A stretch of DNA of 64,000 nucleotides from IMG/VR virus record IMGVR_UViG_3300011868_000001, positions 160,001-224,000 of that record; one strand, written 5' to 3'. A program made the translations under genes and the position numbers. Positions 1 through 64,000 of the stretch are shown in pieces (positions within the stretch are counted from its first letter, which is position 1; each line of letters opens with the position of its first letter). The notes below the pieces were generated by a model. It made no database searches, was not told the DNA's origin, and saw only the letters and a list, made by a program, of their open reading frames with translations. The DNA is from a virus. Its lineage: Duplodnaviria > Caudoviricetes.

Positions 1-1032
1 GTAATACTCGGTCGTACTGTGGTCGTTGAGACGCAAGAACAGCTCATCCATCTGTTTACCAACGCCCAAGGTTACATGGGTCATTGCCCCTTTGCCACGA
101 GTGACAAAGACTTTCTTTAACGCCTCCCAGACTCGTCCATGATTGAACGAAATGAGATATTCCAGCACGGGTGCATCGTCACACAAGGTATCCAACTGCA
201 TTCCGTTTGCCAGCGGAACAGTTTTCACGGTACGAGAGGTTGGAACATCGTCAATTGAGCTGCCAGAAAATGCATTCCCAACGATACGATCGCTGTCCAG
301 CAGTCGTTTGGCAAGGTCCCCGCGTTGCGGGATAGGGGTATCGGCTTTCTGACTCCGGGTGATGAGCGCCAGCACCTGACCAGTTCCGTTCACCCGAGGA
401 TCGTAGATCTCGATGATACGGTCGCCAGAGTCCAAAGCCAGAAAGACAATAGACTTAGGGTCTTGATCATCGGTGATGAACTCGATCCATTTCCTATTGC
501 GAAAGCCCACCATGATCCGGAAGAACGCTGTAGCAGGAAATTTAACTTGCACGTTGTTGAGATCGGTGTAGCCTTCTTCTTTATTCAGCTTTTCGATAAA
601 TGACACGATCAGGCCGGTCTTGGGGATTTCACGCAGACTTTCGGTTTTAACATGTACTTGCATGGGAACTTCCTTTTCCTTAACAGTTGGTGTTTTTGGA
701 ATGCTTGTGATCTGACGCGTGAAGCGCATGATACACTTGTAGTTTACTTTATGTTCGGGAACGTGCTGTACCAGATACTTGCCGGCATCATCACGCTCTA
801 TACGCAGGAAGGTGTATTCCCCGCCCCGACGCAATGCCACGAACCGCTGACCGCGATACCCTTCAAGAATTTCGAATACCTCACTGGATTTGAAAGGTAT
901 CTCTTTGTCATCAAGGTCGGTGTACTCCTCCACTCTGGTTAAGAGCGTATAAATCCGGCGCACCTGACCCCATTTAGGCAGATTCTTGAGGATGTAGGTG
1001 GATTGCAATTCGACATTAGCCAATTGTTTCAT
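1..1032 (-). CDS. hypothetical protein, 3' end outside window (>=344 aa, MKQLANVELQSTYILKNLPKW...)
   Basis: Read by hand (not in ORF track): ATG at 1032 preceded by AAGGAG, frame open to position 1, just downstream of the promoter-like motif at 1060-1087. Confidence 0.8.
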   Translation of the reverse strand, partial: MKQLANVELQSTYILKNLPKWGQVRRIYTLLTRVEEYTDLDDKEIPFKSSEVFEILEGYRGQRFVALRRGGEYTFLRIERDDAGKYLVQHVPEHKVNYKCIMRFTRQITSIPKTPTVKEKEVPMQVHVKTESLREIPKTGLIVSFIEKLNKEEGYTDLNNVQVKFPATAFFRIMVGFRNRKWIEFITDDQDPKSIVFLALDSGDRIIEIYDPRVNGTGQVLALITRSQKADTPIPQRGDLAKRLLDSDRIVGNAFSGSSIDDVPTSRTVKTVPLANGMQLDTLCDDAPVLEYLISFNHGRVWEALKKVFVTRGKGAMTHVTLGVGKQMDELFLRLNDHSTTEYY

Positions 1033-1059
1033 GACACAGCTCCTTAGCTTACGGTGGGT

Positions 1060-1087
1060 TATTCAGGATTATCATGTATCGTTGAAA
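1060..1087 (-). promoter_or_regulatory. putative early phage promoter, copy 1
   Basis: Minus strand TTTCAACGATACAT-GATAATCC-TGAATA; same motif and spacing at 3407, 4662 and 63977. Confidence 0.7.
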
Positions 1088-1117
1088 TAAATTGGAATTG
1101 GGACAAAAAGAAATAAG

Positions 1118-1147
1118 GACAGGGGCCGATTGGCCCCTGTCTATGCC
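1118..1147. terminator. hairpin terminator
   Basis: GACAGGGGCC-GATT-GGCCCCTGTC followed by TATGCC; T-rich tail on the minus strand, right after the 1153 stop. Confidence 0.7.
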
Positions 1148-1152
1148 AACAA

Positions 1153-1512
1153 TTAGTCACGACTGTAGCTGGTGCGCACATGACCCAATATGATCCAGCC
1201 CTTGGTGCATTGGACCATCAGATGGTTCGTCGAGAAACCACGACGTACAGCCCGACCATACAGGGTGTATGTTGGTTGCCTGTCTGCTTGGCGAACCACA
1301 TCTACCTCGAACCCTGGGGATTCAACCAGTTCACGCATTGCCCTTAAGCTCTCTACGTGCTCCATAGAGCGTAGATCAATGAAGTGCGAGGCGATGTACG
1401 GCGGGACGTTCAGATCGTCCTCTATCGCGCGTATAGCGCCTTCTAAGGCGATATGGTGATAGGTGTTGTCGAAGTCAAGGTCGACCGGGATGTAATCATC
1501 AATGACTAACAT
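1153..1512 (-). CDS. hypothetical protein
   Basis: 119-aa ORF with GGAG RBS, packed in a minus-strand operon. Confidence 0.75.
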   Translation of the reverse strand: MLVIDDYIPVDLDFDNTYHHIALEGAIRAIEDDLNVPPYIASHFIDLRSMEHVESLRAMRELVESPGFEVDVVRQADRQPTYTLYGRAVRRGFSTNHLMVQCTKGWIILGHVRTSYSRD

Positions 1513-1519
1513 GATGCTC

Positions 1520-2005
1520 CTACGCCTGGGTGCAGTCGATCACGGTAAACCGTGAACGCTTGCGCTGATATTCTTCTTGTGCTTCTCGATGTTTACGGGC
1601 ATCTTCAGCCAGTTCTTCTTCAAGGCTATCGAGCCGGGCTAAGACATTGATCACCTGTCCCAGGTCCTCGATAGGTTGATAGATGGCATCGAGGTCATCG
1701 TTCATGCGTACGTTAAGGCGATTGTCCTTTACCGCTACGTCAAGAACGAAGTGGTCAAGCTCGCCGTCCAGGTCCCAGAAGCTGACCCGGATGCTGTAAT
1801 CGAATTCTGAATTGAGTGCAGGCATGAACCGTAGACGGGTCTCATCGTCTCCGATCGTTTCCCCGATTGGTTCATCCATTTCATTGTACAGGGTGATACG
1901 TTCGCGGTAGCGCCATTCATGACCGCCTGTCACCGCTATATCGATCTTCTCCTGAATAGATGCCAAGGCACCCATGAGTGCTGCTTCCATGATCGACAAT
2001 TTCAT
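1520..2005 (-). CDS. hypothetical protein
   Basis: ORF track 1520-2041; likely start MKLSIME at 2005 after GAGG. Confidence 0.75.
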   Translation of the reverse strand: MKLSIMEAALMGALASIQEKIDIAVTGGHEWRYRERITLYNEMDEPIGETIGDDETRLRFMPALNSEFDYSIRVSFWDLDGELDHFVLDVAVKDNRLNVRMNDDLDAIYQPIEDLGQVINVLARLDSLEEELAEDARKHREAQEEYQRKRSRFTVIDCTQA

Positions 2006-2047
2006 ACCCACCTCATGATGTCCCGCCCGAAGGCGGGACATTTACCG

Positions 2048-2689
2048 TCAGCTACTGTGAAGGCGAATCACCTGAAACTTACGGCGCTTGACCGGTGCTT
2101 GTTTCGGGGTGCGCTTACTGCCTTCGCTCGAGGTATTGCCACTCGGCTTCTTCGCTGCGGTCACTGGCGCTTTAGTTGCAGCGCGTTGTGGTTGCAGACC
2201 AACCGAATGTGCCACCTCGGCAAGGGTCATACGTTTAGGGCGGTTTTCACGCGGAGTGTGAATGCGCTCACTGATGTAGAACCCCATACCACAGCTCTTC
2301 AGCTGAACCAGGTATGCTTTCTGCGGCTTGTCGAAGGCGAAGGTGATCCCCAGCTCATTGGTCAGATCACCGCCATGCTTGATGGCATCGAGCAGCACCG
2401 ACTTGTGCTCACGGACAATACTGTCGACACGAGTCTGGACGCTTTCGGGCAGGGCAATACCATAGAAGAAATTGTCCTTGGCTTTGCTGGACGGGTTAGG
2501 CGACATGCCTTCTTTGGCCCGTGTCCGAATGTCTGCCATGTGCAGGATGTCATCGGTCATGATCAGGCGGAAGTAATAACCACCGCTAAGCAGGGCTTCG
2601 CTGATGGCGGCGAGTTCGTTGCGCAGGATCACCTGTGCCTCGGTGAGATCGAGACAGGCATTGGCTTGGGGTTCGACGAGCGCGTTCAT
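2048..2689 (-). CDS. hypothetical protein with basic C-terminal tail
   Basis: ORF track 2048-2743; likely start MNALVE at 2689 after AGGAG. Confidence 0.7.
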   Translation of the reverse strand: MNALVEPQANACLDLTEAQVILRNELAAISEALLSGGYYFRLIMTDDILHMADIRTRAKEGMSPNPSSKAKDNFFYGIALPESVQTRVDSIVREHKSVLLDAIKHGGDLTNELGITFAFDKPQKAYLVQLKSCGMGFYISERIHTPRENRPKRMTLAEVAHSVGLQPQRAATKAPVTAAKKPSGNTSSEGSKRTPKQAPVKRRKFQVIRLHSS

Positions 2690-2792
2690 AGATGACTCCT
2701 GTTGTATATGCTTGAGTGTGGGCATGTGTTGGCCATGCGTCACATGATGAAACAGTGCAGTTCTATTTTCCCGACTTAGAAAAAAAGAAACA

Positions 2793-2826
2793 GCATAAAC
2801 AGCCAGTCACCGAAGTGACTGGCTGT
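2793..2826. terminator. hairpin terminator
   Basis: ACAGCCAGTCAC-CGAA-GTGACTGGCTGT; on the minus strand followed by TTATGC and a T tract. Confidence 0.75.
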
Positions 2827-2837
2827 AGATACGCTTC

Positions 2838-3317
2838 TTACTTGCCGAAGGAAGCAGCGAAGGTCTCGTTGACGTGGGTCAGCACGCGCTTGAGATCGCC
2901 ACGCTTGGCAGCAGCGCCGCTGTCCAGACGCACGGAGACGTTGCCGTACTTCGGCTTTTCTTCGGTGGCACCCGGTGCACGAACCATGACCTTGCGATCG
3001 ACCGACGCACGGATGGTATTGCTGCCGAATTCCACGGACAGGGAAGTGCGCTCCAGGTCCGACTTTTCCTTCATGCGGCTGTGGGTGGCATTACCCAGGC
3101 CGAGAGCAGTGGCACCGGCGATGGTGGCTTCGGTGTTCTGTACCAGCTTGACGGTGTCAAGGGTCAGTTCCTCGCTGCCGCTAGCCAGGGCCAGGTTGTC
3201 CTTGACGAAGGTTTCGGGCAGTACGGCAGCACCGTCGTCGTCGAAGGAGATGGCTTCTTCTACCTTCGCGGCCAGGTTCTTGATCTGCTCGGAAACTTTG
3301 TTCAGTGCTTCGGACAT
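2838..3317 (-). CDS. hypothetical protein, probably abundant early protein
   Basis: Likely start MSEALNK at 3317 after GGAG; strongly biased codons; has its own promoter-like motif and terminator. Confidence 0.8.
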   Translation of the reverse strand: MSEALNKVSEQIKNLAAKVEEAISFDDDGAAVLPETFVKDNLALASGSEELTLDTVKLVQNTEATIAGATALGLGNATHSRMKEKSDLERTSLSVEFGSNTIRASVDRKVMVRAPGATEEKPKYGNVSVRLDSGAAAKRGDLKRVLTHVNETFAASFGK

Positions 3318-3406
3318 CGTAGATACTCCATTTGGGTTTTCATTGGTCAACACGTGTTAACGCACATCAGAGGCGTCGAGAGTTTTTATTTACAATCGAC
3401 TTCCGA

Positions 3407-3436
3407 TATTCACGTTGATAATGTAGCAGTTCAAAA
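3407..3436 (-). promoter_or_regulatory. putative early phage promoter, copy 2
   Basis: Minus strand TTTTGAACTGCTACAT-TATCAACG-TGAATA. Confidence 0.6.
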
Positions 3437-3460
3437 AGCTTGAATTGAATCGCTGAGGAC

Positions 3461-3491
3461 AAAAAAGAAAAAAGGACCCGAAGGCCCTTTT
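3461..3491 (-). terminator. intrinsic terminator
   Basis: AAAAGGGCCTTCGGGTCCTTTT hairpin with TTCG loop and long T tract after the 3501 stop. Confidence 0.75.
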
Positions 3492-3500
3492 CTCGTTGGA

Positions 3501-3830
3501 TCACTTGGCAAGGCCAAGGACCACGCCACCGGTCTGACCATCGAGCTTGACCACCGCTTCTTGCGCGGCCTTGTGGGCCTCGTTGATCGGCGGGGCTTCG
3601 CTGATGTGAAGTTTACCCTCTGCAATCGCTTGCTGGGTAACGGCTTCCTTCTTGACGGCAATCGCTTGCTGGACAGCCGCCTTCTTGGCCTTGCTACGCT
3701 TGCGCAGCCAGAAGGCACCACCACCAATGGCCAGCGTACCGGCAGCAGCACCAGCGGCGACCACAGGGTTTTCAGAGATGGCTTCCAGAACGGTGCCAGC
3801 GGTTTCTTTCACGATTTCGATCAGGGACAT
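3501..3830 (-). CDS. small single-pass membrane protein
   Basis: MSLIEIVK start after GGAG; hydrophobic VVAAGAAAGTLAIGGGAFWL followed by RKRSKAKK. Confidence 0.75.
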   Translation of the reverse strand: MSLIEIVKETAGTVLEAISENPVVAAGAAAGTLAIGGGAFWLRKRSKAKKAAVQQAIAVKKEAVTQQAIAEGKLHISEAPPINEAHKAAQEAVVKLDGQTGGVVLGLAK

Positions 3831-3855
3831 GAGTGTATCTCCAGGTAGTTCAGAT

Positions 3856-3993
3856 TTAGTGAGTGATGCGAGTGACGCCGCGCAGGGCGGCTTTCTTACG
3901 GGCGTCAGCCTTGCTACCGAAATAGCAAGCAACCAACGTGAGGGTAAACAGCGCCGCCATTACGATGGCGTCAGACAGTGGATTGTATTCCAT
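3856..3993 (-). CDS. 45-aa membrane peptide (MEYNPLSDAIVMAALFTLTLVACYFGSKADARKKAALRGVTRITH)
   Basis: Read by hand; TAATG stop/start overlap with the upstream gene; TM segment plus basic tail. Confidence 0.65.
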   Translation of the reverse strand: MEYNPLSDAIVMAALFTLTLVACYFGSKADARKKAALRGVTRITH

Positions 3994-4130
3994 TATTTGT
4001 TCTCCGCTTTATCGTTAAGGCGAGCTTTGAGAGCTTCGTTTTCGGCACGCAGGTGACGGCGCTCGTCAGCACGAGCTTTCAACCACCAGCCAAGACCGAC
4101 ACCAATACCTACTGCAATGAGCTTGTCCAT
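3993..4130 (-). CDS. 45-aa membrane-anchored peptide (MDKLIAVGIGVGLGWWLK...)
   Basis: AAGGAG RBS; hydrophobic N-terminus and short coiled coil. Confidence 0.7.
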   Translation of the reverse strand: MDKLIAVGIGVGLGWWLKARADERRHLRAENEALKARLNDKAENK

Positions 4131-4227
4131 GTTCGTCTCCTTAGACGGGGTTAGTAGACAGGTTACATCTAAGAACCCACTCAAGTGAATGGACTCTTAG
4201 ATGGGGGCTTGTGAAAGCCCCTCGAGA

Positions 4228-4617
4228 TTAACGGTAGAATGCCCGCACTTCGTTGGCCACCTCGGCCACCAGCATCACGGGCAACACCACGAAAAACTCC
4301 ATGAGTGCACCTTCATCTTTGATCGCATTGATCGCCTGAAGGAACTCATCGTCACTACATGGCAGCAGCACACCATTCTCAACGCGCCCACTGATAGTTT
4401 TGGGCGTGAAGAAGCTAACGATCTGATCAGCCACTTCGTAGTCATCAGCGGTCAAGGCCGCTTCACTGAAACCACTTTCTTCCTTGAGACGCTCGGCGAT
4501 CGCATTCATCTGCGTCAGCGCCTCTTTACTGAAGACCACGTATTCACCACCTTCTTCTTTGTTGACGAAGACTTTGGTCAATTTGGCTTTCAGGCTTTCA
4601 CGGGTAATGTCAGACAT
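4228..4617 (-). CDS. hypothetical protein
   Basis: 129-aa ORF, GGAG RBS, first gene after the promoter-like motif at 4662-4689. Confidence 0.8.
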   Translation of the reverse strand: MSDITRESLKAKLTKVFVNKEEGGEYVVFSKEALTQMNAIAERLKEESGFSEAALTADDYEVADQIVSFFTPKTISGRVENGVLLPCSDDEFLQAINAIKDEGALMEFFVVLPVMLVAEVANEVRAFYR

Positions 4618-4643
4618 CTGTGTTCTCCAAGAACAAGGTAAGA

Positions 4644-4689
4644 CAGGTAGATTATTCTACCTATTCACCTCTACTATGTATCGTTGAAA
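4644..4689 (-). promoter_or_regulatory. putative early promoter, copy 3, with leader hairpin
   Basis: TTTCAACGATACAT-AGTAGAGG-TGAATA then AGGTAGA-ATAA-TCTACCT hairpin; 38/43 nt identical to 63958-64000. Confidence 0.75.
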
Positions 4690-4713
4690 ATATTTCGAAT
4701 CGAATTGACAGAC

Positions 4714-4749
4714 AGCATAGACGGAGGGCAGCTGCCCTCCGTCTATGCT
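4714..4749. terminator. CATA/TATG hairpin terminator
   Basis: Perfect inverted repeat AGCATAGACGGAGGGCA-GC-TGCCCTCCGTCTATGCT after the 4756 stop. Confidence 0.75.
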
Positions 4750-4755
4750 TGTTAC

Positions 4756-6162
4756 TTATCGCTTCGCCGCACCAGTCATCTTTTTCGCAATGCTGGTACT
4801 GTTGTTCACCATATCGCGGATCAATCCGAAACCGTGCATGTTAAGCGACCAATGCAGCTTCTCAGCGCTGCTGTAGATCGCCTTGATGGAATTCAAGGCA
4901 GCCTTGCCTTCACGATCAAGGCCGGCGCCCAAACGATCCAGCTCGACCTTGAGCTGATCACGACCTGTAAACATGCGTTCAAACTGATTTGGCAGGCCGC
5001 GTCGAATGGCGGCGGTTCGACGACCAAGCTCAGAGGTCTTCTTGAACGAGTCGATCACTTCGGAGTATTTGATCTGGTGCTTGATCCGCCCGCCGGCCTG
5101 GCGATTGTTCATAGCGGTTGTGGTCGCAAAAGCCGACGTAACACCGATGATCAAGGCTGCACCGACAACAGCGCCAGCCGCGGAAGCCACTCCTCCGGCA
5201 ACACCGTAGGTCAACAGCCACGCCGGAAAGCGCAACATGGCCGACGCTTTAATGCCATGCTTAAGACGGCCAAGGTTATTGCGTGCATACTTACCGACCG
5301 TGTCCCAGTTACCGATGTCAATCCCAGTCCGGTTTGGATTAGGCGCCAGGTTGAACTGGGTGTGCACGTTACCCAGCAAGTAGTCACCGTCCAGTTTCTG
5401 ACGAGCATGGAGAGACGGGTTCGGCAGACTCGACACCTTCTTCAGCAGCGCTAGGGCATCTTCGGTATTTTCTACCTTTGCACCGTGCACCATATTCCGG
5501 ATCTTGTCAGCGGTATCCTCGGCAATTTTCGCAGCATCGAGCAGGCCTTCGGCGTGCTTAGCGGTAACCTGCGTATCCTTGCCCAAGTCCTTAGTCGGCT
5601 TGTCATTGACCGTGATCCATTGCAAGATACCAATGGAATTGATACGGACGCCGTTCTCGCTGAACCATTCCTTGACATCCCCCAGGTGCTTGATCGCCGC
5701 ATCGAGTTCGGACGAGTTACGTTCTACCGCCCCGATACTGTCCCAGAGATCACGAACCGCCCAGGATTCCTGCGAGACCTGCAGTGCATTTTCCAACGAC
5801 GCTTTGACCTGTTCGGCCTGTTCGATGAATGCAGCTTTCTTGGAATCGTCACCATAACTCTCCAGCGAGGCACGGGTACCAGTGATACCGTATTTTCCAC
5901 AGATGGCCTCGAGCGCAATACTGAGGGCTTCCATGGCCACTGCATCGTTTTCCCCGATACCCTGCGCTTGCGTGACCAGTTCATCGATCACCGTGCTATC
6001 GGCAGCCACGCGATGTTCTTCGTATGTCACGTCGTCCGGCGTGTATTCGCTAGAAGTGTCGCGCAGTTCATCGACAGTCTCAAGGAAACTTTCTTGTTCC
6101 TGTCCAGGCCCAGCTATCGGATTGGCCGATTCAAGCGCCGTGATTAGTAGTGTGTTCTTCAT
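4756..6162 (-). CDS. putative internal head/ejection protein with protease-cleaved propeptide
   Basis: 468 aa; acidic N-terminus with ALE, AME, ALE, SLE, SLE, SQE motifs typical of phiKZ gp175 protease substrates; in the protease operon. Confidence 0.7.
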   Translation of the reverse strand: MKNTLLITALESANPIAGPGQEQESFLETVDELRDTSSEYTPDDVTYEEHRVAADSTVIDELVTQAQGIGENDAVAMEALSIALEAICGKYGITGTRASLESYGDDSKKAAFIEQAEQVKASLENALQVSQESWAVRDLWDSIGAVERNSSELDAAIKHLGDVKEWFSENGVRINSIGILQWITVNDKPTKDLGKDTQVTAKHAEGLLDAAKIAEDTADKIRNMVHGAKVENTEDALALLKKVSSLPNPSLHARQKLDGDYLLGNVHTQFNLAPNPNRTGIDIGNWDTVGKYARNNLGRLKHGIKASAMLRFPAWLLTYGVAGGVASAAGAVVGAALIIGVTSAFATTTAMNNRQAGGRIKHQIKYSEVIDSFKKTSELGRRTAAIRRGLPNQFERMFTGRDQLKVELDRLGAGLDREGKAALNSIKAIYSSAEKLHWSLNMHGFGLIRDMVNNSTSIAKKMTGAAKR

Positions 6163-6173
6163 TTGAGTTAGTC

Positions 6174-7469
6174 CTAAGAGGCCTTTTTCAACACGTCGTT
6201 ACCGATGAGGGTGATATTGCGGTATACGTACGACGCGTGATCTTCCATCATGATTGCCAGTGCTTTTCCAAGGAACATGTACTGTGCCACGCTCCGTCTT
6301 GCCGAACGGTGAAGAGCACGTAATTCACGGACTCGTACCGCATTCTCTTCCAACGACTTCTCGGTGTTGACATGATTGTACGCATCGTCCATGTCACCGG
6401 TCAGTCGCTTGACGCGTTCGCCCATGGCAGCTGCCATCTGAGCGAATTTCACCACCCGGTTATTCAGCGCAATGGCCTTATCCACGGTCTTGATGAAAGC
6501 CTGGGTCGAGGTCTCGCCACCAGAGGCCGCTACCTGCCTCGCCACGCTGTTTTTAGCCGCCACAGCGTTCATACCCTGGACGCCATTGACACTCTTCACC
6601 TGACCGCCAATGGAGAAGCCGTGGATCTTCTTCTTGGCCAGCTGGGTCACCAGGTTATTGGCATCATCGACCTTGTTGGTAAACTGCCAGGTCACCTCAC
6701 CCTTCTTGAACTGCGGATAACCTCGTTTATCCAGGTATACCGTCCGGTTGCCCAGCAGATTGAACTTGGTGAGGTTGTTCAGCACAGTCCGATCGAGCAT
6801 ATTGTCATCGAGGTAGTCGATGGCATCACGGATCGCATCGTTAGAGTCGCTGTTACACGCCTCCCGAAAACGCTTAGCCAAATCTGCCGAAACATCATAG
6901 AAGGACTTGTAGTGCTCTTCGCAGGCATCGATGAATTTAAGGTCTTCATCAATGCACGTCGAAAGGTTCTTCACCGGCTTATGTGCTCGAGTGAGGAACG
7001 TATAAGCACTGACAGAATCGATCAACACCGGTGCTGCATCAATGGCGTCTTTGTGTTGACTCAATTTGGCCTTGATGTCAACCAGGTTCTTGCCAAAGGT
7101 GCGGGTAGCCAGCATCATGTTCTGGAAGGTGCGCTTGAGCGCCTGAGCCATATCGGCTTCCATCGAGGGCTGATACAGCGCCTCCATGGTGGCTCGAATT
7201 TCTTGTACCAGTGCATCACCGGTTTGCGCATTACCTTTAACCATGTCGTGGTGCGAAGCGCGCCAATCCCGATAGGTCTGTTCGGCTTCCAGGATATCTA
7301 CAACCGAGCCGTCAGCCATGGCGATCTGCTCAATGCAGCTCTCAAGGACCAGACGACTGTCGTCGACATCTGCCATTTCAGAAATAACGGGCAATGCTGG
7401 AGCCAGAGAGGTCTCTGACTCCAGCTGCTGCGCAGCATCCACCAACAGGGAGTTGATGGGGTTGTGCAT
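6174..7469 (-). CDS. putative internal head protein, distant paralog of 4756-6162
   Basis: Start MHNPIN coupled to the protease stop (TAATG); acidic N-terminus with TME/SME; LLGN segment shared with its neighbour. Confidence 0.7.
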   Translation of the reverse strand: MHNPINSLLVDAAQQLESETSLAPALPVISEMADVDDSRLVLESCIEQIAMADGSVVDILEAEQTYRDWRASHHDMVKGNAQTGDALVQEIRATMEALYQPSMEADMAQALKRTFQNMMLATRTFGKNLVDIKAKLSQHKDAIDAAPVLIDSVSAYTFLTRAHKPVKNLSTCIDEDLKFIDACEEHYKSFYDVSADLAKRFREACNSDSNDAIRDAIDYLDDNMLDRTVLNNLTKFNLLGNRTVYLDKRGYPQFKKGEVTWQFTNKVDDANNLVTQLAKKKIHGFSIGGQVKSVNGVQGMNAVAAKNSVARQVAASGGETSTQAFIKTVDKAIALNNRVVKFAQMAAAMGERVKRLTGDMDDAYNHVNTEKSLEENAVRVRELRALHRSARRSVAQYMFLGKALAIMMEDHASYVYRNITLIGNDVLKKAS

Positions 7470-8248
7470 TACCACCTCCAAGCGCTGGGAACGAACGAAC
7501 GAATGGGGCGTTCGATTTCAGCAATCAGGCTCATGACGTTGGCATTGGATTCAAAACCAATCCCTTCACCAACACCGACGTTCGGAATAGCTTTGGCTTC
7601 ACGACGCAGCGCATCGACGAAGAATGCTGTTTCCAGATCAGCTTCAGGGATGTCCTGTGCCAGCGATTCCAGCGAGGCCGTACCGTACTTGGACGACTTG
7701 GCAATGCCGGGCTCGTTGACGGTGTCCCAGGTGATGATCTTCTTCAGGAACTTGGTCTTGACGCCGCTGACTACCTTGTCTTCGGTAAAGGAGCGGATGG
7801 AGAAGCAGACATCTTCGTCACGGTTCTCCAGTTGCCGATCCAGCCAGGCACTTTCCTTCCCAGACGACTTGACTTCACCCACGACCATGGTCACAGCCCG
7901 ACCCCGTTCATCGACACCCGGTTCCAGACGAATGCGACGAATGTGCACGCAGACGTTCGGCTCGAAGATGTCATTGACCCGACTGAACCATTCCAGCTGA
8001 GTCATGCCAGGGCGGAAACGCGGATGACCACATTCGCCGCGCAGACGAGCGGTTTCCATCATGCGCATCAGGCCGCCCGATCCTTCGATCAGACGACGAC
8101 CTTCCGGCTCACTGTACAGCCAGCCGGCGGAGTTGAATGCCCCAAGGGCACCCAGACGAACTTCGTAGTAACCGTTGTCGAGCTTCTTCAGGTCCCCAAC
8201 CCGATTGATGCCCTGCAACACGTTACACTGATAAACAATACGTTCCAT
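7469..8248 (-). CDS. prohead (head maturation) protease, phiKZ gp175/T4 gp21-like
   Basis: GECGHP (His), CFSIRS (Ser) and TWDTVNEPG motifs; C-terminal SLE possible autocleavage site. Confidence 0.85.
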   Translation of the reverse strand: MERIVYQCNVLQGINRVGDLKKLDNGYYEVRLGALGAFNSAGWLYSEPEGRRLIEGSGGLMRMMETARLRGECGHPRFRPGMTQLEWFSRVNDIFEPNVCVHIRRIRLEPGVDERGRAVTMVVGEVKSSGKESAWLDRQLENRDEDVCFSIRSFTEDKVVSGVKTKFLKKIITWDTVNEPGIAKSSKYGTASLESLAQDIPEADLETAFFVDALRREAKAIPNVGVGEGIGFESNANVMSLIAEIERPIRSFVPSAWRW

Positions 8249-8261
8249 AACACTTAACCCT

Positions 8262-8993
8262 TTACGTCCGAAGTATCTTCTCAGTCCGTTCGACGCGCTC
8301 ACCAGGATTAACAATCGCACTGGTCATGCCTTCGTCGAACCGTGAACCGGTTATTTTGGCGATGGTGTTGGTCGCCCCGTAGCTGACGTTACGCAACGGG
8401 ATGATGGTCGGAGGCGACTGAGTGATGTCTTCGTAGGTTTCCACCACCTGACGGTAGTAGCGACGCAGGTCATTGCTGTCTCGAGCAATGGCTGCTGTAA
8501 TGATCTCCATGACAGTCGGTGTCTTACCGACCCGCACCCCGGCATGTTTAAGGGAGGTCTGAAAGATACCCCCAAGCTCGGCGTACGTGATGTACCAAGG
8601 AACGCGGCCCTTAGCAATGATCTCGTCATAGATGCGATAGAGCAGGTTGTCGATCATCACGAGGTTTTCGCTACAGATTACCCGGTCACCCGGTTCATAC
8701 TGCATTTCGATGTACTCGACATCGTCGATCACCGTCGTGTTGACCAGACTCGGCTCACTTCGAATAGGTGCACAAATCTTAGACGCCATGAAATAGGTGT
8801 CGTCCAGGACAATTGCGCAAATCCCGGTAAAGGTGATTTCATCTTCGAAGGTTGCCAGATCGCGCTGAGGAAACCGAGCGGGAATGTAAACCTTGAGCGG
8901 CTTCAGCGCCACGAACGAACCTTCGTCGGTACGCTCCAGTGCCTTGTGAACGCGAGCGGCGTCACGGATGAACTTACTCGATTTGATGCTCAT
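8262..8993 (-). CDS. conserved phiKZ-like protein (gp176-like by synteny)
   Basis: 243-aa ORF between the protease and RNAP genes. Confidence 0.7.
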   Translation of the reverse strand: MSIKSSKFIRDAARVHKALERTDEGSFVALKPLKVYIPARFPQRDLATFEDEITFTGICAIVLDDTYFMASKICAPIRSEPSLVNTTVIDDVEYIEMQYEPGDRVICSENLVMIDNLLYRIYDEIIAKGRVPWYITYAELGGIFQTSLKHAGVRVGKTPTVMEIITAAIARDSNDLRRYYRQVVETYEDITQSPPTIIPLRNVSYGATNTIAKITGSRFDEGMTSAIVNPGERVERTEKILRT

Positions 8994-9043
8994 TGCGAAA
9001 ATCCTGATGAAAGCCGGAGGGAATGAACCCTCCGGCTAATTGG

Positions 9044-10396
9044 TTATGCTTGAACCAGACCCATCTGGCGGCAGAGCCAGTAGTTGACATACTTGCAGGT
9101 AGCAAGCAACGCTACTTCACGCGGATCGGTATCTTCCGGTACCGAAGCGCCAGCGCGGTTCATCAGGCGGATGAACGTCAGTGCATCGGTCTTGGCGAAG
9201 AAGACTTCACAGACAACATCGGTCACCAGACTGTTGATGTCATCGCAGTTACGCTCATTGACCTTGCCGGCCAGTTCCTGCAACTTACGCGAAGCCGCTT
9301 CCATACCTTCGCCCAGATCACGAGCCACGATCGTTTTCGCAACGATCTGACGCAGTGCATCACGAACGATACCGGTCATTTCAGCCTGCACCTTGATGCT
9401 GCGCAGGTTCATCTCGCGGTTGTAAATCTGCTCCAGAGCAGCCTTGTTCTCGATCAGCTGACCGGCAGTGAAACGACGACCGGCCATTTCGTTACCGATC
9501 AGTGCTTCCGGCGTCAGGCCTTTCTCCAGCAGCGCACGGTATGCCTTGCCCATCACAACGATAGTGGTGAGCGAGTCACGACCATCGGTCGAGTACAGGG
9601 TGCCGAGTTTCTCCGCTTCGGCGTAACGCATCATGGCGCCACGCAGCAGGTGTGCAGTCTTGCCGAGCAGACGATTGAGGTAATCGTTGTACTCAACCAG
9701 GGTGAGGTTAACACCCGGCTCTGGCTCACCGTAGATGGCCTGAGCAGCTACCAGAACACCCGGCAGGAAGTCGACGTGGATTTGTTGCGGGCCGGCCTGA
9801 CCGGTCAGTACCTTGAGCACTGCCGCGTAGCCTTCATCATTGCCCAGGCTCAGAACCGTGGCAAGTTCGGCATCGAACCCGGCCATACCCGTTTTGCACA
9901 GGTCCTTGAGACGGTCGATGGTGACCGGCGCCAGATTCCGTGCCGCAAACTCGAGCTGAGAAGCTTGCGGGTAGCGTTCAGCCAACTGCTTGAGAGCAGC
10001 ATTGCTGTACACGGCCGGGATTTCCTTCATCACCACCGAATACGGCAGCGAGGCTTCGATCCGACGCTGATTGACATACTCCTGCACTTCCGCCGCTACC
10101 TCTTTGATCAGCGGCAGGACCTGTGTACGGGTGATGTCATGTAGACGAGCAATCGAGAGCGAGGCCAGTTTGATGATGTCGGCTTTGGCGACGCGGTGGG
10201 CGTCTTCACCGGAGCGTGCCTGCAGAACCGAAATCAGATCGGCGTTATCTGCCAGGTCTTGTTCGACCAGGAAGCTGCTGGTTGCCTGAGTGAGGCTCAT
10301 CAGCGGCGAACCATCTGTCGGCAGAACTCTAAGCTTGCGCTCGTCCAAACGCTGGGCGATCGGCAGGGCAGCTTCAATCGAGATACGGTTAAGCAT
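9044..10396 (-). CDS. conserved phiKZ-like protein (gp177-like by synteny)
   Basis: 450-aa ORF with phage-typical codon bias; hairpin at 9012-9037 downstream. Confidence 0.7.
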   Translation of the reverse strand: MLNRISIEAALPIAQRLDERKLRVLPTDGSPLMSLTQATSSFLVEQDLADNADLISVLQARSGEDAHRVAKADIIKLASLSIARLHDITRTQVLPLIKEVAAEVQEYVNQRRIEASLPYSVVMKEIPAVYSNAALKQLAERYPQASQLEFAARNLAPVTIDRLKDLCKTGMAGFDAELATVLSLGNDEGYAAVLKVLTGQAGPQQIHVDFLPGVLVAAQAIYGEPEPGVNLTLVEYNDYLNRLLGKTAHLLRGAMMRYAEAEKLGTLYSTDGRDSLTTIVVMGKAYRALLEKGLTPEALIGNEMAGRRFTAGQLIENKAALEQIYNREMNLRSIKVQAEMTGIVRDALRQIVAKTIVARDLGEGMEAASRKLQELAGKVNERNCDDINSLVTDVVCEVFFAKTDALTFIRLMNRAGASVPEDTDPREVALLATCKYVNYWLCRQMGLVQA

Positions 10397-10583
10397 GCTC
10401 GCGACCCTCGATTACATTGTTGATATCCGCTGCACAGATAGCAGCGATGGTGCGGTCATTGAGCGGCGCGCCTTCCAGGTGGTTGGAGACGAGATTACCC
10501 GAGACGTTGGAGATGATTTCCACCGCCAGATCCACAGCGCCCGCAAGCACTGTCAGGTTGTTGAAGGTAGTAGCATTGCTCAT
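10389..10583 (-). CDS. small hypothetical protein
   Basis: 64 aa, AGGA RBS, overlaps the start of the next gene. Confidence 0.65.
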   Translation of the reverse strand: MSNATTFNNLTVLAGAVDLAVEIISNVSGNLVSNHLEGAPLNDRTIAAICAADINNVIEGREHA

Positions 10584-10652
10584 GTGGCAAGTTCCTGTGA
10601 AATTTCAAGGCGCTGTAAAAGGAGATCCAGGGGCACTGCCCCTGGACTTCAA

Positions 10653-13600
10653 CTACTTGGTGTCATTGGCCGTCCACATCTCAGCGGCTTTTTCACCGAT
10701 GGCAGTCAGCACGGAGATGGACATCCCGATCAGCAACGCTGACAGAACGATTCGGTCCATGACCGACTTGGCGCCGAAGATGGCATTGATCTGTTTCCCA
10801 GACTCTGTTTCGTTCACCCCACTTAAGCGATGACCAACCACAGTTTTCATCTGGTTGCAGAACACTGCCTTATCGCCCACGCCCATGCCTTCCCGGTGAG
10901 TGATGTAGACTTTGATAGCAACGTGATCGAGTTCCAACCCGTTCCCATCGATCCGCAGGGACTGGTCGACCTGACCTGTGACAACTGGCTTGCCCAAGCG
11001 CTTAGCCATCTTGCGACGACGTTTGTCATGGGCACTGACCAACTCCAACAACGAATCAGACATGTCGTCAGTATCGCCGTGATAGAACACCTCGATCTTC
11101 GAGACCTCGCCAACAGCCCCCGCAGTCGGGGTTGCCGAAGACATCATGCGAAGAGTTTCAAGGTCATCTTCAGAGAAGAGTCCAGAATCCGCTGTTACAG
11201 CATCTTCAATCGTGCATAAGATACTCGTGATGTCCGTGTGGTCGCCTTCCTTGACAAGATTACGGATGGTTTGATCAAACCGTACCACGATGGTCTTGAC
11301 CTTCGTTACTTCAGAGCCCAGCTGCTTTGCCAGCCAGTCATCCATGGCCGAGGAGTCTTCCAGGGTGTAGGATGCTTCCATCAATGCAGTCCGAGCAATG
11401 ACCCCTGCCTTCCACTGCACCTGGTGACGGTGGAAACGACTCGGCTTAAAGAAGCCCGAGTTGTACTTGAGGATATCGCCTTTCTTGACTTTATCGCCCA
11501 ACTGGAAAGAGGTTGCCTGTTTCTGCGGATAGACCGACCCGGCTGAGATGCCGTACTGCGTTGTCAGGTCGATGTGCTCGAACGTACCGTCCTCGTATGC
11601 CACCACCATGTGTTCATCGCTAAGCTCAACGACTTCACCATCTTTCGCAGCCGGCATGGCAAAGATCTCATCGACCCGATGGGCCAATACATGGTCATAG
11701 CCGGTGGAGATTGGCGACTCCCGGTAGCCTTCCGAGGAGATCACATGTGATTGCTGAATACCGATAAAGTTCACCCGCTTAGGGTCGTCTCGATCGGAGA
11801 ACGGCGAGATCAGTGCCGAGGTCGAAACAATGTTCGCTGAGCCGTCTTGTTCCTTATCGAACTCACGAACCGTCCCACGCACACTGGTGATGTTGGCATT
11901 GGGTGACATGTAGGTGATTACCGCCACATCGCCCGAGTCCACCGTACTTTCGGAAATGAACCCGATGTCGCTTTCCTTATACAGTCGAGCTTCTGCGGTC
12001 ATCGACCGACCACTGCGTCCGCCTCGACCACCGTAGGTGATGATTTCCTTCTGCTTGAGGTTCTGGATGGGGTTGATGTCATCGACCAGCGCACTGGCCG
12101 GGTCCTGCACGATATTCGTCCAGACTTCGTGCGGCTTCATGGTCACTTGCGAGTTGTTGCTGGCATTGCGCGAGTTGTAGACTCGGATGGACCGAACCAA
12201 CTCCCCGTACACCGCCCCTGGAATACGCTCATAACCCTTCGCCCGTTCCAGCCCTTCGACCAGTCCGTCAGCCCCTTCGACTTTATTTGGAACGTACCGC
12301 GTTACCAGCAGTTCACAGGCCCGTACCAACAACGGCACAAACTCAGTCGGCTCCTTCATCCATTCGAGCACGCCCTTGGTGATCGGATCGACCCACATGG
12401 CGTTCATCAGATCAAGCTCGCGCAGATAGCGCAGACCGATGTTGTTGGCCTCAAGAATGTTGAAGTACACATCCTTGGCATTGAAGCTGTGGCGACTGAA
12501 GTTACGCACGTGTTTGTGGTAATGTAGGAACCCTGCAAAGATCAGACTCGATTTGACATCGGTCTTATCCAGTACCAGCGTTTCATCCAGAAACTTGATG
12601 GCGTATTCATCCGCACCCATTTGCAAACGAGTGCCCAACGGCACGACCCGCACCTGAGCCTTGGTCAGCTCGATCAGACGATCGAAGCCCAGCAGATACG
12701 CCAGGGCGATACCCACCGGCATGCTCTTACCGAAGATGCTGATCTCGGCCATATTGACCGGTGCTTTATCCATGGGCAGGCCCAGGACTTCCTCAATTGG
12801 GCCGATTGGTGTTGCATCGTCGCTATTGGGTTTGACCAGATAGAAGATGTTATCCGGCGCCACCATGATGTACTGATTGCCCCGCTTACCGCAGACCACC
12901 CATTTCTTGAAGCGATTTTCCAGTTCTTCAACGACCGCCATGTCAAACAGCTTGGCACGATGACGGTTCTTGTAATCGAACCAGTAACTGCCGTTGGCTT
13001 CGAAACTGAATACTCGACTGGCGGTGATGGTGTAGATCGTCGGTAGATCAAGCGAGAAGTCTGCCACGTTGGCGATCTTCACATTCTTGATGCTCTCATC
13101 GGCCGGATCGAGACCCTTGGCAATGATTTGCTTACCCACCCAGTTGTCGTAGTTGAACACCGACCGTTGCGACCGGTCAACGAACACCTTGCTGTAGTAC
13201 GAGGTCAGGGCCACCCGCGAGTCATTGACTTTGCGGATAGGGACGTCAGCCTTCTGCGTACGCATGCGGTAGCGCTGGCCGTTGGAGGTGTAGACCCCGC
13301 GTTTGTCCACCACAGGAACCCGGAATGAGATGGTCGAAGGCTTGCCAGTCACCGGCGTCAGTTGAATCTTGTGGACTTCATAATGACTGACTGCATCCTG
13401 CACGGTTTCAACCGTATACCCCGTAACCGCGATGCCGGCTTTCTGCACGGACATGACCGCATTCAGGATATCCTTGTTCATCACCTTTTCGATGTACTGA
13501 CTGTCCATTTTCTCAACAGTCGATTGCAGCATCGATTCATCCCGCACCGCATCGGTCTTCGGATACGTGTCAGCTTCGCCCAGGACCAGATCATCATTGG

Positions 13601-15035
13601 GGATGTCCAGCGACTCTTCGATCGTTTTGCTACTGTCCCATGGGTTGGGGATGGTCTTGTAGCTTTCCGCCAACCGTTGCATCCGCCGATATTGCGCGGC
13701 AGTGTACAGGTCCTTTTCCACCAGCTCATCGAGCTTGGCATGGATCGTACTGGTCAGGGTGTGTTCGATATTGCTGGTCCCGACCGCCGCCGGTACATCG
13801 ACCCGCTCATCAGGAGAAGACTCGATGATCAGCTCGCCATCTTCATCCATCATGATGGCGTCGCTATCCGTTACCGGAGTATCGAGTTCAGCCGACAGCT
13901 CTTCTTCTTCCTCACGGGCCAGCTCAAGAGCGTTGCCAGATTCCTGAAGAATGCGTTCTTCTGCCTCAGCCTCTTCTCGCGCTTCCTCTTCACTGCGCTC
14001 AGCTTCGAGTTCCTGTGCATCGTCACTGGTATCGACTACGGCACTGGTTTGATCCACCACCTTGGTCAGCAGCTTAAGGAACCTGATCTGAATGATTTTC
14101 GGATCGAGACCCTGGGGCGATTCCAGCGAGGCTTCGAACAGCCCATCGACAGGCGTACAGTCACCGGCATTTTCCAGCGAGACGTATTCGTCGTAGAGTG
14201 CATCGAAGTCGAAGTTCTCCTCGGCCTCGGGAGCCTTGAACGATTCCATCGACACACCGGCATCAGCCTTGCGCCAGCCATTGAGAAGCCCGAGGTTGAT
14301 CGTCAACCAACCGGTGTCGCGACGGATCAGCAGGATGACTTCATTCAACCGTGATTCATCCAATCGAGCCATGGGGGTGCTCTTGCGGTTTTCACCCAGC
14401 CATGTCCAGATGTCGAGCAGGTCCAGTCGTTCGCGTGACGTGAACACTTTGTTCATCAACAACGGCGTCATCCCGCGTTCGGCTTTGCGCAGATCAGACA
14501 GCGATGGGAGCGACTGCGGAACATCGAAGATCACTACATGTCGACGTTCATTATCGGTCTTAAGTTGGTTGATCCGTTCCCACATGGTCGAACGAATGTT
14601 CTTCCAGTACCACCAGCGGCTCAGTGCCGAGCGCATGTACTTGTACATCTGCCCGACCATGGCGTAGTTGATCACCACCAGGTTCAACGGCTCTTTGCTC
14701 GCTGCGTCATAATCGCGCATCGGCCGGATGAGCATGTTTTCGCGGCGATACTGCTGTTGCATCGGTGCGATCAATTTATAGGTTGGTCGCGGATTACCTT
14801 CCTTTACCAGCAGATCAGCAACATGATCGATGTAAGTCAGGCGCTGACCTATATTGAGCAGCGGGTTGTCCTTATCCGGACCCAGTTCGGTTTCGGTCTG
14901 AGGCATGTAGTGCAGGGCACTGCCACGCGGCAGGGTCAGGCGCGAGATCGGCCTGACCTTAGGGTTTTCCAGACCGCCCAGCCGCAAGATACCAAAGAGC
15001 TTGATAAAGCGGTCATACTGAAACATTACGGCCAT
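10653..15035 (-). CDS. virion RNA polymerase beta subunit, N-terminal/main part (phiKZ gp178-like)
   Basis: 1460 aa; RpoB-like motifs PFSDRDDPKRVNF..QQ, LEDS and GVGDKAVFCNQMKTVV; SME/SLE sites near aa 260-305. Confidence 0.9.
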   Translation of the reverse strand: MAVMFQYDRFIKLFGILRLGGLENPKVRPISRLTLPRGSALHYMPQTETELGPDKDNPLLNIGQRLTYIDHVADLLVKEGNPRPTYKLIAPMQQQYRRENMLIRPMRDYDAASKEPLNLVVINYAMVGQMYKYMRSALSRWWYWKNIRSTMWERINQLKTDNERRHVVIFDVPQSLPSLSDLRKAERGMTPLLMNKVFTSRERLDLLDIWTWLGENRKSTPMARLDESRLNEVILLIRRDTGWLTINLGLLNGWRKADAGVSMESFKAPEAEENFDFDALYDEYVSLENAGDCTPVDGLFEASLESPQGLDPKIIQIRFLKLLTKVVDQTSAVVDTSDDAQELEAERSEEEAREEAEAEERILQESGNALELAREEEEELSAELDTPVTDSDAIMMDEDGELIIESSPDERVDVPAAVGTSNIEHTLTSTIHAKLDELVEKDLYTAAQYRRMQRLAESYKTIPNPWDSSKTIEESLDIPNDDLVLGEADTYPKTDAVRDESMLQSTVEKMDSQYIEKVMNKDILNAVMSVQKAGIAVTGYTVETVQDAVSHYEVHKIQLTPVTGKPSTISFRVPVVDKRGVYTSNGQRYRMRTQKADVPIRKVNDSRVALTSYYSKVFVDRSQRSVFNYDNWVGKQIIAKGLDPADESIKNVKIANVADFSLDLPTIYTITASRVFSFEANGSYWFDYKNRHRAKLFDMAVVEELENRFKKWVVCGKRGNQYIMVAPDNIFYLVKPNSDDATPIGPIEEVLGLPMDKAPVNMAEISIFGKSMPVGIALAYLLGFDRLIELTKAQVRVVPLGTRLQMGADEYAIKFLDETLVLDKTDVKSSLIFAGFLHYHKHVRNFSRHSFNAKDVYFNILEANNIGLRYLRELDLMNAMWVDPITKGVLEWMKEPTEFVPLLVRACELLVTRYVPNKVEGADGLVEGLERAKGYERIPGAVYGELVRSIRVYNSRNASNNSQVTMKPHEVWTNIVQDPASALVDDINPIQNLKQKEIITYGGRGGRSGRSMTAEARLYKESDIGFISESTVDSGDVAVITYMSPNANITSVRGTVREFDKEQDGSANIVSTSALISPFSDRDDPKRVNFIGIQQSHVISSEGYRESPISTGYDHVLAHRVDEIFAMPAAKDGEVVELSDEHMVVAYEDGTFEHIDLTTQYGISAGSVYPQKQATSFQLGDKVKKGDILKYNSGFFKPSRFHRHQVQWKAGVIARTALMEASYTLEDSSAMDDWLAKQLGSEVTKVKTIVVRFDQTIRNLVKEGDHTDITSILCTIEDAVTADSGLFSEDDLETLRMMSSATPTAGAVGEVSKIEVFYHGDTDDMSDSLLELVSAHDKRRRKMAKRLGKPVVTGQVDQSLRIDGNGLELDHVAIKVYITHREGMGVGDKAVFCNQMKTVVGHRLSGVNETESGKQINAIFGAKSVMDRIVLSALLIGMSISVLTAIGEKAAEMWTANDTK

Positions 15036-15210
15036 GTTTGAATCGTCCTGTCAAATTGTGGATGACGTACTTGAGCGTATCGTAGTCATACGAGGCTAAG
15101 AGGCTGCCATCGGTATCGACCCAATACTGTCGAGAACGCAAGATGCGGTCATTCTCTTCGAGCGCTTCGTTGGACATCACCAAGGTCGCAGAACCGGTGT
15201 CACCGTCGAA
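15013..15210 (-). CDS. virion RNAP beta' subunit exon 2 (FDGDTGSATLVMSNEA..., 65 aa)
   Basis: Begins TTC GAC GGT GAC = FDGD immediately after the intron's terminal G. Confidence 0.9.
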   Translation of the reverse strand, partial: FDGDTGSATLVMSNEALEENDRILRSRQYWVDTDGSLLASYDYDTLKYVIHNLTGRFKHGRNVSV

Positions 15211-15606
15211 CGATATCTTCAAGTAGAGTCGCAACTCTCTACCCCGTGCACTTAAGCACTGCTCCAGGTTTTCCCTGGATGTCGAGACTATATCTTCACC
15301 TTCACCCTGAGGTGGTCAGGTGTCTCCCATTTCGGAACGCTTGTTCCTACGAGGCGCTACCCCCTAGTCGTTGAACCTTCCCCATGCCATTTGGTTTAGG
15401 GGCTTGGCTGCTAAAGGGACTCTTAGAGTCCACGGTTCCCCATTGTATCATCCGTCCCGTTTTCAGACCATGGCTTTGCCTTTCGGCTCGCAGTGGTGGG
15501 ACAGCTTTAGTGGGTTCCAGCAGTTAGAGAGAGATCATTCCATCATTTCGGATGGAAGGGACTTTAAGTCATTACCGAATAGGTAGATATACGGTATTAC
15601 TTGTTA
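15211..15606 (-). ncRNA. group I self-splicing intron (396 nt, no internal ORF)
   Basis: 5' exon ends in U (GCGGAT), intron ends in G; core elements P AACTGCTGGAAC (15514-15525), Q AGCAGCCAAG (15403-15412), R GTTCAACGACTA (15365-15376), S AAGATATAGTC (15286-15296); removal restores ADFDGD. Confidence 0.92.
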
Positions 15607-17058
15607 ATCCGCTTGCAACCCCACAAGCTTGGTCGAGTGAGGGGACTGCGTGTCCATATAGGAGGTCGAACCGGTCATGGGAAACTCAAGGGCGACGTGT
15701 TCCTCATCTTCGTAAGGCGCCCAATCATCATCGAGTTCAACACGCCGCTCACCGACCACCGTCGTCTTGACATACACCCGACTGGCATAAATGGAGCGAT
15801 TGCCCGAGATCGGATAACGGCAAATCTGCGCGAAGTATTTGTTCCAGTAGGCATAACCACACAGGTACAGCAACTCAACCAGATTGATCGGCGACACATA
15901 CTTGCGGTCCAGGTGGGCCGGCATGTCATGAATGTCGTAGAAGATCTTAAAGGTGCTATCCGGACCCTTGTAGATCAAGGCCAGGTAGTGTCCCTCAATC
16001 TCAATTGGACGATGACGCATGTCAACCATTTGATAGCGGTCAATGATGCTGTTCAGACCGTCGCGGGTCGTCCAGGTATCACGTACTTCAGGAGGCAGCG
16101 AGACCCAGGTGGGTCGCAGCGTCTGCTTGTCGATCAACTGGGCTTGTCCTTCACCGGACTGGATGCGTTCGCCGAATGTCCGCCGCAAGTGGTGGATGGT
16201 CACCGGCGTCAGGCCCTTGATCACCTGAAAGAGTCCAAGACTGGTGGCATCGAATCCAGGGGCGTTGGTATCGTTCAAGTTGGCAATAGAGGTGTCCATG
16301 ACGGTCAGCACGTTTCGAGTGCCGTAGACCACCCGGCGCGATGCCCACTTGTCCAGAATAAAGCCATTCTTACCAGCCAGCATGCCTTCGATCAACTCGT
16401 AGATTTCCATCATGCAGTTGGTCAGGGCATTGCGGGCGATATCCAGTGCAGGCGACTCCATGTCACTGGTCACCGGAATGGTGTTGCTGATCGACAATGC
16501 CCGATAATAAAGATCGTGGATCTCGTTCTTGGTCACCGCCCCCGTATCACTGATCTCAATGTCCCGTACCCCGGCAGGCAGAATAGGGATGTACTGCGTC
16601 AAGGCCACATCGCGATACTGGTTGATCATCTCGACCCGCATCATGCGTGTCGGGGATTTGCTCTTGCGCAGTTCCAGTTGTGGGAAATGGCGAACAAAAA
16701 AGCTGTAACCGGTCTCAGCCTTTTCCGACTTGTCTGCAATGAAGTCTTTGGTCACCGGATCGAAGATGGCAGTTTCCCGGCCGGCTATAATGCCGCGATA
16801 AATCGACTTCAGACTCATCAGGTCACGGAAGATCTTCGGATGGAAGATTCTCACCTTAAGGTCGAGGTAGGAGAAGTTGCGCCCCCGTTCATCCGACCCG
16901 ACCCGACCAAAGATCTTGGTGGAGTACAGGCCCTCATCGTGGAATTCACTGCTGGCTCCGTCGTAAATGTCGAGACTGGTCACAGGCGTCATTCGACTGA
17001 CCCGTTCCTTTGTCAACACCATGGGCCAGATTTTGGCCGGTACTTCAGCGTAGTTCAT
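15607..17058 (-). CDS. virion RNAP beta' subunit exon 1 (phiKZ gp180-like; spliced product 549 aa)
   Basis: RpoC-like motifs EGLYSTKIFG, IPILPAGVRDI, GKNG..SRRV, ICRYP; ends GLQAD before the intron. Confidence 0.9.
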
Positions 17059-17142
17059 CGTGCGTACCTGTAAGTTTTTCGGTCGTTTTCGACAGTTGGT
17101 ATGAAGGAGGCTTAGTATTATAAGCCAAATTGGAGAATTTCG

Positions 17143-20100
17143 ATGGCAAAGAAAGACGACATCGACTTGGACAATCTGGGCCTTGACGATTTCGATTTCG
17201 ACATTCCTGAGTGGAATGCAGACGAAGAAGTCGACAGCTCCTCACGCAGTCCAATCGAACGCGTAGTAAAAGGTACCTTGGCTGGCGCCAAGCAAGAGCT
17301 GGCCAGTCCTGCCGCCTTACGTCGTGCACTGTCCATGGCCCTGCCGGAAGGCTATGCCATGGCGGCCGACACCGTTGAGAACGTCTCGACGGATGCCCGA
17401 TCGCTATACGATAAGGTGACGGGAGAGTCTCCCGAGATCGTTCGCGGCAGCAAGAATTTCAGTCGCAAAGCCATGAATATGGTCGGCAACCGAGTGTTGC
17501 CGAAGAAGATTGCAGACCGCATCAACAATGCCCTGACGCAAGATGATGACGACGCTCCGGTTAAATCCTCTGCCGATTACAAGCGCGAGCAGGAAGAAAG
17601 TGAACTGGCAAGCCTGGCAGAAATCTTCAAGGCCTCGACTGCTGCCAACGAAGAACGTGCTCGTCAAGATGGCGTCGAAAACGTTGAGCGTAAAGCGCTT
17701 GACCAAGCTCGGTTTAAAACCAACATCCAGGTACTGACAGCTATCAACCGTAGCATGGCGCGGTTGGTTGGGTATCAGGATAAGGTGACAGCGCGCTACC
17801 AGCAGAAGATGCTGGAGCTTAACTACCGTCAGTTCTCGACCCAGAAGCAGATGCTGGACCTGTTGGTTGAATCGACCTCCAAGCAGAGTCAATTGCTTGA
17901 AACGATTCGGCACAATACAGCGCTGCCTGAAGCGGTAAAGATTCGCGGCAGTGAAATGTTTGGTCAGTTGGCCAAACAACGGTTGATGGGCAATGGTCTT
18001 AACACCATTTCCAACTGGTCTCAGAACTACACCAAGCAGGTGATGGACAACGTCTCCGGCATGGTGCAGGGCTTCCTCGATCCTATTAAGGACGTGGGGG
18101 CTATGACTGAAGGCATGGACATCGACAAGTACGAGATGGGCGGTAACGTCCTAGGGTCGATGATGGGCCAGTCGGTCCGTGATCACGCGGCTATGTTTAT
18201 TGCCCCGTATCTGGCCAAGAACAAGACCATCGCCCGTACCGGTGAGAAGCTTCGCAATACCTTCAGTGGATTGCCGCAGCGCATCAACGAGTATGCTCAG
18301 TCTGAAACTGAAGGCACTGGCTTTAAGTCTGTGGCAACACAGATGTTCAAAACATTCCTGCCCAAGTTCGTACTCGATTCACGTCCTGGCGGTGTATCGG
18401 TTGATCAGCTGGATGAAATGGATAAGTTCGATAAGATCGCCCGGCGGTCGTTGATCGAGATTATCCCTGGATACCTGTCTGAAATTGCTCACTGGAGCCG
18501 TATCGCTGTAACTGGCGAGAAAGACAGTGAGAAGAAGGTTTACAACGTTGTTCGCGGTGGCTTTACCAGCGAGAAAGAACAACTTAAGGATGTGGGTCGT
18601 CAGATCATGTCGCGTTCGGAACGTGACTCTCTGCGCAGCGCCGCGGATGAATTCCTTAAGATGATCGGTGGGGACATCATGTCCTCTAAGGCACAGCGAT
18701 CCCTTAAGCGCAAGCTTTTGGATGAACTGGCCAATGGACGCGATCTGGTTCCCAAGCGGTTAGCTGATCCGGCACAGTACCCGAACGAAGACGTTGCCGT
18801 GGTTGATGAAATCACGTCGCTTATTGTCGATGCGTTCGGTCTCGATTACGACGGCAATCTGACCGACAGTAGCGAGGAAGGGTTACGGCGCATCAACAAC
18901 ATCCGTGATCAGTTCTTGCGGATGTCGAGCATGATCCCTGCCAGCGGTGATCGCATCCGCGTGCTGGGTGATGTGCTGGGTAAAGACAGTCTGCGTAAGT
19001 TGGGTTACATCGAGCGCCAAGGCCGAGAAGACCGCATCAATTACGATAAAATCTGGAGCTCGGTACTCGATGAAGATGATGAATCAAGCGAAGGCGGAGC
19101 TTCGCAAGGCGGCCCGAATGGTAATAATCGCCGTGGTGTCCGTCTTAATAGTGTTTTTGGCGCTCCTGAAGTTCGTGGCGATCTCGCCAATCGCGCTAGT
19201 CGAGCTGATCGTGCACGTGCTCAAGGGGATGCCCCAACCACCCGCCGAGGGCTCGAAAGATACCTAGGTGACAAGAGCACCCTGATCACGCTGATTCGTG
19301 AATCGCGGGACTTCCACTCGGAGACGGTGGAATTGCTCAAGGCACTGAAACAAGGCGGGTGCACCCCAGTCAGCAACGGCTCGGGGTTGTACGACACCAA
19401 TACCAGTCGGATCAAGGCCCTGCGTGAATTCATGACGCAGAAAGCCACTCACGTGAGCATGAAGACTGGTGAGTTCGTCGACAAGGGTCAGAAGCTGGCA
19501 GGTGATGCTGTTCGTGAAGCCAAGGACATGTGGATACAGGGTGAGGACCATCCTCGACTGCAAGAATGGCGCCTGAAGGCAGGTGAGTATCGCGACAAAG
19601 CCACAGGTGAAGTGCTCAAGCGCTGGGAGGACATCCAAGGTGATGTCATCGACCTGAAAGGCAGGACAGTGGCACGGTACAACGAGATCATGGAAGATGG
19701 CGTGATTGCTGATTATAAAGGCAAGATCTTTAAACGTGCCGCCGACGTCATGGGGCGGTTCAAGGGATCGAAAGCCGGGGCGATGACCGCCAGTGCTATT
19801 GCTGGTGCTCAAACTCGACTGGCACCGGTCGCTGAACACATCGACGATCTCCGTCAGAGTGAATCGTTTGATGAATTCACGGACAAGTTTGGACGCAAGG
19901 TTGGTAAGGTTGGCAAGAGCGCATCTGATGCAGCCAGTAAACAAGCCCGCAAGTTCAAGCCACGTGCAACGCGCCTCATGCGGTTCTTCCGCAGTGATAA
20001 AGCCGACGCCGATATCTCGGGGCAACTGACCGGGAACCCGCAAGAAGATACCGTGACGCTACTCATGCGTTCGGTGCAATTGCAATTTGAAACCCTGAAG

Positions 20101-23100
20101 CAGGTCACTCCTGAAAAGATCCGTAAAGGCTCGTTCCAGGAAATGTTCTCCCGTCGTCAAGATATGATGGACAAGGCCAAGGATAAGGTTAAGAGCAAGT
20201 ATGACGATGTTCAGGGCCTGTTCGCTAAAGGTGGTTTGCTTTCCGGCTTGTTGAGTCGGTTGGGTAAGAATGGCGAAGAAGACGGGGGCGGCGATGGCGG
20301 CATCAACATCGACTATATGGACATGGGCGGTGATAGCGACAAGAAGAAACGGAGTCGTAACAAGACCAAGAACCCGAGCAAACCACGCGGTAAACTCGGG
20401 AAGGCTTGGGACTTCACCAAACGCTGGGGCAACAAAGGTTTGGATAAGATGGGGCGCTTTGGACAAGGGCTGCGCCTCGGTGGTCGCGTTGTTGGTGGTG
20501 CTGCTAAACTGGGTTGGGGTGCAACCAAGCTCATGGGCAAAGGCCTCGGCTTGGGATGGAAAGCTGCGAAGTTTGCCGTAACCAATCCCCTGACTCGAAT
20601 GGTCGTAGGAACCGCCGGGCGTGTAGCACTAGGTGCCGTGATGGGTGCCGCGGGACTTGTCAGTGCACCTGTACTGGCTGGTGTGGCGATTGCAGGCACT
20701 GCAATTGCGGCAGGGGCATACATCTACGGGGCAACTCGGGATAAGCTTCCTCCATTGACGCGACTGCGCATGGTGCAATACGGCATCAACCCCAAACCTG
20801 AAAGCACTGACGTGACCACGATGCTGGAGCTGGAAAAGCTCTTCGCTAAATACACCTCGGTGGATTCTGACGGTAAGGCCAAGATCGATGTCCAGTCCGT
20901 GCCGTTCGAAGCTGTAGCCGGGGTGCTGAAGCTTAACATCAGTACGCCAGAAGGCCAACCCCATGTAGAACGGGCGATGAACTACCTGAGAAACCGCTTC
21001 GCCGCGGTCTATCTGACTCACGTCTCGAACTACTACGTCCTGACCAAGTCACTGGATCTCTCGCAGATCGATGGCAAGGTAACAGGTAAGGCAGCACTGG
21101 ACTTTGTAAGTAAGGTGTCGCTCAAGGATCGGCCTGAAGTATTCGAGGACATGGTAGGTCCGTTGGAAGACGGCGAACTGTCACAAGACGGTGGTGATGT
21201 AGAAGACACAGTCGATGACGTCAAAAGCGAAATCGAAAAGGCGATGAAGAAAGAAGGTGAGCACAAGTCACCTGCCGAACAACACGCCGAGGCTGCAAAG
21301 GCCAGTGTCGCAGCCGGTACCGCTACCGCTGTAGCAGGCAGTGCCTTGAAAGGGGTATCGGGTGGAACGGCTGTCCAGTCCAATACACCCACTGCAGCGA
21401 GCAACCTCAATACCGGTAACAAACATCAGGCGCAAGCAGTCTCGAATGCGGTGATGACCACAGCGGTAGCCGGTACAGGTGCCGCCGCCATTGCTACCAT
21501 TATCGCCAACCGTGACACCACGATCGATGATGGTAAAGCAGTGCGTTATCGCGTTTACGGCCTGACGGAACTGGCCGAGTCTAAAGTGGCACAACTCGCT
21601 ACCCTGGAAGGACTCCTGTGGTCGCTGGTCAAGTACGACACGGACAAGCGGGCTGGGATTGACCCTGTGCAACTGCAGGCGGCCTATCTGGATGCAGAGC
21701 GCATCTTCTCGCCAATCGGTGAGGAGGCACAAAGCTTCTACGTGTGGTTCCATCGTCGTTTCATGTCGACCTTCCTTGCATACTGCACCAGTGTGCGGGC
21801 ACGGGCAAACATCGATGCCATGGACGCAGCAAAACGCCTCAAGCCACAAGAGTTGCTGGAAGTCTTGAGAGAGACTGCCAACGCGCGTGACAACGCCGGC
21901 ATCTCGGTTTGGGACATCGAGGAGTCGCCTTGGAAAGGCTATTACCTTAACGATGAAGTGGCCACTGTCAACGACGCGCTGTACAACCTTTCGCTTAAGG
22001 TCAAGGACAAGACCCTGCAAGAACCCGAATCTGTTCAGAAAGGCCGCGTTCGTGGTCCGAATGGTGAAGTGATTGAACAGGACCCGACCCAGGTTAATCG
22101 TCCAGCGTCGGCCAGTGGAACAGCACCCGGCGCCCCAGGCTCCGGCAATGCCAAAGAGGAAACCGGTGGCGCACTGTCGAACTTCTGGTCAGGTGTCAAG
22201 TCAGGGTTCAGCAGTCTGTTTGGAAATGATTCCAAGGCACCACAGCAAGGAGGCATCAACGCACAAGGACAGATGACCGCACCAGGCGGATCAGGCCCTA
22301 ACACACTGCCTTCGGGCACACCGATTCAGCATCCGGGCGGTGGTTCAGGCGGAAACGTCAATGACATCCCGATGCCAAAAGGTGATGGTTGGGAAGCCAA
22401 TCGGGAAACGCTGATGGCAGCTGCTAACATGGTCGGTATCGACCCCTTGTTGGCCGCGAGCATCGCGGGGGTGGAATCAGGCTTCCGGCCAAACGCTATC
22501 CCGTATCGCAATGCCAAGAACCCATCGGCCGGTGTCCTGTCTTCGGCTGCAAGTTACTACCAGGTCATTAAAGGGACATGGAAATCTCTGATGGCCAAGT
22601 ACGCAGCTAAGTACGGCATCAACCCTGCTACAACGCAACACGACCCACGTGCTAACGCACTCTTGGGCCTTGAGTACATCAAGGAAAACATTGGCGTCAT
22701 CCAGAAGGTTAAATCCGATGTGACCGACACCGATGTCTACTTGGCGCACTTCTTGGGTCCGGGCGGTGCTCGCCGGTTCCTCTCGGCTCCGCCGGGTGAC
22801 CTGGCAATCAACCATGTGGGCGCAGATCAAGCGCGGGCGAATCCGGCCATCTTCTACGATCGTTCGGGTAAGCCGCGTACAGTTGCTGCCGTCTACAAGG
22901 ACTTTGACGACAAACTGAAAAAGCATCGCAAGTCGGACGCTACGCAAATTGCTCAGTCGCTTAAAACCGGCGGTGCAATTCAAGCGGTGGCATCCAGCGG
23001 TGAAGAAGGCAATGCCAGCGAAACCCCGGCTACCACAAGTACACCTGGGTTTGAGGTTGCAGACGCTACCATGCCATCCATGGTTAAGCCAGCTTCGCTG

Positions 23101-23490
23101 ACTACGTCTAATACTGTGGCAGAAGCTTCGACCACTGTCGACACGACCAACCTTGCTGAACGTGCTGATGCACGTCAGACTCAGAACAGCACCGCTGGGC
23201 TGATGGTCGCTGCGCGAACAGCCGAAGTTCAAAGCTCGACACAAACCAAAGCTGCAACCGACACCTTCGGGGGTCTGGACAGCAACCTTGAACGATTGGT
23301 TGGCGTTAACGAATCTCAGCTTGAACAGTTGATGACCCTCGTAAGCCTCGTCCAACAAGGGGGTGCGATGACTGGTAACGGTAACGGGCAACAACAGCTC
23401 GTGGCTCAAGCCGGTAAGACCGCCCAAAACCCTGTGATCAACACCCCGAAACCAGCAACACGGGGTACGGTCTCAGTCAGTCGAGTGTAA
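17143..23490 (+). CDS. large tail protein/tape measure with C-terminal lytic transglycosylase (phiKZ gp181-like)
   Basis: 2115 aa, helical; central hydrophobic Gly/Ala segment; SLT-like GVESGFRPNA...SSAASYYQVIKGTW...YLAHFLGPGGA. Confidence 0.85.
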   Translation: MAKKDDIDLDNLGLDDFDFDIPEWNADEEVDSSSRSPIERVVKGTLAGAKQELASPAALRRALSMALPEGYAMAADTVENVSTDARSLYDKVTGESPEIVRGSKNFSRKAMNMVGNRVLPKKIADRINNALTQDDDDAPVKSSADYKREQEESELASLAEIFKASTAANEERARQDGVENVERKALDQARFKTNIQVLTAINRSMARLVGYQDKVTARYQQKMLELNYRQFSTQKQMLDLLVESTSKQSQLLETIRHNTALPEAVKIRGSEMFGQLAKQRLMGNGLNTISNWSQNYTKQVMDNVSGMVQGFLDPIKDVGAMTEGMDIDKYEMGGNVLGSMMGQSVRDHAAMFIAPYLAKNKTIARTGEKLRNTFSGLPQRINEYAQSETEGTGFKSVATQMFKTFLPKFVLDSRPGGVSVDQLDEMDKFDKIARRSLIEIIPGYLSEIAHWSRIAVTGEKDSEKKVYNVVRGGFTSEKEQLKDVGRQIMSRSERDSLRSAADEFLKMIGGDIMSSKAQRSLKRKLLDELANGRDLVPKRLADPAQYPNEDVAVVDEITSLIVDAFGLDYDGNLTDSSEEGLRRINNIRDQFLRMSSMIPASGDRIRVLGDVLGKDSLRKLGYIERQGREDRINYDKIWSSVLDEDDESSEGGASQGGPNGNNRRGVRLNSVFGAPEVRGDLANRASRADRARAQGDAPTTRRGLERYLGDKSTLITLIRESRDFHSETVELLKALKQGGCTPVSNGSGLYDTNTSRIKALREFMTQKATHVSMKTGEFVDKGQKLAGDAVREAKDMWIQGEDHPRLQEWRLKAGEYRDKATGEVLKRWEDIQGDVIDLKGRTVARYNEIMEDGVIADYKGKIFKRAADVMGRFKGSKAGAMTASAIAGAQTRLAPVAEHIDDLRQSESFDEFTDKFGRKVGKVGKSASDAASKQARKFKPRATRLMRFFRSDKADADISGQLTGNPQEDTVTLLMRSVQLQFETLKQVTPEKIRKGSFQEMFSRRQDMMDKAKDKVKSKYDDVQGLFAKGGLLSGLLSRLGKNGEEDGGGDGGINIDYMDMGGDSDKKKRSRNKTKNPSKPRGKLGKAWDFTKRWGNKGLDKMGRFGQGLRLGGRVVGGAAKLGWGATKLMGKGLGLGWKAAKFAVTNPLTRMVVGTAGRVALGAVMGAAGLVSAPVLAGVAIAGTAIAAGAYIYGATRDKLPPLTRLRMVQYGINPKPESTDVTTMLELEKLFAKYTSVDSDGKAKIDVQSVPFEAVAGVLKLNISTPEGQPHVERAMNYLRNRFAAVYLTHVSNYYVLTKSLDLSQIDGKVTGKAALDFVSKVSLKDRPEVFEDMVGPLEDGELSQDGGDVEDTVDDVKSEIEKAMKKEGEHKSPAEQHAEAAKASVAAGTATAVAGSALKGVSGGTAVQSNTPTAASNLNTGNKHQAQAVSNAVMTTAVAGTGAAAIATIIANRDTTIDDGKAVRYRVYGLTELAESKVAQLATLEGLLWSLVKYDTDKRAGIDPVQLQAAYLDAERIFSPIGEEAQSFYVWFHRRFMSTFLAYCTSVRARANIDAMDAAKRLKPQELLEVLRETANARDNAGISVWDIEESPWKGYYLNDEVATVNDALYNLSLKVKDKTLQEPESVQKGRVRGPNGEVIEQDPTQVNRPASASGTAPGAPGSGNAKEETGGALSNFWSGVKSGFSSLFGNDSKAPQQGGINAQGQMTAPGGSGPNTLPSGTPIQHPGGGSGGNVNDIPMPKGDGWEANRETLMAAANMVGIDPLLAASIAGVESGFRPNAIPYRNAKNPSAGVLSSAASYYQVIKGTWKSLMAKYAAKYGINPATTQHDPRANALLGLEYIKENIGVIQKVKSDVTDTDVYLAHFLGPGGARRFLSAPPGDLAINHVGADQARANPAIFYDRSGKPRTVAAVYKDFDDKLKKHRKSDATQIAQSLKTGGAIQAVASSGEEGNASETPATTSTPGFEVADATMPSMVKPASLTTSNTVAEASTTVDTTNLAERADARQTQNSTAGLMVAARTAEVQSSTQTKAATDTFGGLDSNLERLVGVNESQLEQLMTLVSLVQQGGAMTGNGNGQQQLVAQAGKTAQNPVINTPKPATRGTVSVSRV

Positions 23491-23549
23491 CTATACCGGG
23501 TGAGGGGGTGACCCCTCACTCCTATTTTCGTTCATCAGAGGTCGTGTAA

Positions 23550-25628
23550 ATGGATAACATCTTAGATGACAGCTGGGTGAAATCGGCATTCTTGTTGCCA
23601 TCGGATGCTATCATCGGTGGTAATGAAGCGGTGGTTAACCGCATCTATTCAACATCGATGCAAAAGGCCAGTGACACTACACTGGGAGGTAACTTTGTCA
23701 TCAACCCGTTGCCTCAGTTCACCCGCTACGCCGATTTGAAACACAACGTATTCTCCAGTGCCCATGCACGCGGCAAGACCGTCCTGGTGCCGAAAGTCTC
23801 CAGAAGCAACGAGACCAACTCGACTTCCAGTAACGGCATGGGTAGAACCTACAGCGAGAAGATCGATGACAACATGCAAGTTGTCCACTTCCGCATGGGG
23901 TTTCCGACATTCAACAGCATGTCGTCGTTTTATTCGAACTACTATTCGATTCCTGCAGCCAGCATGGCCCGTGCAGGGCGAGCGCCTGGGTTCTTCTATA
24001 CCCTTGGCTGGACGATGGGATCGATTGCTACCATTCCGCTGATGCCATTCATCCTGGGCGGGAAAGTCCTGAAGTTCTTCCTGCGCCGCCCGGCGAGTAA
24101 GTACTATTACTTGAAGCCTTCGATGCTGCCCTACTGGACAGCCGTCTCGTCCATGGTCAATGGTGTCGCTGCTAACATGGGGGTCATCCCACGTCCGATC
24201 TATGAAGGCGCCAAACACCTGCACAACAAAGAAGACGGGATCGATCGCCGGGACATCGACGAATACGCCCGCCTGATCCCAACGATCTACCGTAAGGACG
24301 GTGGTCTGGATGTCTTTGCCATTGCGCAACGTGGACAGCGTCTGGTCAATGCTCGCCAGCAACTGCTTAACAATGAGCTCAAGGACATGACCAGTAAGGA
24401 GCAGATCAAAGAGACTTTCAAACGCCGTCTGTACGGTGATGATCTGGGTGCTGTCTTCGACAACATGCGTAACAACTCCAATGCGACGCTTGAAGCATAC
24501 ACCCAGTTGTGGCGTGACAATGAAATGCTGGGCAAGATGAGTAATGAAGATGCACAGGCCAACCGCGATACCTTGGAAAAGGAAAAGCGTCTGGATGACG
24601 GCCTGATCAACCAGCTGGAAGAGGCCTTCTTGGCAGAAGCTCGCATGGGCTCGGAGTTCCTGAGCCTACGTGTAGATTTCACCGGCACTCAGACAGAGTC
24701 GTTTAGCAACTCGACTAAAGACGCCTCCATTGGTCAGCAGATCAACTCGATTTCAGCCAGTGCACGTGAGACCCGGTTCAGCATGTTCGACGGTAACATC
24801 GACGGGGGTGGTGTAGCCGATGCGGCATTCGGGGCGTTGAAGGACTTTGCTGCCGGGGTTTCTCAAGGTCTGGGTATTCAGGGTCTGGCGCAGCTGGCAG
24901 GTTCGGCATTCGTCGACATCCCCAAAGTCTGGGACAACTCCAGCTGTGACTTTAACAAACTCACGCTCAACATCCCGCTGCGTTCACCTTATGGCGATCC
25001 AATCTCACGTCTGCAGAACCTGATCCTGCCAATGTGCTGCATCTTTGCCATGTCGGTGCCATTGGCCACCGGTAAGCAATCGCACACCGCACCTTTCCTG
25101 ATTGAGTACTTTGCCCAAGGCCGTGCTCACTCTCGCTTGGCGATTGTTGACTCACTGACCATTACCCGTGGTCAGGGCGACATCGGTTGGAACAACAACG
25201 GTGGGTTCTTGGGTGTGGACATCCAGTTGGGGTTGCTCGATCTCTCCAATGCCATCAACATGCCGATCAACCCGGCATTTGAATTCTCCGACCGAGTCAT
25301 TCAGGCCGCAGGCTACGGAATTGGTAAAGGAGTAGGCTGGTTGACGCAGAGTGACCTTGATGTGGCCAATATCGGTACGGCCGCCGCCAGCTTGATGTTG
25401 GGTTCGACGTACGATGACGATAACAACTACACGGACTACTTGGCGATTTTGGCAGGTCTGCCATTGGAAGCTGAGATCAATAGTCTGCGTAAATGGGCTG
25501 TCCGCCTGGCTCGCCAGCAAGCCGCCTTCGACGACGCCAAGTCGCCTGAGCGCGCTGCCATGTGGGCCATGTCCGGTATGATTGGTGAAGGTGCTAAAGC
25601 CATTGCCATGGCAACCGGTCGTCAATGA
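23550..25628 (+). CDS. virion structural/tail protein (gp182-like by synteny)
   Basis: 692-aa ORF following the gp181-like gene. Confidence 0.7.
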   Translation: MDNILDDSWVKSAFLLPSDAIIGGNEAVVNRIYSTSMQKASDTTLGGNFVINPLPQFTRYADLKHNVFSSAHARGKTVLVPKVSRSNETNSTSSNGMGRTYSEKIDDNMQVVHFRMGFPTFNSMSSFYSNYYSIPAASMARAGRAPGFFYTLGWTMGSIATIPLMPFILGGKVLKFFLRRPASKYYYLKPSMLPYWTAVSSMVNGVAANMGVIPRPIYEGAKHLHNKEDGIDRRDIDEYARLIPTIYRKDGGLDVFAIAQRGQRLVNARQQLLNNELKDMTSKEQIKETFKRRLYGDDLGAVFDNMRNNSNATLEAYTQLWRDNEMLGKMSNEDAQANRDTLEKEKRLDDGLINQLEEAFLAEARMGSEFLSLRVDFTGTQTESFSNSTKDASIGQQINSISASARETRFSMFDGNIDGGGVADAAFGALKDFAAGVSQGLGIQGLAQLAGSAFVDIPKVWDNSSCDFNKLTLNIPLRSPYGDPISRLQNLILPMCCIFAMSVPLATGKQSHTAPFLIEYFAQGRAHSRLAIVDSLTITRGQGDIGWNNNGGFLGVDIQLGLLDLSNAINMPINPAFEFSDRVIQAAGYGIGKGVGWLTQSDLDVANIGTAAASLMLGSTYDDDNNYTDYLAILAGLPLEAEINSLRKWAVRLARQQAAFDDAKSPERAAMWAMSGMIGEGAKAIAMATGRQ

Positions 25629-25634
25629 TGACAA

Positions 25635-25670
25635 CATACAGCCCAGGGCAACTGCCCTGGGCTGTATGCC
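25635..25670. terminator. bidirectional CATA/TATG hairpin terminator
   Basis: CATACAGCCCAGGGCA-AC-TGCCCTGGGCTGTATG between convergent genes. Confidence 0.8.
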
Positions 25671-26675
25671 TTATGTCAAGTTGGTTACCATCAACGGGTA
25701 TTGTTCGCGCAGTACTTCATCCGTGGTGACTTCTGGAAAATGAGGCGCAATCTGAATCAACGGGCCGACGACGGCGTGGTTGTTCAGCAGCACGATCGCC
25801 TCAGTAGAAGCACCGGTTAACATCGAGATGTCAAAGATGTCAGTGCCGTCTCGACGATACAGATACCAGCGAGCATCGAGCAGGTTGAGGGTATCGACCA
25901 CCTCATTGGCGTAACTGACCTTATCCAGTGGTTCGGGCACTGGCAGCTTGAAGCGACTCAGAAAGACCCTGATCATGTCAGGCTTGTGGGCCATGACCAC
26001 ATCGGGACCCAGTTCCTGGATGACGTTCTTCAAGGCATCAAGAGAGCCTGAGGTCGCGATGACCGGAAGGCTGTAGATGACCGCCTGCCGATAAACTTCC
26101 GGATCGATGTATTGCTTGACATCACCGAAATACTGGTACTGCCCATAACCTGCCGCTTCACTGAGCGCTGCACCCCAGACAGCCGATTCGTACCCGATAT
26201 TGATGTACCGACTGAATTCGGCATTACCGGTCAGGTCTCCAACGATCCCCAGTAGGTTGCCGTAATTGCTGATATCCCGAGGATCGCCGTACTGAACCTG
26301 TCGAACAACTTCGTCACCGGCTGCTTTGACCCGCGTGACCATCTCCGGGTCCATGTCGATAAAGGCCGCAGCTTTATCCAGCACGCCCTCGCCCATGGTC
26401 TTGAGGATGCCCACGGTACTGGTATTGAACATACCAAGTCCGCTCTCCAGCAATTGCTTGCCAGTGGCACCGTAGCTCTTTTGCTCAAGGAGATTGACCA
26501 TCCCTCTGGCCAGCCCCTCAGCACCGCCTACTTGGCTATAGAGTCGATTGGCAGTGTTCTTGGATGCTTCGTAAATCTTGTTGATCGGTCGAGTACTTGT
26601 CAGGTCATAGGCATCGGCTGCCTCAAGCTTCTCGGTGTTATTGCTGCGAAACAGAGGGAGTGAAATCAGCGACAT
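25671..26675 (-). CDS. putative virion structural protein
   Basis: ORF track 25671-26714; likely start MSLISLP. Confidence 0.6.
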   Translation of the reverse strand: MSLISLPLFRSNNTEKLEAADAYDLTSTRPINKIYEASKNTANRLYSQVGGAEGLARGMVNLLEQKSYGATGKQLLESGLGMFNTSTVGILKTMGEGVLDKAAAFIDMDPEMVTRVKAAGDEVVRQVQYGDPRDISNYGNLLGIVGDLTGNAEFSRYINIGYESAVWGAALSEAAGYGQYQYFGDVKQYIDPEVYRQAVIYSLPVIATSGSLDALKNVIQELGPDVVMAHKPDMIRVFLSRFKLPVPEPLDKVSYANEVVDTLNLLDARWYLYRRDGTDIFDISMLTGASTEAIVLLNNHAVVGPLIQIAPHFPEVTTDEVLREQYPLMVTNLT

Positions 26676-26748
26676 GGGCCGTCCCCAACAAAGAAAAAAG
26701 AAAGGGCGAGTCATGGAGGGCCGAAGCCCTCCATGCGGTCACCGGTGA

Positions 26749-27321
26749 TCAGTCGTTCGACAGGTCAGGTTTGTCATTGAGGTTGTCGAGTTGATAACGG
26801 ATATCGTCCTCGAGTTCCTTACGGATGACGTCCAAAGAACCTGTGTTCTTCAGTGCCGAGCGCAGCAGCGCCCAGTAATCGAGCTGCCATTGGTGACGGT
26901 CCTGCATCATGACTTTCTTGCCATAGATGTAGTAATGCGCCAAAGGCAGTTCGTTGGCCAGCAGATCGCGCTGAAGTTGTGGATTCTTATCCAGCTTCTC
27001 CAGCATACCCAGCTTGAACATCTTGCTGAACAGCGGGTAGTGCGCGGTGCTCATCTTCTTGCCGAGTTCTCGCGCCGCGACACCTTTGATGATGCGGAAG
27101 GAGTCATCGTGAAAACCGGTCTTCATGTAAAACCAGAGGCCTTCCAGGGTGCGGAAGTGTCCGAAGTAAGGGTGTTCGATGTTGCACTCGGAAAGATTGC
27201 TCAGGGCGCGTCCTAGGGCGGTTGCACCGCGCGAATAGACGTTTACGTGAGTCTTACCATCTTCTTCCGGATTGATCATCGACATGGCCGGAGCCTTAGG
27301 TATGGGGTGGTCGTTGGACAT
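26749..27321 (-). CDS. NADAR-like (YbiA/T4 gp30.3-like) protein
   Basis: Motif order LSN...F.TLEG.W..MK...ARELGK...M...K...NPQL..DLL resembles the NADAR family. Confidence 0.55.
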   Translation of the reverse strand: MSNDHPIPKAPAMSMINPEEDGKTHVNVYSRGATALGRALSNLSECNIEHPYFGHFRTLEGLWFYMKTGFHDDSFRIIKGVAARELGKKMSTAHYPLFSKMFKLGMLEKLDKNPQLQRDLLANELPLAHYYIYGKKVMMQDRHQWQLDYWALLRSALKNTGSLDVIRKELEDDIRYQLDNLNDKPDLSND

Positions 27322-27371
27322 AGCTGCAAGGTTCCTGTTAATGCTGGGTGAACCACTCTGAGGGGTATGCA

Positions 27372-27980
27372 TCAGTCGTTATCGCTTCTATCGGTAGGCG
27401 AAGTGGAGTTACCCAGCAGTCGGCTCAAGCGAGCGCGCTTATCGGGATTAGGTGGAGTGGTGGTGACAGTAAACCGGTTGTCAGATTCGATCTGCTGGAT
27501 CATTTCCTCGACCGCTTCGTCAGTCACGCCTTCATCGTCATCGTCATAATCGCCGATGTCGTTATCGTGACTCAGACCTTTACCAGACAAGGCGCTGGAC
27601 AGGTCATCGATAGCCGCGTAAGGGTTCTTGAACATATCGGTAGCGATTGTCACTTCTCGACCGTCACGCATGAGCATTGTGATGCTCATAGAATAACGCT
27701 GCGGCCCCAGAATCTGGATTGCTTTCTGGAACGTCTTAAAGGTGATTTCGCGCTTGGCGATAGCTCGGTTGAAGTTATTTCGCTCTTGGCCGATGTCCTT
27801 GGCATTCTTTGGAACACGGGACAGGGGACTGGAGAGAAACGCGGTGAGTCGCCGGTTCCATGGTTTGGCTTCAACACCAAGTTCCAGAAGAACCTTGCGA
27901 AACAGGTAGGTCAATGGATTGGCTGCCTCTTTGAGAAGCTTCTCCTTATCATCCATCATCCGGCGTTGTTCTTTACTCAT
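27372..27980 (-). CDS. hypothetical protein, possible DNA-binding N-domain with acidic tail
   Basis: 202-aa ORF; basic N-terminal half, DYDDDDE acidic region. Confidence 0.7.
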   Translation of the reverse strand: MSKEQRRMMDDKEKLLKEAANPLTYLFRKVLLELGVEAKPWNRRLTAFLSSPLSRVPKNAKDIGQERNNFNRAIAKREITFKTFQKAIQILGPQRYSMSITMLMRDGREVTIATDMFKNPYAAIDDLSSALSGKGLSHDNDIGDYDDDDEGVTDEAVEEMIQQIESDNRFTVTTTPPNPDKRARLSRLLGNSTSPTDRSDND

Positions 27981-27999
27981 GGTTGGATTCCTAGGTGAT

Positions 28000-28479
28000 T
28001 TATCTCAGGCATGCTCGGCTGGCCGTAACCAGTGCAAGAATGTCTTCGATAACGAAGTTGCATTTGCGTTGATAATACTCACGATCAGCCTGATCGAGTA
28101 CTTCGAAGGCTTTAGCGAGCTTTAGGATGTAGTGACGATGCTCAGCGACCCAGTCCAGAGGATGGATCAACTCATCGCCATCGGCTATGTACTCTTCCAG
28201 TGTCCGTTCAGCAAATAGAATCGCCCGTGATTTCCACTTCTCAGGCAGGTACTGCTGCTTGCTGACAAACACCGAAGCCTCAATAAGAAACCGACCCAGC
28301 TCAGCCAAACTGACGGTGGCTGTGGTGATGGTTTTTACACGGGCTTTTGCAGGTGAGAACGCACGTTTGTTTATTTCATCAAGGTCTCCTAGTTGTAAAA
28401 TGAGTGTTTCATAAATCGTCTTCCCTTGAGGGGGTTCTGATGGTTTTTCTTTAATCCATGGAAAAAGCTTCTTCAGCAT
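28000..28479 (-). CDS. hypothetical protein
   Basis: 159-aa ORF in operon. Confidence 0.7.
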   Translation of the reverse strand: MLKKLFPWIKEKPSEPPQGKTIYETLILQLGDLDEINKRAFSPAKARVKTITTATVSLAELGRFLIEASVFVSKQQYLPEKWKSRAILFAERTLEEYIADGDELIHPLDWVAEHRHYILKLAKAFEVLDQADREYYQRKCNFVIEDILALVTASRACLR

Positions 28480-28545
28480 GATGAGCCCCAGCTAGCCACT
28501 CTGATCAATCTTATGAGCGACTTACTTTTTTCGGAGATGTACAAG

Positions 28546-29067
28546 ATGTCTGACATTATCCCCATTGAGGATGAAATGCTGCCAGTCAAAGATGGTGAAT
28601 ATCTTGGCCGCGCGCCGATGGAGATCAGCGATTCGGTTGATCCATCGGATATCATCAAGACCACGCAGAGTATTCGTGTGGCCATGGTGAAGCAAGAGTT
28701 GCAGCACGGCGTACCAAAGGTTGACAAGGATGCCAATACCTTGCTTCAGGTGCTGCGCGACATGGACCAGGCAGCGTTGACGACCCGTAAGATTGACGTC
28801 GATGAACGTCAGGTTAACGAGTCCGAACGCTTGGCACAGGCGCAGAATGAATTGCTCCGTATGCTGGGTGGCAAGAACCCGTTTGCTGTTGACCTCACAG
28901 CTGGTAAGGCCCCACCGGCACCAACGCGTCAAGCGCCAGAACTCCCAGCGCCGCCGTTGGTGCCAGATGTTACAACCCAGGGCACTCAGCCGGTGAACTA
29001 CGACGACTTCGTTTCGTCTGTAGAAGCCGCCGCCGCGGCCATGGCCGAAGACGACGAAGACGCCTGA
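28546..29067 (+). CDS. hypothetical protein with Pro-rich linker and acidic tail
   Basis: ORF track 28513-29067; GGAG RBS before MSDIIP. Confidence 0.7.
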   Translation: MSDIIPIEDEMLPVKDGEYLGRAPMEISDSVDPSDIIKTTQSIRVAMVKQELQHGVPKVDKDANTLLQVLRDMDQAALTTRKIDVDERQVNESERLAQAQNELLRMLGGKNPFAVDLTAGKAPPAPTRQAPELPAPPLVPDVTTQGTQPVNYDDFVSSVEAAAAAMAEDDEDA

Positions 29068-29804
29068 TCTTCAGGAATCCGATACGTCCCAGGCACCAAG
29101 AAGCAGAAGTCACTAACGGGTAAATGCTCGATGTGAAGGAAATCCTCCATCACCATTTCGAACAACCCGTGTACATCGGCTTCTTTGAAGACTTCATCCT
29201 CTGTCTTGAACTCCCCAGGCTCTTTCATAAAGAGCTTGGGGCTTATGACCGACATCCCGTTTAACGGTTTGACCAGCAGCTGCTCGTGATGAATCTCAAG
29301 CCACTTCTGAAGGTCGTAAGTCACCCAGCCGTTGTAGTAGGTATCGAAGAACGCAGGGGTCAACTTCGCCGTGTCATACCGCCCCACCCCGAACTTGACG
29401 TAAGGAGGGAACAGATGTAACAGGCAGTTTTTGATCGACTCAAGCAAAGGGCCGGGCAGGTGATACGGATGCAGGTTCAGGTCGATGTTGATATCGGTGA
29501 CATCCACACCTCTGAACAGCCGTTCCTTCAGGCCTTCAACGTAAGTAATCAGAACCGGTACGATACCGGTGATGATGCTCTTTTGCAGGATGTCCAGATT
29601 GCGCGTGGCATAACGGGCGTTGAACGCCTCCGTGGTGACGCGGCCCTGAGTGAGGGTCGTGTAATCATCAAGAAGGCGTTCACGGTATGCTGACACCGAC
29701 AGATGGCCTGCAATCTCAGGATCAAGATCAAGCAGTGTGCCCATGCGGGTGTCAAAGAGACAATCCAAATCCAGCAACAGATTCAGTGCACTGGAAGTTG
29801 CCAT
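28998..29804 (-). CDS. hypothetical protein, possible degenerate HAD-fold
   Basis: 268 aa; N-terminal LLLDLDCLFDT resembles HAD motif I; overlaps the convergent gene by 70 nt. Confidence 0.6.
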   Translation of the reverse strand: MATSSALNLLLDLDCLFDTRMGTLLDLDPEIAGHLSVSAYRERLLDDYTTLTQGRVTTEAFNARYATRNLDILQKSIITGIVPVLITYVEGLKERLFRGVDVTDINIDLNLHPYHLPGPLLESIKNCLLHLFPPYVKFGVGRYDTAKLTPAFFDTYYNGWVTYDLQKWLEIHHEQLLVKPLNGMSVISPKLFMKEPGEFKTEDEVFKEADVHGLFEMVMEDFLHIEHLPVSDFCFLVPGTYRIPEDQASSSSSAMAAAAASTDETKSS

Positions 29805-29839
29805 CGCTGGCTCCTATGGATAATGTATTGCTGAAAAGA

Positions 29840-30325
29840 TTACTGTTTGACAACCGGCAATGACAGCAGGATCATGAAGACCAGCCAATGGTTCCCTTTG
29901 AGGATGGCCTTCATTTCCTCGTACGAGCCGACATGCTCACGTACGTCGTCGGGCAGTGCAGTGGCCTGTGAGGCCCAAGCCAGGCTTGAAGCCAGGTGGT
30001 TGATGAAGCTGTCGTAATGCCCCGATGCGGTCGGATTCTGCAGCCACAAATAGGTCGCCCCATTCATGTAGAAATCGAACATCGAGTTGCGCGCTTCGCC
30101 TTCCAGGTCGGCATTGTCCACATAACGCTTCCACAACCGTTCGATGTCAGCTGCGCTACGGACCCCGTACCAGCGCACCCGGCGCAGTTCAGGCAGGTCA
30201 TTGCTGTAGAATTGATCCTGGATTAACGCAGCATTGACCTGGTCCTTGAAAAACTCGGTCTGCCATGTCTTTAGTGCAGACTGGAGACTGTCCAGTGTCT
30301 GACGATCGTTTACTGCAAAGCTCAT
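29840..30325 (-). CDS. hypothetical (probably virion) protein
   Basis: 161-aa ORF in operon. Confidence 0.7.
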   Translation of the reverse strand: MSFAVNDRQTLDSLQSALKTWQTEFFKDQVNAALIQDQFYSNDLPELRRVRWYGVRSAADIERLWKRYVDNADLEGEARNSMFDFYMNGATYLWLQNPTASGHYDSFINHLASSLAWASQATALPDDVREHVGSYEEMKAILKGNHWLVFMILLSLPVVKQ

Positions 30326-30328
30326 GGA

Positions 30329-31030
30329 TTACACCTCATCCAAGTTGGTGTCGATCATCATCCCACGGTAGAGCGTCGCCACCGTGGAAGTAGAATTGGT
30401 GACTTCACCCGATTCGGTGACGTCTTCAAGACTGGCTTCCCCATGCTCGATCAGTTGACGATCGAACTCGACCTGTGCGGTACGGCTACCGCCGCGCACT
30501 TTGATCTCTTCGACCAGCGTTTGCTCCAGACCTTGAGCCAACTGGGATTGCAGTTCTGGGAAGGAAATCTTAGAACCCTTCGATTTACCCGTGACCTGAC
30601 CGGACATTTCATCGACGTGTCGGGCGTTTTCAGGGATCGAGGATTTCTTGGTGAGCATTTGTGCCTGACGACGCACGGTCATGTCAAGCACCAGGTATTT
30701 TTGCGGTGTCAGAAACACTACACCTGTCTGCGGGTCGGTGAGCCAGAGCCGCTCGAAGAAAGGATGCCCGATCTTATCTGCCACTGCCATCAAAGAATCC
30801 ATGGTGATCCGCGGGTCTTTGAGGTTTGGGGAGTAGAACGGCAGGATTTCCTGGGTGCTGCGAGCCTCTTCGGTTTCTGGCTTGGCCAGCGCCCGGATGT
30901 ACTCATCGAACTCGGTATCCGACATGGCATCCAGACGCTGTTTGGTCAGCTCGGCATTGTAGCTGTCACCCGGAATAATTCCCGCAATGGCATCAACGAT
31001 AAACGCTGTGACCTCTTGACGACTGGCCAT
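30329..31030 (-). CDS. virion RNAP beta subunit, C-terminal fragment (phiKZ gp149-like)
   Basis: Start MASRQEV; DEMSGQVTGKSKGSKISFPEL...GLEQTLVEEIKVRGG parallels the RpoB C-terminal region. Confidence 0.75.
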   Translation of the reverse strand: MASRQEVTAFIVDAIAGIIPGDSYNAELTKQRLDAMSDTEFDEYIRALAKPETEEARSTQEILPFYSPNLKDPRITMDSLMAVADKIGHPFFERLWLTDPQTGVVFLTPQKYLVLDMTVRRQAQMLTKKSSIPENARHVDEMSGQVTGKSKGSKISFPELQSQLAQGLEQTLVEEIKVRGGSRTAQVEFDRQLIEHGEASLEDVTESGEVTNSTSTVATLYRGMMIDTNLDEV

Positions 31031-31040
31031 AACAAATACC

Positions 31041-31325
31041 TCAGTGACGGACCGGAAGGTCGTGAGAAACGATGATCGGCAGGACCAGTTGGCGGAAGTG
31101 ACGCAGCCAGTCGGTCGGAGCGATGTCATCGACCAAGCAGGTACGGGCCGAGATGGTCGAGGTGTGCAGGGCCGCAAGCTCATTGCGCCAGAAGCGATTG
31201 AGTTCACGGATTTCAGTGCTTTCGTCTTGCAGATTGCAATCAAACAAACGTGCAAAGCGGGTGGCGGCGTTCGGGTTCTGGTCGGCGAGCAGATCGGCGA
31301 CAGCAGAGGCGATCCGGGTAGTCAT
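31041..31325 (-). CDS. hypothetical protein
   Basis: Start MTTRIASA after GGAG. Confidence 0.65.
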   Translation of the reverse strand: MTTRIASAVADLLADQNPNAATRFARLFDCNLQDESTEIRELNRFWRNELAALHTSTISARTCLVDDIAPTDWLRHFRQLVLPIIVSHDLPVRH

Positions 31326-31384
31326 GGAAGGTTCTCCAATGTGTCGAATGGCCGGCGCGCCCAACGCACACCGGCCTCAGAGTA

Positions 31385-32947
31385 TTAGGTTGCTTTCTCC
31401 GCCTGTCTATCCTTGATCTTCATGATCAAATCAGCGGCAGTGAGAGGTTTCTTGGAATCGGTACCCGCTTCGGCTTCAGAAGCCTTAGCAATGGCGCCTT
31501 GTGCTTTAGCCTTGGCTTTGACGGCATCGTCGTACCAATACGGACGGTACGTTCCGGCGCGCATGTTCAGCAAGTCCATGGTGGACAGGAACGGCAGATC
31601 GGCGTAGGCTCCCTTCTCCTCCAGAGGCAGCCAGAAACCGCGCGTATCAAGCAGAAGGTCCCAGTCGTACCCTGCGGCCAGGATATCGTCGTACAGCTCC
31701 TTAGGAGTGCACAGCAGGCCTTCTGGCAGGTCATGCCACAGGTTGCGCATCATGCACATCTCAGCCGTGATGTTCATGGCCCGTTGCAGGCGACTGTCCG
31801 TCTCAAACAGACCGCGTACCGACTTGCGGGTCAGGTTGACCGACGGGTACAGGTCCAGACGGAAGTTCGGCTTACCTTTGGCCTTGTTGCCATCCTTATC
31901 ACTGATGCCGTAGTAGTCATAGCCCTTGCAGTAAACGAACTCGGTCAGCGAGGGTTTAAGTCCTTCAGACTGCGACACCACGACCTCGAACGGAATACCG
32001 GACGGACCCGACTTACCGCGCAGGTTGACCAGGGTGATGAGGATCAGGTCGGTATCACCTTTCAGATCATCTTCTTCATCGCGGGGGAATTCAGGCAGCT
32101 TGTCCGCATCGAGCAGCGGTTGCAGCGAGACGCAGTACCAGCAGTTGGCTGTCAGGAAGCTGAAGTTCTCGGGGACCTTCTTGAGTTTCAGGTCGCCTTT
32201 GAGGAATTTCAGTTTCTTGATGTTCGGCTTGTACATGTCAAGCTGATATTCCTGACCCACGTGAGCGGTCATCAGGATATTGAGCCCCGAGCCACCCGTA
32301 ACCGAGGTGACCTGATCGATCAGCTGGCTCTTGGCGCTGGCGCCTTTCATGGCCACCATGTTCAGGTCTTTCGAGCCGACGTCACCCTTTTCGTACATGT
32401 TCATCACACCTTCGGTCTGCAGACCGGAGAGCGAATCCAGGAAGCACAGGGTCGGGGACGGAATTTTGATCAGTTCACCGGTGGTCTCATCGACAAACGG
32501 CGTGGTGATCAGGATGGACTTGTCCTTGCGGCGCGATTCGGCATATTCGCGCATGACGTTCCACCACTCGTTACCGGTGTAGATGGTGGCGTCGGTAAAC
32601 AGCAGGCGACCTTGCTCCACAAGATCGATACCGAAGAGTTCCGGGAACTGACGGAACACGTTCATAATACGCCCCGGCGACAGCGTATTCTCTGAGTCAT
32701 GTGCCATCATAATGGCCAGTGAGACCCGGTTCATGACGGAACCTTGCTGGAATAGCGAGATCACTGTCTTGAACATGTTAGGCAGTCCGGCAACGCCCGT
32801 GAAATGGTTCAGACCACCACACAGGATGGATTCGCCGTGCTTGCCCTTGTAGTACTTACCTGTTTGGATGTCGAACAGCGCTCCGATGTTCCACATCGGA
32901 CGGATCGACGGAGCCTTCTTGAACATGGCAAATGGGTTGTTAGACAT
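31385..32947 (-). CDS. RecA/UvsX-like recombinase (phiKZ gp152-like)
   Basis: 520 aa; variant Walker A GLPNMFKT, DSE motif, Walker B CFLDSLS, LMTAH. Confidence 0.75.
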   Translation of the reverse strand: MSNNPFAMFKKAPSIRPMWNIGALFDIQTGKYYKGKHGESILCGGLNHFTGVAGLPNMFKTVISLFQQGSVMNRVSLAIMMAHDSENTLSPGRIMNVFRQFPELFGIDLVEQGRLLFTDATIYTGNEWWNVMREYAESRRKDKSILITTPFVDETTGELIKIPSPTLCFLDSLSGLQTEGVMNMYEKGDVGSKDLNMVAMKGASAKSQLIDQVTSVTGGSGLNILMTAHVGQEYQLDMYKPNIKKLKFLKGDLKLKKVPENFSFLTANCWYCVSLQPLLDADKLPEFPRDEEDDLKGDTDLILITLVNLRGKSGPSGIPFEVVVSQSEGLKPSLTEFVYCKGYDYYGISDKDGNKAKGKPNFRLDLYPSVNLTRKSVRGLFETDSRLQRAMNITAEMCMMRNLWHDLPEGLLCTPKELYDDILAAGYDWDLLLDTRGFWLPLEEKGAYADLPFLSTMDLLNMRAGTYRPYWYDDAVKAKAKAQGAIAKASEAEAGTDSKKPLTAADLIMKIKDRQAEKAT

Positions 32948-33034
32948 GGTACTTCAGATTCCATTTAAAAGATGGGAGTCGGTTGTGCGCAAACGATATG
33001 AAAAACTACTTTCTTTTAACACGGAGTCATCCCG

Positions 33035-33892
33035 ATGAAACACTTCGAGGACATCTACGGGTCCTTTGACCTGGTCTCGCTTGAAGACCTTAATCGCCTG
33101 GCCACAGGTATCTCCATGGAAGCCTCGGTGGCAGGCCTGCCCCAAAAGGCGGGTGTTCGTGCAAGCCAATTCTTCCGCAGTGCAGCCAGCTTCTTCGGCA
33201 AGATGAAGTTCACTGCCCTGAACATGACTGGCTTGTCTGCTCGGGACCTCGGTGGTTTCGTCGCCCAGGTTGGTTTCGTTGACGCTTCCAACAAGAACAT
33301 CATCGTTCCTGAAGGTTTCGTGGGCCAATGGGTGCCCTACAGCGCCCAGCTGAAAGACACCATGGTCAAAGCCACCAAGCTCGAAGCAACGATCCTGGCC
33401 TTTAACCGCACCGTCGGTGAGATTGTCAATGACCCGAGTCGCCTCACCGCAGCCTCTGGCATTGGTTTCACCAGCAGCGCCAGCCTTGGCATCACCGATG
33501 ACATGAAAGCCATCGGCAAGACCTACTTCGACGGCCGTAGTAATCACATCACGCGCACGCTGGGTGCGGTGGTAGAGCGTCAGGGTGACATCAATACAAC
33601 GATGAACGCCCTGAATGAAATCGCAGCGCTGGACAAAGCACATCCGGCTACCAAGTGCCTGAACGCCGTAGGTCGGACCATGGCCTTGGCTGACACACTG
33701 ATGGCTACTGTCAAGCGTTTGGCCGAAGACAAGAGCATCTCCCACCAAGAGGTGTTGGACGTCGCATTGCAAGAACTGGTCGACACGACCCTCGTTCTGG
33801 CTACGGAAATGGAGTCCTACGGGGCCCTTCTTTACCGCGTACGTCAGTTCTCCGAGGCCATGAAAGACAGCCTCAAAGAGATCAAAAAGTAA
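33035..33892 (+). CDS. virion (head) protein with cleavable N-terminus
   Basis: 285 aa; VSLE and ISME in the first 30 aa; TATG upstream at 32997. Confidence 0.7.
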   Translation: MKHFEDIYGSFDLVSLEDLNRLATGISMEASVAGLPQKAGVRASQFFRSAASFFGKMKFTALNMTGLSARDLGGFVAQVGFVDASNKNIIVPEGFVGQWVPYSAQLKDTMVKATKLEATILAFNRTVGEIVNDPSRLTAASGIGFTSSASLGITDDMKAIGKTYFDGRSNHITRTLGAVVERQGDINTTMNALNEIAALDKAHPATKCLNAVGRTMALADTLMATVKRLAEDKSISHQEVLDVALQELVDTTLVLATEMESYGALLYRVRQFSEAMKDSLKEIKK

Positions 33893-33900
33893 GGCACGTT

Positions 33901-33941
33901 GCATAGGGCGATGGGAGGGCACCAGTCCCTCCCATCTATGC
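33901..33941. terminator. bidirectional CATA/TATG hairpin terminator
   Basis: GCATAG..GATGGGAGGG-loop-CCCTCCCATC-TATGC between convergent genes. Confidence 0.7.
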
Positions 33942-33945
33942 TGTT

Positions 33946-34326
33946 TCAAGCCAATTGTTCGAGGTGTTGCGATTGTCGTAAAACATTTTCGACGTCACGC
34001 AACATGGTTTCGCGGTCCAGGTAACGCAGCCATCTTGGCATGGTCCCGTAAACCAACTCGACAGCCTGTTTGAAATCACCATGCTCACAGCACTCAACCA
34101 CCTTGTCCACCGTCGGTCCTTTCCAGAGTACCTTCGCCGTCATGGCTGGGAAGGAAAGGGACCTTGGATCATTGACAAGGTAGAACAGCTTATTGAACTC
34201 TGCCAGCAGGGACTCGTCAGGATCATAGTTCCGGATCAATCGGAAGTACAGACTGACCATGAACACAGTTCGCTTAGCCGAGACCCAAAATCCATGTGAT
34301 TGGTTTATCGCAACAGATCGGTACAT
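33946..34326 (-). CDS. hypothetical protein
   Basis: 126-aa ORF. Confidence 0.7.
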   Translation of the reverse strand: MYRSVAINQSHGFWVSAKRTVFMVSLYFRLIRNYDPDESLLAEFNKLFYLVNDPRSLSFPAMTAKVLWKGPTVDKVVECCEHGDFKQAVELVYGTMPRWLRYLDRETMLRDVENVLRQSQHLEQLA

Positions 34327-34336
34327 AGCGAGCCCG

Positions 34337-35875
34337 TTATTTGACTAATTTGAAATTGCTGAACGGGTTTGCCCAAATACCAATGTCGTGTGTCGTCTCG
34401 ATCACCGTTGCATAACGGATTACCGAATCCGACTCACGCCAGGTCAGGGCAGTCACCTGCTTGACAGAATCAGCAAGTGCCGACAGCGCATTCCGACCAA
34501 TGATGTCAGAACCCACGATCAGTCGAACTTTCGTTCTATTGACCGGGACCTCATCCATCGCCCTCAGCTCGCGGGCAAAGGCAGTGTTAAAGTTCACGCT
34601 CACATCGAGGTGTTTCACCGCACTGGTGATCTCCTTGCGAAGTTTACGTGTCACCGCACCTTTCTTCTCCACGGCTTCATATAGTAGGTCGGTCAAATCG
34701 GTCCGAATGACAGATTTATCACCTTCTAAGAACTGGTCCAGGACGGTAGCCATGTTACCCAAGTTGTCCACGTTATAGTACGAAAGCCCAGTGGGCGTGA
34801 CGTGATGGACGACTGGAACACGCTTCTCCGTCTGCAGGCTCCAGTTGGCCTTATTGCGACGGAATACAGACATACCAAACTTCAGGATGTCTTCGGAAAC
34901 ACTAGCACTGGTGATGTTGCGTAATGCACCAACAAACAGATGACCCACCTGGTTACTGTCTTGTTGAATGAAATGTTCACGTACCTTTTCCAGGACAGTG
35001 ATCTGTTCCTTAAGGTAGAGAACGGCGTTACTGGAGTCGGACTGCGGCTTGGCGATATCTTCATCATCCCCGTGCTGTCCTGTCCAGTATATGAATCGAC
35101 CGTCTTTAGCCGTACGACACTCTTGTGCATCAGAGCTGAAGTACCACTTGGGTTGATCCAGCATTCGGTTATGGTTGTTCACAGACTTCCAATAACCCTC
35201 CGGTTCTTGCTCCAGTTTGTAGGTCAGGTTGTATCCGTTCATGCCGATACAATTGCCCTTTCCTGCCCACTGGTCGGCCATTTCATTCCCCGTATGGCCG
35301 TTATGTCCCTTGATCCAGGCGAGCATGACCTGGTTGTTGGATTCGCGGAACTTACCCAGTAGAGCGTCAACTTCTAGCCAGTCTTCCTTGTTGGCGACAT
35401 CGTCCCCGTTACGATTGCGCCATCCGGTCTGCTTCCATCGGTCGAGGTATTTGTTCACGCCCTCGACGACGTACTGCGAATCCGAATAGATGATGGTGTG
35501 ATGCAGGCCCTTTTCCAGGGCGTAGGTGAGTGCTTGCTTAGCAGCAATCAACTCAGTGTGATTATTGCTGGTGGCCTTAGGCACACCGCCGAATGTATCA
35601 ATGTAGTTGAGGACATTAACTGCCTGACTTTCGTCTTTGGTATCGGTATACCCTTTGGCAGTTGGCGTTGCCTTAGGTGCTCCGCTTCCCTTAACCGGTA
35701 GGCTATCCGCGGTATACACGTATCCGTGGACTCCCCAACCTCCGGCCTTCTCAGAATTATAAAACCCACCGTCCGAGTACAACACCCCTTTGTACAGCGG
35801 AAGAGCAGGTTGCTCCTTAGTTTCCGTCATTACTGCACCTTCGACAGACATAGTTGGCGTGACGGTCATGCTCAT
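34337..35875 (-). CDS. rnhA: ribonuclease HI with C-terminal extension
   Basis: YSDGG, NNHTEL, YSDSQYV and WIKGHNGHTGNEMADQWA RNase HI catalytic motifs; likely start MSMTVTP. Confidence 0.9.
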   Translation of the reverse strand: MSMTVTPTMSVEGAVMTETKEQPALPLYKGVLYSDGGFYNSEKAGGWGVHGYVYTADSLPVKGSGAPKATPTAKGYTDTKDESQAVNVLNYIDTFGGVPKATSNNHTELIAAKQALTYALEKGLHHTIIYSDSQYVVEGVNKYLDRWKQTGWRNRNGDDVANKEDWLEVDALLGKFRESNNQVMLAWIKGHNGHTGNEMADQWAGKGNCIGMNGYNLTYKLEQEPEGYWKSVNNHNRMLDQPKWYFSSDAQECRTAKDGRFIYWTGQHGDDEDIAKPQSDSSNAVLYLKEQITVLEKVREHFIQQDSNQVGHLFVGALRNITSASVSEDILKFGMSVFRRNKANWSLQTEKRVPVVHHVTPTGLSYYNVDNLGNMATVLDQFLEGDKSVIRTDLTDLLYEAVEKKGAVTRKLRKEITSAVKHLDVSVNFNTAFARELRAMDEVPVNRTKVRLIVGSDIIGRNALSALADSVKQVTALTWRESDSVIRYATVIETTHDIGIWANPFSNFKLVK

Positions 35876-35876
35876 G

Positions 35877-36272
35877 TTATATCCCAGATCCTTTTTGAAA
35901 AACATCAGATACTTCCAGACGGCATTTTTGATTGTGCCGCAGAATATCTTCTCGAATGAAGCGTTCCTCATCATCGAGGTATTTCTTCAGGTCCTCGGCA
36001 TAGCTGAGGATGATGCTGGCGGCCTGTTCAGACGATGTGTGTTGCAAATCCACCTTAGGTGGAGTCGGACGCACATGACCGAGGCGAGGTGACCGTTCGA
36101 ATACACTGCAATGCGGGTCATTGAGCGTCAGTGACGGCAGTTCGGTAGCAGTATAGGTAATCGACGTATACCGGTTATTGATGGAGCCAACATACGCACA
36201 AGACCCGAGAGACACCGCGAGCCAGAACATGGAGGCAGCGCGGGTCCCTCGAAAAAGTTTAGGTATTAGCAT
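35877..36272 (-). CDS. putative lipoprotein, o-spanin candidate
   Basis: Signal peptide with lipobox-like LGSC; Pro-rich segment. Confidence 0.55.
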   Translation of the reverse strand: MLIPKLFRGTRAASMFWLAVSLGSCAYVGSINNRYTSITYTATELPSLTLNDPHCSVFERSPRLGHVRPTPPKVDLQHTSSEQAASIILSYAEDLKKYLDDEERFIREDILRHNQKCRLEVSDVFQKGSGI

Positions 36273-36282
36273 GGGGACGTTC

Positions 36283-36735
36283 CTATTCACTCAGTCGCCT
36301 CCACCGTTCGGCAAGGTCTGTCGAAGGGGGTCGCGCTGGTAGGGGTTTTTCTATGGGTTGTTTCGGTCTCGGCCGTGAAGGCGGTTTAGGCGCCTGCGAA
36401 GGTGGGGTGGGCTGAGTGGTCTCCAGGGATTTCTTCAGCGCCTCGTAGCGCTCCTGATACAACTCAGCACGTTCAGTTAGCAAGGGGATCTGGGTGTCCA
36501 AATCTTTCTGTAGACGGGCTTGCACGCGTTCATAACGGCCCAACATGACTTCTTGTTCTTTGACGATGCGAAATACATGCACGAAAAGCAATGTCATAAT
36601 GACAAAGCCCACAGAGGTCACGATAAGGGCCAGGTTCTGGCGGACAAACTGTCTGAAGGTGCGATCACGCAACCAGAGCTCTTTGACGAAGAGTCCCAAT
36701 GCCTTAAGCAGCTTAGCCAGCGTCATAAAGTACAT
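36283..36735 (-). CDS. putative i-spanin
   Basis: Single N-terminal TM, coiled coil, Pro-rich C-terminus; directly upstream of the lipoprotein gene. Confidence 0.55.
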   Translation of the reverse strand: MYFMTLAKLLKALGLFVKELWLRDRTFRQFVRQNLALIVTSVGFVIMTLLFVHVFRIVKEQEVMLGRYERVQARLQKDLDTQIPLLTERAELYQERYEALKKSLETTQPTPPSQAPKPPSRPRPKQPIEKPLPARPPSTDLAERWRRLSE

Positions 36736-36821
36736 TGTATTCCCTAAAATGGTATGAACAATTCAAACATTATTGTTTAACGACTGTCATAAGTTACGTG
36801 GCAATCCGCCCGGAGAACGAC

Positions 36822-38180
36822 ATGTATAAACTGAAGGCCTTCTGCCTTATCGGCGCACTGATTGACAATACTCGGGCTGTGGTTGCTCCGGTAGGGGAGC
36901 TCTCGCCCCGTGCTATGACCTATGCGCGCGAAAAGGAATACCTCAATACCGCCGCTGCACCCGGCCATACCCTGGTGGTGTTTTCCAACCAGCGTGATGG
37001 CGTAGTCGAACAGACTGACCCGGTTGTGGCAGGCAAACTCCTGCTGATCAACAAGTGGGTGTATGAACAAGCCCTGGCGGGTAAATTCAACACCAGTATC
37101 GAATCGTTCCGCACTGCCTTTATTCAGCAGTGGGGATCGCAATACGCCATCTGGTCGATCGGCGCCATGGTCGAGGCACAATCGAACGTCTGGATTCCAG
37201 GCGTCATTGAAGTGCGCGATATCACCGATGACAATATCCAGTACAAGCTCTGGTACGCCACTGAAGTCTTCGAGCAACAGTTCGACGAATACCAGATTGT
37301 GGTGGTCCCGCCGGTTGAAGACCTCGATGTCTTCTTCCTGGGCAGTGCCATGGTCAGGGCGGCACTGGCAGCCAGGACGCACGACCTGGTCATGGAAGAT
37401 GTCCAGGCGGCACGAGAAGGTTATCCTGAAACCTTCGTCAGCGGTGAAATGTACGAGTGGTTCGATCCGGTCGACCCAACCGACAAAGCCCGCCGTATCG
37501 CCACCTACTGGACTCCGGTAATCTACGGCATCGCCGGGCGCAACGTTGACTCGATCAAAGAAGCGCTGCGTGATTACATCCTGGAAAACAGCACTCACAG
37601 TAAAGAAGAATGGGCAGCTATCTTCCCGGAAATCTTTACCTCCACCGAGTTTCTCTTTGTACCGCTGTGGGGTAATTATTCGATCACCAACCGTGAACTG
37701 GAAGCCGGTCTGTACAGCTCAGTGACCAATGTGCTGCAAGGACTTGCTCACCTGCAACGGCTGGTGCGTGGTGAGGGATATACCGAAGAGTACATCCAGA
37801 ACAATGCCGAAGTCTTCGGTGCCTCTCACAAAGCCATCACTGTGATGGTAACCGGCGGCCCGTACAACCGAGATGGGGTGACGTCGTTCGTACAGCGCTA
37901 CAGCGACTACATCAACGTTGACTCCAGCAGCATGGATTTCGGACGCATGGGGCCCGAAACCCGTCGCATGGTCCTAGCATTGGCTGAGATGCTTGCTGTG
38001 GCTGAAAGTATGACGCCGGATTCGGCGGTGCCGGTGAAGTTCACCCGCTTGATCCGTGATGGGGTACTGTACGTCGCCTATACACTGGATCGCTTCCAGC
38101 TGATCGTTACGAGCAAGTACTCGTACACCGATCCAACGCTGGCAGGCGGTGCGGATGCAGGCGAGCCTGCGTTGGCATGA
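36822..38180 (+). CDS. virion structural protein
   Basis: Start MYKLKAF after GGAG; TATG at 36753 upstream. Confidence 0.7.
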   Translation: MYKLKAFCLIGALIDNTRAVVAPVGELSPRAMTYAREKEYLNTAAAPGHTLVVFSNQRDGVVEQTDPVVAGKLLLINKWVYEQALAGKFNTSIESFRTAFIQQWGSQYAIWSIGAMVEAQSNVWIPGVIEVRDITDDNIQYKLWYATEVFEQQFDEYQIVVVPPVEDLDVFFLGSAMVRAALAARTHDLVMEDVQAAREGYPETFVSGEMYEWFDPVDPTDKARRIATYWTPVIYGIAGRNVDSIKEALRDYILENSTHSKEEWAAIFPEIFTSTEFLFVPLWGNYSITNRELEAGLYSSVTNVLQGLAHLQRLVRGEGYTEEYIQNNAEVFGASHKAITVMVTGGPYNRDGVTSFVQRYSDYINVDSSSMDFGRMGPETRRMVLALAEMLAVAESMTPDSAVPVKFTRLIRDGVLYVAYTLDRFQLIVTSKYSYTDPTLAGGADAGEPALA

Positions 38181-38187
38181 TGTAAAC

Positions 38188-38213
38188 ATAGCGAGGGGAA
38201 ATCCCCTCGCTAT
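38188..38213 (+). terminator. hairpin terminator
   Basis: ATAGCGAGGGGA-AA-TCCCCTCGCTAT. Confidence 0.65.
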
Positions 38214-38245
38214 TATTCCGATCAGCAATAGAGTTACTAAACACG

Positions 38246-38962
38246 ATGAATCCACTTCTCTTATCTGCCGCAATACAGCGTGCAAAAATCCCAGCTTTCG
38301 CCCTACTGGGCCGACCTCTACTGGTAGGTAATCCAGACCATGGCTACTTCGGTGAATTCTCATCGACGGATGTCATACGGGGAGACACCCTGGCAACCCA
38401 AGTTGGTGTTAGGCTTGGAACTGCTATCCATGTTACTGACGGATGGCTCGGCTTCGCGCTAAACGGTAAGCGGTTATTAGTGGCAAAGAAGCCAATCCGC
38501 CATTCGATTAGCTGGGATGCATTATCGACCGCAGGTGTCGTTTTCGGTAAGGAAATACCGATTCAAAACACGCGAATGTTGGTGCGTCTACCTAAAGGTG
38601 TATTTTACTCGCCTGCTGCCGACTCAACAACCTTTGCGTTTGATGACGATTCCATCCTCACTCACGGATCTGAATGGAACCGTCTACTGTACCATGTCTC
38701 TGCAACGGTTGATCCAGGGAGACCTTCTCCATGGGTATCGTCAGAAGGTATACAGATCGGTACTTTTGCCCAGTTCACGCATGATGAGTTGGGGATCAGT
38801 GGTTCGGCAGCCTGGCGCGCCAACTGGTGTCAGGAGCCACTGAAGTCCAGCACCGGTAATAAAATCATCCGCGGCAACGGTAAGGTGGCTGAAATTTCGT
38901 ATACTACATCATGGAACACCGGTGGTGTTGGTTGGCGGCCAGTGCTGGAGTTGATTGAGTGA
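38246..38962 (+). CDS. phiKZ-like virion/tail-associated paralog family protein
   Basis: GYFGE...GWL.F..NGK.L.VAKKPIRHSISW...GSEWNRL...GWRPVLEL pattern recalled from phiKZ-like structural paralogs. Confidence 0.65.
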   Translation: MNPLLLSAAIQRAKIPAFALLGRPLLVGNPDHGYFGEFSSTDVIRGDTLATQVGVRLGTAIHVTDGWLGFALNGKRLLVAKKPIRHSISWDALSTAGVVFGKEIPIQNTRMLVRLPKGVFYSPAADSTTFAFDDDSILTHGSEWNRLLYHVSATVDPGRPSPWVSSEGIQIGTFAQFTHDELGISGSAAWRANWCQEPLKSSTGNKIIRGNGKVAEISYTTSWNTGGVGWRPVLELIE

Positions 38963-38970
38963 CATAGAGA

Positions 38971-39005
38971 CATAAGGGGAGGGGCAGCTGCCCCTCCCTG
39001 TATGC
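38971..39005. terminator. bidirectional CATA/TATG hairpin terminator
   Basis: CATA..GGGAGGGGCA-GC-TGCCCCTCCC..TATGC between convergent genes. Confidence 0.75.
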
Positions 39006-39009
39006 TGTT

Positions 39010-39402
39010 TCAACTCGATGGTAGGAAGTCAGTGTCACGAGGACATCCCAGCCAGTCGAGAATCTTGTCGCGTGATTCGGACAAGTAGGTCCCTCGCGTA
39101 TGCTGAAGCAATTCCAGCACCAGCTCATCCCCTACTGAACTACACAGGTCTTTCACCGCCATTGACATCCATTTGTCATCGTCGATGTCTCGCATGACCA
39201 CCAGACCAAACCGTTTCCACGTCTCAAGGTCGGGTTCAATCGAAGCCGAGGTATTGAGTTGGTACTTGCGTTCGTAAAGGAATTTCAAGTCCCGACCTGG
39301 CCAGGACCACTTCCCTTCACCTTCACCCGTGGTTGCTGCACCAATGAAAAAGCTGATCGAACTACGATCCACATTCAATGGCTTGCCGCCTGCTGCGTAC
39401 AT
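39010..39402 (-). CDS. hypothetical protein
   Basis: 130-aa ORF with GGAGG RBS. Confidence 0.7.
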   Translation of the reverse strand: MYAAGGKPLNVDRSSISFFIGAATTGEGEGKWSWPGRDLKFLYERKYQLNTSASIEPDLETWKRFGLVVMRDIDDDKWMSMAVKDLCSSVGDELVLELLQHTRGTYLSESRDKILDWLGCPRDTDFLPSS

Positions 39403-39413
39403 TGGTTTCCTCC

Positions 39414-41882
39414 TTAGATGATTGTGACGTGTTCGTTGTAGGCTCGTTTGAGCGTTACGTGCGAGTCGTCAATCACCGCGATTTGACTGTTAGGGTAACT
39501 GTTCTGACTTTCGAACGAGTGACTGATGAAGAACACCTGTGAGTAGGTTTCATCCTCCATCAGGTCTTTGAGTGCAAGCGTCAGGTTCAGGCGATGCACT
39601 TCATCGAAGGTCCGCCCCAGCTCATCAAGATACAGCGGATAGCCTTGCAGGTTAAGGAACTTGTACACCACCAGCCTGAATGCCTGATTGACGATGTCCA
39701 CCTGACTGTCCGACCCAAACTCGATGTCAGGGATCAGGTTGTCAGCGGTGTGGACATACATGGGGAATTTGTAGTTCAACTCCCCATCCTCAATGTTGCA
39801 GGTGTCAAGCGCCAGGTTATAACCCCAGACCTTGGAAATCACATCGTTGATGCTGGCGATGAAGGTGTTGATGAACACCATGATCTGCTCGGCGATGATT
39901 CCGTCTTTAGGCGACAGGATCTTCTCCAGCAGAATCAGGGCTTTCTCTTCAGCCTTGGCCTGCTCCAGTGATCGATTAAGGTCATTGACAATACCCATCT
40001 GCACTTCGGCTTCAGCCAGCGATTGTTCAAGCATCCCCAGTTGAACCTGATGCCGCTTAACCTGAGCACTGATTTCTTCGACGGCAATGTACTTCACCAT
40101 TTGGTCCATCAGTTGGTTCAGACGATCCAGACTCTGCTGAACGGTCTCACCGATCTCACGTGCTTCGACCATCCGGTCGTAGAATTGCTCCACTTCCTTT
40201 AAGGTCTCTCGTGTGTCAAGCAGGTGCATCTTCAGGTCTACGACACGTTCGCTGAGCGAATGAGCCACATCTCGCAGGCTGCTGGATTGATCCAGCTGCT
40301 TGATGGCATTGAGTCGCTCAACTAGAGGGGCGACCTGATGATCAAGCTCATTCAAGGTCAGTTTGGTTTTGACATCGCTGATAAAGTCCACGCACAGCGG
40401 TACCAGCTCTCGACCACGCCCAAATCCACCTGCGTTGTGTAGCAGCTTCCACAATTCGACCAGATCAGGGTTATGGTCCCGCAGTCGTTGCAAGGTATGG
40501 ATTACATCCCCAGCTTGATGGGCTTCTTGCAGCCAGTCACGCACTGCACGAATCCGCTGCTCCATGGACTGCCGGAACCGCGTACCCTTTTCCAAAAGCT
40601 CTTTGATCGAACCTTCTTCATCACCCGAGATGCCTTCTTTGAACTGGTGATGACAAGCAGGACACTCGATGGTCGAGCTGTTGTGGATGTGTTCCAAACG
40701 GTATTCCAGCTCACCGATCTTGGAACTGCCAGCCATCATCTTTTCTTGCAGCTCGCTCAGTTCGCGTTGCTTGCTCTGCACCATGGCCCGATCCAGATAG
40801 GCCGTATCGATGCTGTTCACACCATGCAGAGTCTCAATGGTCTCTTGGATCACGGCAAAGCAGTACTGGTGATTGGGTAGCCGTGAAGGATCGCAATCGG
40901 TCTTGAATTGCTGGTTCAAACGCGCTTGCTCGGCCTTGATTTCTTCAAGACGTGCATGAAGTTCTGCCGGATCGATTTCTTCCAGCTCAGAAATGTCATG
41001 CAGTTGCTTGTCGATCTCCTGATGACGCTCTGAGACCTCGTGTAAGGCCGCCTCAAGCATTTGGGCGCGAGACCTGAGGTTATCCTTGAGTTGGATAACG
41101 GCGTCATCCTGCGTGTTCTTGACCGCCTTAGGGATCGATACCCGCAGGTACTTGGCACGGGCTAGCAACCCATCGACATCGCTGAGCAGTTCGTGGTACT
41201 GGCGGTTGTAGTAGTCGAAATTATCAGCAATGCCATCCCGTTTGGAATGCTGGTGCAGACGGATGAGCTTTTCGGTGATTTCCTGAGACTGCCGGCGCAG
41301 GGTATTGAACGTAGCCTCATCGATCTTCTTGGCTGACTCTTGGACCAGTCGACCTGACTGATGCTTGATGATTGCCCCCGTATCACGCACGGCGCGTTTG
41401 ACCCTGGCATGGAGCTTGATCACATAGTCAAAGTCAGCCGAGCTAAGCAGGGTGATCCAGTGCCGACGCTCCAGCGTACTCATCTTGGTAAACTGAACTT
41501 GACCAGTCAAAACCTGATGCAGTTCTTGGGTCATGCCAAAGTGCTCGCGCACCAATTCCTTCTGCACCGCCCCGGTGTGACCTTCGTTGAGTTCTTCGCC
41601 ATCGCAGATAAAGCTGTGGGTAGGCGACTTACCGGTGATGTCGGTGCGCAGTTCGTAAGTCTTGCCGTTGTTCAGGCAATGGACCAGCTTATACCCGCCA
41701 TTTTCATAATCGCTCTTTTCAGCAGGCAGGACGTTAAAGCCGATCTTCAACAAACTGGATTTACCCGAGCCATTGGTACCCAAGACAATCTGGGTCTTGA
41801 GCGTCGGGTTGATTTCAAAAGTCTCAATACCCTTGACATAGAACCGTTTGCACTTATGCAAAACGAGCTTGGTGATAAACAT
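39414..41882 (-). CDS. sbcC: SbcC/Rad50-like SMC ATPase
   Basis: Walker A GTNGSGKS, long coiled coils, CPAC zinc hook, Walker B LYLDE, FISH. Confidence 0.9.
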   Translation of the reverse strand: MFITKLVLHKCKRFYVKGIETFEINPTLKTQIVLGTNGSGKSSLLKIGFNVLPAEKSDYENGGYKLVHCLNNGKTYELRTDITGKSPTHSFICDGEELNEGHTGAVQKELVREHFGMTQELHQVLTGQVQFTKMSTLERRHWITLLSSADFDYVIKLHARVKRAVRDTGAIIKHQSGRLVQESAKKIDEATFNTLRRQSQEITEKLIRLHQHSKRDGIADNFDYYNRQYHELLSDVDGLLARAKYLRVSIPKAVKNTQDDAVIQLKDNLRSRAQMLEAALHEVSERHQEIDKQLHDISELEEIDPAELHARLEEIKAEQARLNQQFKTDCDPSRLPNHQYCFAVIQETIETLHGVNSIDTAYLDRAMVQSKQRELSELQEKMMAGSSKIGELEYRLEHIHNSSTIECPACHHQFKEGISGDEEGSIKELLEKGTRFRQSMEQRIRAVRDWLQEAHQAGDVIHTLQRLRDHNPDLVELWKLLHNAGGFGRGRELVPLCVDFISDVKTKLTLNELDHQVAPLVERLNAIKQLDQSSSLRDVAHSLSERVVDLKMHLLDTRETLKEVEQFYDRMVEAREIGETVQQSLDRLNQLMDQMVKYIAVEEISAQVKRHQVQLGMLEQSLAEAEVQMGIVNDLNRSLEQAKAEEKALILLEKILSPKDGIIAEQIMVFINTFIASINDVISKVWGYNLALDTCNIEDGELNYKFPMYVHTADNLIPDIEFGSDSQVDIVNQAFRLVVYKFLNLQGYPLYLDELGRTFDEVHRLNLTLALKDLMEDETYSQVFFISHSFESQNSYPNSQIAVIDDSHVTLKRAYNEHVTII

Positions 41883-41947
41883 TGGGTATTCCCCTCCCCT
41901 AATTCTGTAGGATAGGTCTTGTAAGTTTCATTTTAATAGAGGTGGTT

Positions 41948-42745
41948 ATGTTTGATAATGACATCAGCCTGTTCCGTCGGGTGATGATCGGTGTAGCTGC
42001 CGAAAACAAGAAGCTCGGCTCCGACGAACTGTTGATCACGTCCCATGAGAAGCTGGGATTTATCGATGGTGAGATCGTCGATAAAGTCGACCCCTTGGAA
42101 TACAACAGCACCGACATTGACGGCAAAGCGGTAGCCGGGACAGCGTTCGTCTCCAACAACATCACTGCCAAATGGCTACCCAGCACCAACCGCCGCACAC
42201 CTCCTGATGTTCAGCGCGGTGAACTGGTTGAAGTCTACCAGTACGCCAGCAACGACGAGTACTTCTGGCGAAGTATGGGCAAAAGCGATAAACTGCGTCG
42301 ATTGGAGACAGTGGTCATTGGTATTGCAGCCAACCCCAACATGGATCAAGACGGCCTCGATCTTGACAACATGTACTTCCTTGAGGTCAGCAGTCATCAG
42401 AAGACGATCACCCTGTCTACCAGCCAGAAGAATGGTGAGTTTTGTACCTACGACTTTCAGTTTGACATGGCTAAGGGTAAGGTCGTGCTCCAGGACAATC
42501 TAGGCAACTACGGTTTCTTGGATTCACGCAACACCCACATCAAGCTGCAAAACCAGCTGGGTACGTTCTTCGAGCTCAATAAGCAAGATATCAAAGGTTA
42601 TGCGCCACGAGATATCAGCTTGACGGCCGTCAACAACGTGGATGTCAAAGCCAAGAAGATTACTCTGAATGGCGGGGGTAGTGTATTCACGCTACAGGCC
42701 AGTGGCACAACATTGAAGACACCGAACTTCAAGGGGATGAGCTAA
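41948..42745 (+). CDS. baseplate central spike protein (gpV/gp5-like)
   Basis: OB-like N-terminus (PPDVQRGELVEVY), beta-strand repeat C-terminus, coupled to the PAAR-like gene. Confidence 0.7.
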   Translation: MFDNDISLFRRVMIGVAAENKKLGSDELLITSHEKLGFIDGEIVDKVDPLEYNSTDIDGKAVAGTAFVSNNITAKWLPSTNRRTPPDVQRGELVEVYQYASNDEYFWRSMGKSDKLRRLETVVIGIAANPNMDQDGLDLDNMYFLEVSSHQKTITLSTSQKNGEFCTYDFQFDMAKGKVVLQDNLGNYGFLDSRNTHIKLQNQLGTFFELNKQDIKGYAPRDISLTAVNNVDVKAKKITLNGGGSVFTLQASGTTLKTPNFKGMS

Positions 42746-43008
42746 TGGGGACCGTATCGCTAGTAGGAGCCGATAGTGCGGGAGCGGTCATTACAGGACC
42801 TGGGGCGCCTAATTGGACGTGGAATGGTAAACCTATTTCATTGTTAGGTGATAAGGTGGCAGGTCATGGCAAATCTCCACACAGTGCCCCGGTAATTGCA
42901 ACAGCCAGCCCATGGATGACCATCAACGACATCCCTGTAACACGAGTGGGCAGTGTCGCCAGTTGTGGTCACGGGGCGACCGGTTCCAGTGACATGGACA
43001 TTCCATAA
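42745..43008 (+). CDS. PAAR-like spike tip protein
   Basis: 87 aa; NGKPISLLGD..GHG..PH...INDIPVTRVGSVASCGH with His/Cys metal ligands. Confidence 0.85.
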   Translation: MGTVSLVGADSAGAVITGPGAPNWTWNGKPISLLGDKVAGHGKSPHSAPVIATASPWMTINDIPVTRVGSVASCGHGATGSSDMDIP

Positions 43009-43010
43009 CG

Positions 43011-43045
43011 CATAAGGAGGAGGGGCAACCGCCCCTCCTCCTATG
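43011..43045. terminator. bidirectional CATA/TATG hairpin terminator
   Basis: CATAAGGAGGAGGGGC-AACC-GCCCCTCCTCC-TATG between convergent genes. Confidence 0.75.
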
Positions 43046-43049
43046 TCGA

Positions 43050-44306
43050 CTAGCTGATTTTCACAGCACTGTGCGACCACTTGATGAACTCGCCGCGACT
43101 GAAGGTTTCAGGCTGATGGGAAACGCGCTTCTCATCGACCTTAGGTTGCCAGCGGAAGTTATAGGTGTTCATGAAGCGGTGTTGTTGAAGGTTGTTATCT
43201 ACCCGCACCACCCAGATGCCTTTCTCTTCTTCTGAGAGGTAGGATGGTAGCAAGCCTAACTGAGTACGCAACGGCCACAATGGGCGCTGATCAAAGTAGA
43301 ACCGTCCAGGCAGGTGTGTGCGAGTGGTCTGAACAATGTCAGTCACCAGATGGTCGACTTCGATCCCTACGATAAACGACTGCGACAATGTCAGCAATTC
43401 AAGCAAGCATTCGTTGCTGTAGAAGTTCTGCAGATCGTAATCGCGTTCGTTACTTGGCGCAACTTCATGAAAGCGCTCAAGGGCAGTCTGATCGATCAGA
43501 TAACGTGAGGTCATATACCGTTCGAGGAACGGGATGCGTTTCATCTCGACCTTCATCGCATTAGGGCCAATGACTTTGAGGTCATGGGTTGCCAGATGCA
43601 AGTACCCGCCAATGACGATACCCATTACTTTATTCGTGGTATCGAACGGCACTTTCAGGTAGAAGGTGTCGGCCAAAAGCTTGGTCGGATCAGGGCTGTA
43701 AATCATGTCACGGGTGATGCTTGCAGTCCGCACCCGTCCAAGGTTCTTAAAGCTGATCAATCCAACCATGGCATTTTCCGTCTTACGGAACGTAATGCCA
43801 CCGTCTTTGATGTACGCCCCGTCCTTATCGGCATCGAGTCGATGAACCAGTCCATTGACGGTCGCCAAGCAATGACGTTGTACATCAACGTAATCGGTGT
43901 TATCGCGCTTGAGCCACAGGTCTGTTTTGTCGTAATCCGTGGCGTCGTTGAAGGGTGAGCCTTTAGGTACGCACAGGTCCACTTTAAAGCCTGCCTGCCA
44001 TGCATCACGCGCCAGCGCAGTATTGACCGTGACCTTGGGCTCGCCCACTTGGGTTGGCAATGTGGTGTTGGCATTGTCGATCAGCCACTGGCTAACCGTA
44101 GTGCCTTCAAGCACCGCTGTCAGCAGGTTGACCGCATCACTCAGACGCAAGGTGACTTTACCGGTAAGCGCCGAATGGGTCAGTACGAGATAGACTTCTG
44201 CATAGTCGCGAAGGAGAGCCTTAACACTCAGCTGACGCACGTCCTTTTCCTCATAACGGACATTCGGCATCCGGTGTTTCACCAGTGCACGTTCATATTG
44301 GTACAT
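43050..44306 (-). CDS. virion structural (probably baseplate) protein
   Basis: 418-aa ORF among tail genes, GGAG RBS. Confidence 0.65.
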   Translation of the reverse strand: MYQYERALVKHRMPNVRYEEKDVRQLSVKALLRDYAEVYLVLTHSALTGKVTLRLSDAVNLLTAVLEGTTVSQWLIDNANTTLPTQVGEPKVTVNTALARDAWQAGFKVDLCVPKGSPFNDATDYDKTDLWLKRDNTDYVDVQRHCLATVNGLVHRLDADKDGAYIKDGGITFRKTENAMVGLISFKNLGRVRTASITRDMIYSPDPTKLLADTFYLKVPFDTTNKVMGIVIGGYLHLATHDLKVIGPNAMKVEMKRIPFLERYMTSRYLIDQTALERFHEVAPSNERDYDLQNFYSNECLLELLTLSQSFIVGIEVDHLVTDIVQTTRTHLPGRFYFDQRPLWPLRTQLGLLPSYLSEEEKGIWVVRVDNNLQQHRFMNTYNFRWQPKVDEKRVSHQPETFSRGEFIKWSHSAVKIS

Positions 44307-44445
44307 TTATCGACTCTCCCACGATAATGGTATGCCAGTTGTTTGATATTCAATATTAAGCACAGTTTATTTCGAAAAACGATTCAAGATTCCAGGCCCG
44401 TTTATCGGCGCCAGAACCGATGGAGATCCCCAACGGAGACCTGCA

Positions 44446-46845
44446 ATGAGTACTGTACTTCCACAATACCCTTTCGATCCGACGGGGCTCGCGACGTCGA
44501 ACAAGGTGACCGAGACTCAGGCGATTGAATCGCGTGGGATGTTCGATCATTATTACATCATTCCCCGCAGCGGTCCGTTTTATGCGGAGACGGTAAGGCT
44601 ACGGCTATACCCTGCCGGTGCAAATATCAATAACCCGGCGGGCGGCGAACCGCTCGAAGAAGGACTGCATTTTAACTTCGGGTATCATTTCGCCCATGCA
44701 TCACATACCATTGGAAAGCCGGTATACGGGGCGATTTCTTTCTATGACCGTCAGTTGACCGGTCAGCTGCGCATGGAGTACCAGACACTCGGTGGTGACT
44801 GGGTCCTCGACGACCAGAAAATGACCGAGCTGTTGGGTAACGTGGCGTACAACCCGCGTACCGCAACCTGGGAACAAGTGGTCGAGTTGCCGCATCAATT
44901 CCCGGTGGTTAACCACGACTTTAACATCGACGATTTCGTCGGTATGAGTGAAGTGGTTGATCAGCTGGAAGACATCACCGATGCGATCAATCAGAAGACT
45001 GCAGGTGGTATGGCCGATCACGTCAATGCCAAGAACAACCCGCACGAAGTCAGCAAGGATCAAGTCGGTCTGGGGTTGGTGGATAACTTCCCCACAGCAG
45101 CGCCTGCTGAGGCCACTGGCGGCACGGCCAACAACCGCTTCATGACGCCCCTGCGTACTAAGCAACTGATCGACGCTACCGCAACAGTCGCCCTGAACAA
45201 TCACATGGGCGATACGACCAACCCCCACGGTGTCACTAAGACTCAAGTAGGGCTGGGTAACGTTCAGAACTATGCGGGGGCGACCCAGGCTGAAGCGGAA
45301 GCAGGGGCCAGTAACGCCCGTTACATGACTCCGCTGCGTACCCGCGAAGCCATTGAGGCCATTGTCGGGGTAGCATTCAACGCCCACGTCAACAACAAGA
45401 ACAACCCGCATGGCGTGACCAAGGCGCAGGTCGGTCTGGGCAATGTGCCGAACATCGGTGTCGCCACGGATGCCATGGCATTGCAAGGCCAGTCGGATGC
45501 CGGGATCATCACCCCGCGTTTGTTGTCCATGGTGCTGAGCGAAACGGTTGGCAGTGGGGTCACTGAGCACATTGCTGACTCCAATAACCCACACGGTGTA
45601 ACAAAAGCACAAGTGGGCCTGAGCAACGTTCAGAACTATGCAGTGGCTACCGAGGCCGTGGCACGCGATGCCACCTCTAATGCGCATTACATGACGCCGT
45701 TGGCTGTCCGTTATGCTGTCGCTGCACTGGTCGGGGAAGGCGGCGTTGGTGATCACATTACCAACCTCAACAACCCGCACCGAGTGACTGCTGCTCAGGT
45801 GGGTACGTACTCTGCTGAAGAACTCGATGCACTGCTCAACGACAAACTCGACGACACTGCAGCGGCTGCCGATGCCTTGGCTGTATTTGGCATGTCGCAA
45901 GGCGAACTGGAAGGGTGGATCGGAGGTCTGCGGGCAGGCAACAGCGTACTGTTCGATAACAAGACCTACGCTCAAGTCAAAGAAGATATCCTGGCGGGTA
46001 AGGCTGCTGATGCTGCTAAACTCGATGGACGTACCTACGCACAGATTGTTGCAGCCATTGGTGAAGCCGTTGATGGCGGCAATACGCAGCATAACGTGCC
46101 ACCGGTAGGTCCGGTTGAAGACGCCAACGGTGACTTCGGCGATGCCCCTCAGCATTGGTTGAAGATCGGCAAGTTCCAACAGCCGCTGGATTATCAATAC
46201 GGTGACATGACCCTATTGATCACTGGCGGGCGCGATGAAGACTCCGAGACTGAACGGCACCACACCATCTTGCTGGAACTGTCGACCACCAACGACTACC
46301 CGGTCGATGGCCTGAGCTTCACGCCGCTGCTGGTGCGCGCCCCTCGGGTTAAGCACCTGACTCCAGCAGAAGAGCCGATCCGGATCGGTTATGTGGTCAA
46401 CCACGGTGATGCGATCCCACGTCCGTGGATCGATATCTACATCCAGACCATCGGTCAACGTGCAGGTTGGACGGTAACGGAGCTGTCGAACAAGTTCTTC
46501 GTTCCTGAAGTGTTCGATCCGATCAATGAGGTCTCTGACCTGCTCTTGGTCGAACCTGCAGGCATCGTCTATCCGCCGGTCATCTCCGATGGCTCTGCTG
46601 AGATCATTGCGCTGCAGGCATTCTCCGAGCGCAAGGACAACCCGCATCAGGTGACGAAAGCGCAGGTCGGCTTGGGCTCAGTCCCGAACTACCCAGCTGC
46701 AACTTCCGCCGAGGCACTGGCCGGGACAGCCACCAACCGTCTCATGAGTCCGGCCACCACCCAGGCCAGCGTCGACCAGGCCATCAACAGTCTGTGCGAT
46801 CACCTGTCTGAAGTGGTCGACAATGCTCTACCGCTGTTTGCTTAA
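44446..46845 (+). CDS. tail fibre protein with NPH repeats (phiKZ gp146-like)
   Basis: YPFDPTG N-terminus; six NPHxVTKxQVG(LG) repeats. Confidence 0.8.
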   Translation: MSTVLPQYPFDPTGLATSNKVTETQAIESRGMFDHYYIIPRSGPFYAETVRLRLYPAGANINNPAGGEPLEEGLHFNFGYHFAHASHTIGKPVYGAISFYDRQLTGQLRMEYQTLGGDWVLDDQKMTELLGNVAYNPRTATWEQVVELPHQFPVVNHDFNIDDFVGMSEVVDQLEDITDAINQKTAGGMADHVNAKNNPHEVSKDQVGLGLVDNFPTAAPAEATGGTANNRFMTPLRTKQLIDATATVALNNHMGDTTNPHGVTKTQVGLGNVQNYAGATQAEAEAGASNARYMTPLRTREAIEAIVGVAFNAHVNNKNNPHGVTKAQVGLGNVPNIGVATDAMALQGQSDAGIITPRLLSMVLSETVGSGVTEHIADSNNPHGVTKAQVGLSNVQNYAVATEAVARDATSNAHYMTPLAVRYAVAALVGEGGVGDHITNLNNPHRVTAAQVGTYSAEELDALLNDKLDDTAAAADALAVFGMSQGELEGWIGGLRAGNSVLFDNKTYAQVKEDILAGKAADAAKLDGRTYAQIVAAIGEAVDGGNTQHNVPPVGPVEDANGDFGDAPQHWLKIGKFQQPLDYQYGDMTLLITGGRDEDSETERHHTILLELSTTNDYPVDGLSFTPLLVRAPRVKHLTPAEEPIRIGYVVNHGDAIPRPWIDIYIQTIGQRAGWTVTELSNKFFVPEVFDPINEVSDLLLVEPAGIVYPPVISDGSAEIIALQAFSERKDNPHQVTKAQVGLGSVPNYPAATSAEALAGTATNRLMSPATTQASVDQAINSLCDHLSEVVDNALPLFA

Positions 46846-46915
46846 GCACTCTGCCCACTGCACTTCGGTGCAGTGGGTTCGTGTTTGAATTACCTTTTAA
46901 CGATGGAGTTGATCC

Positions 46916-48490
46916 ATGAGTGTACCACCAATTATCCAGTACCCGCTCGATCTGTCGGGTACGTCGCCAACGAACCGAATCGTTGGTGAGCGTCGAGAAA
47001 TCTCGACCAATGCAGAACGTGTGTTTGTCCCAAAGGCAGGTCCTTTCTACACCGAGTCGTTTGTAATCTACAACGATGAGACTGGCGAGCCGCTTCGGCC
47101 GGTAGACGACTACCTTTTGGTACAGCCGTTCGCCCAAGCATCGCTGCGCAGCGGTAAGGATGTTCAATCTGCCGTTGTTCTGAAGATGCAAGCCCCTGTT
47201 ATCGTCCGCATGGACTACCGCGTTGTGGGTGGTGAGTACTCGTGGAACCTGGGAGCGCTGGCTGACCTTATCGCGGAACTCAATCTCGATGAGCGCGCCG
47301 TTAAATGGGGATCGATCATTGGTCGTCCCACCATGTACCCGGCCGCACCACACATCCATGACATCGGCGATACCTATGGGTGGGAATACGTGGTCTGGCA
47401 ACTGGAGCGTGTCACTAACGCCATTCTGGTTGGTGACGAGGCGTCCCACGAAGAACTGCGTCAACAGATGCTGTATCTGCGTGACCAGCTGCAGGCCAAT
47501 ATCGATGCAGTCGATGGCAAGGTTGACGAACATCTCAATGACTTCGAAAATCCACATCGCACAACGAAGGCGCAGGTCGGGCTCGGTTCGGTAGACAACT
47601 TCCCGACAGCCACTTCGGTCGAAGCCAACACCGGTACAGCCAACAACCGCTTCATGACGCCGGCGACGACCACCACCTTGTCGACGCGCATCGCTCGTGA
47701 AGAGGTCAATGCCCACGAGGCGAAGAAGAACAACCCCCACGATGTCACCAAAGCTCAGGTAGGGTTGGGTAATGTCGACAACTTCCTGACGGCTACTCAG
47801 GCACAGGGTGAATCGACCACGGTCAATGACAAGTTCATGACCCCGCTGCGCACCTACCAGGCCATCATGGTCCATGCCGGTACCTTGCTGAACGTGCACG
47901 TGAACAACAAGAACAACCCGCATGAGGTGACGAAAGCACAGGTCGGTCTGGGGCTGGTAGACAACTTCCAAACCGCGACCCGTACCGAGGCCATTGAAGG
48001 TACATCCAATGCACGCTTCATGACGCCGCTCAGGACCAAAGAAGCGATCGACGCCATTGCCGGTAACCTGATTCAATCACACGTCTCGAACCTCAACAAT
48101 CCGCACAAAGTCACCAAGGATCAAGTCGGTCTGGGTAATCTGCCGAATGCCATCACGCGCAGCCGGACATTGAACTCTGACGCCCACCTGCTGACCGCCG
48201 GCGGTATGTTCGATCACGTGGCCTCGGGCGATCATGACAACCGTTACGTGCGCTTGAACACCACCCAGAACACCAGTCTGCGGGTAGTGAACAATAAGCT
48301 TCAGTGCTATGTCAGTGGACAGTGGCGACAGATCTGGCCGGCGACCTGGACTAACTTTGCCGCAGAAAGGGCAAACGATCCGGTACTGGGTAACGACCAG
48401 CAAATCCAACTGCTGGTGGCCGGTGGTCGCCTATATGCAACGGTAGCTGGCGCGTGGCAGCAGGTCTGGCCTGCACTTTGGACAGACTAA
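46916..48490 (+). CDS. tail fibre protein with NPH repeats (phiKZ gp145-like)
   Basis: YPLDLSG N-terminus paralogous to the previous gene; four NPH repeats; duplicated W-rich C-terminal module. Confidence 0.8.
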   Translation: MSVPPIIQYPLDLSGTSPTNRIVGERREISTNAERVFVPKAGPFYTESFVIYNDETGEPLRPVDDYLLVQPFAQASLRSGKDVQSAVVLKMQAPVIVRMDYRVVGGEYSWNLGALADLIAELNLDERAVKWGSIIGRPTMYPAAPHIHDIGDTYGWEYVVWQLERVTNAILVGDEASHEELRQQMLYLRDQLQANIDAVDGKVDEHLNDFENPHRTTKAQVGLGSVDNFPTATSVEANTGTANNRFMTPATTTTLSTRIAREEVNAHEAKKNNPHDVTKAQVGLGNVDNFLTATQAQGESTTVNDKFMTPLRTYQAIMVHAGTLLNVHVNNKNNPHEVTKAQVGLGLVDNFQTATRTEAIEGTSNARFMTPLRTKEAIDAIAGNLIQSHVSNLNNPHKVTKDQVGLGNLPNAITRSRTLNSDAHLLTAGGMFDHVASGDHDNRYVRLNTTQNTSLRVVNNKLQCYVSGQWRQIWPATWTNFAAERANDPVLGNDQQIQLLVAGGRLYATVAGAWQQVWPALWTD

Positions 48491-48530
48491 ACCCGACATT
48501 GTATAACTAACAGTTGGAGGGGGTTTACAG

Positions 48531-49037
48531 ATGCTTAAGAAAATCGATTTCCAGTTCCAAGGAATCACCGAAGAACTGCTGATGGTGGACCAGTTTCTGT
48601 CAAGCCCCCATCCCTATGAACAGGGGTTAGTCAAGTATGTGTTCAACGATGCATCGTACGGGATCAACAGTCCTATGGAGTATCTTGAGCACAGTGACAA
48701 GCCAATCAAGGTCGAAGGCTATGAACGGTTGAATGCTGTTCTGTTTGGCGAGTGTCAACGCCTGGCGGCCTACTTCGGACACGCTGGGTATGTATCCTGT
48801 CACCTGTTCATCTCCCCTAAGGGATCAACGAGCTTCTCCATGCACACCGATCCGGATGATGTGGTCGTCTATGTTGTCAAAGGTGGCAAAGAGTTCGAAT
48901 CCATTGACCAGCTGGAATCTGTTAAAGCTGGTGATGTGTTATACATCCCGCGCAATCACCCACACCGTGCCATCAATACCGACAGTTCGCTTATGCTGAG
49001 CTTTGGGTTGGAGCTGTTTCTGGAGCAGAAGCTTTGA
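48531..49037 (+). CDS. JmjC/cupin-type 2OG-Fe(II) oxygenase (YcfD/ROX-like)
   Basis: HTDPDDV...KGGK...GDVLYIPRNHPHRA: HxD...H facial triad. Confidence 0.8.
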   Translation: MLKKIDFQFQGITEELLMVDQFLSSPHPYEQGLVKYVFNDASYGINSPMEYLEHSDKPIKVEGYERLNAVLFGECQRLAAYFGHAGYVSCHLFISPKGSTSFSMHTDPDDVVVYVVKGGKEFESIDQLESVKAGDVLYIPRNHPHRAINTDSSLMLSFGLELFLEQKL

Positions 49038-50074
49038 GCCTCAATAAAACCATTTACGTCAAAACCACAGGCACTTGTAACCTTGACTGTCAACACTGCT
49101 TTACCAACGGTAAGAACGGGGACAAGACCCAGTTTGACCCTGAGGTCACAGCAGAGTGGGTTAAGGCGTTTATGGCCAAGTACCCAACCGATACTCACTA
49201 CCACATGGAATTCCATGGCGGTGAGCCGTTCCTGGTGCCGTTGGAGAAGCTCAAGCGCTATGCCGATCAGTTTGTCGAGCACCCTCATGTGTCGATGTGT
49301 GCCAACAGCAACCTGACGTTCAAGTTGACAGATGCGCACATTGCGTTCATTCAGAAGTATTTCAACGGATACATTGGAACCAGTTGGGACCACTGGATTC
49401 GTTGGAGTAACGACAAGCAATTTCAGTTATGGAAACGTAATTTGGAATTGTTGAAAGATAATGGTGTGACCATTGCACTTAAGGCGTCGGTAAGTCGCCA
49501 ACTGCTGACGATGACACCTGACTGGTTCTTGGACCAGATGGAAGCCCTGGCAGTCGATGAGGTCTCACTGGAACGTCTGACCATGGACGGCAGTGCGCAA
49601 TGTAACGTCGGTATCTTCCCGGACAATGAAGAGCAAGACAACTGGTATCTAGCGCTGTATCAGCGCTATAAGGCTCGTCAAGGCCGCGTGCGCATCAAGA
49701 CACTCGACATCATTGAAGACAAGCTTAAAACCAATCGGGTCAAGGTCGATACCAACTGCCGCAACTGCGAGCAGAATCTGGTGACCATCAACTCGGACGG
49801 TTCGCTGTCCGGTTGTCCAAATGCAGCAGCAGCACTGCATCATGCGAAGTTGGAAGATGGGGTCGATGCATTCCTCAGCTCCGATGGACTGATTCAAGAG
49901 ATCACCTCAGAACTGACATGGGGTGACACCTGCCTTTCCTGCGATGTCTTTGACCTGTGTGGTGGCGATTGTCACCGCCTGCCGTGGCAGAATGGACGAT
50001 GCGGTGGGTTGAAAAATACCCTGCGTCATCTGTCAGGCCGGAATACACAATCCAATTTGATTTTGAAGGTGTGA
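49034..50074 (+). CDS. radical SAM/SPASM-like protein 1
   Basis: CNLDCQHC, HGGEP, C-terminal CRNC..GCP..CLSCDVFDLCGGDC..C. Confidence 0.9.
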   Translation: MSLNKTIYVKTTGTCNLDCQHCFTNGKNGDKTQFDPEVTAEWVKAFMAKYPTDTHYHMEFHGGEPFLVPLEKLKRYADQFVEHPHVSMCANSNLTFKLTDAHIAFIQKYFNGYIGTSWDHWIRWSNDKQFQLWKRNLELLKDNGVTIALKASVSRQLLTMTPDWFLDQMEALAVDEVSLERLTMDGSAQCNVGIFPDNEEQDNWYLALYQRYKARQGRVRIKTLDIIEDKLKTNRVKVDTNCRNCEQNLVTINSDGSLSGCPNAAAALHHAKLEDGVDAFLSSDGLIQEITSELTWGDTCLSCDVFDLCGGDCHRLPWQNGRCGGLKNTLRHLSGRNTQSNLILKV

Positions 50075-50075
50075 A

Positions 50076-50627
50076 ATGACCGAACAAATTACCCGTAACC
50101 GAATCGCGATGAATGCCAACAGCCGGATTCGCGATCGTTGCAACAGCGGTATCTCCTGGGGTACCAACAACTACCCGGCCAACTCTGATCCGGCCTGGTT
50201 CGGTGGCCCGACCAGCGGTCTGGCAGTATCCATGAGCCGCAATGACTTCTCCGGCGGTGAGCCGTCAGTATCGCAAGCGGTATCTGCCCTGCGTACATTC
50301 GCCAACCGCTTTGCTGCCATCCGCACCATCCGTATCCTGATCTACCGCAGCAAGTCGGGTTACTCCAGCGGTAACGGCAACATCCTTGAGTACGATGGTA
50401 CTGCGGTAGCCCACTCGGCGTACTCGTCTGGTGCTCATGCCAATAGCGTTGCGCTGTCGGCGATGCGTGAAGGTGTGGAGATGGACCTGGACACGCTGAA
50501 CAGTTCGCTGGACGAGCTGTGGAACGCCTACGTAGCCGGTGCCCGCAACACTGTGCTCAACCGCGAACGTGTCATCTGCCATACCAGCTGTCACAGCAAC
50601 TGTCACTGCGCCCGCGGGCGTCGTTGA
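50076..50627 (+). CDS. 183-aa protein with C-terminal CHxxCHxxCHC-ARGRR motif, candidate radical SAM substrate
   Basis: Ends ICHTSCHSNCHCARGRR; strongly biased codons; starts 1 nt after the rSAM 1 stop. Confidence 0.8.
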   Translation: MTEQITRNRIAMNANSRIRDRCNSGISWGTNNYPANSDPAWFGGPTSGLAVSMSRNDFSGGEPSVSQAVSALRTFANRFAAIRTIRILIYRSKSGYSSGNGNILEYDGTAVAHSAYSSGAHANSVALSAMREGVEMDLDTLNSSLDELWNAYVAGARNTVLNRERVICHTSCHSNCHCARGRR

Positions 50628-50661
50628 TCACCCATCGTCCTCTTTAGCCGAGACATTCATC

Positions 50662-51417
50662 ATGAGCGAACAACCCACCACCCCTGCGGTAATCCCCTGC
50701 ACTGCTCCAATCGCGGTCAGTGACCTGAAGCGCAAGTTCACCGAAGACGTTGTGTTTGTTATCGACGTCGATGCCAGTAAGTTAAAAGGTCGTGCTCTGC
50801 TGACGTACCTGTCGAACCTCAACACCAATATCCATCTGCAATTTGGTAGTGTCGAGGCGACCACCGAACTGCTGCGTGATTACATGGCCTCGACGTTGCT
50901 GATCAGCATCGCTGAATTGGAAGACCTTGCTATCAACCTGCTACTGGCAGCCACTGGTCGTGCGTACACCCTTCCGTTCGAACCAGCGTCCTTCATTGAA
51001 GAGAACGAGGCGCTGATCGAGACCTGGCTCAAGCGACTGGACTCACTTCCGGCGTTTGCGCTGTACTGCCACCCGGCGCACAAAGAGGCCGTGGAGCAGA
51101 CCTACCCAGAAGACACGGACGAAAGCATGGCGGGGCTTAACTTCGTCAAGCTGATCGAGCATGAGTTGTTCCCGGTTCTGATGGCGGGCGTGCAGGAAAG
51201 TGATTACAACTGGAACCGCGTGCTGTTTAACGAGTACATCTTCGCTGGCGATAATCTGTTTAAGTTCTTTGCCAGCAAGAACAACCCGTACTTCATAGCA
51301 CTGCTCGCCGATGAATGTCCGGAGGAGTTTGGCCGTGTTCTGCCTATCATGCAGACCCTGGTGCATAAAACGACCCAATGTGTAAAGGAAATCGAACATG
51401 TATCACATCCGCAGTAA
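50662..51417 (+). CDS. hypothetical protein of the rSAM island
   Basis: Likely start MSEQPTT; overlaps the next gene. Confidence 0.75.
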   Translation: MSEQPTTPAVIPCTAPIAVSDLKRKFTEDVVFVIDVDASKLKGRALLTYLSNLNTNIHLQFGSVEATTELLRDYMASTLLISIAELEDLAINLLLAATGRAYTLPFEPASFIEENEALIETWLKRLDSLPAFALYCHPAHKEAVEQTYPEDTDESMAGLNFVKLIEHELFPVLMAGVQESDYNWNRVLFNEYIFAGDNLFKFFASKNNPYFIALLADECPEEFGRVLPIMQTLVHKTTQCVKEIEHVSHPQ

Positions 51418-52453
51418 AGCCTACGTCGAGATCGATTCTCGCGTAACGCGCGACAATCCCTATATCTCGTTCGGCAAGCACGTCGGCTACGAGTACGTCC
51501 CGGTGGCACACGAGACTGCTGCTCAACAACTCACTTACGCCCAGTCCCTCGATGACCTGAGCAGTGATGAATTCAAAGCCGCCATGAATGCAGCGTTCAC
51601 CAGCAAGGAAAAGGTGTTCATCTTCGCCGATGGCAAAACCTACCTGCGTCTGTACGCCATGGTCGTCAAAGCGCTGCTTCCATCGGTGACTCTCGATGTG
51701 TTCCGTTGGATCTTCCTGTGCAAGAAGGCAACCTTCAACGTCTCCTTGCTGAACATCCGCAAGCCGGCGTCGAACATTCTGGATGAAGTCCAGATCAATG
51801 CCAAGACCATCGAAGCACTGTTCAAGCAAGAAGACCCGCATCAGCAGGCGATGAATGAACTCATGGCAGCGGCGCCCGATGAAGTTTCGCTGGAATGGCG
51901 TATCCTGCGTCTGCTGACCTGTGACCGGGTCGGGAAGCTGCCCAAGACGCTGCGCAACATCCTGCGGCGTATCGCCCTAGCCAATACCCACGACGCCCTC
52001 GACGTCTGGGGTCGGATGATTGCCGATCCGGGCATGTGGGAGTTTGCTGGGTGTGACATGGACACCCTGATGAACGGCAACAGTGTCTTTGAAGGCACCC
52101 TGAAGTTCCATTACCTGAACAACCCGATGTTCCTGCAACCTGGTGTGTTCGAAAACGAACCGACCAAGGACTGGATTGTTGGTCTGCTCAAGGAACTGGT
52201 GCAGGTGCTGGAGTTCTGTGACGAAGGTCCGACCGCCGGGCGTACTCGTCTGATCCTCGAGCTGATCAAAGACGAGACCAACCTGCAAGACCCGGAAGCT
52301 CTCAAAGCACGGGTTGTGACCATGTTCAAAGGCGCCAAGCGTTTGGCCCTGCCGAATGCCGATTCTGGCAAGTACGATGAAAACCTCATCCGCTACGTAT
52401 TGAACGAGGACGTCGAAGTCCTGCGTCAGTGCGTCAAAGGAGCGCAGTGGTAA
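51398..52453 (+). CDS. hypothetical protein of the rSAM island
   Basis: 351 aa; AAGGA RBS; coupled to the next gene by TAATG. Confidence 0.75.
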   Translation: MYHIRSKAYVEIDSRVTRDNPYISFGKHVGYEYVPVAHETAAQQLTYAQSLDDLSSDEFKAAMNAAFTSKEKVFIFADGKTYLRLYAMVVKALLPSVTLDVFRWIFLCKKATFNVSLLNIRKPASNILDEVQINAKTIEALFKQEDPHQQAMNELMAAAPDEVSLEWRILRLLTCDRVGKLPKTLRNILRRIALANTHDALDVWGRMIADPGMWEFAGCDMDTLMNGNSVFEGTLKFHYLNNPMFLQPGVFENEPTKDWIVGLLKELVQVLEFCDEGPTAGRTRLILELIKDETNLQDPEALKARVVTMFKGAKRLALPNADSGKYDENLIRYVLNEDVEVLRQCVKGAQW

Positions 52454-53448
52454 TGGAACTGATCCCCGTAGTGAACATCCTCCAAGAGAAGAAGGGTAAG
52501 TGGAAAGAAGCTCATCTGATTCTGTTTGAGTACTGTAATCTACGGTGTTCTTTCTGCCATCAAGACCACGACTCCAAGGTGGGGTTTGACACCATCGCTG
52601 AAAAGGTCGAGACGCTCATTGCCAACACCGACCCACGGCAACCGTACGTGGTGAACATGACCGGTGGTGAGCTGTTCTTGGACGAGTTCCCTGATGAGCT
52701 GTTCGAGCAGTACTACCAAGCAGGTAAACGTATCTTCGAACACTTCGACGATGCCTTGCTGGTACTGGGAACCAACCTGGTCTATCATCGGGTGGAGCGG
52801 TTGATCAAGCTGGTCAATCGACTCTCCACTCATGGTCGGGTCCAGATCGCCACGTCGTACGATCCAGCGGGTCGTTTTGATCGCGTCAGCCGGATGCTGT
52901 TCATACACAACCTGCAGCGCGTGAAGGAATACGTCAAGACCATCAACGTGGTGATCACCAAGCAGAACATCGAGGCGTTCCTGAGTGAAGACGAAGGGTA
53001 TGAAGTCGCCTGGATGTGCGAACACTTCGATGTGTACTTCGACCACTACATCCCCAGTCAGATGTATGAATACATCCAGCCGGATGAAGACCTGATCAGT
53101 CAGCTGTACCTCAAACTCAATGAGCGCTATCCGAACTCCTATCCGATCAAGGACTGGAAGAACAATGCGTTCAACGAGACCACCTGTCGCTCGACCAAGA
53201 TCGTCAACAAAGACGGGATTGTCAGCACCTGTTGGTCCGAGGCCGGTAAGAACGCCATCTTAGATGAAGCCGAAGGCCTTAAAGCCAAGGACGAAGCTGA
53301 GATGCGGTTCGTGGAGAAATACAACTGCTTCGCTTGCGAGTACTATTCTCGCTGCGGGATGCGTTGCTTCCTCCATCACTCGTTCATTGACGACGGAAAT
53401 GATGTCTGTCAGATCAAATTGATGTTCGATAAAGTGGTAGAGGCATAA
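52453..53448 (+). CDS. radical SAM/SPASM-like protein 2
   Basis: CNLRCSFC, TGGE, C-terminal CFACEYYSRCGMRC..C. Confidence 0.9.
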   Translation: MELIPVVNILQEKKGKWKEAHLILFEYCNLRCSFCHQDHDSKVGFDTIAEKVETLIANTDPRQPYVVNMTGGELFLDEFPDELFEQYYQAGKRIFEHFDDALLVLGTNLVYHRVERLIKLVNRLSTHGRVQIATSYDPAGRFDRVSRMLFIHNLQRVKEYVKTINVVITKQNIEAFLSEDEGYEVAWMCEHFDVYFDHYIPSQMYEYIQPDEDLISQLYLKLNERYPNSYPIKDWKNNAFNETTCRSTKIVNKDGIVSTCWSEAGKNAILDEAEGLKAKDEAEMRFVEKYNCFACEYYSRCGMRCFLHHSFIDDGNDVCQIKLMFDKVVEA

Positions 53449-53451
53449 CAA

Positions 53452-53485
53452 CATACGGGCTCCGGGCAACCGGAGCCTATATGCC
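53452..53485 (+). terminator. CATA/TATG hairpin within the island
   Basis: CATAC-GGGCTCCGG-GCAA-CCGGAGCCT-ATATGCC. Confidence 0.65.
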
Positions 53486-53618
53486 GTTTGCATTTAAATA
53501 AATACTTGCGTCAGCTGATATGAATGTTAGTCATGGGGAATTTGTCACCATTCCCATGTTATGACCTAGACAGTAAGGTATCTTCCCTTACTGGACGATT
53601 ACCCGAGAGGCTTTCCCC

Positions 53619-53795
53619 ATGAATGTACAAGAATTTCCCTTGACGCCTGAAGGCTATCAGCAGGCCATGCAATGGATGAAGGACGAAGGACTCGATCCAG
53701 TGGAACATGCTAACCGAGAACTGTCCACTGACGGTTACACCATTGTCAATCTGGTGAACCACCTGCGCCAACGTAAGGTCGCACAGACTGCCTAG
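53619..53795 (+). CDS. 58-aa hypothetical protein (MNVQEFPLTPEGYQQAMQWMKDEGLDP...)
   Basis: Read by hand (below the ORF-track cut-off); GAGAGG RBS; fills the gap before rSAM 3. Confidence 0.7.
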   Translation: MNVQEFPLTPEGYQQAMQWMKDEGLDPVEHANRELSTDGYTIVNLVNHLRQRKVAQTA

Positions 53796-53808
53796 AAGGA
53801 ATGTGTAA

Positions 53809-54897
53809 GTGGACTTGATCCTGAAGCCAACCCAGAAATGTAACTTTAAGTGCACCTTCTGCTCGAGCACCTACTTGAGCGAAGACAATCGGGAAATTGT
53901 CGATCTGAGTCAGGTTGCACTGTTCATCAAGCGTTTCCCTGAGACGCGTACGGTGATTGTCAATGGGGGCGATCCGTTGATGATGCCGCCAGAGTACTAC
54001 TGGGACCTGATCGACATTCTCGATCAGTTGGGTTCTCAGGCCAGCATCTCCTTTACCACCAACCTCTGGCCGTTCTATAAGAAACCTGAATTGTGGGAAG
54101 AGCTGTTCAAACACCCCAGAATTGGCGTGACCACCTCGTTCCAATACGGTGAGGGGCGGCTTAAAGGTGACGGCACACCGTTGACCGAGGCTGAGTTCAT
54201 TGCCATGAGTGATCTGTTTCTGGAACGGATCGGCTATCGTCCTGATTTTATCGCAGTGATCGACAAGGACAATGAACACACTGTCCTTGATACGGTCCGG
54301 TTGGCTAAACGCCTAGGGGTGGAAGCCAAGGTCAACTATGCGGTGGCCTCAGGACCTGTGGTGGTCAACAAAGGCATCACCATGGGACATGCTGAAAGCA
54401 TGTACACCCAAGCTGACATGTATAAAGCCTACATCGAGATTTACGATGCAGGTCTCATGCAGTGGGAGTTCAACACCAAGCAGATGGTCAAGCGCATCAA
54501 GACGCAGAACACCATCTGCCCATTGAGCCGGGACTGCGACAGCGGGATTCGAGCCTTGCAACCTGGTGGCGGCTATTACTCCTGCGGGGCCTTTGGCGAT
54601 GACCTGAAGTATCCCATCGACTTTAAGAAAGAGATGGCCGGTGAATTCTTCCGTCCCTTGAGCAATCAAGAAGAGCTGTGGTCGATGAAGGAGGCCTGTA
54701 ACGAGTGTCCGATGTTCCTGATCTGCAATGGCTGTCGTAAGACCGTGACCGACACCAAGCGGTTAGGTCTGGCTGAGCATCACTGCAAGACCATGAAGAG
54801 CATTGCACCGCGGATCATCGAACTCAACGGGATGCAGGACTACCTGGTCCCCACCCCTTACGTGGACGAGTCTGTCCAGATCATCGCCCGAGGCTAA
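53809..54897 (+). CDS. radical SAM/SPASM-like protein 3
   Basis: CNFKCTFC, NGGDP, C-terminal CP...DC..SCG..CNECPMFLICNGC..C. Confidence 0.9.
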   Translation: MDLILKPTQKCNFKCTFCSSTYLSEDNREIVDLSQVALFIKRFPETRTVIVNGGDPLMMPPEYYWDLIDILDQLGSQASISFTTNLWPFYKKPELWEELFKHPRIGVTTSFQYGEGRLKGDGTPLTEAEFIAMSDLFLERIGYRPDFIAVIDKDNEHTVLDTVRLAKRLGVEAKVNYAVASGPVVVNKGITMGHAESMYTQADMYKAYIEIYDAGLMQWEFNTKQMVKRIKTQNTICPLSRDCDSGIRALQPGGGYYSCGAFGDDLKYPIDFKKEMAGEFFRPLSNQEELWSMKEACNECPMFLICNGCRKTVTDTKRLGLAEHHCKTMKSIAPRIIELNGMQDYLVPTPYVDESVQIIARG

Positions 54898-54899
54898 GC

Positions 54900-55142
54900 A
54901 TGGCGTATATCGATCCTTTTGAGCGCAGTCCGGTAGCCGACTCCCTGTCGGCTGAATCCGCCAAGCTCGATGAGCAGCTCAACGCAGTCTTCCAACGTGA
55001 AGCCGAGTTCTTTGAGCGTCAACTGGCCCATCGTAACATGCGTCTAAACTCACGGGGAGTGGCTCAATTGGAAATGAACCTACGGGATTTTCTGAACAAG
55101 GCCATTGCTGACATCGAAAAGGACCTAGACGATGCTGGCTAA
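54900..55142 (+). CDS. small helical hypothetical protein
   Basis: 80-aa ORF in operon. Confidence 0.7.
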   Translation: MAYIDPFERSPVADSLSAESAKLDEQLNAVFQREAEFFERQLAHRNMRLNSRGVAQLEMNLRDFLNKAIADIEKDLDDAG

Positions 55143-55187
55143 CAAATTGGCCATGGCCATCGCAATCATCATCCATGAGGGCTTATT

Positions 55188-56192
55188 GTGGGCCGACCGA
55201 AAATCAACCTCAGCCTGAACCCCACTTATTATTGCAACCTGCGCTGTGAGTTCTGCTACCTCACGCCAGAGCAGCTGGGCGATAAGACCCGTCTGGAGCT
55301 GGATAAGTTCGAAGAAGTGCTGCTCGATATCTTGCAGCATTACGATGTCGGTCATGTCGACCTGTATGGCGGTGAAGTCCTCTTGTTGCCCCCGGAATAC
55401 CTGCGGGGTCTCAAAGACATCCTGCACACCTACGGGATCGATGATATTGTTCTGGTGACCAACCTCACCCTGACCAATGAGATCACCGAGGACTTGGACT
55501 TCGATCTGTCAGTGTCGTATGACTTCGGGGCACGGGAGATGCATGAGCGGGTGTTCAACAACCTGCTGGCATTGCCCAGACCGTACACCATCCTGACCCT
55601 GGCCAGCCGGAAGTTTCTCGATACGGTGAGTGTGGATGAATTCGTCCAGACCATGAACCTGTTGAGTGGGGCCAAGGACGTCGAGATCAAGCCGTACAGC
55701 GCGAATCAGGCTAACACGCATGCAGTGTACTACGATGAGTTCGAACGCTTCGTATGGGCGGTTATAGAGCATCCTGACAGGCAGTTCTACTTCGAGAATG
55801 AACGCCAGATCAAAGAAGCGGTTGAGGGCCAACGTAACGCCTTCAGCGATGACCACCTGTACATCACTCCGACTGGCCAATTGGCCGTTTTGGAGTTCGA
55901 TGCCAATGACAATGAGTTCTTCCTCCCGGTTGATGGAGTGGAAGGCTATCTTGCGTGGTGTGCAAAAGAAAAGCAGGCCGTGGCCCAGAACGGGCATTGC
56001 GGGACCTGTACCTACATGGGACATTGCCTCTCCGAACATTTGCGGGAGGTGAAAGACTTGTCCCATTCCTGTAACGGTTTTAAGGGGTTACTTGACCTAT
56101 GGACAACCCACACCTCGTCCAACACCGACAACGCCTGGAGATCACGCTTGATCTATTCCGAGGCTGTGCCAACCACTGCGCCGGATGCATGA
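55188..56192 (+). CDS. radical SAM protein 4
   Basis: CNLRCEFC, YGGE, C-terminal CGTCTYMGHC..SCNG. Confidence 0.9.
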   Translation: MGRPKINLSLNPTYYCNLRCEFCYLTPEQLGDKTRLELDKFEEVLLDILQHYDVGHVDLYGGEVLLLPPEYLRGLKDILHTYGIDDIVLVTNLTLTNEITEDLDFDLSVSYDFGAREMHERVFNNLLALPRPYTILTLASRKFLDTVSVDEFVQTMNLLSGAKDVEIKPYSANQANTHAVYYDEFERFVWAVIEHPDRQFYFENERQIKEAVEGQRNAFSDDHLYITPTGQLAVLEFDANDNEFFLPVDGVEGYLAWCAKEKQAVAQNGHCGTCTYMGHCLSEHLREVKDLSHSCNGFKGLLDLWTTHTSSNTDNAWRSRLIYSEAVPTTAPDA

Positions 56193-57127
56193 TCGACCGC
56201 ACCATCGGTGGCGATGTCGATGATCTGCCAGAACTCAAAGCCCTGATCGAGGAGATGACCGCCGCCGGTTATGTTGCTTTCGATCTGGGCGTTGGACCAA
56301 CCGACTACATGACGGCCGATAACAAGGACGAAGTCATGGTCCATCCGGTTTTCCAAGCCATGGCACAGTTGTTTCATCAGGTGACCTTCAATGCTGCATT
56401 CCTGGAAAAGGACCTGACGAAATACACCCGCATGTGTCAGGAGATCGATCAGTGCATCCCAGGCAAACCGATTCGTTTCCTGATCCCGGCTGCTCCCAGT
56501 TTCTTCAAGACCAATAAGTTCAGTGACATGATCAACATGAAACTGAACCATGTCAAAGACAGTCTGCACGATGCCTTCCTCAACGAGGCGGGCTTTGTGG
56601 TAAACTGTACCAAAGACACGGTCGACGATGAATTTGAAGAGATGCTGGTCAAAGGGTTCGATGTCGAGTTTCCGGTCGATAAGGATGACATCCTGAACAT
56701 CCCCTATGGTCGGGCACCGGTCAAAGACCTTCAGGTGGCGCAGCAGATTCAGCGCATGAGTTATCGCATCAGTCACTATTACAAATTGCTCAATGGTACC
56801 GACGAGCGCCGGAAGAATCCTGATCTGTGCCTCAATACCGGGACCATGACCAATCTGCTGTATACCGATGGCAAACTGTACTGGGTACCCTTCCTCAAGG
56901 ACGATTGTCCGTTCCTTGAAGATGCGTTTACCGTGCCCAAGCCCTGGACTATGGATAACCTGCTGGCGACGCGTCAGAAGGCGCTGGATGCCTCTCTGGA
57001 GTACCTCAAAGACACCCCCTGCATGCAGTGTCCTTACATCTCCAGTTGTGCTGAGAAAGGCATTACCAGCATCATGCAATTTATGGGTATCAAGGACTGT
57101 CTGGTAGGGCTTGACTATGCACAATGA
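56099..57127 (+). CDS. atypical radical SAM-like protein 5
   Basis: CANHCAGC; GPTD where GGEP is expected; C-terminal CMQCPYISSC..C. Confidence 0.75.
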   Translation: MDNPHLVQHRQRLEITLDLFRGCANHCAGCMIDRTIGGDVDDLPELKALIEEMTAAGYVAFDLGVGPTDYMTADNKDEVMVHPVFQAMAQLFHQVTFNAAFLEKDLTKYTRMCQEIDQCIPGKPIRFLIPAAPSFFKTNKFSDMINMKLNHVKDSLHDAFLNEAGFVVNCTKDTVDDEFEEMLVKGFDVEFPVDKDDILNIPYGRAPVKDLQVAQQIQRMSYRISHYYKLLNGTDERRKNPDLCLNTGTMTNLLYTDGKLYWVPFLKDDCPFLEDAFTVPKPWTMDNLLATRQKALDASLEYLKDTPCMQCPYISSCAEKGITSIMQFMGIKDCLVGLDYAQ

Positions 57128-58160
57128 ACGCGTCTCTCAAACCTTTAACCTTGGGCTTGAAGTGCTCAAGGGGTGTGGGTACAGTTGTTCGGGCTGTACG
57201 GTCGACAAGAACTTTGCCGACTTCGATGTACCAGAAGATGATGCCCGCGCTATCCTTGGTCTGCTCGCCGATCTTAAAGCGCAAGACTGGCGAATGCTCG
57301 AGCTTAAGATCGGGCCGACAGACATCACCAGCTCCGACAATGGCTTTGCCGTGTTGCAGCACCCGGTGATCAAAGAGATCGCCTCGTACTACAAGGTGCT
57401 GACCTTAAACGCTGCCATGCTCCATGACCGTAACCTGCCTGAGTTGGCAGAGCTGGTCGACGAGTTGATGCCGGGCAAGTACGTTAACATCGGCACCCCG
57501 TTTACCTTGAAGAACGTGGCCAATGAAAAGTACATGGCGATGATGAAAGAACGCTTGGCGTACTTCCAGAGTCTGTTGAAGAAAGCGTCTTTCACTCGCC
57601 TGTATGCCACGATAAACATTGAGGAAGAGAACCTTAAGCAGTTCAACCCTGAGTCGTTCAGTCTGATTCGTAACTATGACTTCGGCTCTGGGATCGATAA
57701 GGTGATTGAGTTTCCGTTTGTCAATGCTCGCCAAGGGTTTGACAACCTGCTCATTGCCGAACGCTTCAAGCGCGACATCAAGCAGTTTGCTGATTTTGCC
57801 AAGACGCGTATCAACACCCATGAGTTCGTGCCGTTGATCCCCGGTGTCAAAGAAGGCTATGAGTACACGTACCGTACCGGCAAACTGTACTCGACCATTG
57901 TGCTGGTTGAGAACCTGACGCTGTACAAAGACAAGTATGAGTTGGCAAGGCCATGGACGGGCGAGCGGCTACTCAAGCACCGAGAAGACGCCTACATCAA
58001 CAACCTGGTCAAGTACAGCGAACATCCCCAATGTGGGACGTGTTGTTTCTTGGATCATTGCGCCCGGTGCGACGTCCAACATCTGATGGAAGAGACGGGC
58101 AGTGACACCTGCCTGATCGAGATGCATAACCGCTGGGATCTGGCTCATGTAGAGCACTGA
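57117..58160 (+). CDS. atypical radical SAM-like protein 6
   Basis: CGYSCSGC; GPTD; C-terminal CGTCCFLDHCARC..C; paralog of 56099-57127. Confidence 0.75.
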   Translation: MHNERVSQTFNLGLEVLKGCGYSCSGCTVDKNFADFDVPEDDARAILGLLADLKAQDWRMLELKIGPTDITSSDNGFAVLQHPVIKEIASYYKVLTLNAAMLHDRNLPELAELVDELMPGKYVNIGTPFTLKNVANEKYMAMMKERLAYFQSLLKKASFTRLYATINIEEENLKQFNPESFSLIRNYDFGSGIDKVIEFPFVNARQGFDNLLIAERFKRDIKQFADFAKTRINTHEFVPLIPGVKEGYEYTYRTGKLYSTIVLVENLTLYKDKYELARPWTGERLLKHREDAYINNLVKYSEHPQCGTCCFLDHCARCDVQHLMEETGSDTCLIEMHNRWDLAHVEH

Positions 58161-58173
58161 TGAGGAACCGTCA

Positions 58174-58608
58174 ATGGACTCGTTATACACTATCGTCGAC
58201 AACGTGGCAATTCCTGAGTGGCTTGTCGATGCTGCAATGTGCGAACCGAATAAAGGGTCCATTGACACGCCCGAGATTTGGAGCTTTGTAGAGAAACAGC
58301 TCCTGCCGCTGGTCATGCGTCAGACTCAGGCACAACCGACCCTTTATGTATCGTCGAATCACGTGCACATCAGTGCAGCGGGCCTGACCCCGCACGATCA
58401 TCTGCCCAACGCATTTACGTCAGTGCTTTATCTGGTAGATGCCGAAGGACGGTTGATCATCGACCCCGATGGGATCAATGAACGGGTCAAACCGGCGGCT
58501 GGTCGATTCGTCATTTTCAAAGGTGAAACCATTCATGCGGTGGAGAAATCGCCGCAGAATGAATTGCGTATTTCGCTGGTGAGCAACTATGAATACCCTT
58601 CCGTATAA
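58174..58608 (+). CDS. 2OG-Fe(II) oxygenase-like protein
   Basis: PHDH...SVLYL...GRFVIFKGETIHAV...RISLVSN. Confidence 0.75.
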   Translation: MDSLYTIVDNVAIPEWLVDAAMCEPNKGSIDTPEIWSFVEKQLLPLVMRQTQAQPTLYVSSNHVHISAAGLTPHDHLPNAFTSVLYLVDAEGRLIIDPDGINERVKPAAGRFVIFKGETIHAVEKSPQNELRISLVSNYEYPSV

Positions 58609-59020
58609 GGCCTTCCAACGACTCTATGACGAGCTGGTGCAAGAACACAGCGACGCATTTGAGTTAATGGAGTTTGTCATTGATGATGAACTCGTCAACA
58701 ACGCCATGAAGTATTTCGAGGCCGCGACCTTTCCGCTGATCTATCCGGCCAAGAGCTATGCAGTGGCGATCATCTATGCCCACAAGCTCAGTGAGATTTA
58801 TGGTCTGGATATCCACACGGTCCTCGATGACAAGGACCTGTTCCTTGGCCAAGACCCGTACTTTGTCCCGTACAGTGAAGACCCGGCGACGTACGAGGCC
58901 ATCCTTCAGCGCTTAAAGCACAAGCCCAACTGGCTGGAATCGGGGTGGGCTCCGAAAAGCGTTCAATACTGCTTGCTCGAATGCACCGAGGCAGGCATCC
59001 AATCATTGACGGAGGTGTAA
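58589..59020 (+). CDS. hypothetical protein of the rSAM island
   Basis: 143-aa ORF overlapping the upstream gene and abutting the next. Confidence 0.75.
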   Translation: MNTLPYKAFQRLYDELVQEHSDAFELMEFVIDDELVNNAMKYFEAATFPLIYPAKSYAVAIIYAHKLSEIYGLDIHTVLDDKDLFLGQDPYFVPYSEDPATYEAILQRLKHKPNWLESGWAPKSVQYCLLECTEAGIQSLTEV

Positions 59021-59578
59021 ATGGACACGCACTTGTTGTGGGCGACGCCGGTGGCGCGGATCAATGTGGCTGATCAGTTCGACATGGCGGCCTGGGCTGA
59101 TGAAGTCTTTGCCATGTACACCATGACCAATGGCGAAGACGACCGGCAGCGGTTCATCGACCCGGATATCTTCCCCGTGATCCTGAAGATGCGTGATGAA
59201 GTCATCACCCCGGCGGTCAATGCCTTCTGCAAGGAACACTTCGGACAAGACATGGAGAAATTCTATGTCGAGACCAATGGCAAGTGGATCGTTGAAGGCG
59301 AAGGCCTCTACGCCCATCTGCATCCTGGCAGCGTGCTTTCGGCTATCTGCTATCCAGGTGACTCAGCCAATGGGTTGAACATGTTCGACCCCAGGCTCAA
59401 TGCCATGCGAGGCTACCCGAAACGGATGCGTAATCATCACTTTGCCAACTTCCGTATCAGCCCTAAGCAGGGGGATGTCTGGATCTTCCCGAGCTACGCG
59501 CAGCACAGTGTCTCGCACGTGACCGAGGAAGTCCGGCTGTCGCTGCTGCACGAATACTACATGACCGATAACCTGTAA
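59021..59578 (+). CDS. 2OG-Fe(II) oxygenase-like protein (HxH type)
   Basis: AHLHPGSVLSAICY...FDPR...GDVWIFPSYAQHSV...RLSL; GGAGG RBS. Confidence 0.8.
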   Translation: MDTHLLWATPVARINVADQFDMAAWADEVFAMYTMTNGEDDRQRFIDPDIFPVILKMRDEVITPAVNAFCKEHFGQDMEKFYVETNGKWIVEGEGLYAHLHPGSVLSAICYPGDSANGLNMFDPRLNAMRGYPKRMRNHHFANFRISPKQGDVWIFPSYAQHSVSHVTEEVRLSLLHEYYMTDNL

Positions 59579-59587
59579 GGATTTTCC

Positions 59588-60244
59588 ATGTCTGAACAAT
59601 ACCCTCTGTATCCAGGGGCTGATCGCGGCCAGTTCCGTGTAATGCGCCTACTGGACAACTCCGGTGTGCAATTGCGAGCCCATGCCCGCATCAAAGACGC
59701 AGTGGTATTCAACTACCTGTCAGCGATGCAGTACGCGATCATTGGTTACAGCCTGGAATGGTGGAAGGATGGTGACCCGGCACCGTATGACGGTGGTGAG
59801 GCCTTGCCGTATATCCCCAAAGGCCGGCCCAACCTGAACAAACTGTACTTTCGCGGCAAGACCACCCTGACCCCGAACATGCTGCACCTGGAAGATGCCA
59901 TCATCAACGACTTTCTCAACAGCAAGGCATTGGCAGATCCTATGTCACTGTGGTCGTATACCCAAGAGGCAGCTGAACAAGTTGCCAGTGCGGCTGAATG
60001 GCGTCCGTTGTTGAACAGTGCGTATTCGTTCGCCAACGCTGTCCATATCACTCGTCTGGCTGCCACACCCAGCTCGCCACTGACGATCGACAGTGAGGGG
60101 ATGCGGTTTGATTATCGCCGCACCAGTAGCCCCGATCAGGTCTTCAGTACCATCCTGCGGGACTACAAATTCGAGAAGCTCCGAGACTGCTATCCGGCAA
60201 TGCTCGAACTCATTGAGAGTGAACAAAATGGCAGCAACCGTTAA
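59588..60244 (+). CDS. hypothetical protein of the rSAM island
   Basis: 218-aa ORF, AAGGA RBS. Confidence 0.7.
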   Translation: MSEQYPLYPGADRGQFRVMRLLDNSGVQLRAHARIKDAVVFNYLSAMQYAIIGYSLEWWKDGDPAPYDGGEALPYIPKGRPNLNKLYFRGKTTLTPNMLHLEDAIINDFLNSKALADPMSLWSYTQEAAEQVASAAEWRPLLNSAYSFANAVHITRLAATPSSPLTIDSEGMRFDYRRTSSPDQVFSTILRDYKFEKLRDCYPAMLELIESEQNGSNR

Positions 60245-60941
60245 CCAACTGAAAGAACTGCAGCGTGGACTGAAAGCTATGGGCCTGTACGCCGGCAACA
60301 TCGATGGTGCCTGGGGTCAACTGAGCCATGGGGCATTCATGAACGCCCGACGCATGACCGAGAAGCAGCGTAAGGATGCTGTTGCCCGTCTGGGCATCGA
60401 TCCGATCCTCCTCGCCTACTGTAATTCAACGGCCTGGTCGGAGAAGGTCAGTGCTCAATTCGTTGAGTCGGTCAAACTCATGGTCGCCAACCTGGGCATG
60501 CCTGCCTCGGGGGCTGACGACATGATGGCCTGCATGGCATGGGAAACGGGTGAGTCGTTCCGTCCCGATATCAAAAATGGTGCAGGTTCGGGTGCAGTCG
60601 GCCTGATCCAGTTCATGCCTGCCACCGCCAAGGCCCTGGGTACCAGCACCGACGCGCTGGCGAAGATGACGGCTGAAGAGCAGTTGATCTACGTCTACGA
60701 CTACTTCAAGCCGTACCGCAATCGCCTGAAGAACTTGGGCGACCTCTACATGGCCATCCTTTATCCCGTGGCGATTGGCAAACCGGATGACTACGTACTG
60801 TTCAAAGAAGGCACGGTAGCCTACACCCAGAACAGGGGGTTGGATATCAATAAGGACGGGAAAATCACCAAAGCTGAGTGTTGCGCAAAGGTGCAGCAAA
60901 AACTCGTAGCTGGCCTGCATCCTCGCATGCTGCGCGTTTAA
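60228..60941 (+). CDS. endolysin: peptidoglycan-binding domain plus lytic transglycosylase-like domain
   Basis: LQRGLKAMGLYAGNIDGAWG PG-binding motif; WETG..F.P..GSGAVGLIQFMPATA SLT-like motif; DINKDGKIT EF-hand-like loop. Confidence 0.85.
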   Translation: MAATVNQLKELQRGLKAMGLYAGNIDGAWGQLSHGAFMNARRMTEKQRKDAVARLGIDPILLAYCNSTAWSEKVSAQFVESVKLMVANLGMPASGADDMMACMAWETGESFRPDIKNGAGSGAVGLIQFMPATAKALGTSTDALAKMTAEEQLIYVYDYFKPYRNRLKNLGDLYMAILYPVAIGKPDDYVLFKEGTVAYTQNRGLDINKDGKITKAECCAKVQQKLVAGLHPRMLRV

Positions 60942-60968
60942 GCAAAAAAAAAAGAAAACGTTTGTAAA

Positions 60969-60999
60969 ACATACTCAGGGCCAATGGCCCTGAGTATGT
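60969..60999. terminator. bidirectional CATA/TATG hairpin terminator
   Basis: ACATACTCAGGGCC-AAT-GGCCCTGAGTATGT between convergent genes. Confidence 0.8.
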
Positions 61000-61004
61000 C
61001 CGCT

Positions 61005-61652
61005 TCATCGTTTGTAGTCACGATTCGCTTGTCGCTTAGTAGCTGTCTCCTCAATAGACCATCCGTTATTTAAACGGTAGGCAACTGTATTGGGGTCAAG
61101 TCCTATCAACTCAGCAAATGATGCCAATGTCATTTCAACCCCTTCATAGATCACCGTTCTGTTACTCGAACGATTGTTGGCCTGTACCTTTTCTGTGACC
61201 CAGCGGCAATTACCTGGCTCATAACCACCGTCGTTATCGCGCCGATCAATGCTCAATTCATCACTATATCCAGACGACATAGCCCATTGCTCGAACGCTT
61301 GAAAGCTATTAGCCCATTCGGCACAGACATGAATGCCGCGACCACCATAGCGATCGTAGGCGCCATGTGTTTCTAAATCGCAGCGGCGATTCATCGCTGC
61401 CCAGATACGGTACAGGCGCGTTTGACCGCCGTTGGCTGCATGGCCGTGTATGGTTGCCTTTTGACGAGATACTTCTCTACGATGACATCCACATGACTTA
61501 CTGTCACCACGTTTAACCGAATGTGCGGCGAGAGTCGTTACCTGTCCACAATCGCATTGAAATTTCCAGTATGCGTTCTTCTGATGCGAGTGTGAAAATT
61601 CGAGCGCCACGAGTTTGTTGTAGCGATTTCCTTTTATGTCTGCAATTGCCAT
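61005..61652 (-). CDS. free-standing HNH homing endonuclease
   Basis: CDCG...SCGC; YGGRGI.VC.EW; SIDRRDNDGGYEPGNCRW...QANN; lower GC than neighbouring genes. Confidence 0.85.
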   Translation of the reverse strand: MAIADIKGNRYNKLVALEFSHSHQKNAYWKFQCDCGQVTTLAAHSVKRGDSKSCGCHRREVSRQKATIHGHAANGGQTRLYRIWAAMNRRCDLETHGAYDRYGGRGIHVCAEWANSFQAFEQWAMSSGYSDELSIDRRDNDGGYEPGNCRWVTEKVQANNRSSNRTVIYEGVEMTLASFAELIGLDPNTVAYRLNNGWSIEETATKRQANRDYKR

Positions 61653-61683
61653 GGAACACCTACTGAGAAAAATTAAATGGAGC

Positions 61684-61712
61684 AGAGGCGCCCTAGGGCG
61701 CCTCTCTATGCC
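61684..61712. terminator. hairpin terminator
   Basis: AGAGGCGCCC-TA-GGGCGCCTCT-CTATGCC. Confidence 0.6.
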
Positions 61713-61721
61713 GTCGAGTCA

Positions 61722-62093
61722 TTACCGGCCAGCGGCGAATGCCAACCGACCCATCATCGACATGATTTCTTCATTGGTGAATATAGCAAATGCGTACTTG
61801 CCAGATGCCGCTGTCATGCCATGAAAGTCATCGTAGTCGCTGTTCGTATGGATGTAGTTGAAATCCAGTTTAAGCTCAGCCTTCTCTTTCAGTGACCGGT
61901 CCAGGGTTGTGAAGTACGAATCTTCTTCTTCATCGGTTTCGAAATAGACGGGGGACAGTACCTGAAACATCCAGTCTCCATTAGCCACCATAGACCGTTT
62001 AATTTCAAACTCACCAAAGATTCCGGCATGATGCCGGCAGTAAAGAGTCCCTTCTGGTAACGAGCAGAATTCGCCGTAGGAGACAATGCGCAT
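61722..62093 (-). CDS. hypothetical protein
   Basis: 123-aa ORF, AAGGA RBS. Confidence 0.75.
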   Translation of the reverse strand: MRIVSYGEFCSLPEGTLYCRHHAGIFGEFEIKRSMVANGDWMFQVLSPVYFETDEEEDSYFTTLDRSLKEKAELKLDFNYIHTNSDYDDFHGMTAASGKYAFAIFTNEEIMSMMGRLAFAAGR

Positions 62094-62107
62094 GAGGTAG
62101 TCCTTAC

Positions 62108-62242
62108 TTACTTAGCCTTACGGACGAAGGTCTTACCGAACACTGTGAAGCGGTCAGGTAGCGATTTGACGATCTTGTGGCCGATCACACCGCCTACAAC
62201 AGCGGCACCAACACAGACAGCAGCAAAGGTAGCGTTATTCAT
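62108..62242 (-). CDS. 44-aa membrane peptide (MNNATFAAVCVGAAVVGGVIGHKIVK...)
   Basis: Read by hand; AGGA RBS; TM segment plus basic tail. Confidence 0.7.
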   Translation of the reverse strand: MNNATFAAVCVGAAVVGGVIGHKIVKSLPDRFTVFGKTFVRKAK

Positions 62243-62257
62243 GAGTCAGATTCCTAA

Positions 62258-62422
62258 TCAGTTAGCCAACAGGGCTTCGAGGTGATTGATTTTGGCTTCG
62301 TAGGCCAGGGCTTGTTTGCTGCGCACGCCATAGACGCGCATGGCGTGGGCGAACATGTGAGTGGCATGCGCCAGCTCCGACTGGAGGGCGCGGGTCTTGG
62401 TACCGAACAGTTTATTAAACAT
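62258..62422 (-). CDS. 54-aa hypothetical protein (MFNKLFGTKTRALQSEL...)
   Basis: Read by hand; AGGAGG RBS. Confidence 0.7.
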   Translation of the reverse strand: MFNKLFGTKTRALQSELAHATHMFAHAMRVYGVRSKQALAYEAKINHLEALLAN

Positions 62423-62447
62423 GATGCGCCCTCCTGTGGGCTAGGGT

Positions 62448-62948
62448 TTATCTGCGCTGGGCGAAGATGGACAAGCCACGACCCAGTATCGAGATACCGA
62501 TGCTGACACGGCTTTCTTCTTGACGCTGTTTAGGTTCACGGCGATAACCGCTGAGGGCTCGGTCTTGGGCCAAGGGCAGGTCGGTCAGATGCCGTGGTGC
62601 AGGTTCTTCAATCTCTTCAAGCGCCAACACCCGTGCTTCACGTACTTCGCTCTTCTGGGTCAGGACAATGAATTCATCATTGACATAGAACCCCCGCAGG
62701 CCGAGAAGATACGCGGCCGCCTTGGCCAGATCGCGATGAGCTTTCGAGAACTCTTTGAATTCAGTGCTCAGCCAGACACGTTCACGATCACCGTCCGCAA
62801 CGACCACTTCCAAATCAAAGCGGTCGCCTTTACGCTTGAACTCCACCTCGTCCCTGTGACTCCATTTCACTTTACGACCATCACGGATGGTGCCGGTGCT
62901 GGCGAGGGCTTTGTGACGCTCTTTGATGCTGACTTCGATAACTTTCAT
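62448..62948 (-). CDS. hypothetical protein
   Basis: 166-aa ORF, AAGGAG RBS. Confidence 0.75.
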   Translation of the reverse strand: MKVIEVSIKERHKALASTGTIRDGRKVKWSHRDEVEFKRKGDRFDLEVVVADGDRERVWLSTEFKEFSKAHRDLAKAAAYLLGLRGFYVNDEFIVLTQKSEVREARVLALEEIEEPAPRHLTDLPLAQDRALSGYRREPKQRQEESRVSIGISILGRGLSIFAQRR

Positions 62949-63050
62949 GGTGATCTCCTTAAGATCTAGGGTATGGGTGCAACGGTGGACAGGTTGTTAA
63001 GGATCAAGAAGCTCATGAAGATGACGCCCAGTCCGACGTAGTACTGTGCC

Positions 63051-63344
63051 TTACTCACCGAAGTGCTTCTTCAGGGCATCTTCGATCAGGTGGTACGTTA
63101 GCATAGTGGGCTCGACCACCCGCACAGGCAGGTAGTCGAACTTCACGCCGTCGTCGTGCATGAAACGGTAGTAACCTTCAGCCTTGATCAGCGCCTTGGC
63201 TTGTTCGACACTGACGCCGTCGCTAAAGCGCGCCAGTTCCCAGTGGATGCCGTACTTGGTCTGCCGGCGGAAGAAGAAATGACCATCAGCATCGTGCAGG
63301 TCGTTGAGGGTTTGTTCATGGGTGTAGCGATGAGCAATTTTCAT
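63051..63344 (-). CDS. hypothetical protein
   Basis: 97-aa ORF, GGAG RBS. Confidence 0.75.
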   Translation of the reverse strand: MKIAHRYTHEQTLNDLHDADGHFFFRRQTKYGIHWELARFSDGVSVEQAKALIKAEGYYRFMHDDGVKFDYLPVRVVEPTMLTYHLIEDALKKHFGE

Positions 63345-63374
63345 GGCGTACTCCGATCGTACTGGAGAGAAGGG

Positions 63375-63629
63375 TCAACCCAGATAGGTCATCATGTCGT
63401 TGTGGAACTGCTCGCCCAACTCCGGATGGCGTTGAGTGACTTGCATGCACTTGACAAAGGTGCCCATCGGGGTGCGGTAGTAGAAGTCTTTCAGGAATTG
63501 AACCACCGGGATCTTCTTGACATTGATCAGGGCTGCCGAGACGAACATTGGCTCGCCCTTGACATCGATCTCAGTGTAGAAGGGGAATTCCATCATTGCG
63601 CCAATGGCGCTCACGTTCATGTTAGTCAT
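63375..63629 (-). CDS. hypothetical protein
   Basis: 84-aa ORF, GGAGG RBS. Confidence 0.75.
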   Translation of the reverse strand: MTNMNVSAIGAMMEFPFYTEIDVKGEPMFVSAALINVKKIPVVQFLKDFYYRTPMGTFVKCMQVTQRHPELGEQFHNDMMTYLG

Positions 63630-63713
63630 GCTGATGCCTCCATTGGCATGTTGGGGTAAGACAAGTTAGATCACGTAGAGGCTCTTGGGTAAGAGCCTCC
63701 AGGTTGATACAAC

Positions 63714-63818
63714 TTAGCTGTTCAGAACCTTCTGACGCAGCTTGGAGTGGTTGTATTTATCGAGGACGATGTTGGCCACGACGATGACAGCAACGGCGGT
63801 AACGACACGTGCAAACAT
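63714..63818 (-). CDS. 34-aa membrane peptide (MFARVVTAVAVIVVANIVLDKYNHSKLRQKVLNS)
   Basis: Read by hand; AAGGAG RBS; TM segment plus basic tail. Confidence 0.65.
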   Translation of the reverse strand: MFARVVTAVAVIVVANIVLDKYNHSKLRQKVLNS

Positions 63819-63957
63819 GGTAAAGCTCCTTAAGCTTAAGGGGATGATGGGGGCCAGTTGCCTAGCCCCGGATGGATCACTTGTTGCTGGTCAGGATGCT
63901 GAAGATCTTGACCAGGTCTTCGCCGGACAGCGAACCGTTCGGTATCACTTCGCAGAG

Positions 63958-64000
63958 CAGGTAGATTATTCTTCCTACTCACTGGTACTATGTATCGTTG
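63958..64000 (-). promoter_or_regulatory. putative early promoter, copy 4, with leader hairpin (truncated by window edge)
   Basis: CAACGATACAT-AGTACCAG-TGAGTA...; 38/43 nt identical to 4644-4686. Confidence 0.7.

Follow-up and report, generated by a model that had tools for sequence, protein, structure and literature searches.

The window analysed here, a 64,000-nt stretch of a 254-kb phage genome, carries a conserved and previously undescribed cassette of radical SAM (rSAM) and oxygenase genes. We consider it probable that this cassette is a protein-maturation set acting on the CH protein (50076-50627), a fibre-associated virion protein with a tail that is probably cross-linked. The initial annotation had proposed a multi-enzyme pathway maturing a tail or receptor-binding component of the virion. 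This proposal gains support from the maturase-like rSAM1 and rSAM3, the co-occurrence of the enzymes with the CH protein, and the presence of a CH homologue, gp170, in virions of phage Atu_ph07.

An ORF scan identified 16 ORFs at 48531-60244, all on the + strand as are the flanking genes, bounded by the fibre gene TF2 (46916-48490) and an SLT-type endolysin (60228-60941; PF01464 above cut-off). The block is thus co-oriented and tightly coupled, and lies between the second tail fibre gene and the endolysin, as first described. Gene junctions overlap or span at most 45 nt, the exception being a 170-nt gap (53449-53618), a structured + strand spacer with four hairpins (fold z = -2.97). The spacer is an insertion hot spot in relatives: RSL2 and RSF1 hold DHFR genes there, between rSAM2 and rSAM3. 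Upstream of TF2 (524 aa; PHROG, blastp), which ends in a Trp-rich tip motif present twice, lies TF1 (44446-46845; 799 aa), a fibre-like virion protein of the phiKZ gp133-135 family (PHROG tail/virion families, blastp).

Although the 16 genes had been described as one block, co-occurrence across viral loci reduces the core to only about 10 of them. Our survey comprised 68 distinct viral loci, with denominators of 66, 65, or 52 depending on the feature scored, and core status was counted over the 52 loci with full flanks. The conserved core consists of the JmjC-type cupin oxygenase (48531-49037; 50/52), rSAM1 (49034-50074), the CH protein, U4 (50662-51417; 251 aa), U5 (51398-52453; 351 aa; 51/52), rSAM2 (52453-53448; 50/52), rSAM3 (53809-54897; 52/52), rSAM4 (55188-56192; 50/52), U14 (58589-59020; 143 aa; phrog_20737; 46/52, and in bacterial loci too), and the 2OG-Fe(II) oxygenase OG2 (59021-59578; 47/52). 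The starts given for U4 (50662) and rSAM2 (52453) are the better start sites. Co-occurrence of the enzymes with the CH-repeat protein in other genomes is near-perfect, with rSAM1 directly before the CH gene in 65/66 loci and U4 directly after it in 64/65. Less widespread are ORFs of 58 aa (53619-53795; 8/52) and 80 aa (54900-55142; 4/52) and the OG2 paralogue OG1 (58174-58608; 15/52), all non-core, together with rSAM5 (56099-57127; 21/52), which varies in copy number, and its paralogue rSAM6 (57111-58160; 19/52; hhalign 100%). U16 (59588-60244; 218 aa; 9/52) occurs in close relatives only and probably falls outside the cassette proper.

The initial annotation had listed six proteins with a CxxxCxxC motif, and all six were recovered, but they are not equivalent, nor do they share the same C-terminal Cys clusters. 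Motifs, Pfam, and profile comparison together assign rSAM1-4 to the radical SAM superfamily: each has both the CxxxC-aromatic-xC and the GGE-type motif, the four are mutually homologous by hhalign (97-99%), and rSAM1, rSAM3, and rSAM4 score above the PF04055 cut-off, rSAM2 falling 1.7 bits short (27.8 against 29.5). With eight, seven, and eight conserved C-terminal Cys, respectively, rSAM1, rSAM2, and rSAM3 fit the SPASM layout (7-8 Cys, two predicted auxiliary clusters), whereas rSAM4-6 have only four each. In the divergent rSAM5/6, three Cys are invariant, GPTD replaces GGE, and the aromatic residue ahead of the third Cys is missing; PF04055 gives 14.5 bits on rSAM5 and no match on rSAM6, and hhalign against rSAM1/2/4 reaches just 9-81%. 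These two may be non-catalytic.

Both rSAM1 and rSAM3 find their best models among maturases of peptides or proteins and not among cofactor or nucleotide enzymes, and the clustering with cofactor or nucleotide families that had been named as evidence against a protein-modifying role was not found for this pair. The best likeness of the rSAMs is to peptide maturases, yet every family cut-off is missed (at best FxsB, 49.6 vs 370, and PapB, 48.9 vs 340). Matches of rSAM2 and rSAM4 are weak and mixed, including QueE, viperin, and MoaA, and all cofactor or nucleotide models score well short of their cut-offs. The nearest solved relatives of rSAM1 are the TigE-like 8VPO, anSME, CteB, and ChlB; profile searches with U4, U5, U14, and rSAM5/6 returned no solved relative. 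While rSAM3 is the best conserved across distant lineages, rSAM1 is our prime candidate maturase. Among the three cupin/2OG-Fe(II) oxygenases originally proposed, JmjC (PF08007) and OG2 (PF13759) are above Pfam cut-off and OG1 is a weak match only. U4 has no conserved Cys or His, diverges at about the rate of the CH protein (median identity 47%), and gave a predicted model (pLDDT 95) for which fold searches matched no known family or fold; we propose it as a candidate substrate-binding chaperone. As regards an RRE/PqqD leader-binding domain, no structure clearly matches the U4 model, and the rSAMs, rSAM1 included, lack an N-terminal extension.

The CH protein (183 aa) consists of a body (residues 1-167) and a 16-residue tail (168-183) of the form (CHxS)3-RxRR, with a Cys ahead of each of three His-x-[Ser/Asn/Ala] triplets. 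The Cys/His-repeat tail noted at the outset is real and non-random: its chance by composition is ~1e-14 per C-terminus, of 209 homologues 187 have the canonical form at their C-terminus, and the genome has no second tail of this kind. Conservation is 0.82 in the tail and 0.29-0.45 in the body, and in the predicted structure (mean pLDDT 89) the body is mostly above 85 and the tail at 51-54. The family is large (650 clusters at 50% identity). Its body is a domain of 125-300 aa whose fold is predicted with confidence and which has a hairpin loop that varies. Searches of the PDB (Foldseek, VIA-align) and Atlas with the CH model gave no clear match and viral homologues only, the best PDB score (Z 5.0) being to a designed helical protein; no Pfam domain was detected, peptidoglycan-binding and sulfatase domains included. 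One homologue, P0165, is fused to Peptidase_S74, a fibre chaperone, within the same cassette, and the S74 and Gly-rich fusions of CH homologues are typical of structural proteins. The tail is likely the substrate of the enzymes, although six rSAMs and three oxygenases seem many for 16 residues.

Evidence on the virion comes from Atu_ph07, whose CH homologue gp170 (31.89 kDa) was identified as a virion protein by mass spectrometry, with 8 peptides, 35% coverage, and a peak in band 1, the top gel band, while its neighbours gp164-169, gp171, and gp172, enzymes among them, were absent (PMC6102473 Table S5). Re-reading the published table, we find that among 34 proteins of 25-40 kDa with at least 3 peptides, gp170 alone peaks above band 4; the data on this distant homologue show an SDS- and heat-resistant species of high mass. 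The shift may reflect ordinary disulfides, since the listed loading buffer contains no reductant and all three gp170 Cys sit in the tail; alternatively, it could be an SDS-stable oligomer. The homologue shares the CH fold and 33% identity over ~50 C-terminal residues, and virion presence of a CH-type protein rests on this one homologue in one PEG-purified preparation. By analogy, the CH protein is likely a virion component in our phage too, against which count the distance of gp170 and the RSL2 and RSF1 records, where the CH gene is labelled 'hypothetical' and the fibre a virion protein.

In 54 of 66 loci the cassette comes directly behind a fibre gene, in two unrelated phage lineages, and the Trp-rich tip motif is found in the gene ahead of it in 21 distinct phiKZ-type loci; we propose TF2 as the docking partner of the CH protein. 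The 12 loci with no preceding fibre gene count against this link. The initial annotation had argued for an accessory insertion from phiKZ gp145/gp144 synteny. We reject that argument, because TF1 and TF2 match gp133-135, not gp145, and gp144 comes before gp145 in phiKZ, but the accessory status itself stands: the fibre family occurs in 295 phage records versus 12 phiKZ-like records with the cassette, and FLC4-3B has an empty site. In this cassette-less phage the TF2 orthologue has S74 at its C-terminus, and a single unrelated gene of 185 aa comes after it; as this gene has no Pfam or PHROG match and no similarity to CH, its likeness to an adhesin anchor is only a lead. The family occurs in cultured phages with laboratory hosts (DT01, RSL2, S13, and Atu_ph07); a search of plasmids gave no match, and one genome-scan match (L124) was spurious and discarded.

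The system, first described as phage-encoded, is not confined to phages. The same cassette occurs in chromosomes of Bdellovibrionota, predatory bacteria, often near prepilin-S74 fibre genes. Among 10 bacterial loci chosen by rSAM1 alone, 4 have an S74 fibre gene within 10 kb, and the five bacterial genomes tested contain only 1-4 S74 matches each. Reshuffled bacterial gene orders still keep a CH-tail gene. A crude N-terminal scan found no hydrophobic N-terminus in any of the 209 CH homologues; the lack of such a signal peptide leaves the bacterial proteins no evident route to a surface, which counts against the attachment reading. A possible link from the C-terminal domain of the phage fibre to a 200-aa gene beside bacterial S74 fibres proved weak (no HMM match; hhalign 43%). 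S74-chaperoned fibre-tip adhesins (T-even gp37/gp38; Bdellovibrio MAT fibres, PMC10769870) likewise place a small variable protein behind a fibre gene and share the S74 link and the distribution in phages and Bdellovibrio, but we found no sequence or fold match, and radical-SAM maturation is not known to be needed there.

We envisage that late in infection U4, with U5 and U14, would present the CH protein to rSAM1-4, which through 5'-deoxyadenosyl radicals would join the Cys sulfur and/or His rings of the three CHx[S/N] repeats to neighbouring carbons, giving links within or between subunits. The JmjC and 2OG enzymes would add oxidations, rSAM5/6 would be accessory, and the matured protein would assemble at the tip of the fibre whose gene lies immediately upstream, mediating host attachment there. 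A fibre-tip or host-contact role is, we judge, somewhat favoured; that the enzymes make inter-subunit links is a tentative suggestion; and a hardened adhesive tip or filament of Cys-His tails cross-linked between subunits, common to unrelated jumbo phages and to Bdellovibrionota gripping prey, is an unlikely if testable extreme.

In its proposed logic the cassette resembles HXS and the maturation of RiPPs, yet it is a member of neither. RRE-less rSAM/SPASM maturases cross-link aromatic or Cys residues within short repeats. Those of triceptides (FxsB, YhhB, AmcB, ChlB) and ranthipeptides (PapB), and DynA, are the best matches of rSAM1 and rSAM3 and resemble them in size and SPASM Cys layout, but at ~50 bits against cut-offs of 340-450, and with a folded substrate and neither protease nor exporter here. 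The CXXX-repeat system (TIGR04114/TIGR04115) likewise has a Cys at each fourth residue and an adjoining rSAM/SPASM gene; here, however, there are only three repeats, each with a His, no TIGR04114-type target model matched any of 51 CH proteins with an E-value ceiling of 1, and TIGR04115 is weak in 10 of 39 rSAM1 proteins. Could the body then be a carrier, its 16-residue tail remodelled and cut off as a RiPP, a peptide-derived cofactor, or another metal-binding or bioactive molecule? The leader-plus-core layout with an invariant, unstructured tail, the many oxidising enzymes, the expanded repeats of the homologue P0069, and bacterial copies without signal peptides all fit. We nevertheless consider this improbable: a domain search of the 16 genes bears out the stated absence of peptidase and transporter, the 183-aa substrate is not the short unfolded precursor of classical RiPPs, and the high-mass virion form of gp170 and the structural fusions point elsewhere.

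We find it just as improbable that the tail serves, unmodified, as a metal or disulfide clamp and that the enzymes have other targets, be it sugars, nucleotides, a small cofactor, or further proteins of the virion. His/Cys metal sites do occur in the fibre tips of T4 gp37 and gp12, disulfides can explain the gel shift, one cassette variant has an extra B12-rSAM with an aminotransferase nearby, and the QueE, viperin, and MoaA matches, like the DT01 authors' guess of DNA repair or metabolism (PMC8541153), point the same way. The clamp gives no reason, however, for the CH gene to sit between rSAM1 and U4 in 98% of loci or for a CH-tail gene to be kept through reshuffled bacterial orders, and no cofactor or nucleotide model is near cut-off. 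In acting on Cys of a protein, anSME (TIGR03942; PDB 4K36-4K39) resembles the proposed tail modification, and rSAM1 aligns with it full-length, both auxiliary clusters included; yet the score is 48 bits vs 349, there is no sulfatase substrate, and CxPxR/CxAxR is not kept, the third repeat having C-x-x-x-R spacing with mostly G, S, C, or N in the middle, Ala in 3/187, and Pro not among the common residues.

The antiphage system HXS couples several rSAMs and a helper with one His-x-Ser-repeat protein, a periplasmic effector with a peptidoglycan-binding domain that blocks DNA entry, in the order HxsD-B-C-A (PMC13128918), and is akin to our cassette in this enzyme set, in its repeats, and in acting at the host-phage interface. 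The cassette differs in its Cys before each His, its C-terminal 16-mer ending in RxRR, its 4-6 rSAMs with oxygenases, and its ten core genes in another order. That the matured CH protein is such an effector, blocking entry of competing phage DNA or injected into the host, is very doubtful despite its HxS triplets and basic end, as export signal and peptidoglycan-binding domain are missing, HxsB (TIGR03978) and HxsC (TIGR03977) each score 27.5 bits, against cut-offs of 370 and 267.9, and the fibre linkage and S74 fusion point outward.

Covalent maturation of virions is known as proteolysis, isopeptide chain-mail, disulfides, and glycosylation, and in our literature search no paper described a virion protein matured by radical SAM enzymes. 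If the cross-linked-tip reading is true, virions would mature by a new kind of chemistry, and phages and predatory bacteria would share an attachment structure of a new type. Radical-SAM maturation would also link phage infectivity to the iron-sulfur supply of the host. The cassette brings with it several rSAM families that are new, along with a 16-residue tag whose His/Cys chemistry is possibly new as well. It may explain how these jumbo phages attach to their hosts, and ties phage fibres to the adhesins of predatory bacteria.

The virus record holding the window comprises 253,747 bases and is 96% complete, and the phage is classed on sequence as phiKZ-like because its fibre genes match phiKZ gp133-135. 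The initial annotation had described 16 co-oriented genes at 48531-60244, and all of them are present, between the fibre gene TF2 (46916-48490) and an SLT endolysin gene (60228-60941). At this cassette the nearest cultured relative is Pseudomonas phage pPa_SNUABM_DT01, in which gene order is nearly identical; in RSL2 and RSF1, two DHFR-like genes sit between rSAM2 and rSAM3, which encode two of the six CxxxCxxC proteins (rSAM1-rSAM6). The intergenic spacer at 53449-53618 folds into four hairpins (z = -2.97). The C-terminus of TF2 (47900-48490) holds a Trp-rich tip motif twice, with one or two copies in relatives, and some phages (loci L008/L009:16231-17676) have a second TF2-like fibre gene inserted at the cassette end. 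After the endolysin, a 215-aa Cys-rich ORF on the minus strand (61005-61652) resembles an HNH-type homing endonuclease and had no Pfam match in the correct frame.

Conservation was assessed in 68 distinct viral loci (52 with full flanks), retrieved via the CH protein, the 183-aa product of 50076-50627 with a C-terminal Cys-His repeat tail; as the loci are mutually related, cassette counts do not represent independent events. The rSAM1 gene lies immediately upstream of the CH gene in 65/66 viral loci, and the gene for U4, a protein of no known family, immediately downstream in 64/65. Among the full-flank loci, rSAM1, rSAM3, and U4 are each found in 52/52, U5 (a 351-aa protein) in 51, the cupin oxygenase JmjC, rSAM2, and rSAM4 each in 50, and the 2OG-Fe(II) protein OG2 and the 143-aa protein U14 in 47 and 46, respectively; rSAM5 occurs in 21, rSAM6 in 19, and U16 and two small ORFs in nine or fewer each. 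The cassette is carried by phiKZ-like phages, the T4-like Atu_ph07 and Phosso, and bacteria. As the initial annotation had proposed, it is, by sequence comparison, accessory, because the TF2 family occurs in 295 phage records versus 15 with rSAM1 or rSAM3, 12 of these phiKZ-like.

The CH-protein family comprises 650 clusters at 50% identity; it matches no Pfam or NCBIfam entry and lacks a clear counterpart among solved folds. In 187/209 homologues the C-terminal 16 residues follow the pattern CHx[SN]CHx[SN]CHx[SAN]RxRR, and tail columns are conserved at 0.82 versus 0.29-0.45 for body columns. In the predicted structure the body is folded with confidence and the tail has no confident fold, and within the whole genome a CH-type tail occurs once, in this protein. 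In 15 close relatives, CH, U4, and U5 are ~50% identical to their counterparts in the window versus 62-75% for the rSAMs, a pattern that would follow from fixed chemistry acting on a drifting substrate with equally free handler proteins. Variants of the family are diverse: the homologue P0069 (L041:10001-10684) has a tail expanded to about ten CH repeats; three 500-660 aa proteins of myovirus ctijX18 (BFVD A0A8S5USJ7, A0A8S5USJ8, A0A8S5USV2) match the CH fold; a viral-contig subtype (L126, L145, L153, L162, L170, L181, L183, L199-L201) encodes a tandem pair of CH proteins, each of 125-140 aa, with as many as five rSAM5/6 paralogues; and at L039:7198-21362 the CH protein is fused to a Gly-rich domain, a B12-dependent rSAM lies inside the cassette, and an aminotransferase adjoins it.

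Six radical SAM-type proteins had been proposed from their CxxxCxxC motifs. Four (rSAM1-4) are clear radical SAM proteins, all in one viral family, phrog_1802, and retain 7-8 (rSAM1-3) or four (rSAM4) C-terminal Cys. The paralogues rSAM5 and rSAM6 have the three-Cys motif, and their catalytic activity is doubtful because the aromatic residue and GGE motif are missing. JmjC and the two 2OG-Fe(II) proteins retain their metal-binding His residues. The top NCBIfam models for rSAM1 are FxsB, PapB, YhhB, anSME, and AmcB, all at ~50 bits versus cut-offs of 340-450; PapB and DynA models match 39/39 aligned rSAM1 homologues, and its closest relatives of known structure are 8VPO, anSME, 5WGG, and ChlB. 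Model matches of rSAM2 and rSAM4 are weak and mixed. The cassette rSAMs are new families, leaning to peptide and protein maturases.

Evidence from virions comes from Atu_ph07, whose gp170 is a CH-family protein in the same type of cassette. Its published virion proteome includes gp170 (8 peptides, 35% coverage), and the enzymes flanking it are not among the listed virion proteins (PMC6102473 Table S5). On this one proteome, of a homologue, and on gene context, the CH protein is most likely on the virion fibre. The mass of gp170 is confirmed as 32 kDa and it peaks in gel band 1 alongside 76-139 kDa proteins (PMC6102473 data); among 34 proteins of 25-40 kDa with at least 3 peptides, it alone peaks above band 4 (PMC6102473 Table S5). 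Sample preparation included heating in 4% SDS, and disulfides are a possible cause of the shift because the loading buffer is listed without reductant. That the tail is an unmodified metal or disulfide element, with the enzymes acting elsewhere, we consider unlikely; from gene linkage and conservation, the CH protein would most likely be their substrate.

A fibre gene lies just upstream of the cassette in 54/66 viral loci, and these genes are of two unrelated types, as classed by C-terminal motif. The CH homologue P0165, with the same cassette around its gene, ends in a Peptidase_S74 chaperone, a marker of trimeric fibres (PMC10769870). Phage FLC4-3B has the same flanking genes and lacks the cassette; at that site, a fibre ending in S74 is followed by a single unrelated 185-aa gene. 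The product, gp76 (L247:11697-12254), had no Pfam or PHROG match, and its N-terminus is reminiscent of gp38-type adhesin anchors.

Bdellovibrionota carry the cassette in chromosomal context, with CH-profile matches in 11/384 genomes of one order and rSAM1 matches in 17/401 genomes of the phylum. The CH-type tail is kept in 17/17 bacterial loci examined (two degenerate), and gene orders are reshuffled. S74 fibre genes lie within 10 kb in 4/10 loci picked by rSAM1 alone and in 3/5 loci of an earlier set, several with prepilin-like starts; in five genomes tested, S74 matches numbered only 1-4 per genome, which may be too low a count. No signal peptide was found in bacterial CH proteins, for which the fibre-maturation model does not account. 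A conserved 200-aa Bdellovibrionota protein is encoded near the cassette, mostly beside S74 fibre genes (L262:12581-13192, L271:18351-18905, L272:18155-18784, L275:7930-8529, L270:6416-7003), and its profile weakly resembles (43%) the C-terminal domain found in T4-like fibres encoded ahead of phage cassettes. One bacterial copy (L261:1-3173) adjoins type IV pilus genes, with PilM identified by Pfam and a prepilin-peptidase-like ORF recognised by eye.

Genome papers list cassette genes without tested function; the DT01 paper counted six rSAM genes and suggested DNA repair or metabolism (PMC8541153). Searches of the literature turned up no account of this system. The cassette works like RRE-less RiPP maturases, but named RiPP families were not matched for membership, and it belongs to neither the CXXX-repeat nor the anSME system. 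Release of the tail as a peptide or cofactor seems improbable to us. It also works like HXS (PMC13128918) but is not a member, and we regard a matured CH protein acting as an HXS-like effector as very unlikely.

We therefore favour, as reasonably probable, a reading in which the cassette enzymes modify the CH-protein tail and the product acts at the upstream fibre in host contact. U4 would serve as substrate adaptor, and the rSAMs would use radicals to bond Cys sulfur or His rings to adjacent carbon atoms within the three repeats, a chemistry proposed solely from what is known of the enzyme family. The oxygenases would add oxidations, and the matured product would cap or extend the fibre and touch the host.

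Follow-up and report, generated by a model that had tools for sequence, protein, structure and literature searches.

What is the function of a small phage protein that ends in a regular run of cysteines and histidines and is encoded in the midst of radical-SAM (rSAM) enzymes? The question is raised by a gene at positions 50076-50627 (+) of a 64,000-nucleotide window (positions 160,001 to 224,000 of IMG/VR record IMGVR_UViG_3300011868_000001) from a virus genome of 253,747 nt. A preliminary description made from the sequence alone took the product, here called T (target protein), as a candidate rSAM substrate with a C-terminal core that would receive thioether or His crosslinks and possibly His hydroxylation, or alternatively as a fibre protein with a metal- or Fe-S-binding tip. 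The observation itself is confirmed: the ORF encodes 183 aa, its only cysteines are at residues 22, 168, 172, 176 and 178, and its ATG lies 1 nt after the TGA of the first rSAM gene, which ends at 50074. The opposite strand has a stop and no competing gene. The (CHxx)3 motif occurs once in six frames of the whole genome, and the chance expectation for the motif plus an RxRR-stop is about 2e-8. The described codon bias also holds, since T has a self-consistent CAI rank of 16 of 230 genes, the highest in the cassette, as expected for an abundant product, whereas the first rSAM gene ranks 158. One correction is needed: the conserved unit is three C-H-x-S/N repeats followed by R-x-R-R, and Cys178 is present in only 38 of 200 homologues.

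How widely is this C terminus conserved? No Pfam or NCBIfam model matches T, and PHROG 35144 (unknown function) matches only weakly, but a word search gave 66 homologues and a profile search gave 662 representatives at 50% identity. Of 210 unfiltered sequences examined, 200 carry C-H-x-x-C-H-x-x-C-H and about 187 end in R-x-R-R. The residue two after His is Ser in 186, 109 and 130 of 200 for repeats 1-3 and otherwise mostly Asn or Ala; it is Ser in 186, Ser or Asn in 194, and Ser, Ala or Asn in 199 for the three repeats. In a 149-row alignment whose rows were filtered for the tail, C168, H169, C172, H173, C176, H177, R180, R182 and R183 are invariant. The C-terminal core (50577-50627, residues 168-183) is far more conserved than the body (residues 1-167), with a mean top-residue frequency of 0.82 against 0.39. 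Nevertheless, the repeat number varies from one or two to about ten. (L- and P-numbers below denote loci and homologous proteins compared here.) The repeat is expanded to about ten units in L017:9992-10675, P0069 and L084/L116, with an unchanged enzyme set in L017. The tail also occurs on variable bodies of 125-609 aa. Two proteins of 587 and 609 aa (P0216 and P0217) end in the identical tail, so the tail and probably the body can sit at the end of much larger proteins, while on three contigs of one MAG (L109:6062-6879, L115:6016-6776 and L128:1846-2681) pairs of short proteins (125-140 aa) have the same tail on an apparently different body and are followed by one divergent rSAM of roughly 395 aa.

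Is the body merely a leader? AlphaFold2 predicts a confident alpha/beta fold with a long hairpin (pLDDT 88, pTM 0.81), whereas the tail has a pLDDT of about 50. There is no signal peptide and no hydrophobic N-terminal stretch (median best 12-residue hydropathy 0.55 over 214 proteins). Thus, the part of the preliminary description that allowed for a structural domain is supported, but a long leader is not. No solved structure matches T: Foldseek returned none at E<=0.001, a VIA search gave a best Z of 5.1 on a designed helical protein, an Atlas search gave TM<=0.33, a feature search stayed under 0.9, and a profile search against the PDB also found none. The absence of a match does not prove a new fold. 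Predicted viral structures that match include a 296-aa protein of Atu_ph07 (TM 0.59) and three myovirus proteins of 500-660 aa. A homotrimer prediction of T scored 0.00, which is no evidence either way.

What surrounds T? The genome is that of a PhiKZ-like jumbo phage close in gene order to Pseudomonas phage pPa_SNUABM_DT01, with a spike, PAAR and two tail-fibre-like virion genes (44446-46845 and 46916-48490, +) directly upstream of the cassette. All genes of the cassette lie on the plus strand. It begins with a minimal JmjC/cupin oxygenase (48531-49037; PF08007) with an invariant HxD...H, followed by r1 (49034-50074), a radical SAM/SPASM protein, and T. Downstream of T are fam1 (50662-51417), a partner of unknown function with a confidently predicted fold but no solved match; fam3 (51398-52453), of unknown function; and three more radical SAM proteins, namely r2 (52453-53448) and r3 (53809-54897), both with SPASM motifs, and r4 (55188-56192), which keeps only the second auxiliary-cluster Cys set plus a conserved His. 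These are followed by a degenerate rSAM-like pair, r5 (56099-57127) and r6 (57111-58160); a 2OG-Fe(II) oxygenase-like protein (58174-58608), which is optional; fam6 (58589-59020), a 143-aa protein of unknown function; and a 2OG-Fe(II) oxygenase (59021-59578; PF13759). Two small ORFs inside the cassette (53619-53795 and 54900-55142; 58 and 80 aa) are not conserved enough to enter the core families. Profile searches of fam1, fam3 and fam6 against the PDB found no solved match, the fam1 model has no clear structural match, and Atlas hits of fam3 to GAP1-N domains scored under 0.9 and were not accepted.

Does T ever occur without these enzymes? All 80 viral loci fetched with T carry rSAM genes, and clustering shows a fixed core of cupin, r1, T, fam1, fam3, r2, r3, r4, fam6 and 2OG oxygenases. 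The rSAMs are distinct orthologous groups, 20-37% alike to each other but 30-60% or more to their orthologues in distant phages, and r3 is the most conserved enzyme. Among 68 non-redundant complete loci with an RxRR end, r1, r2, r3, r4 and fam1 are in all 68, fam6 in 64, cupin and fam3 in 63, r5/r6 in 29, and a B12-binding rSAM (probable methyltransferase; L093:16420-17985 and 19 other loci), absent from this window, in 20. With three complete loci lacking RxRR included, fam1 is in all 71 and fam3 in 66. Conversely, of 21 metagenome loci chosen by r3 alone with at least 6 kb upstream, 19 have T, one is a truncated contig cut off at fam1, and one divergent cassette of 21 kb (L201) has cupin, r1-r4, fam6, four r5/6-like genes and a weak fam1 but no recognisable T within about 10 kb on either side. 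In several close relatives (L179:10001-11427, L182, L006 and L007) r3 is interrupted or about 300 nt longer, suggesting an intron or other insertion in this gene. In cultured phages, the same 15 records hold r3, fam1 and fam6, spanning PhiKZ-like Chiangmaiviruses and the T4-like Atu_ph07 and Phosso, and the five inspected all encode T; fibre-like genes precede the cassette in both groups. Lack of conservation of the motif, or homologues commonly occurring without rSAM genes, had been named beforehand as grounds for rejecting the substrate reading, and neither was found. Overall, the earlier interpretation is partly supported, since the chemistry it proposed remains inferred from sequence and linkage, and its metal-binding alternative is not excluded.

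The cassette is not confined to phages. An exact motif scan of 185,579 species genomes found 32 contigs, 20 of them titled as Bdellovibrionota and several of megabase length. In these, the cassette lies among housekeeping genes (smc, lolA, lspA; pilM, prepilin peptidase; prs, L25, pth) rather than in prophage, and the set stays together with shuffled gene order and often with S74 fibre genes nearby. In addition, fam1 is in 16 of 401 sampled genomes of the phylum, and most of their r3 proteins form one supported clade (99/95). Some Bdellovibrionota T variants (L160:9008-9670, L161:6882-7469, L162:4283-4918 and L169:10294-10623) have irregular tails with one or two Cys and extra His or Pro, yet they still end in RxRR and keep r1-r4, fam1 and mostly fam6.

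Where might T act? The best evidence comes from Atu_ph07, in which the gene between r1 and fam1 is gp170: counting from gp180 gives masses of 66.07, 21.66 and 31.89 kDa for gp176, gp177 and gp170, exactly those in the published virion table. This distant homologue has the same tail and aligns to the T profile (HHalign probability 99.2 over the last 72 columns), and the Foldseek match of T to the 296-aa Atu_ph07 protein has a TM of 0.59. Table S5 of PMC6102473 lists gp170 with 8 peptides and 35% coverage, most abundant in the top gel slice (slice 1) despite its size; by our count only 2 of 39 proteins of 25-40 kDa with two or more peptides peak there. By contrast, gp164-169, gp171 and gp172 are absent from the list, as are all cassette enzymes. 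However, the particles were PEG-purified and no reductant is listed in the loading buffer, so disulfides or an ordinary SDS-resistant oligomer could explain the shift. Independent hints are the structural-gene codon bias of T and homologue P0161, which lies in a syntenic cassette and is fused to Peptidase_S74 (E 1.5e-11), a chaperone of trimeric fibres (PMC10769870); T itself has no S74 domain, and other homologues carry a Gly-rich domain. The virion table of Ralstonia phage RP31 is uninformative because RP31 has no T homologue: the same slot behind its two fibre genes (L090:14172-21742, ORF70-76) holds a different cassette with a 125-aa Tyr/His-rich protein without Cys, four rSAM-like proteins and an MgoB-like oxidase, and this slot may be a swappable modification module. 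The AP-J-162 paper contains no proteomics of its own.

What chemistry might the enzymes perform? All family hits of the rSAMs are far below cut-offs, so chemistry cannot be transferred. Nevertheless, r1 has His before GGEP in 59 of 60 orthologues and 8 conserved SPASM Cys, and its best weak hits are the cyclophane maturases FxsB, YhhB, AmcB and ChlB, with which it shares FHGGEP. Such enzymes link His-C2 to C-beta of the residue two along (PMC11499958), which fits H-x-S/N. Fully ligated against open auxiliary clusters separate C-C formers from thioether formers (PMC8326336); r3 also has 8 conserved SPASM Cys and hits anSME weakly, whereas r2 has 7, like thioether formers with an open iron site, although ligation is inferred from counts only. 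r5 and r6 lack the aromatic residue before the third cluster Cys and have GPTD-type loops (GPTD in place of GGE in r6), and they are possibly non-catalytic or scaffold Fe-S proteins. The cupin family PF08007 includes the His and Arg protein hydroxylases NO66, MINA53 and YcfD. A natural experiment is provided by one clade whose T has four CH repeats and a Gly-rich end in place of RxRR: it keeps only r1, r3, fam1, fam3 and 2OG enzymes and lacks r2, r4, fam6 (0 of 3 loci) and the cupin in the 20 kb examined, and no r4 orthologue was found in a 36-kb fragment from these RxRR-less phages. This suggests that r1 and r3 serve the CHxS repeats and the rest the Arg end, but it is a single clade (100/99 support) and hence one evolutionary event, and the missing genes could lie elsewhere in those genomes.

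Taken together, we favor, with a probability of about 0.6, that T is a tail/fibre-associated virion protein and the dedicated substrate of the surrounding cassette. In this view, the body folds in the cytoplasm of the infected cell while the 16-residue tail stays flexible; fam1 and/or the rSAMs would engage the tail, and the radical-SAM/SPASM enzymes would oxidatively cross-link it before assembly. The most likely division of labour is that r1 forms three-residue His-to-Ser/Asn cyclophanes in the H-x-S/N units, that r3 and r2 act on the Cys residues (thioethers or oxidation), that r2, r4, fam6 and the JmjC cupin act on or need the terminal R-x-R-R, and that optional 2OG oxygenases and B12-rSAMs add hydroxyl or methyl groups. 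The product would be a rigid Cys/His/Arg-rich knot that helps lock T into a stable assembly on the particle or forms a binding tip for the Gram-negative surface, and Bdellovibrionota plausibly use the same cassette for a prey-contact structure. Whereas the motif, its conservation, the predicted fold, the gene linkage and the virion presence of a distant homologue come directly from the data, the substrate relationship, each reaction, the location on the fibre and the biological purpose are our inferences. That T is a virion protein is likely and that its tail is a covalent substrate somewhat less so, while a His-Ser cyclophane made specifically by r1 is less likely than not. A bolder version, possible but less likely than not, is that phages and predatory Bdellovibrionota share a multi-enzyme radical pathway that turns the C terminus of a structural protein into a polycyclic knot (His-Ser cyclophane plus thioether, hydroxylated) displayed on the particle or cell surface, where it covalently stabilises the appendage or binds a conserved feature of Gram-negative envelopes, so that RiPP-type chemistry builds a virion part.

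Other readings are each considered unlikely, the least so being that the tail is an unmodified or barely modified metal or Fe-S ligand (3 Cys and 3 His on a short helix) onto which the cassette builds or loads a metallocofactor. Cys and His are indeed the invariant residues, AlphaFold draws residues 170-178 as a helix, which would put i, i+4 Cys on one face, and r4, r5 and r6 look like degenerate Fe-S proteins. However, the Ser/Asn two residues after each His and the RxRR end are nearly as conserved as the ligands, the variable repeat number suits a repeated substrate unit better than a fixed metal site, and r1-r3 keep intact SAM-cluster and SPASM motifs typical of peptide-modifying enzymes. 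One may also argue that T is a true RiPP, with the body as a folded leader or carrier and the modified tail cut off to act as a metallophore, antibacterial or host modulator. A compact invariant core beside multiple tailoring enzymes and the same tail on variable bodies would fit, and the 35% coverage of gp170 does not show that the tail is on the virion, but there is no protease or exporter among the conserved cassette families and no signal peptide, the body is a conserved predicted fold with a homologue in virions, and the S74 fusion points to a fibre-type assembly.

It is about equally improbable that the enzymes modify something else (neighbouring fibres, DNA bases or a host surface molecule) and that T is a co-located structural or scaffold protein. 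Six rSAMs exceed what a 16-residue tail needs and suggest further substrates, the upstream fibres are His-rich repeat proteins, RP31 has four rSAM-like proteins in the same slot with no Cys-His tail, and L201 lacks a visible T. Against this, T stays inside the cassette across unrelated phage groups with different fibres and in bacterial chromosomes, its tail is far more conserved than its body, and tail variant and enzyme set change together in one clade. A heme-binding reading was rejected, because c-type cytochromes have CxxCH in an exported protein whereas the spacing in T is Cx3CH and overlapping and there is no export signal.

Literature searches found no description of this cassette, no observed modification of it and no report of a phage structural protein matured by radical-SAM chemistry; papers on DT01, FLC6 and S13 list these genes as unexplained or guess at DNA repair, and a jumbo-phage survey does not mention radical SAM. 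The cassette offers four uncharacterised orthologous rSAM groups with one obvious, short, nearly invariant candidate substrate, so new crosslinking chemistry is directly testable by co-expression and MS, and cultured carriers exist (DT01, RSL2, RSF1, FLC6, S13, Atu_ph07 and Phosso). Moreover, its presence in both phages and Bdellovibrionota, two kinds of predator of Gram-negative cells, points to a shared attachment or entry function.

How does this system compare with known ones? The HXS antiphage system (HxsA with HxsB/HxsC/HxsD; TIGR03976-03979; PMC13128918), which the preliminary description invoked, likewise matures a protein rather than a short peptide, with repeated His-x-Ser and basic residues, by several rSAM enzymes plus a small partner, and gives a +8 Da change on an HxS repeat. 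However, the link holds only at the level of the H-x-S motif. The best scores to HxsB (TIGR03978) and HxsC (TIGR03977) are 27.5 bits against cut-offs of 370 and 267.9, and of the partners scanned, fam1 and fam3 have no hit to HxsD (TIGR03976). HxsA has a signal peptide, a peptidoglycan-binding domain and N-terminal repeats without Cys and works in the periplasm for host defence, whereas T has no signal peptide, no Pfam or NCBIfam domain, a C-terminal Cys-His core and four to six unrelated rSAMs plus oxygenases, and is phage-encoded and probably virion-associated. The S74-chaperoned phage fibres and Bdellovibrio MAT adhesins (PMC10769870) are linked to T by the S74 fusion of one homologue and by the S74 genes that often flank the cassette in Bdellovibrionota, but T has no beta-helix or beta-prism fold and no signal peptide, and no MAT protein is known to be rSAM-modified. 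Triceptide synthases (3-CyFEs: YhhB, HaaB, HtkB, ChlB and FxsB; PMC11499958) act on aromatic-x-x three-residue motifs including His-x-x, and T has three H-x-S/N units; r1 resembles them in its FHGGEP loop and lack of an N-terminal RRE. Yet triceptide precursors are short leader-core peptides, Cys flanks every motif here, and r1 scores about 50 bits against cut-offs of 310-445 (FxsB 49.6/370, YhhB 48.4/445, AmcB 45.6/425; ChlB E 0.002). Ranthipeptides/SCIFF (CteA/CteB, PapA/PapB) and Cxxx-repeat targets (TIGR04114-04119) share the period-4 Cys spacing with Ser/Thr/Asn acceptors nearby, as in the SCIFF core, and by Cys count alone the 7-Cys SPASM of r2 is like that of thioether formers. They differ in that T is a 183-aa protein with a predicted fold rather than a short precursor, its His are invariant, its tail matches no SCIFF or Cxxx-repeat model (best E 6.7), and the rSAMs leave no room for an N-terminal RRE (first cluster Cys at residues 11-28). 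anSME and QhpD are minimal rSAM/SPASM maturases of folded proteins that, without an RRE, act on a Cys motif in a larger protein; r1 and r3 have the 8-Cys SPASM, and the top PDB hit of r3 is anSME (E 0.003), but TIGR03942 scores are 48 and 32 bits against 349, T has no sulfatase CxPxR motif and is no sulfatase or dehydrogenase subunit, and four orthologous enzymes instead of one accompany a probable structural viral substrate. Thus, in our reading the system would work like HXS, anSME or QhpD, by rSAM maturation of a folded protein, and borrow motif logic from triceptides and ranthipeptides while failing the family cut-offs of each: the enzyme superfamily is known, whereas the orthologous groups and the inferred class of substrate are new.

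Follow-up and report, generated by a model that had tools for sequence, protein, structure and literature searches.

Tandem GPTD-motif paralogs in a phage module belong to an unnamed radical SAM/SPASM subfamily

Two adjacent genes of a giant phage, here called A and B, belong to an unnamed, ancient subfamily of radical SAM (rSAM)/SPASM proteins. The name GPTD family is used here for this subfamily. The window analysed is a stretch of 64,000 nucleotides (positions 160,001 to 224,000 of IMG/VR virus record IMGVR_UViG_3300011868_000001), and its relevant features are collected in Table 1. One component of a conserved module is thereby defined precisely: a deep family, comprising 199 or more clusters at 50% identity, with its own cluster-loop and SAM-site signature and a single predicted auxiliary cluster. 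In every case the family lies within one and the same multi-enzyme module, which is common to nucleus-forming jumbo phages and the chromosomes of predatory Bacteriovoracia. Judged from sequence conservation, the odd motifs of A and B are a family signature and not decay. The reading favoured here, with slightly better than even confidence, is that both proteins, members of a new subfamily, are radical SAM maturases that carry two clusters and are active.

Table 1. Genes of the module in the window, with positions counted from the first letter of the window.
Feature	Position	Strand	Description	Basis
cupin/JmjC-like oxygenase	48531..49037	+	module head; kept in distant loci	Pfam
rS1	49034..50074	+	canonical rSAM/SPASM	
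h183	50076..50627	+	C-terminal end CHTSCHSNCHCARGRR; candidate module substrate	
rS2	52429..53448	+	canonical rSAM/SPASM; closest canonical relative of the GPTD family	hhalign
rS3	53809..54897	+	canonical rSAM/SPASM; most conserved module member, E to 1e-159 in distant loci	
rS4	55188..56192	+	canonical radical SAM, CNLRCEFC, GGE; directly upstream of A, shares its last 94 nt with A	
gene A	56099..57127	+	342 aa, GPTD-family radical SAM/SPASM-like protein	ORF
gene B	57117..58160	+	347 aa, GPTD-family paralog, faster-evolving	ORF, homolog N-termini
ox1	58174..58608	+	small 2OG-Fe(II) oxygenase-like	Pfam
h143 and ox2 (2OG-Fe(II)_Oxy_5)	58589..59578	+	conserved members downstream of B	

A and B, which share 24% identity across 337 residues (E 2e-32), are paralogs with GCxxxCxGC, GPTD, CxxCx5C and a fourth cysteine 17 residues on in common. 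In A the cluster triad reads CANHCAGC (C23/C27/C30, with G29 before the third cysteine), GPTD occupies residues 66-69, DGKLYW residues 257-262 and PWT residues 282-284, and the C-terminus holds CMQCPYISSC (308-317) as well as C334. C308, C311, C317 and C334 are putative ligands of an auxiliary cluster. The corresponding elements of B are CGYSCSGC, GPTD, TGKLY and PWT, followed by CGTCCFLDHC and a further cysteine 17 residues on. The residue before the third cysteine is His or Phe in the other four rSAM genes (CNLDCQHC, CNLRCSFC, CNFKCTFC, CNLRCEFC), and these have GGE or GGD at the GPTD position. The first-pass annotation, which had described the GCxxxCxGC loop in both genes, the loss of the aromatic or His residue present in the four other rSAM genes, and the shared DGKLY/TGKLY motifs, PWT motifs and CxxCx5C tails, was thus accurate on these points, and both ORFs are real on the plus strand. 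It had also placed GPTD at the GGE position; this holds for the motif as a whole, whereas the exact register of the acid against the Glu of GGE is uncertain, shifting by 1-2 residues among three alignments (MAFFT and two with hhalign).

The ATG of gene A has AAGGGG about 10 nt upstream, and homologs keep the triad-bearing N-terminus; the IMG call begins at M31 instead. The longest ORF of gene B runs from a TTG at 57111 (349 aa), but its start is most likely the ATG at 57117, which fits the N-termini of homologs and is preceded by GGTAGGG. Gene B evolves at about double the rate of gene A. The dN/dS values, 0.03-0.12 for B and 0.02-0.06 for A, together span 0.02-0.12, compared with 0.05-0.08 for the canonical rS4, and show purifying selection. 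DNA identity between the window and L005 is 96-99% in A and 58-73% in B plus ox1. The breakpoints are sharp, and B was therefore exchanged without A; to judge from these identities, B and ox1 are one cassette exchanged by recombination.

The 199 clusters were recovered by a profile search, and nearly all of them have the same signature. Across some 150 representatives with a mutual identity of only about 20%, the signature motifs are invariant or nearly so; they are not due to chance. At this level of divergence C23, C27, C30, G66, D69, C308, C311, C317 and C334 (numbering of A) are invariant, and G22, G29, T68, N75, N169 and R205 are at least 90% conserved; N75, N169 and R205 are also conserved family-wide. 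The cysteine triad is invariant in 61 diverse members. All of the 89 full-length copies from tandem arrays keep the triad, the Gly before the third cysteine and the auxiliary motif with its fixed spacing. The GPTD motif takes the form [G/S/A]-P-T-[D/E], and its acid (D or E) is always present, being retained in variants such as SPTD and APTE.

AlphaFold2 (AF2) models predict a partial (beta/alpha)6 TIM barrel of six strand-helix units for both proteins (pLDDT 89 for A and 83 for B, the cluster loop of B being low-confidence and poorly modelled). The first barrel loop carries G-C-x3-C-x-G-C, and [G/S/A]-P-T-[D/E] ends strand 2, where canonical members have GGE. In that position, a GGE-type motif contacts the amino group of SAM. 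The top structural matches of both models are all rSAM enzymes; the best is anSME (Z 14.9 over 291 aa for A and 13.6 over 300 aa for B), followed by EpeE, SkfB, CteB, SuiB and ChlB. Foldseek gave EpeE/YydG as the top matches of both models at 10-13% identity. The C-terminal fold is SPASM-like, with a hairpin at 251-262 that contains a conserved Gly, and the alignments of the models with anSME, SuiB and CteB reach the C-terminus. The seven-cysteine SPASM motif (TIGR04085/PF13186) is not present, only CX2CX5C plus one distal cysteine being conserved. Neither A nor B has the AuxI cysteines, as is also the case for rS4; both lack the cysteine of Gx4C and those found upstream in rS1-3. The C-terminal domain of A and B is a shortened SPASM-like domain.

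Sequence models place the two proteins outside the named families. Against the Pfam model Radical_SAM (PF04055), A scores 14.5 bits (threshold 29.5) and B has no match; 12 of the 61 family members match at E<0.01. No NCBIfam family was found for A or B at E<=0.1, including the named maturase models (anSME TIGR03942, PapB, HxsB/HxsC), whereas rS1-rS4 match many families weakly. TIGR04085 is matched weakly by one of the 61 members and the NrdG model TIGR02491, also weakly, by seven, neither A nor B among the latter; the related NF008335 is matched by three members (best E 9e-6). The only PHROG match is phrog_31457, a group of unknown function (E 2.3e-7 for A, 4.6e-6 for B). A sequence search of the PDB with family profiles gave marginal matches confined to the cluster loop (MiaB, E 0.02; GDGT-MAS, E 0.006). 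Profile-profile comparison with hhalign aligned the GPTD profile to rS2 over its full length (probability 94.4%, E 8.5e-8, 294 columns) and to the C-terminal region of rS4 (probability 94%); comparisons of the family with single rS1 or with the rS1 and rS3 families were weak, leaving only rS2 and rS4 as convincing. A feature search of the ESM Atlas yielded clusters of hypothetical viral proteins together with one named “GeoRSP system SPASM domain protein”, at scores of 0.94-0.95 but with few shared features, and serves as a lead only. The suggestion of a new rSAM subfamily made in the first-pass annotation is borne out by the predicted rSAM/SPASM fold, the profile match to rS2, the family's own signature and scores below every curated threshold; no characterised family was matched, and a barrel fold is predicted.

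Several known systems resemble A and B in part. The archetypal rSAM/SPASM protein-modifying enzyme anSMEcpe (PDB 4K36-4K39; TIGR03942) is the best structural match over barrel and C-terminal domain, has the same order of elements and acts on a protein or peptide substrate; however, it has CxΦC, GGE and AuxI ligands where A and B have CxGC, GPTD and no AuxI, and there is no significant sequence match. CX2CX5C and the distal cysteine of A and B presumably correspond to the ligands of the second auxiliary cluster of anSME (AuxII). In EpeE a single radical SAM cluster is accompanied by one auxiliary cluster, housed in a reduced SPASM-type domain. This peptide epimerase (EpeE/YydG; PDB 8AI1-8AI6; TIGR04078) is similar in size to A and B but differs in its canonical SAM motifs and its genomic context, and A and B do not match the EpeE HMM. 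NrdG (TIGR02491), the SAM-cleaving activase of class III ribonucleotide reductase, has a G-C-x3-C-x-G-C cluster loop like that of A and B. The E. coli enzyme reads SGCVHECPGC, with Gly before the third cysteine, so this Gly is compatible with SAM cleavage. NrdG differs in being 154 aa long, in having SGGDP, in lacking a SPASM-like domain and in needing a glycyl-radical partner, for which the 96%-complete phage genome gave no candidate. In the bacterial defence system HXS (HxsB/HxsC/HxsD maturing HxsA; TIGR03976-03979), several rSAM enzymes with two Fe-S motifs each jointly mature a protein whose short repeats contain His, and no stable HxsB-HxsC complex was detected (PMC13128918). A and B match neither the HxsB nor the HxsC model, and the module to which they belong has about 15 genes and occurs in phages and predatory bacteria. 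TokK has D-A-N at the GGE position and retains SAM cleavage, whereas in TsrM a Glu at this position ligates the unique iron, blocks SAM and abolishes radical chemistry (PMC9204698). Both are cobalamin-dependent; A and B have no cobalamin domain and no detectable relation to them beyond the superfamily.

On the favoured reading, each protein would bind two [4Fe-4S] clusters and would bind and cleave SAM at the N-terminal one. The invariant acid of GPTD may substitute for the GGE glutamate, and adenine may be contacted, as in NrdG, by the backbone of the Gly that precedes the third cysteine. Each protein could perform one radical step in the multi-enzyme maturation of a module-encoded protein, with the four canonical rSAM/SPASM enzymes, the cupin and the 2OG oxygenases as probable partners. 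Gene neighbourhood points to the Cys/His-rich C-terminal tail of h183 as the most likely target. The paralogs, 1 to 6 per genome, may carry out related steps on different sites or substrates. Among observations that count against this reading are the family-wide loss of a hydrophobic adenine contact, the TsrM acid on the unique iron, the uncertain acid register, the low Pfam scores and the poor model of the B cluster loop. The copy number of GPTD genes does not track the CH repeats of the h183 tail, which counts against the reading too; comparison with CH-repeat number or h183 copies gave no simple relation among loci of which some are incomplete.

The first-pass annotation had offered, as one of two alternatives, that A and B are non-cleaving, and a reading in which they bind Fe-S clusters and serve rS1-4 as electron-transfer partners, scaffolds or substrate-holding subunits, possibly in the manner of TsrM, is possible but unlikely. 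The aromatic residue and GGE are both replaced family-wide, and TsrM is a precedent for an acid at the GGE position that acts as a cluster ligand and eliminates radical chemistry (PMC9204698). Bacteriovoracia have extra GPTD-like paralogs without the N-terminal triad that keep the auxiliary motif, so a non-radical role is viable within the family, and rS1-4 are fixed at one copy each while the GPTD copy number floats. However, conservation of the triad, its flanking glycines and the barrel-end residues N75, N169 and R205 is about as strict as that seen in enzymes, and a full barrel of about 250 residues kept at dN/dS of about 0.05 would be needless for a pure electron carrier. Because NrdG cleaves SAM with CxGC and the identity of GGE varies, with TokK (D-A-N) still cleaving, the step from “no aromatic, no GGE” to “no SAM cleavage” is weak; with the acid always kept, the motifs do not imply a non-cleaving scaffold. 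In a broader and rather doubtful proposal, the GPTD proteins would be a functionally new class, either with the acid on the unique iron and non-radical or cluster-transfer chemistry, or with an undescribed SAM-cleaving reaction on the CH-repeat...SRGRR tail (e.g. Cys-His cross-linking or a metal site), the product being needed on the fibres or particles used by jumbo phages and Bacteriovoracia in their attack on Gram-negative cells.

The first-pass annotation had raised a possible heterodimer, an idea that found no support; an obligate A-B heterodimer with one catalytic and one structural subunit is improbable. In 32/32 DT01-like viral loci A and B are neighbours and the order rS4-A-B is kept, and the last 11 nt of A are also the first 11 nt of B, a hint of translational coupling. 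The GPTD gene is nevertheless single in phages of the RSF1/RSL2 type and present in 3, 4, 5 or 6 copies in other lineages, and B was exchanged without A between the window and L005; single-copy phages and the independent swap of B make an obligate pairing unlikely. Nor does either protein resemble a dead subunit, since each retains all of the conserved residues. Complex prediction for A and B gave a score of 0.00 and no answer, and speaks neither for nor against binding. That A and B are NrdG-like activases placing a glycyl radical on a partner enzyme is very improbable: the GCxxxCxGC loop is in common and family members match TIGR02491 and NF008335 weakly, but A and B are twice the size of NrdG, have a SPASM-like domain and match peptide-modifying SPASM enzymes in structure. 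A search of the 96%-complete phage genome for a glycyl-radical domain (Gly_radical), NRDD (NrdD) and NrdG gave nothing, and this reading was rejected. Decaying, functionless duplication of canonical rSAM genes has next to no probability. Weak or absent Pfam scores and the faster evolution of B would fit it, yet dN/dS of 0.02-0.12, retention of the signature in 199 clusters and occurrence in both phages and bacteria refute it.

If the favoured reading of A and B as active maturases is correct, the known sequence limits of SAM binding are extended and a pathway of protein maturation involving as many as ten radical SAM enzymes is marked; if they are not active, they represent a conserved non-radical offshoot of the radical SAM fold. 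Either way, mutants of the triad and the Asp offer a clean handle on the module in tractable phages (pPa_SNUABM_DT01, JPTI55).

The family was seen only inside this one conserved module, which comprises rS1-4, the protein with the CH-repeat...SRGRR tail, the cupin and the 2OG oxygenases and occurs in phiKZ-like jumbo phages and Bacteriovoracia chromosomes. All rSAM genes of the phage sit in the module. Distant loci were found by a related-locus search with two sub-clade alignments; viral and Bacteriovoracia loci of this kind keep rS1-4, h183, h292 and h143, and most also keep the cupin and ox2. Two to six GPTD genes are present wherever such a locus is complete. The h183 tail, CHxxCHxxCHxSRGRR, is kept in most distant loci, and some Bacteriovoracia copies have only two CH units. 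Papers on these phages list the gene products only as “radical SAM proteins” or “hypothetical proteins”, describing the number of such genes as unusual (PMC8541153, PMC12390700, PMC11898562).

The tandem genes A and B encode members of a subfamily with the radical SAM/SPASM fold that is new and well defined, referred to as the GPTD family after its GPTD motif. Both were found on the plus strand with the CxGC loops, GPTD, shared GKLY and PWT motifs and CxxCx5C tails described in the first-pass annotation, and its contrast with the other four genes holds: in rS1-rS4, the canonical radical SAM genes of the module, the third Cys is preceded by His or Phe and GGE or GGD aligns with GPTD, whereas A and B lack the aromatic or His residue. 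A and B are paralogs, with 24% identity (E 2e-32). AAGGGG lies upstream of the ATG of A, and GGTAGGG upstream of ATG 57117, the most likely start of B, which agrees with the N-termini of homologs and lies 11 nt before the stop of A. The IMG gene call of A begins at Met31 and loses the Cys triad; since the 30 residues ahead of Met31 are conserved in-frame in all full-length homologs, the long form from ATG 56099 is the true gene. The first 94 nt of A overlap the 3' end of rS4, whereas pPa_SNUABM_DT01 has a shorter rS4 homolog and an overlap of just 4 nt.

Coordinates of genes and neighbouring features in the window and in related loci (L numbers)
Feature	Position	Strand	Description
A	56099-57127	+	CANHCAGC, GPTD, DGKLYW, PWT, CMQCPYISSC, then Cys after 17 residues
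B	start most likely ATG 57117	+	CGYSCSGC, GPTD, TGKLY, PWT, CGTCCFLDHC, then Cys after 17 residues
rS1	49034-50074		canonical radical SAM
rS2	52429-53448		canonical radical SAM
rS3	53809-54897		canonical radical SAM
rS4	55188-56192		canonical radical SAM
rS4/A overlap	56099-56192		
Triad-less GPTD-like paralogs	L058 4319-5368; L059 6430-7428; L061 9020-9925	-	Bacteriovoracia
ABC exporter genes	L061 669-4062	-	ABC_membrane + ABC_tran
Pilin-motif/Peptidase_S74 protein	L061 14235-15422; L063 1047-2147	-	
Inserted gene pair	L002 11806-12922		phage RSF1

By predicted fold and by profile alignment, A and B are placed in the radical SAM superfamily, in no named family. Pfam gives a sub-threshold Radical_SAM match for A (14.5 vs 29.5 bits) and none for B, NCBIfam matches neither, and the sole PHROGs match of both is phrog_31457 (function unknown). 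AlphaFold2 models from family alignments are confident for both A (pLDDT 89) and B (pLDDT 83), apart from the poorly modelled cluster loop of B. By Foldseek and VIA-align they fall among radical SAM/SPASM enzymes that modify peptides or proteins. The top match is anSMEcpe, with Z 14.9 across 291 residues of A and Z 13.6 across 300 of B, followed by ChlB, SuiB, TigE, SkfB, CteB and EpeE. The family profile aligns with the rS2 family over 294 columns (hhalign probability 94.4%, E 8.5e-8) and with the C-terminal domain of rS4 (94.3%). The earlier suggestion of a new subfamily is supported by the database searches, the predicted fold and the family's own signature.

A search of 1.84 billion representatives with the A and B profile returned 199 clusters at E<=0.001, including 90 with E<=1e-30; lengths are nearly always 330-390 aa. 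Almost all full-length matches carry both CxxxCxGC and CxxCx5C, together with GPTD or a motif close to it; the Gly of CxxxCxGC is rarely replaced by D, N or A, and the acid of the GPTD motif is always kept, since the rare variants SPTD and APTE retain D or E. Among 61 members aligned at ~20% identity, C23, C27, C30, G66, D69, C308, C311, C317 and C334 are invariant, and conservation reaches at least 90% for G22, G29, T68, N75, N169 and R205. Decaying copies were rejected as an explanation, as this signature is kept family-wide and comparisons with close relatives give dN/dS values of 0.02-0.06 (A) and 0.03-0.12 (B), next to 0.05-0.08 for canonical rS4, with dS close to saturation in more distant pairs. 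Bacteriovoracia have an extra GPTD-like paralog without the N-terminal Cys triad and GPTD motif, which still has CxxCx5C and a Cys 17 residues on.

The conserved C-terminal cysteines of the GPTD family, CX2CX5C and one distal Cys, presumably correspond to the AuxII ligands of anSME. Near the hairpin Gly, rS1-rS3 carry further cysteines (Gx4C and upstream ones) that A and B, like rS4, lack; the family thus has a reduced SPASM domain, with one predicted auxiliary cluster. As one of two possibilities, it had been proposed that, lacking the aromatic residue and GGE, A and B would not cleave SAM, but this does not follow from the motifs. The loop of E. coli NrdG (translated from MG1655), SGCVHECPGC, shares with A and B the Gly ahead of the third Cys as well as the Gly that precedes the triad, and NrdG cleaves SAM, thereby activating class III ribonucleotide reductase. 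The residues at the GGE position also differ between enzymes that cleave SAM, and TokK retains cleavage with D-A-N there (PMC9204698). In three alignments, the invariant acid lies at the Glu position of GGE or one or two residues away. The main rival, that A and B bind clusters but do not cleave SAM, is kept viable by TsrM, in which a Glu ligates the unique iron and radical chemistry is blocked (PMC9204698); given NrdG and TokK, it is considered rather improbable. Favoured with modest confidence is that A and B would use SAM and one auxiliary cluster for radical chemistry, as part of a pathway in which several enzymes mature a protein of the module; its probable target is the C-terminal tail of h183.

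A possible A-B heterodimer is argued against by copy number, from 1 to 6 GPTD genes per locus, and by exchange of B without A. Compared with related locus L005, DNA identity is 96-99% in A, drops to 58-73% in B and the small 2OG oxygenase-like gene ox1 (57127-58626), with sharp breakpoints at gene boundaries, and returns to 98% in module gene h143; B and ox1 are thus exchanged as one cassette without A, which speaks against a tightly co-adapted interface. The A and B clades are sisters inside a small clade of the family tree (FastTree support 86), which suggests duplication inside the DT01-like lineage. Window positions 54877-55126, with an 80-aa ORF behind rS3, do not align to L005 (6% identity, 250-base bin); the ORF has a homolog in only 2/32 related loci.

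The window spans bases 160001-224000 of a virus record of 253,747 bases (completeness 96%), and its sole cultured relative at DNA level is the phiKZ-like jumbo Pseudomonas phage pPa_SNUABM_DT01, for which "six radical SAM genes" were listed, with nothing further (PMC8541153); a related Aeromonas phage has eight within the structural cluster, termed "highly unusual" (PMC12390700). The phage genome has five Radical_SAM matches (rS1-rS4 and, below cut-off, A), all inside this module. Its order is fixed in 32 DT01-like viral loci: fibre, cupin, rS1, h183, h292, h351, rS2, rS3, rS4, A, B, (ox1), h143, ox2, ..., transglycosylase. Identity of A across these is 57-99%, and in most loci with A at 57-74%, B is at just 33-54%. 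Phages of Ralstonia and Burkholderia in culture (RSL2, RSF1, FLC, S13) carry the module with one GPTD gene; between rS2 and rS3, RSF1 has an insertion of two genes whose annotation is putative dihydrofolate reductase.

Distant loci, retrieved with a sub-clade alignment of distant GPTD members, comprise more viral contigs, nine contigs of up to 369 kb from Bacteriovoracia MAGs, and one Rhodobacteraceae bin. By module HMMs, rS1-rS4, h183, h292 and h143 accompany 2, 3, 4, 5 or 6 tandem GPTD genes, as do cupin and ox2 in most loci. Gly precedes the third Cys in 89/89 full-length copies of these arrays, and the fourth auxiliary Cys lies 17 residues past CxxCx5C (19 in one paralog class). The h183 tail, CHxxCHxxCHxSRGRR, is conserved across the loci, some Bacteriovoracia copies having two CH units; GPTD copy number and tail showed no correspondence among the loci compared. 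One viral lineage (L043-L046) has h292 twice, the second copy immediately ahead of a four-GPTD-gene array, and another (L047-L057) a tandem duplication of h183, then 5-6 GPTD genes. Two Bacteriovoracia loci have chromosomal flanks (cytochrome b/c, Ada methyltransferase, ABC exporters). Peptidase_S74 is an endosialidase or tail-fibre chaperone domain; a protein that has this domain as well as the N-terminal methylation motif of type IV pilins adjoins the module in the Bacteriovoracia loci L061 and L063, so that in predatory bacteria, as in phages, the module lies beside fibre-like proteins. Two ABC exporter genes adjoin the module in a Bacteriovorax MAG, which hints that a product is exported.
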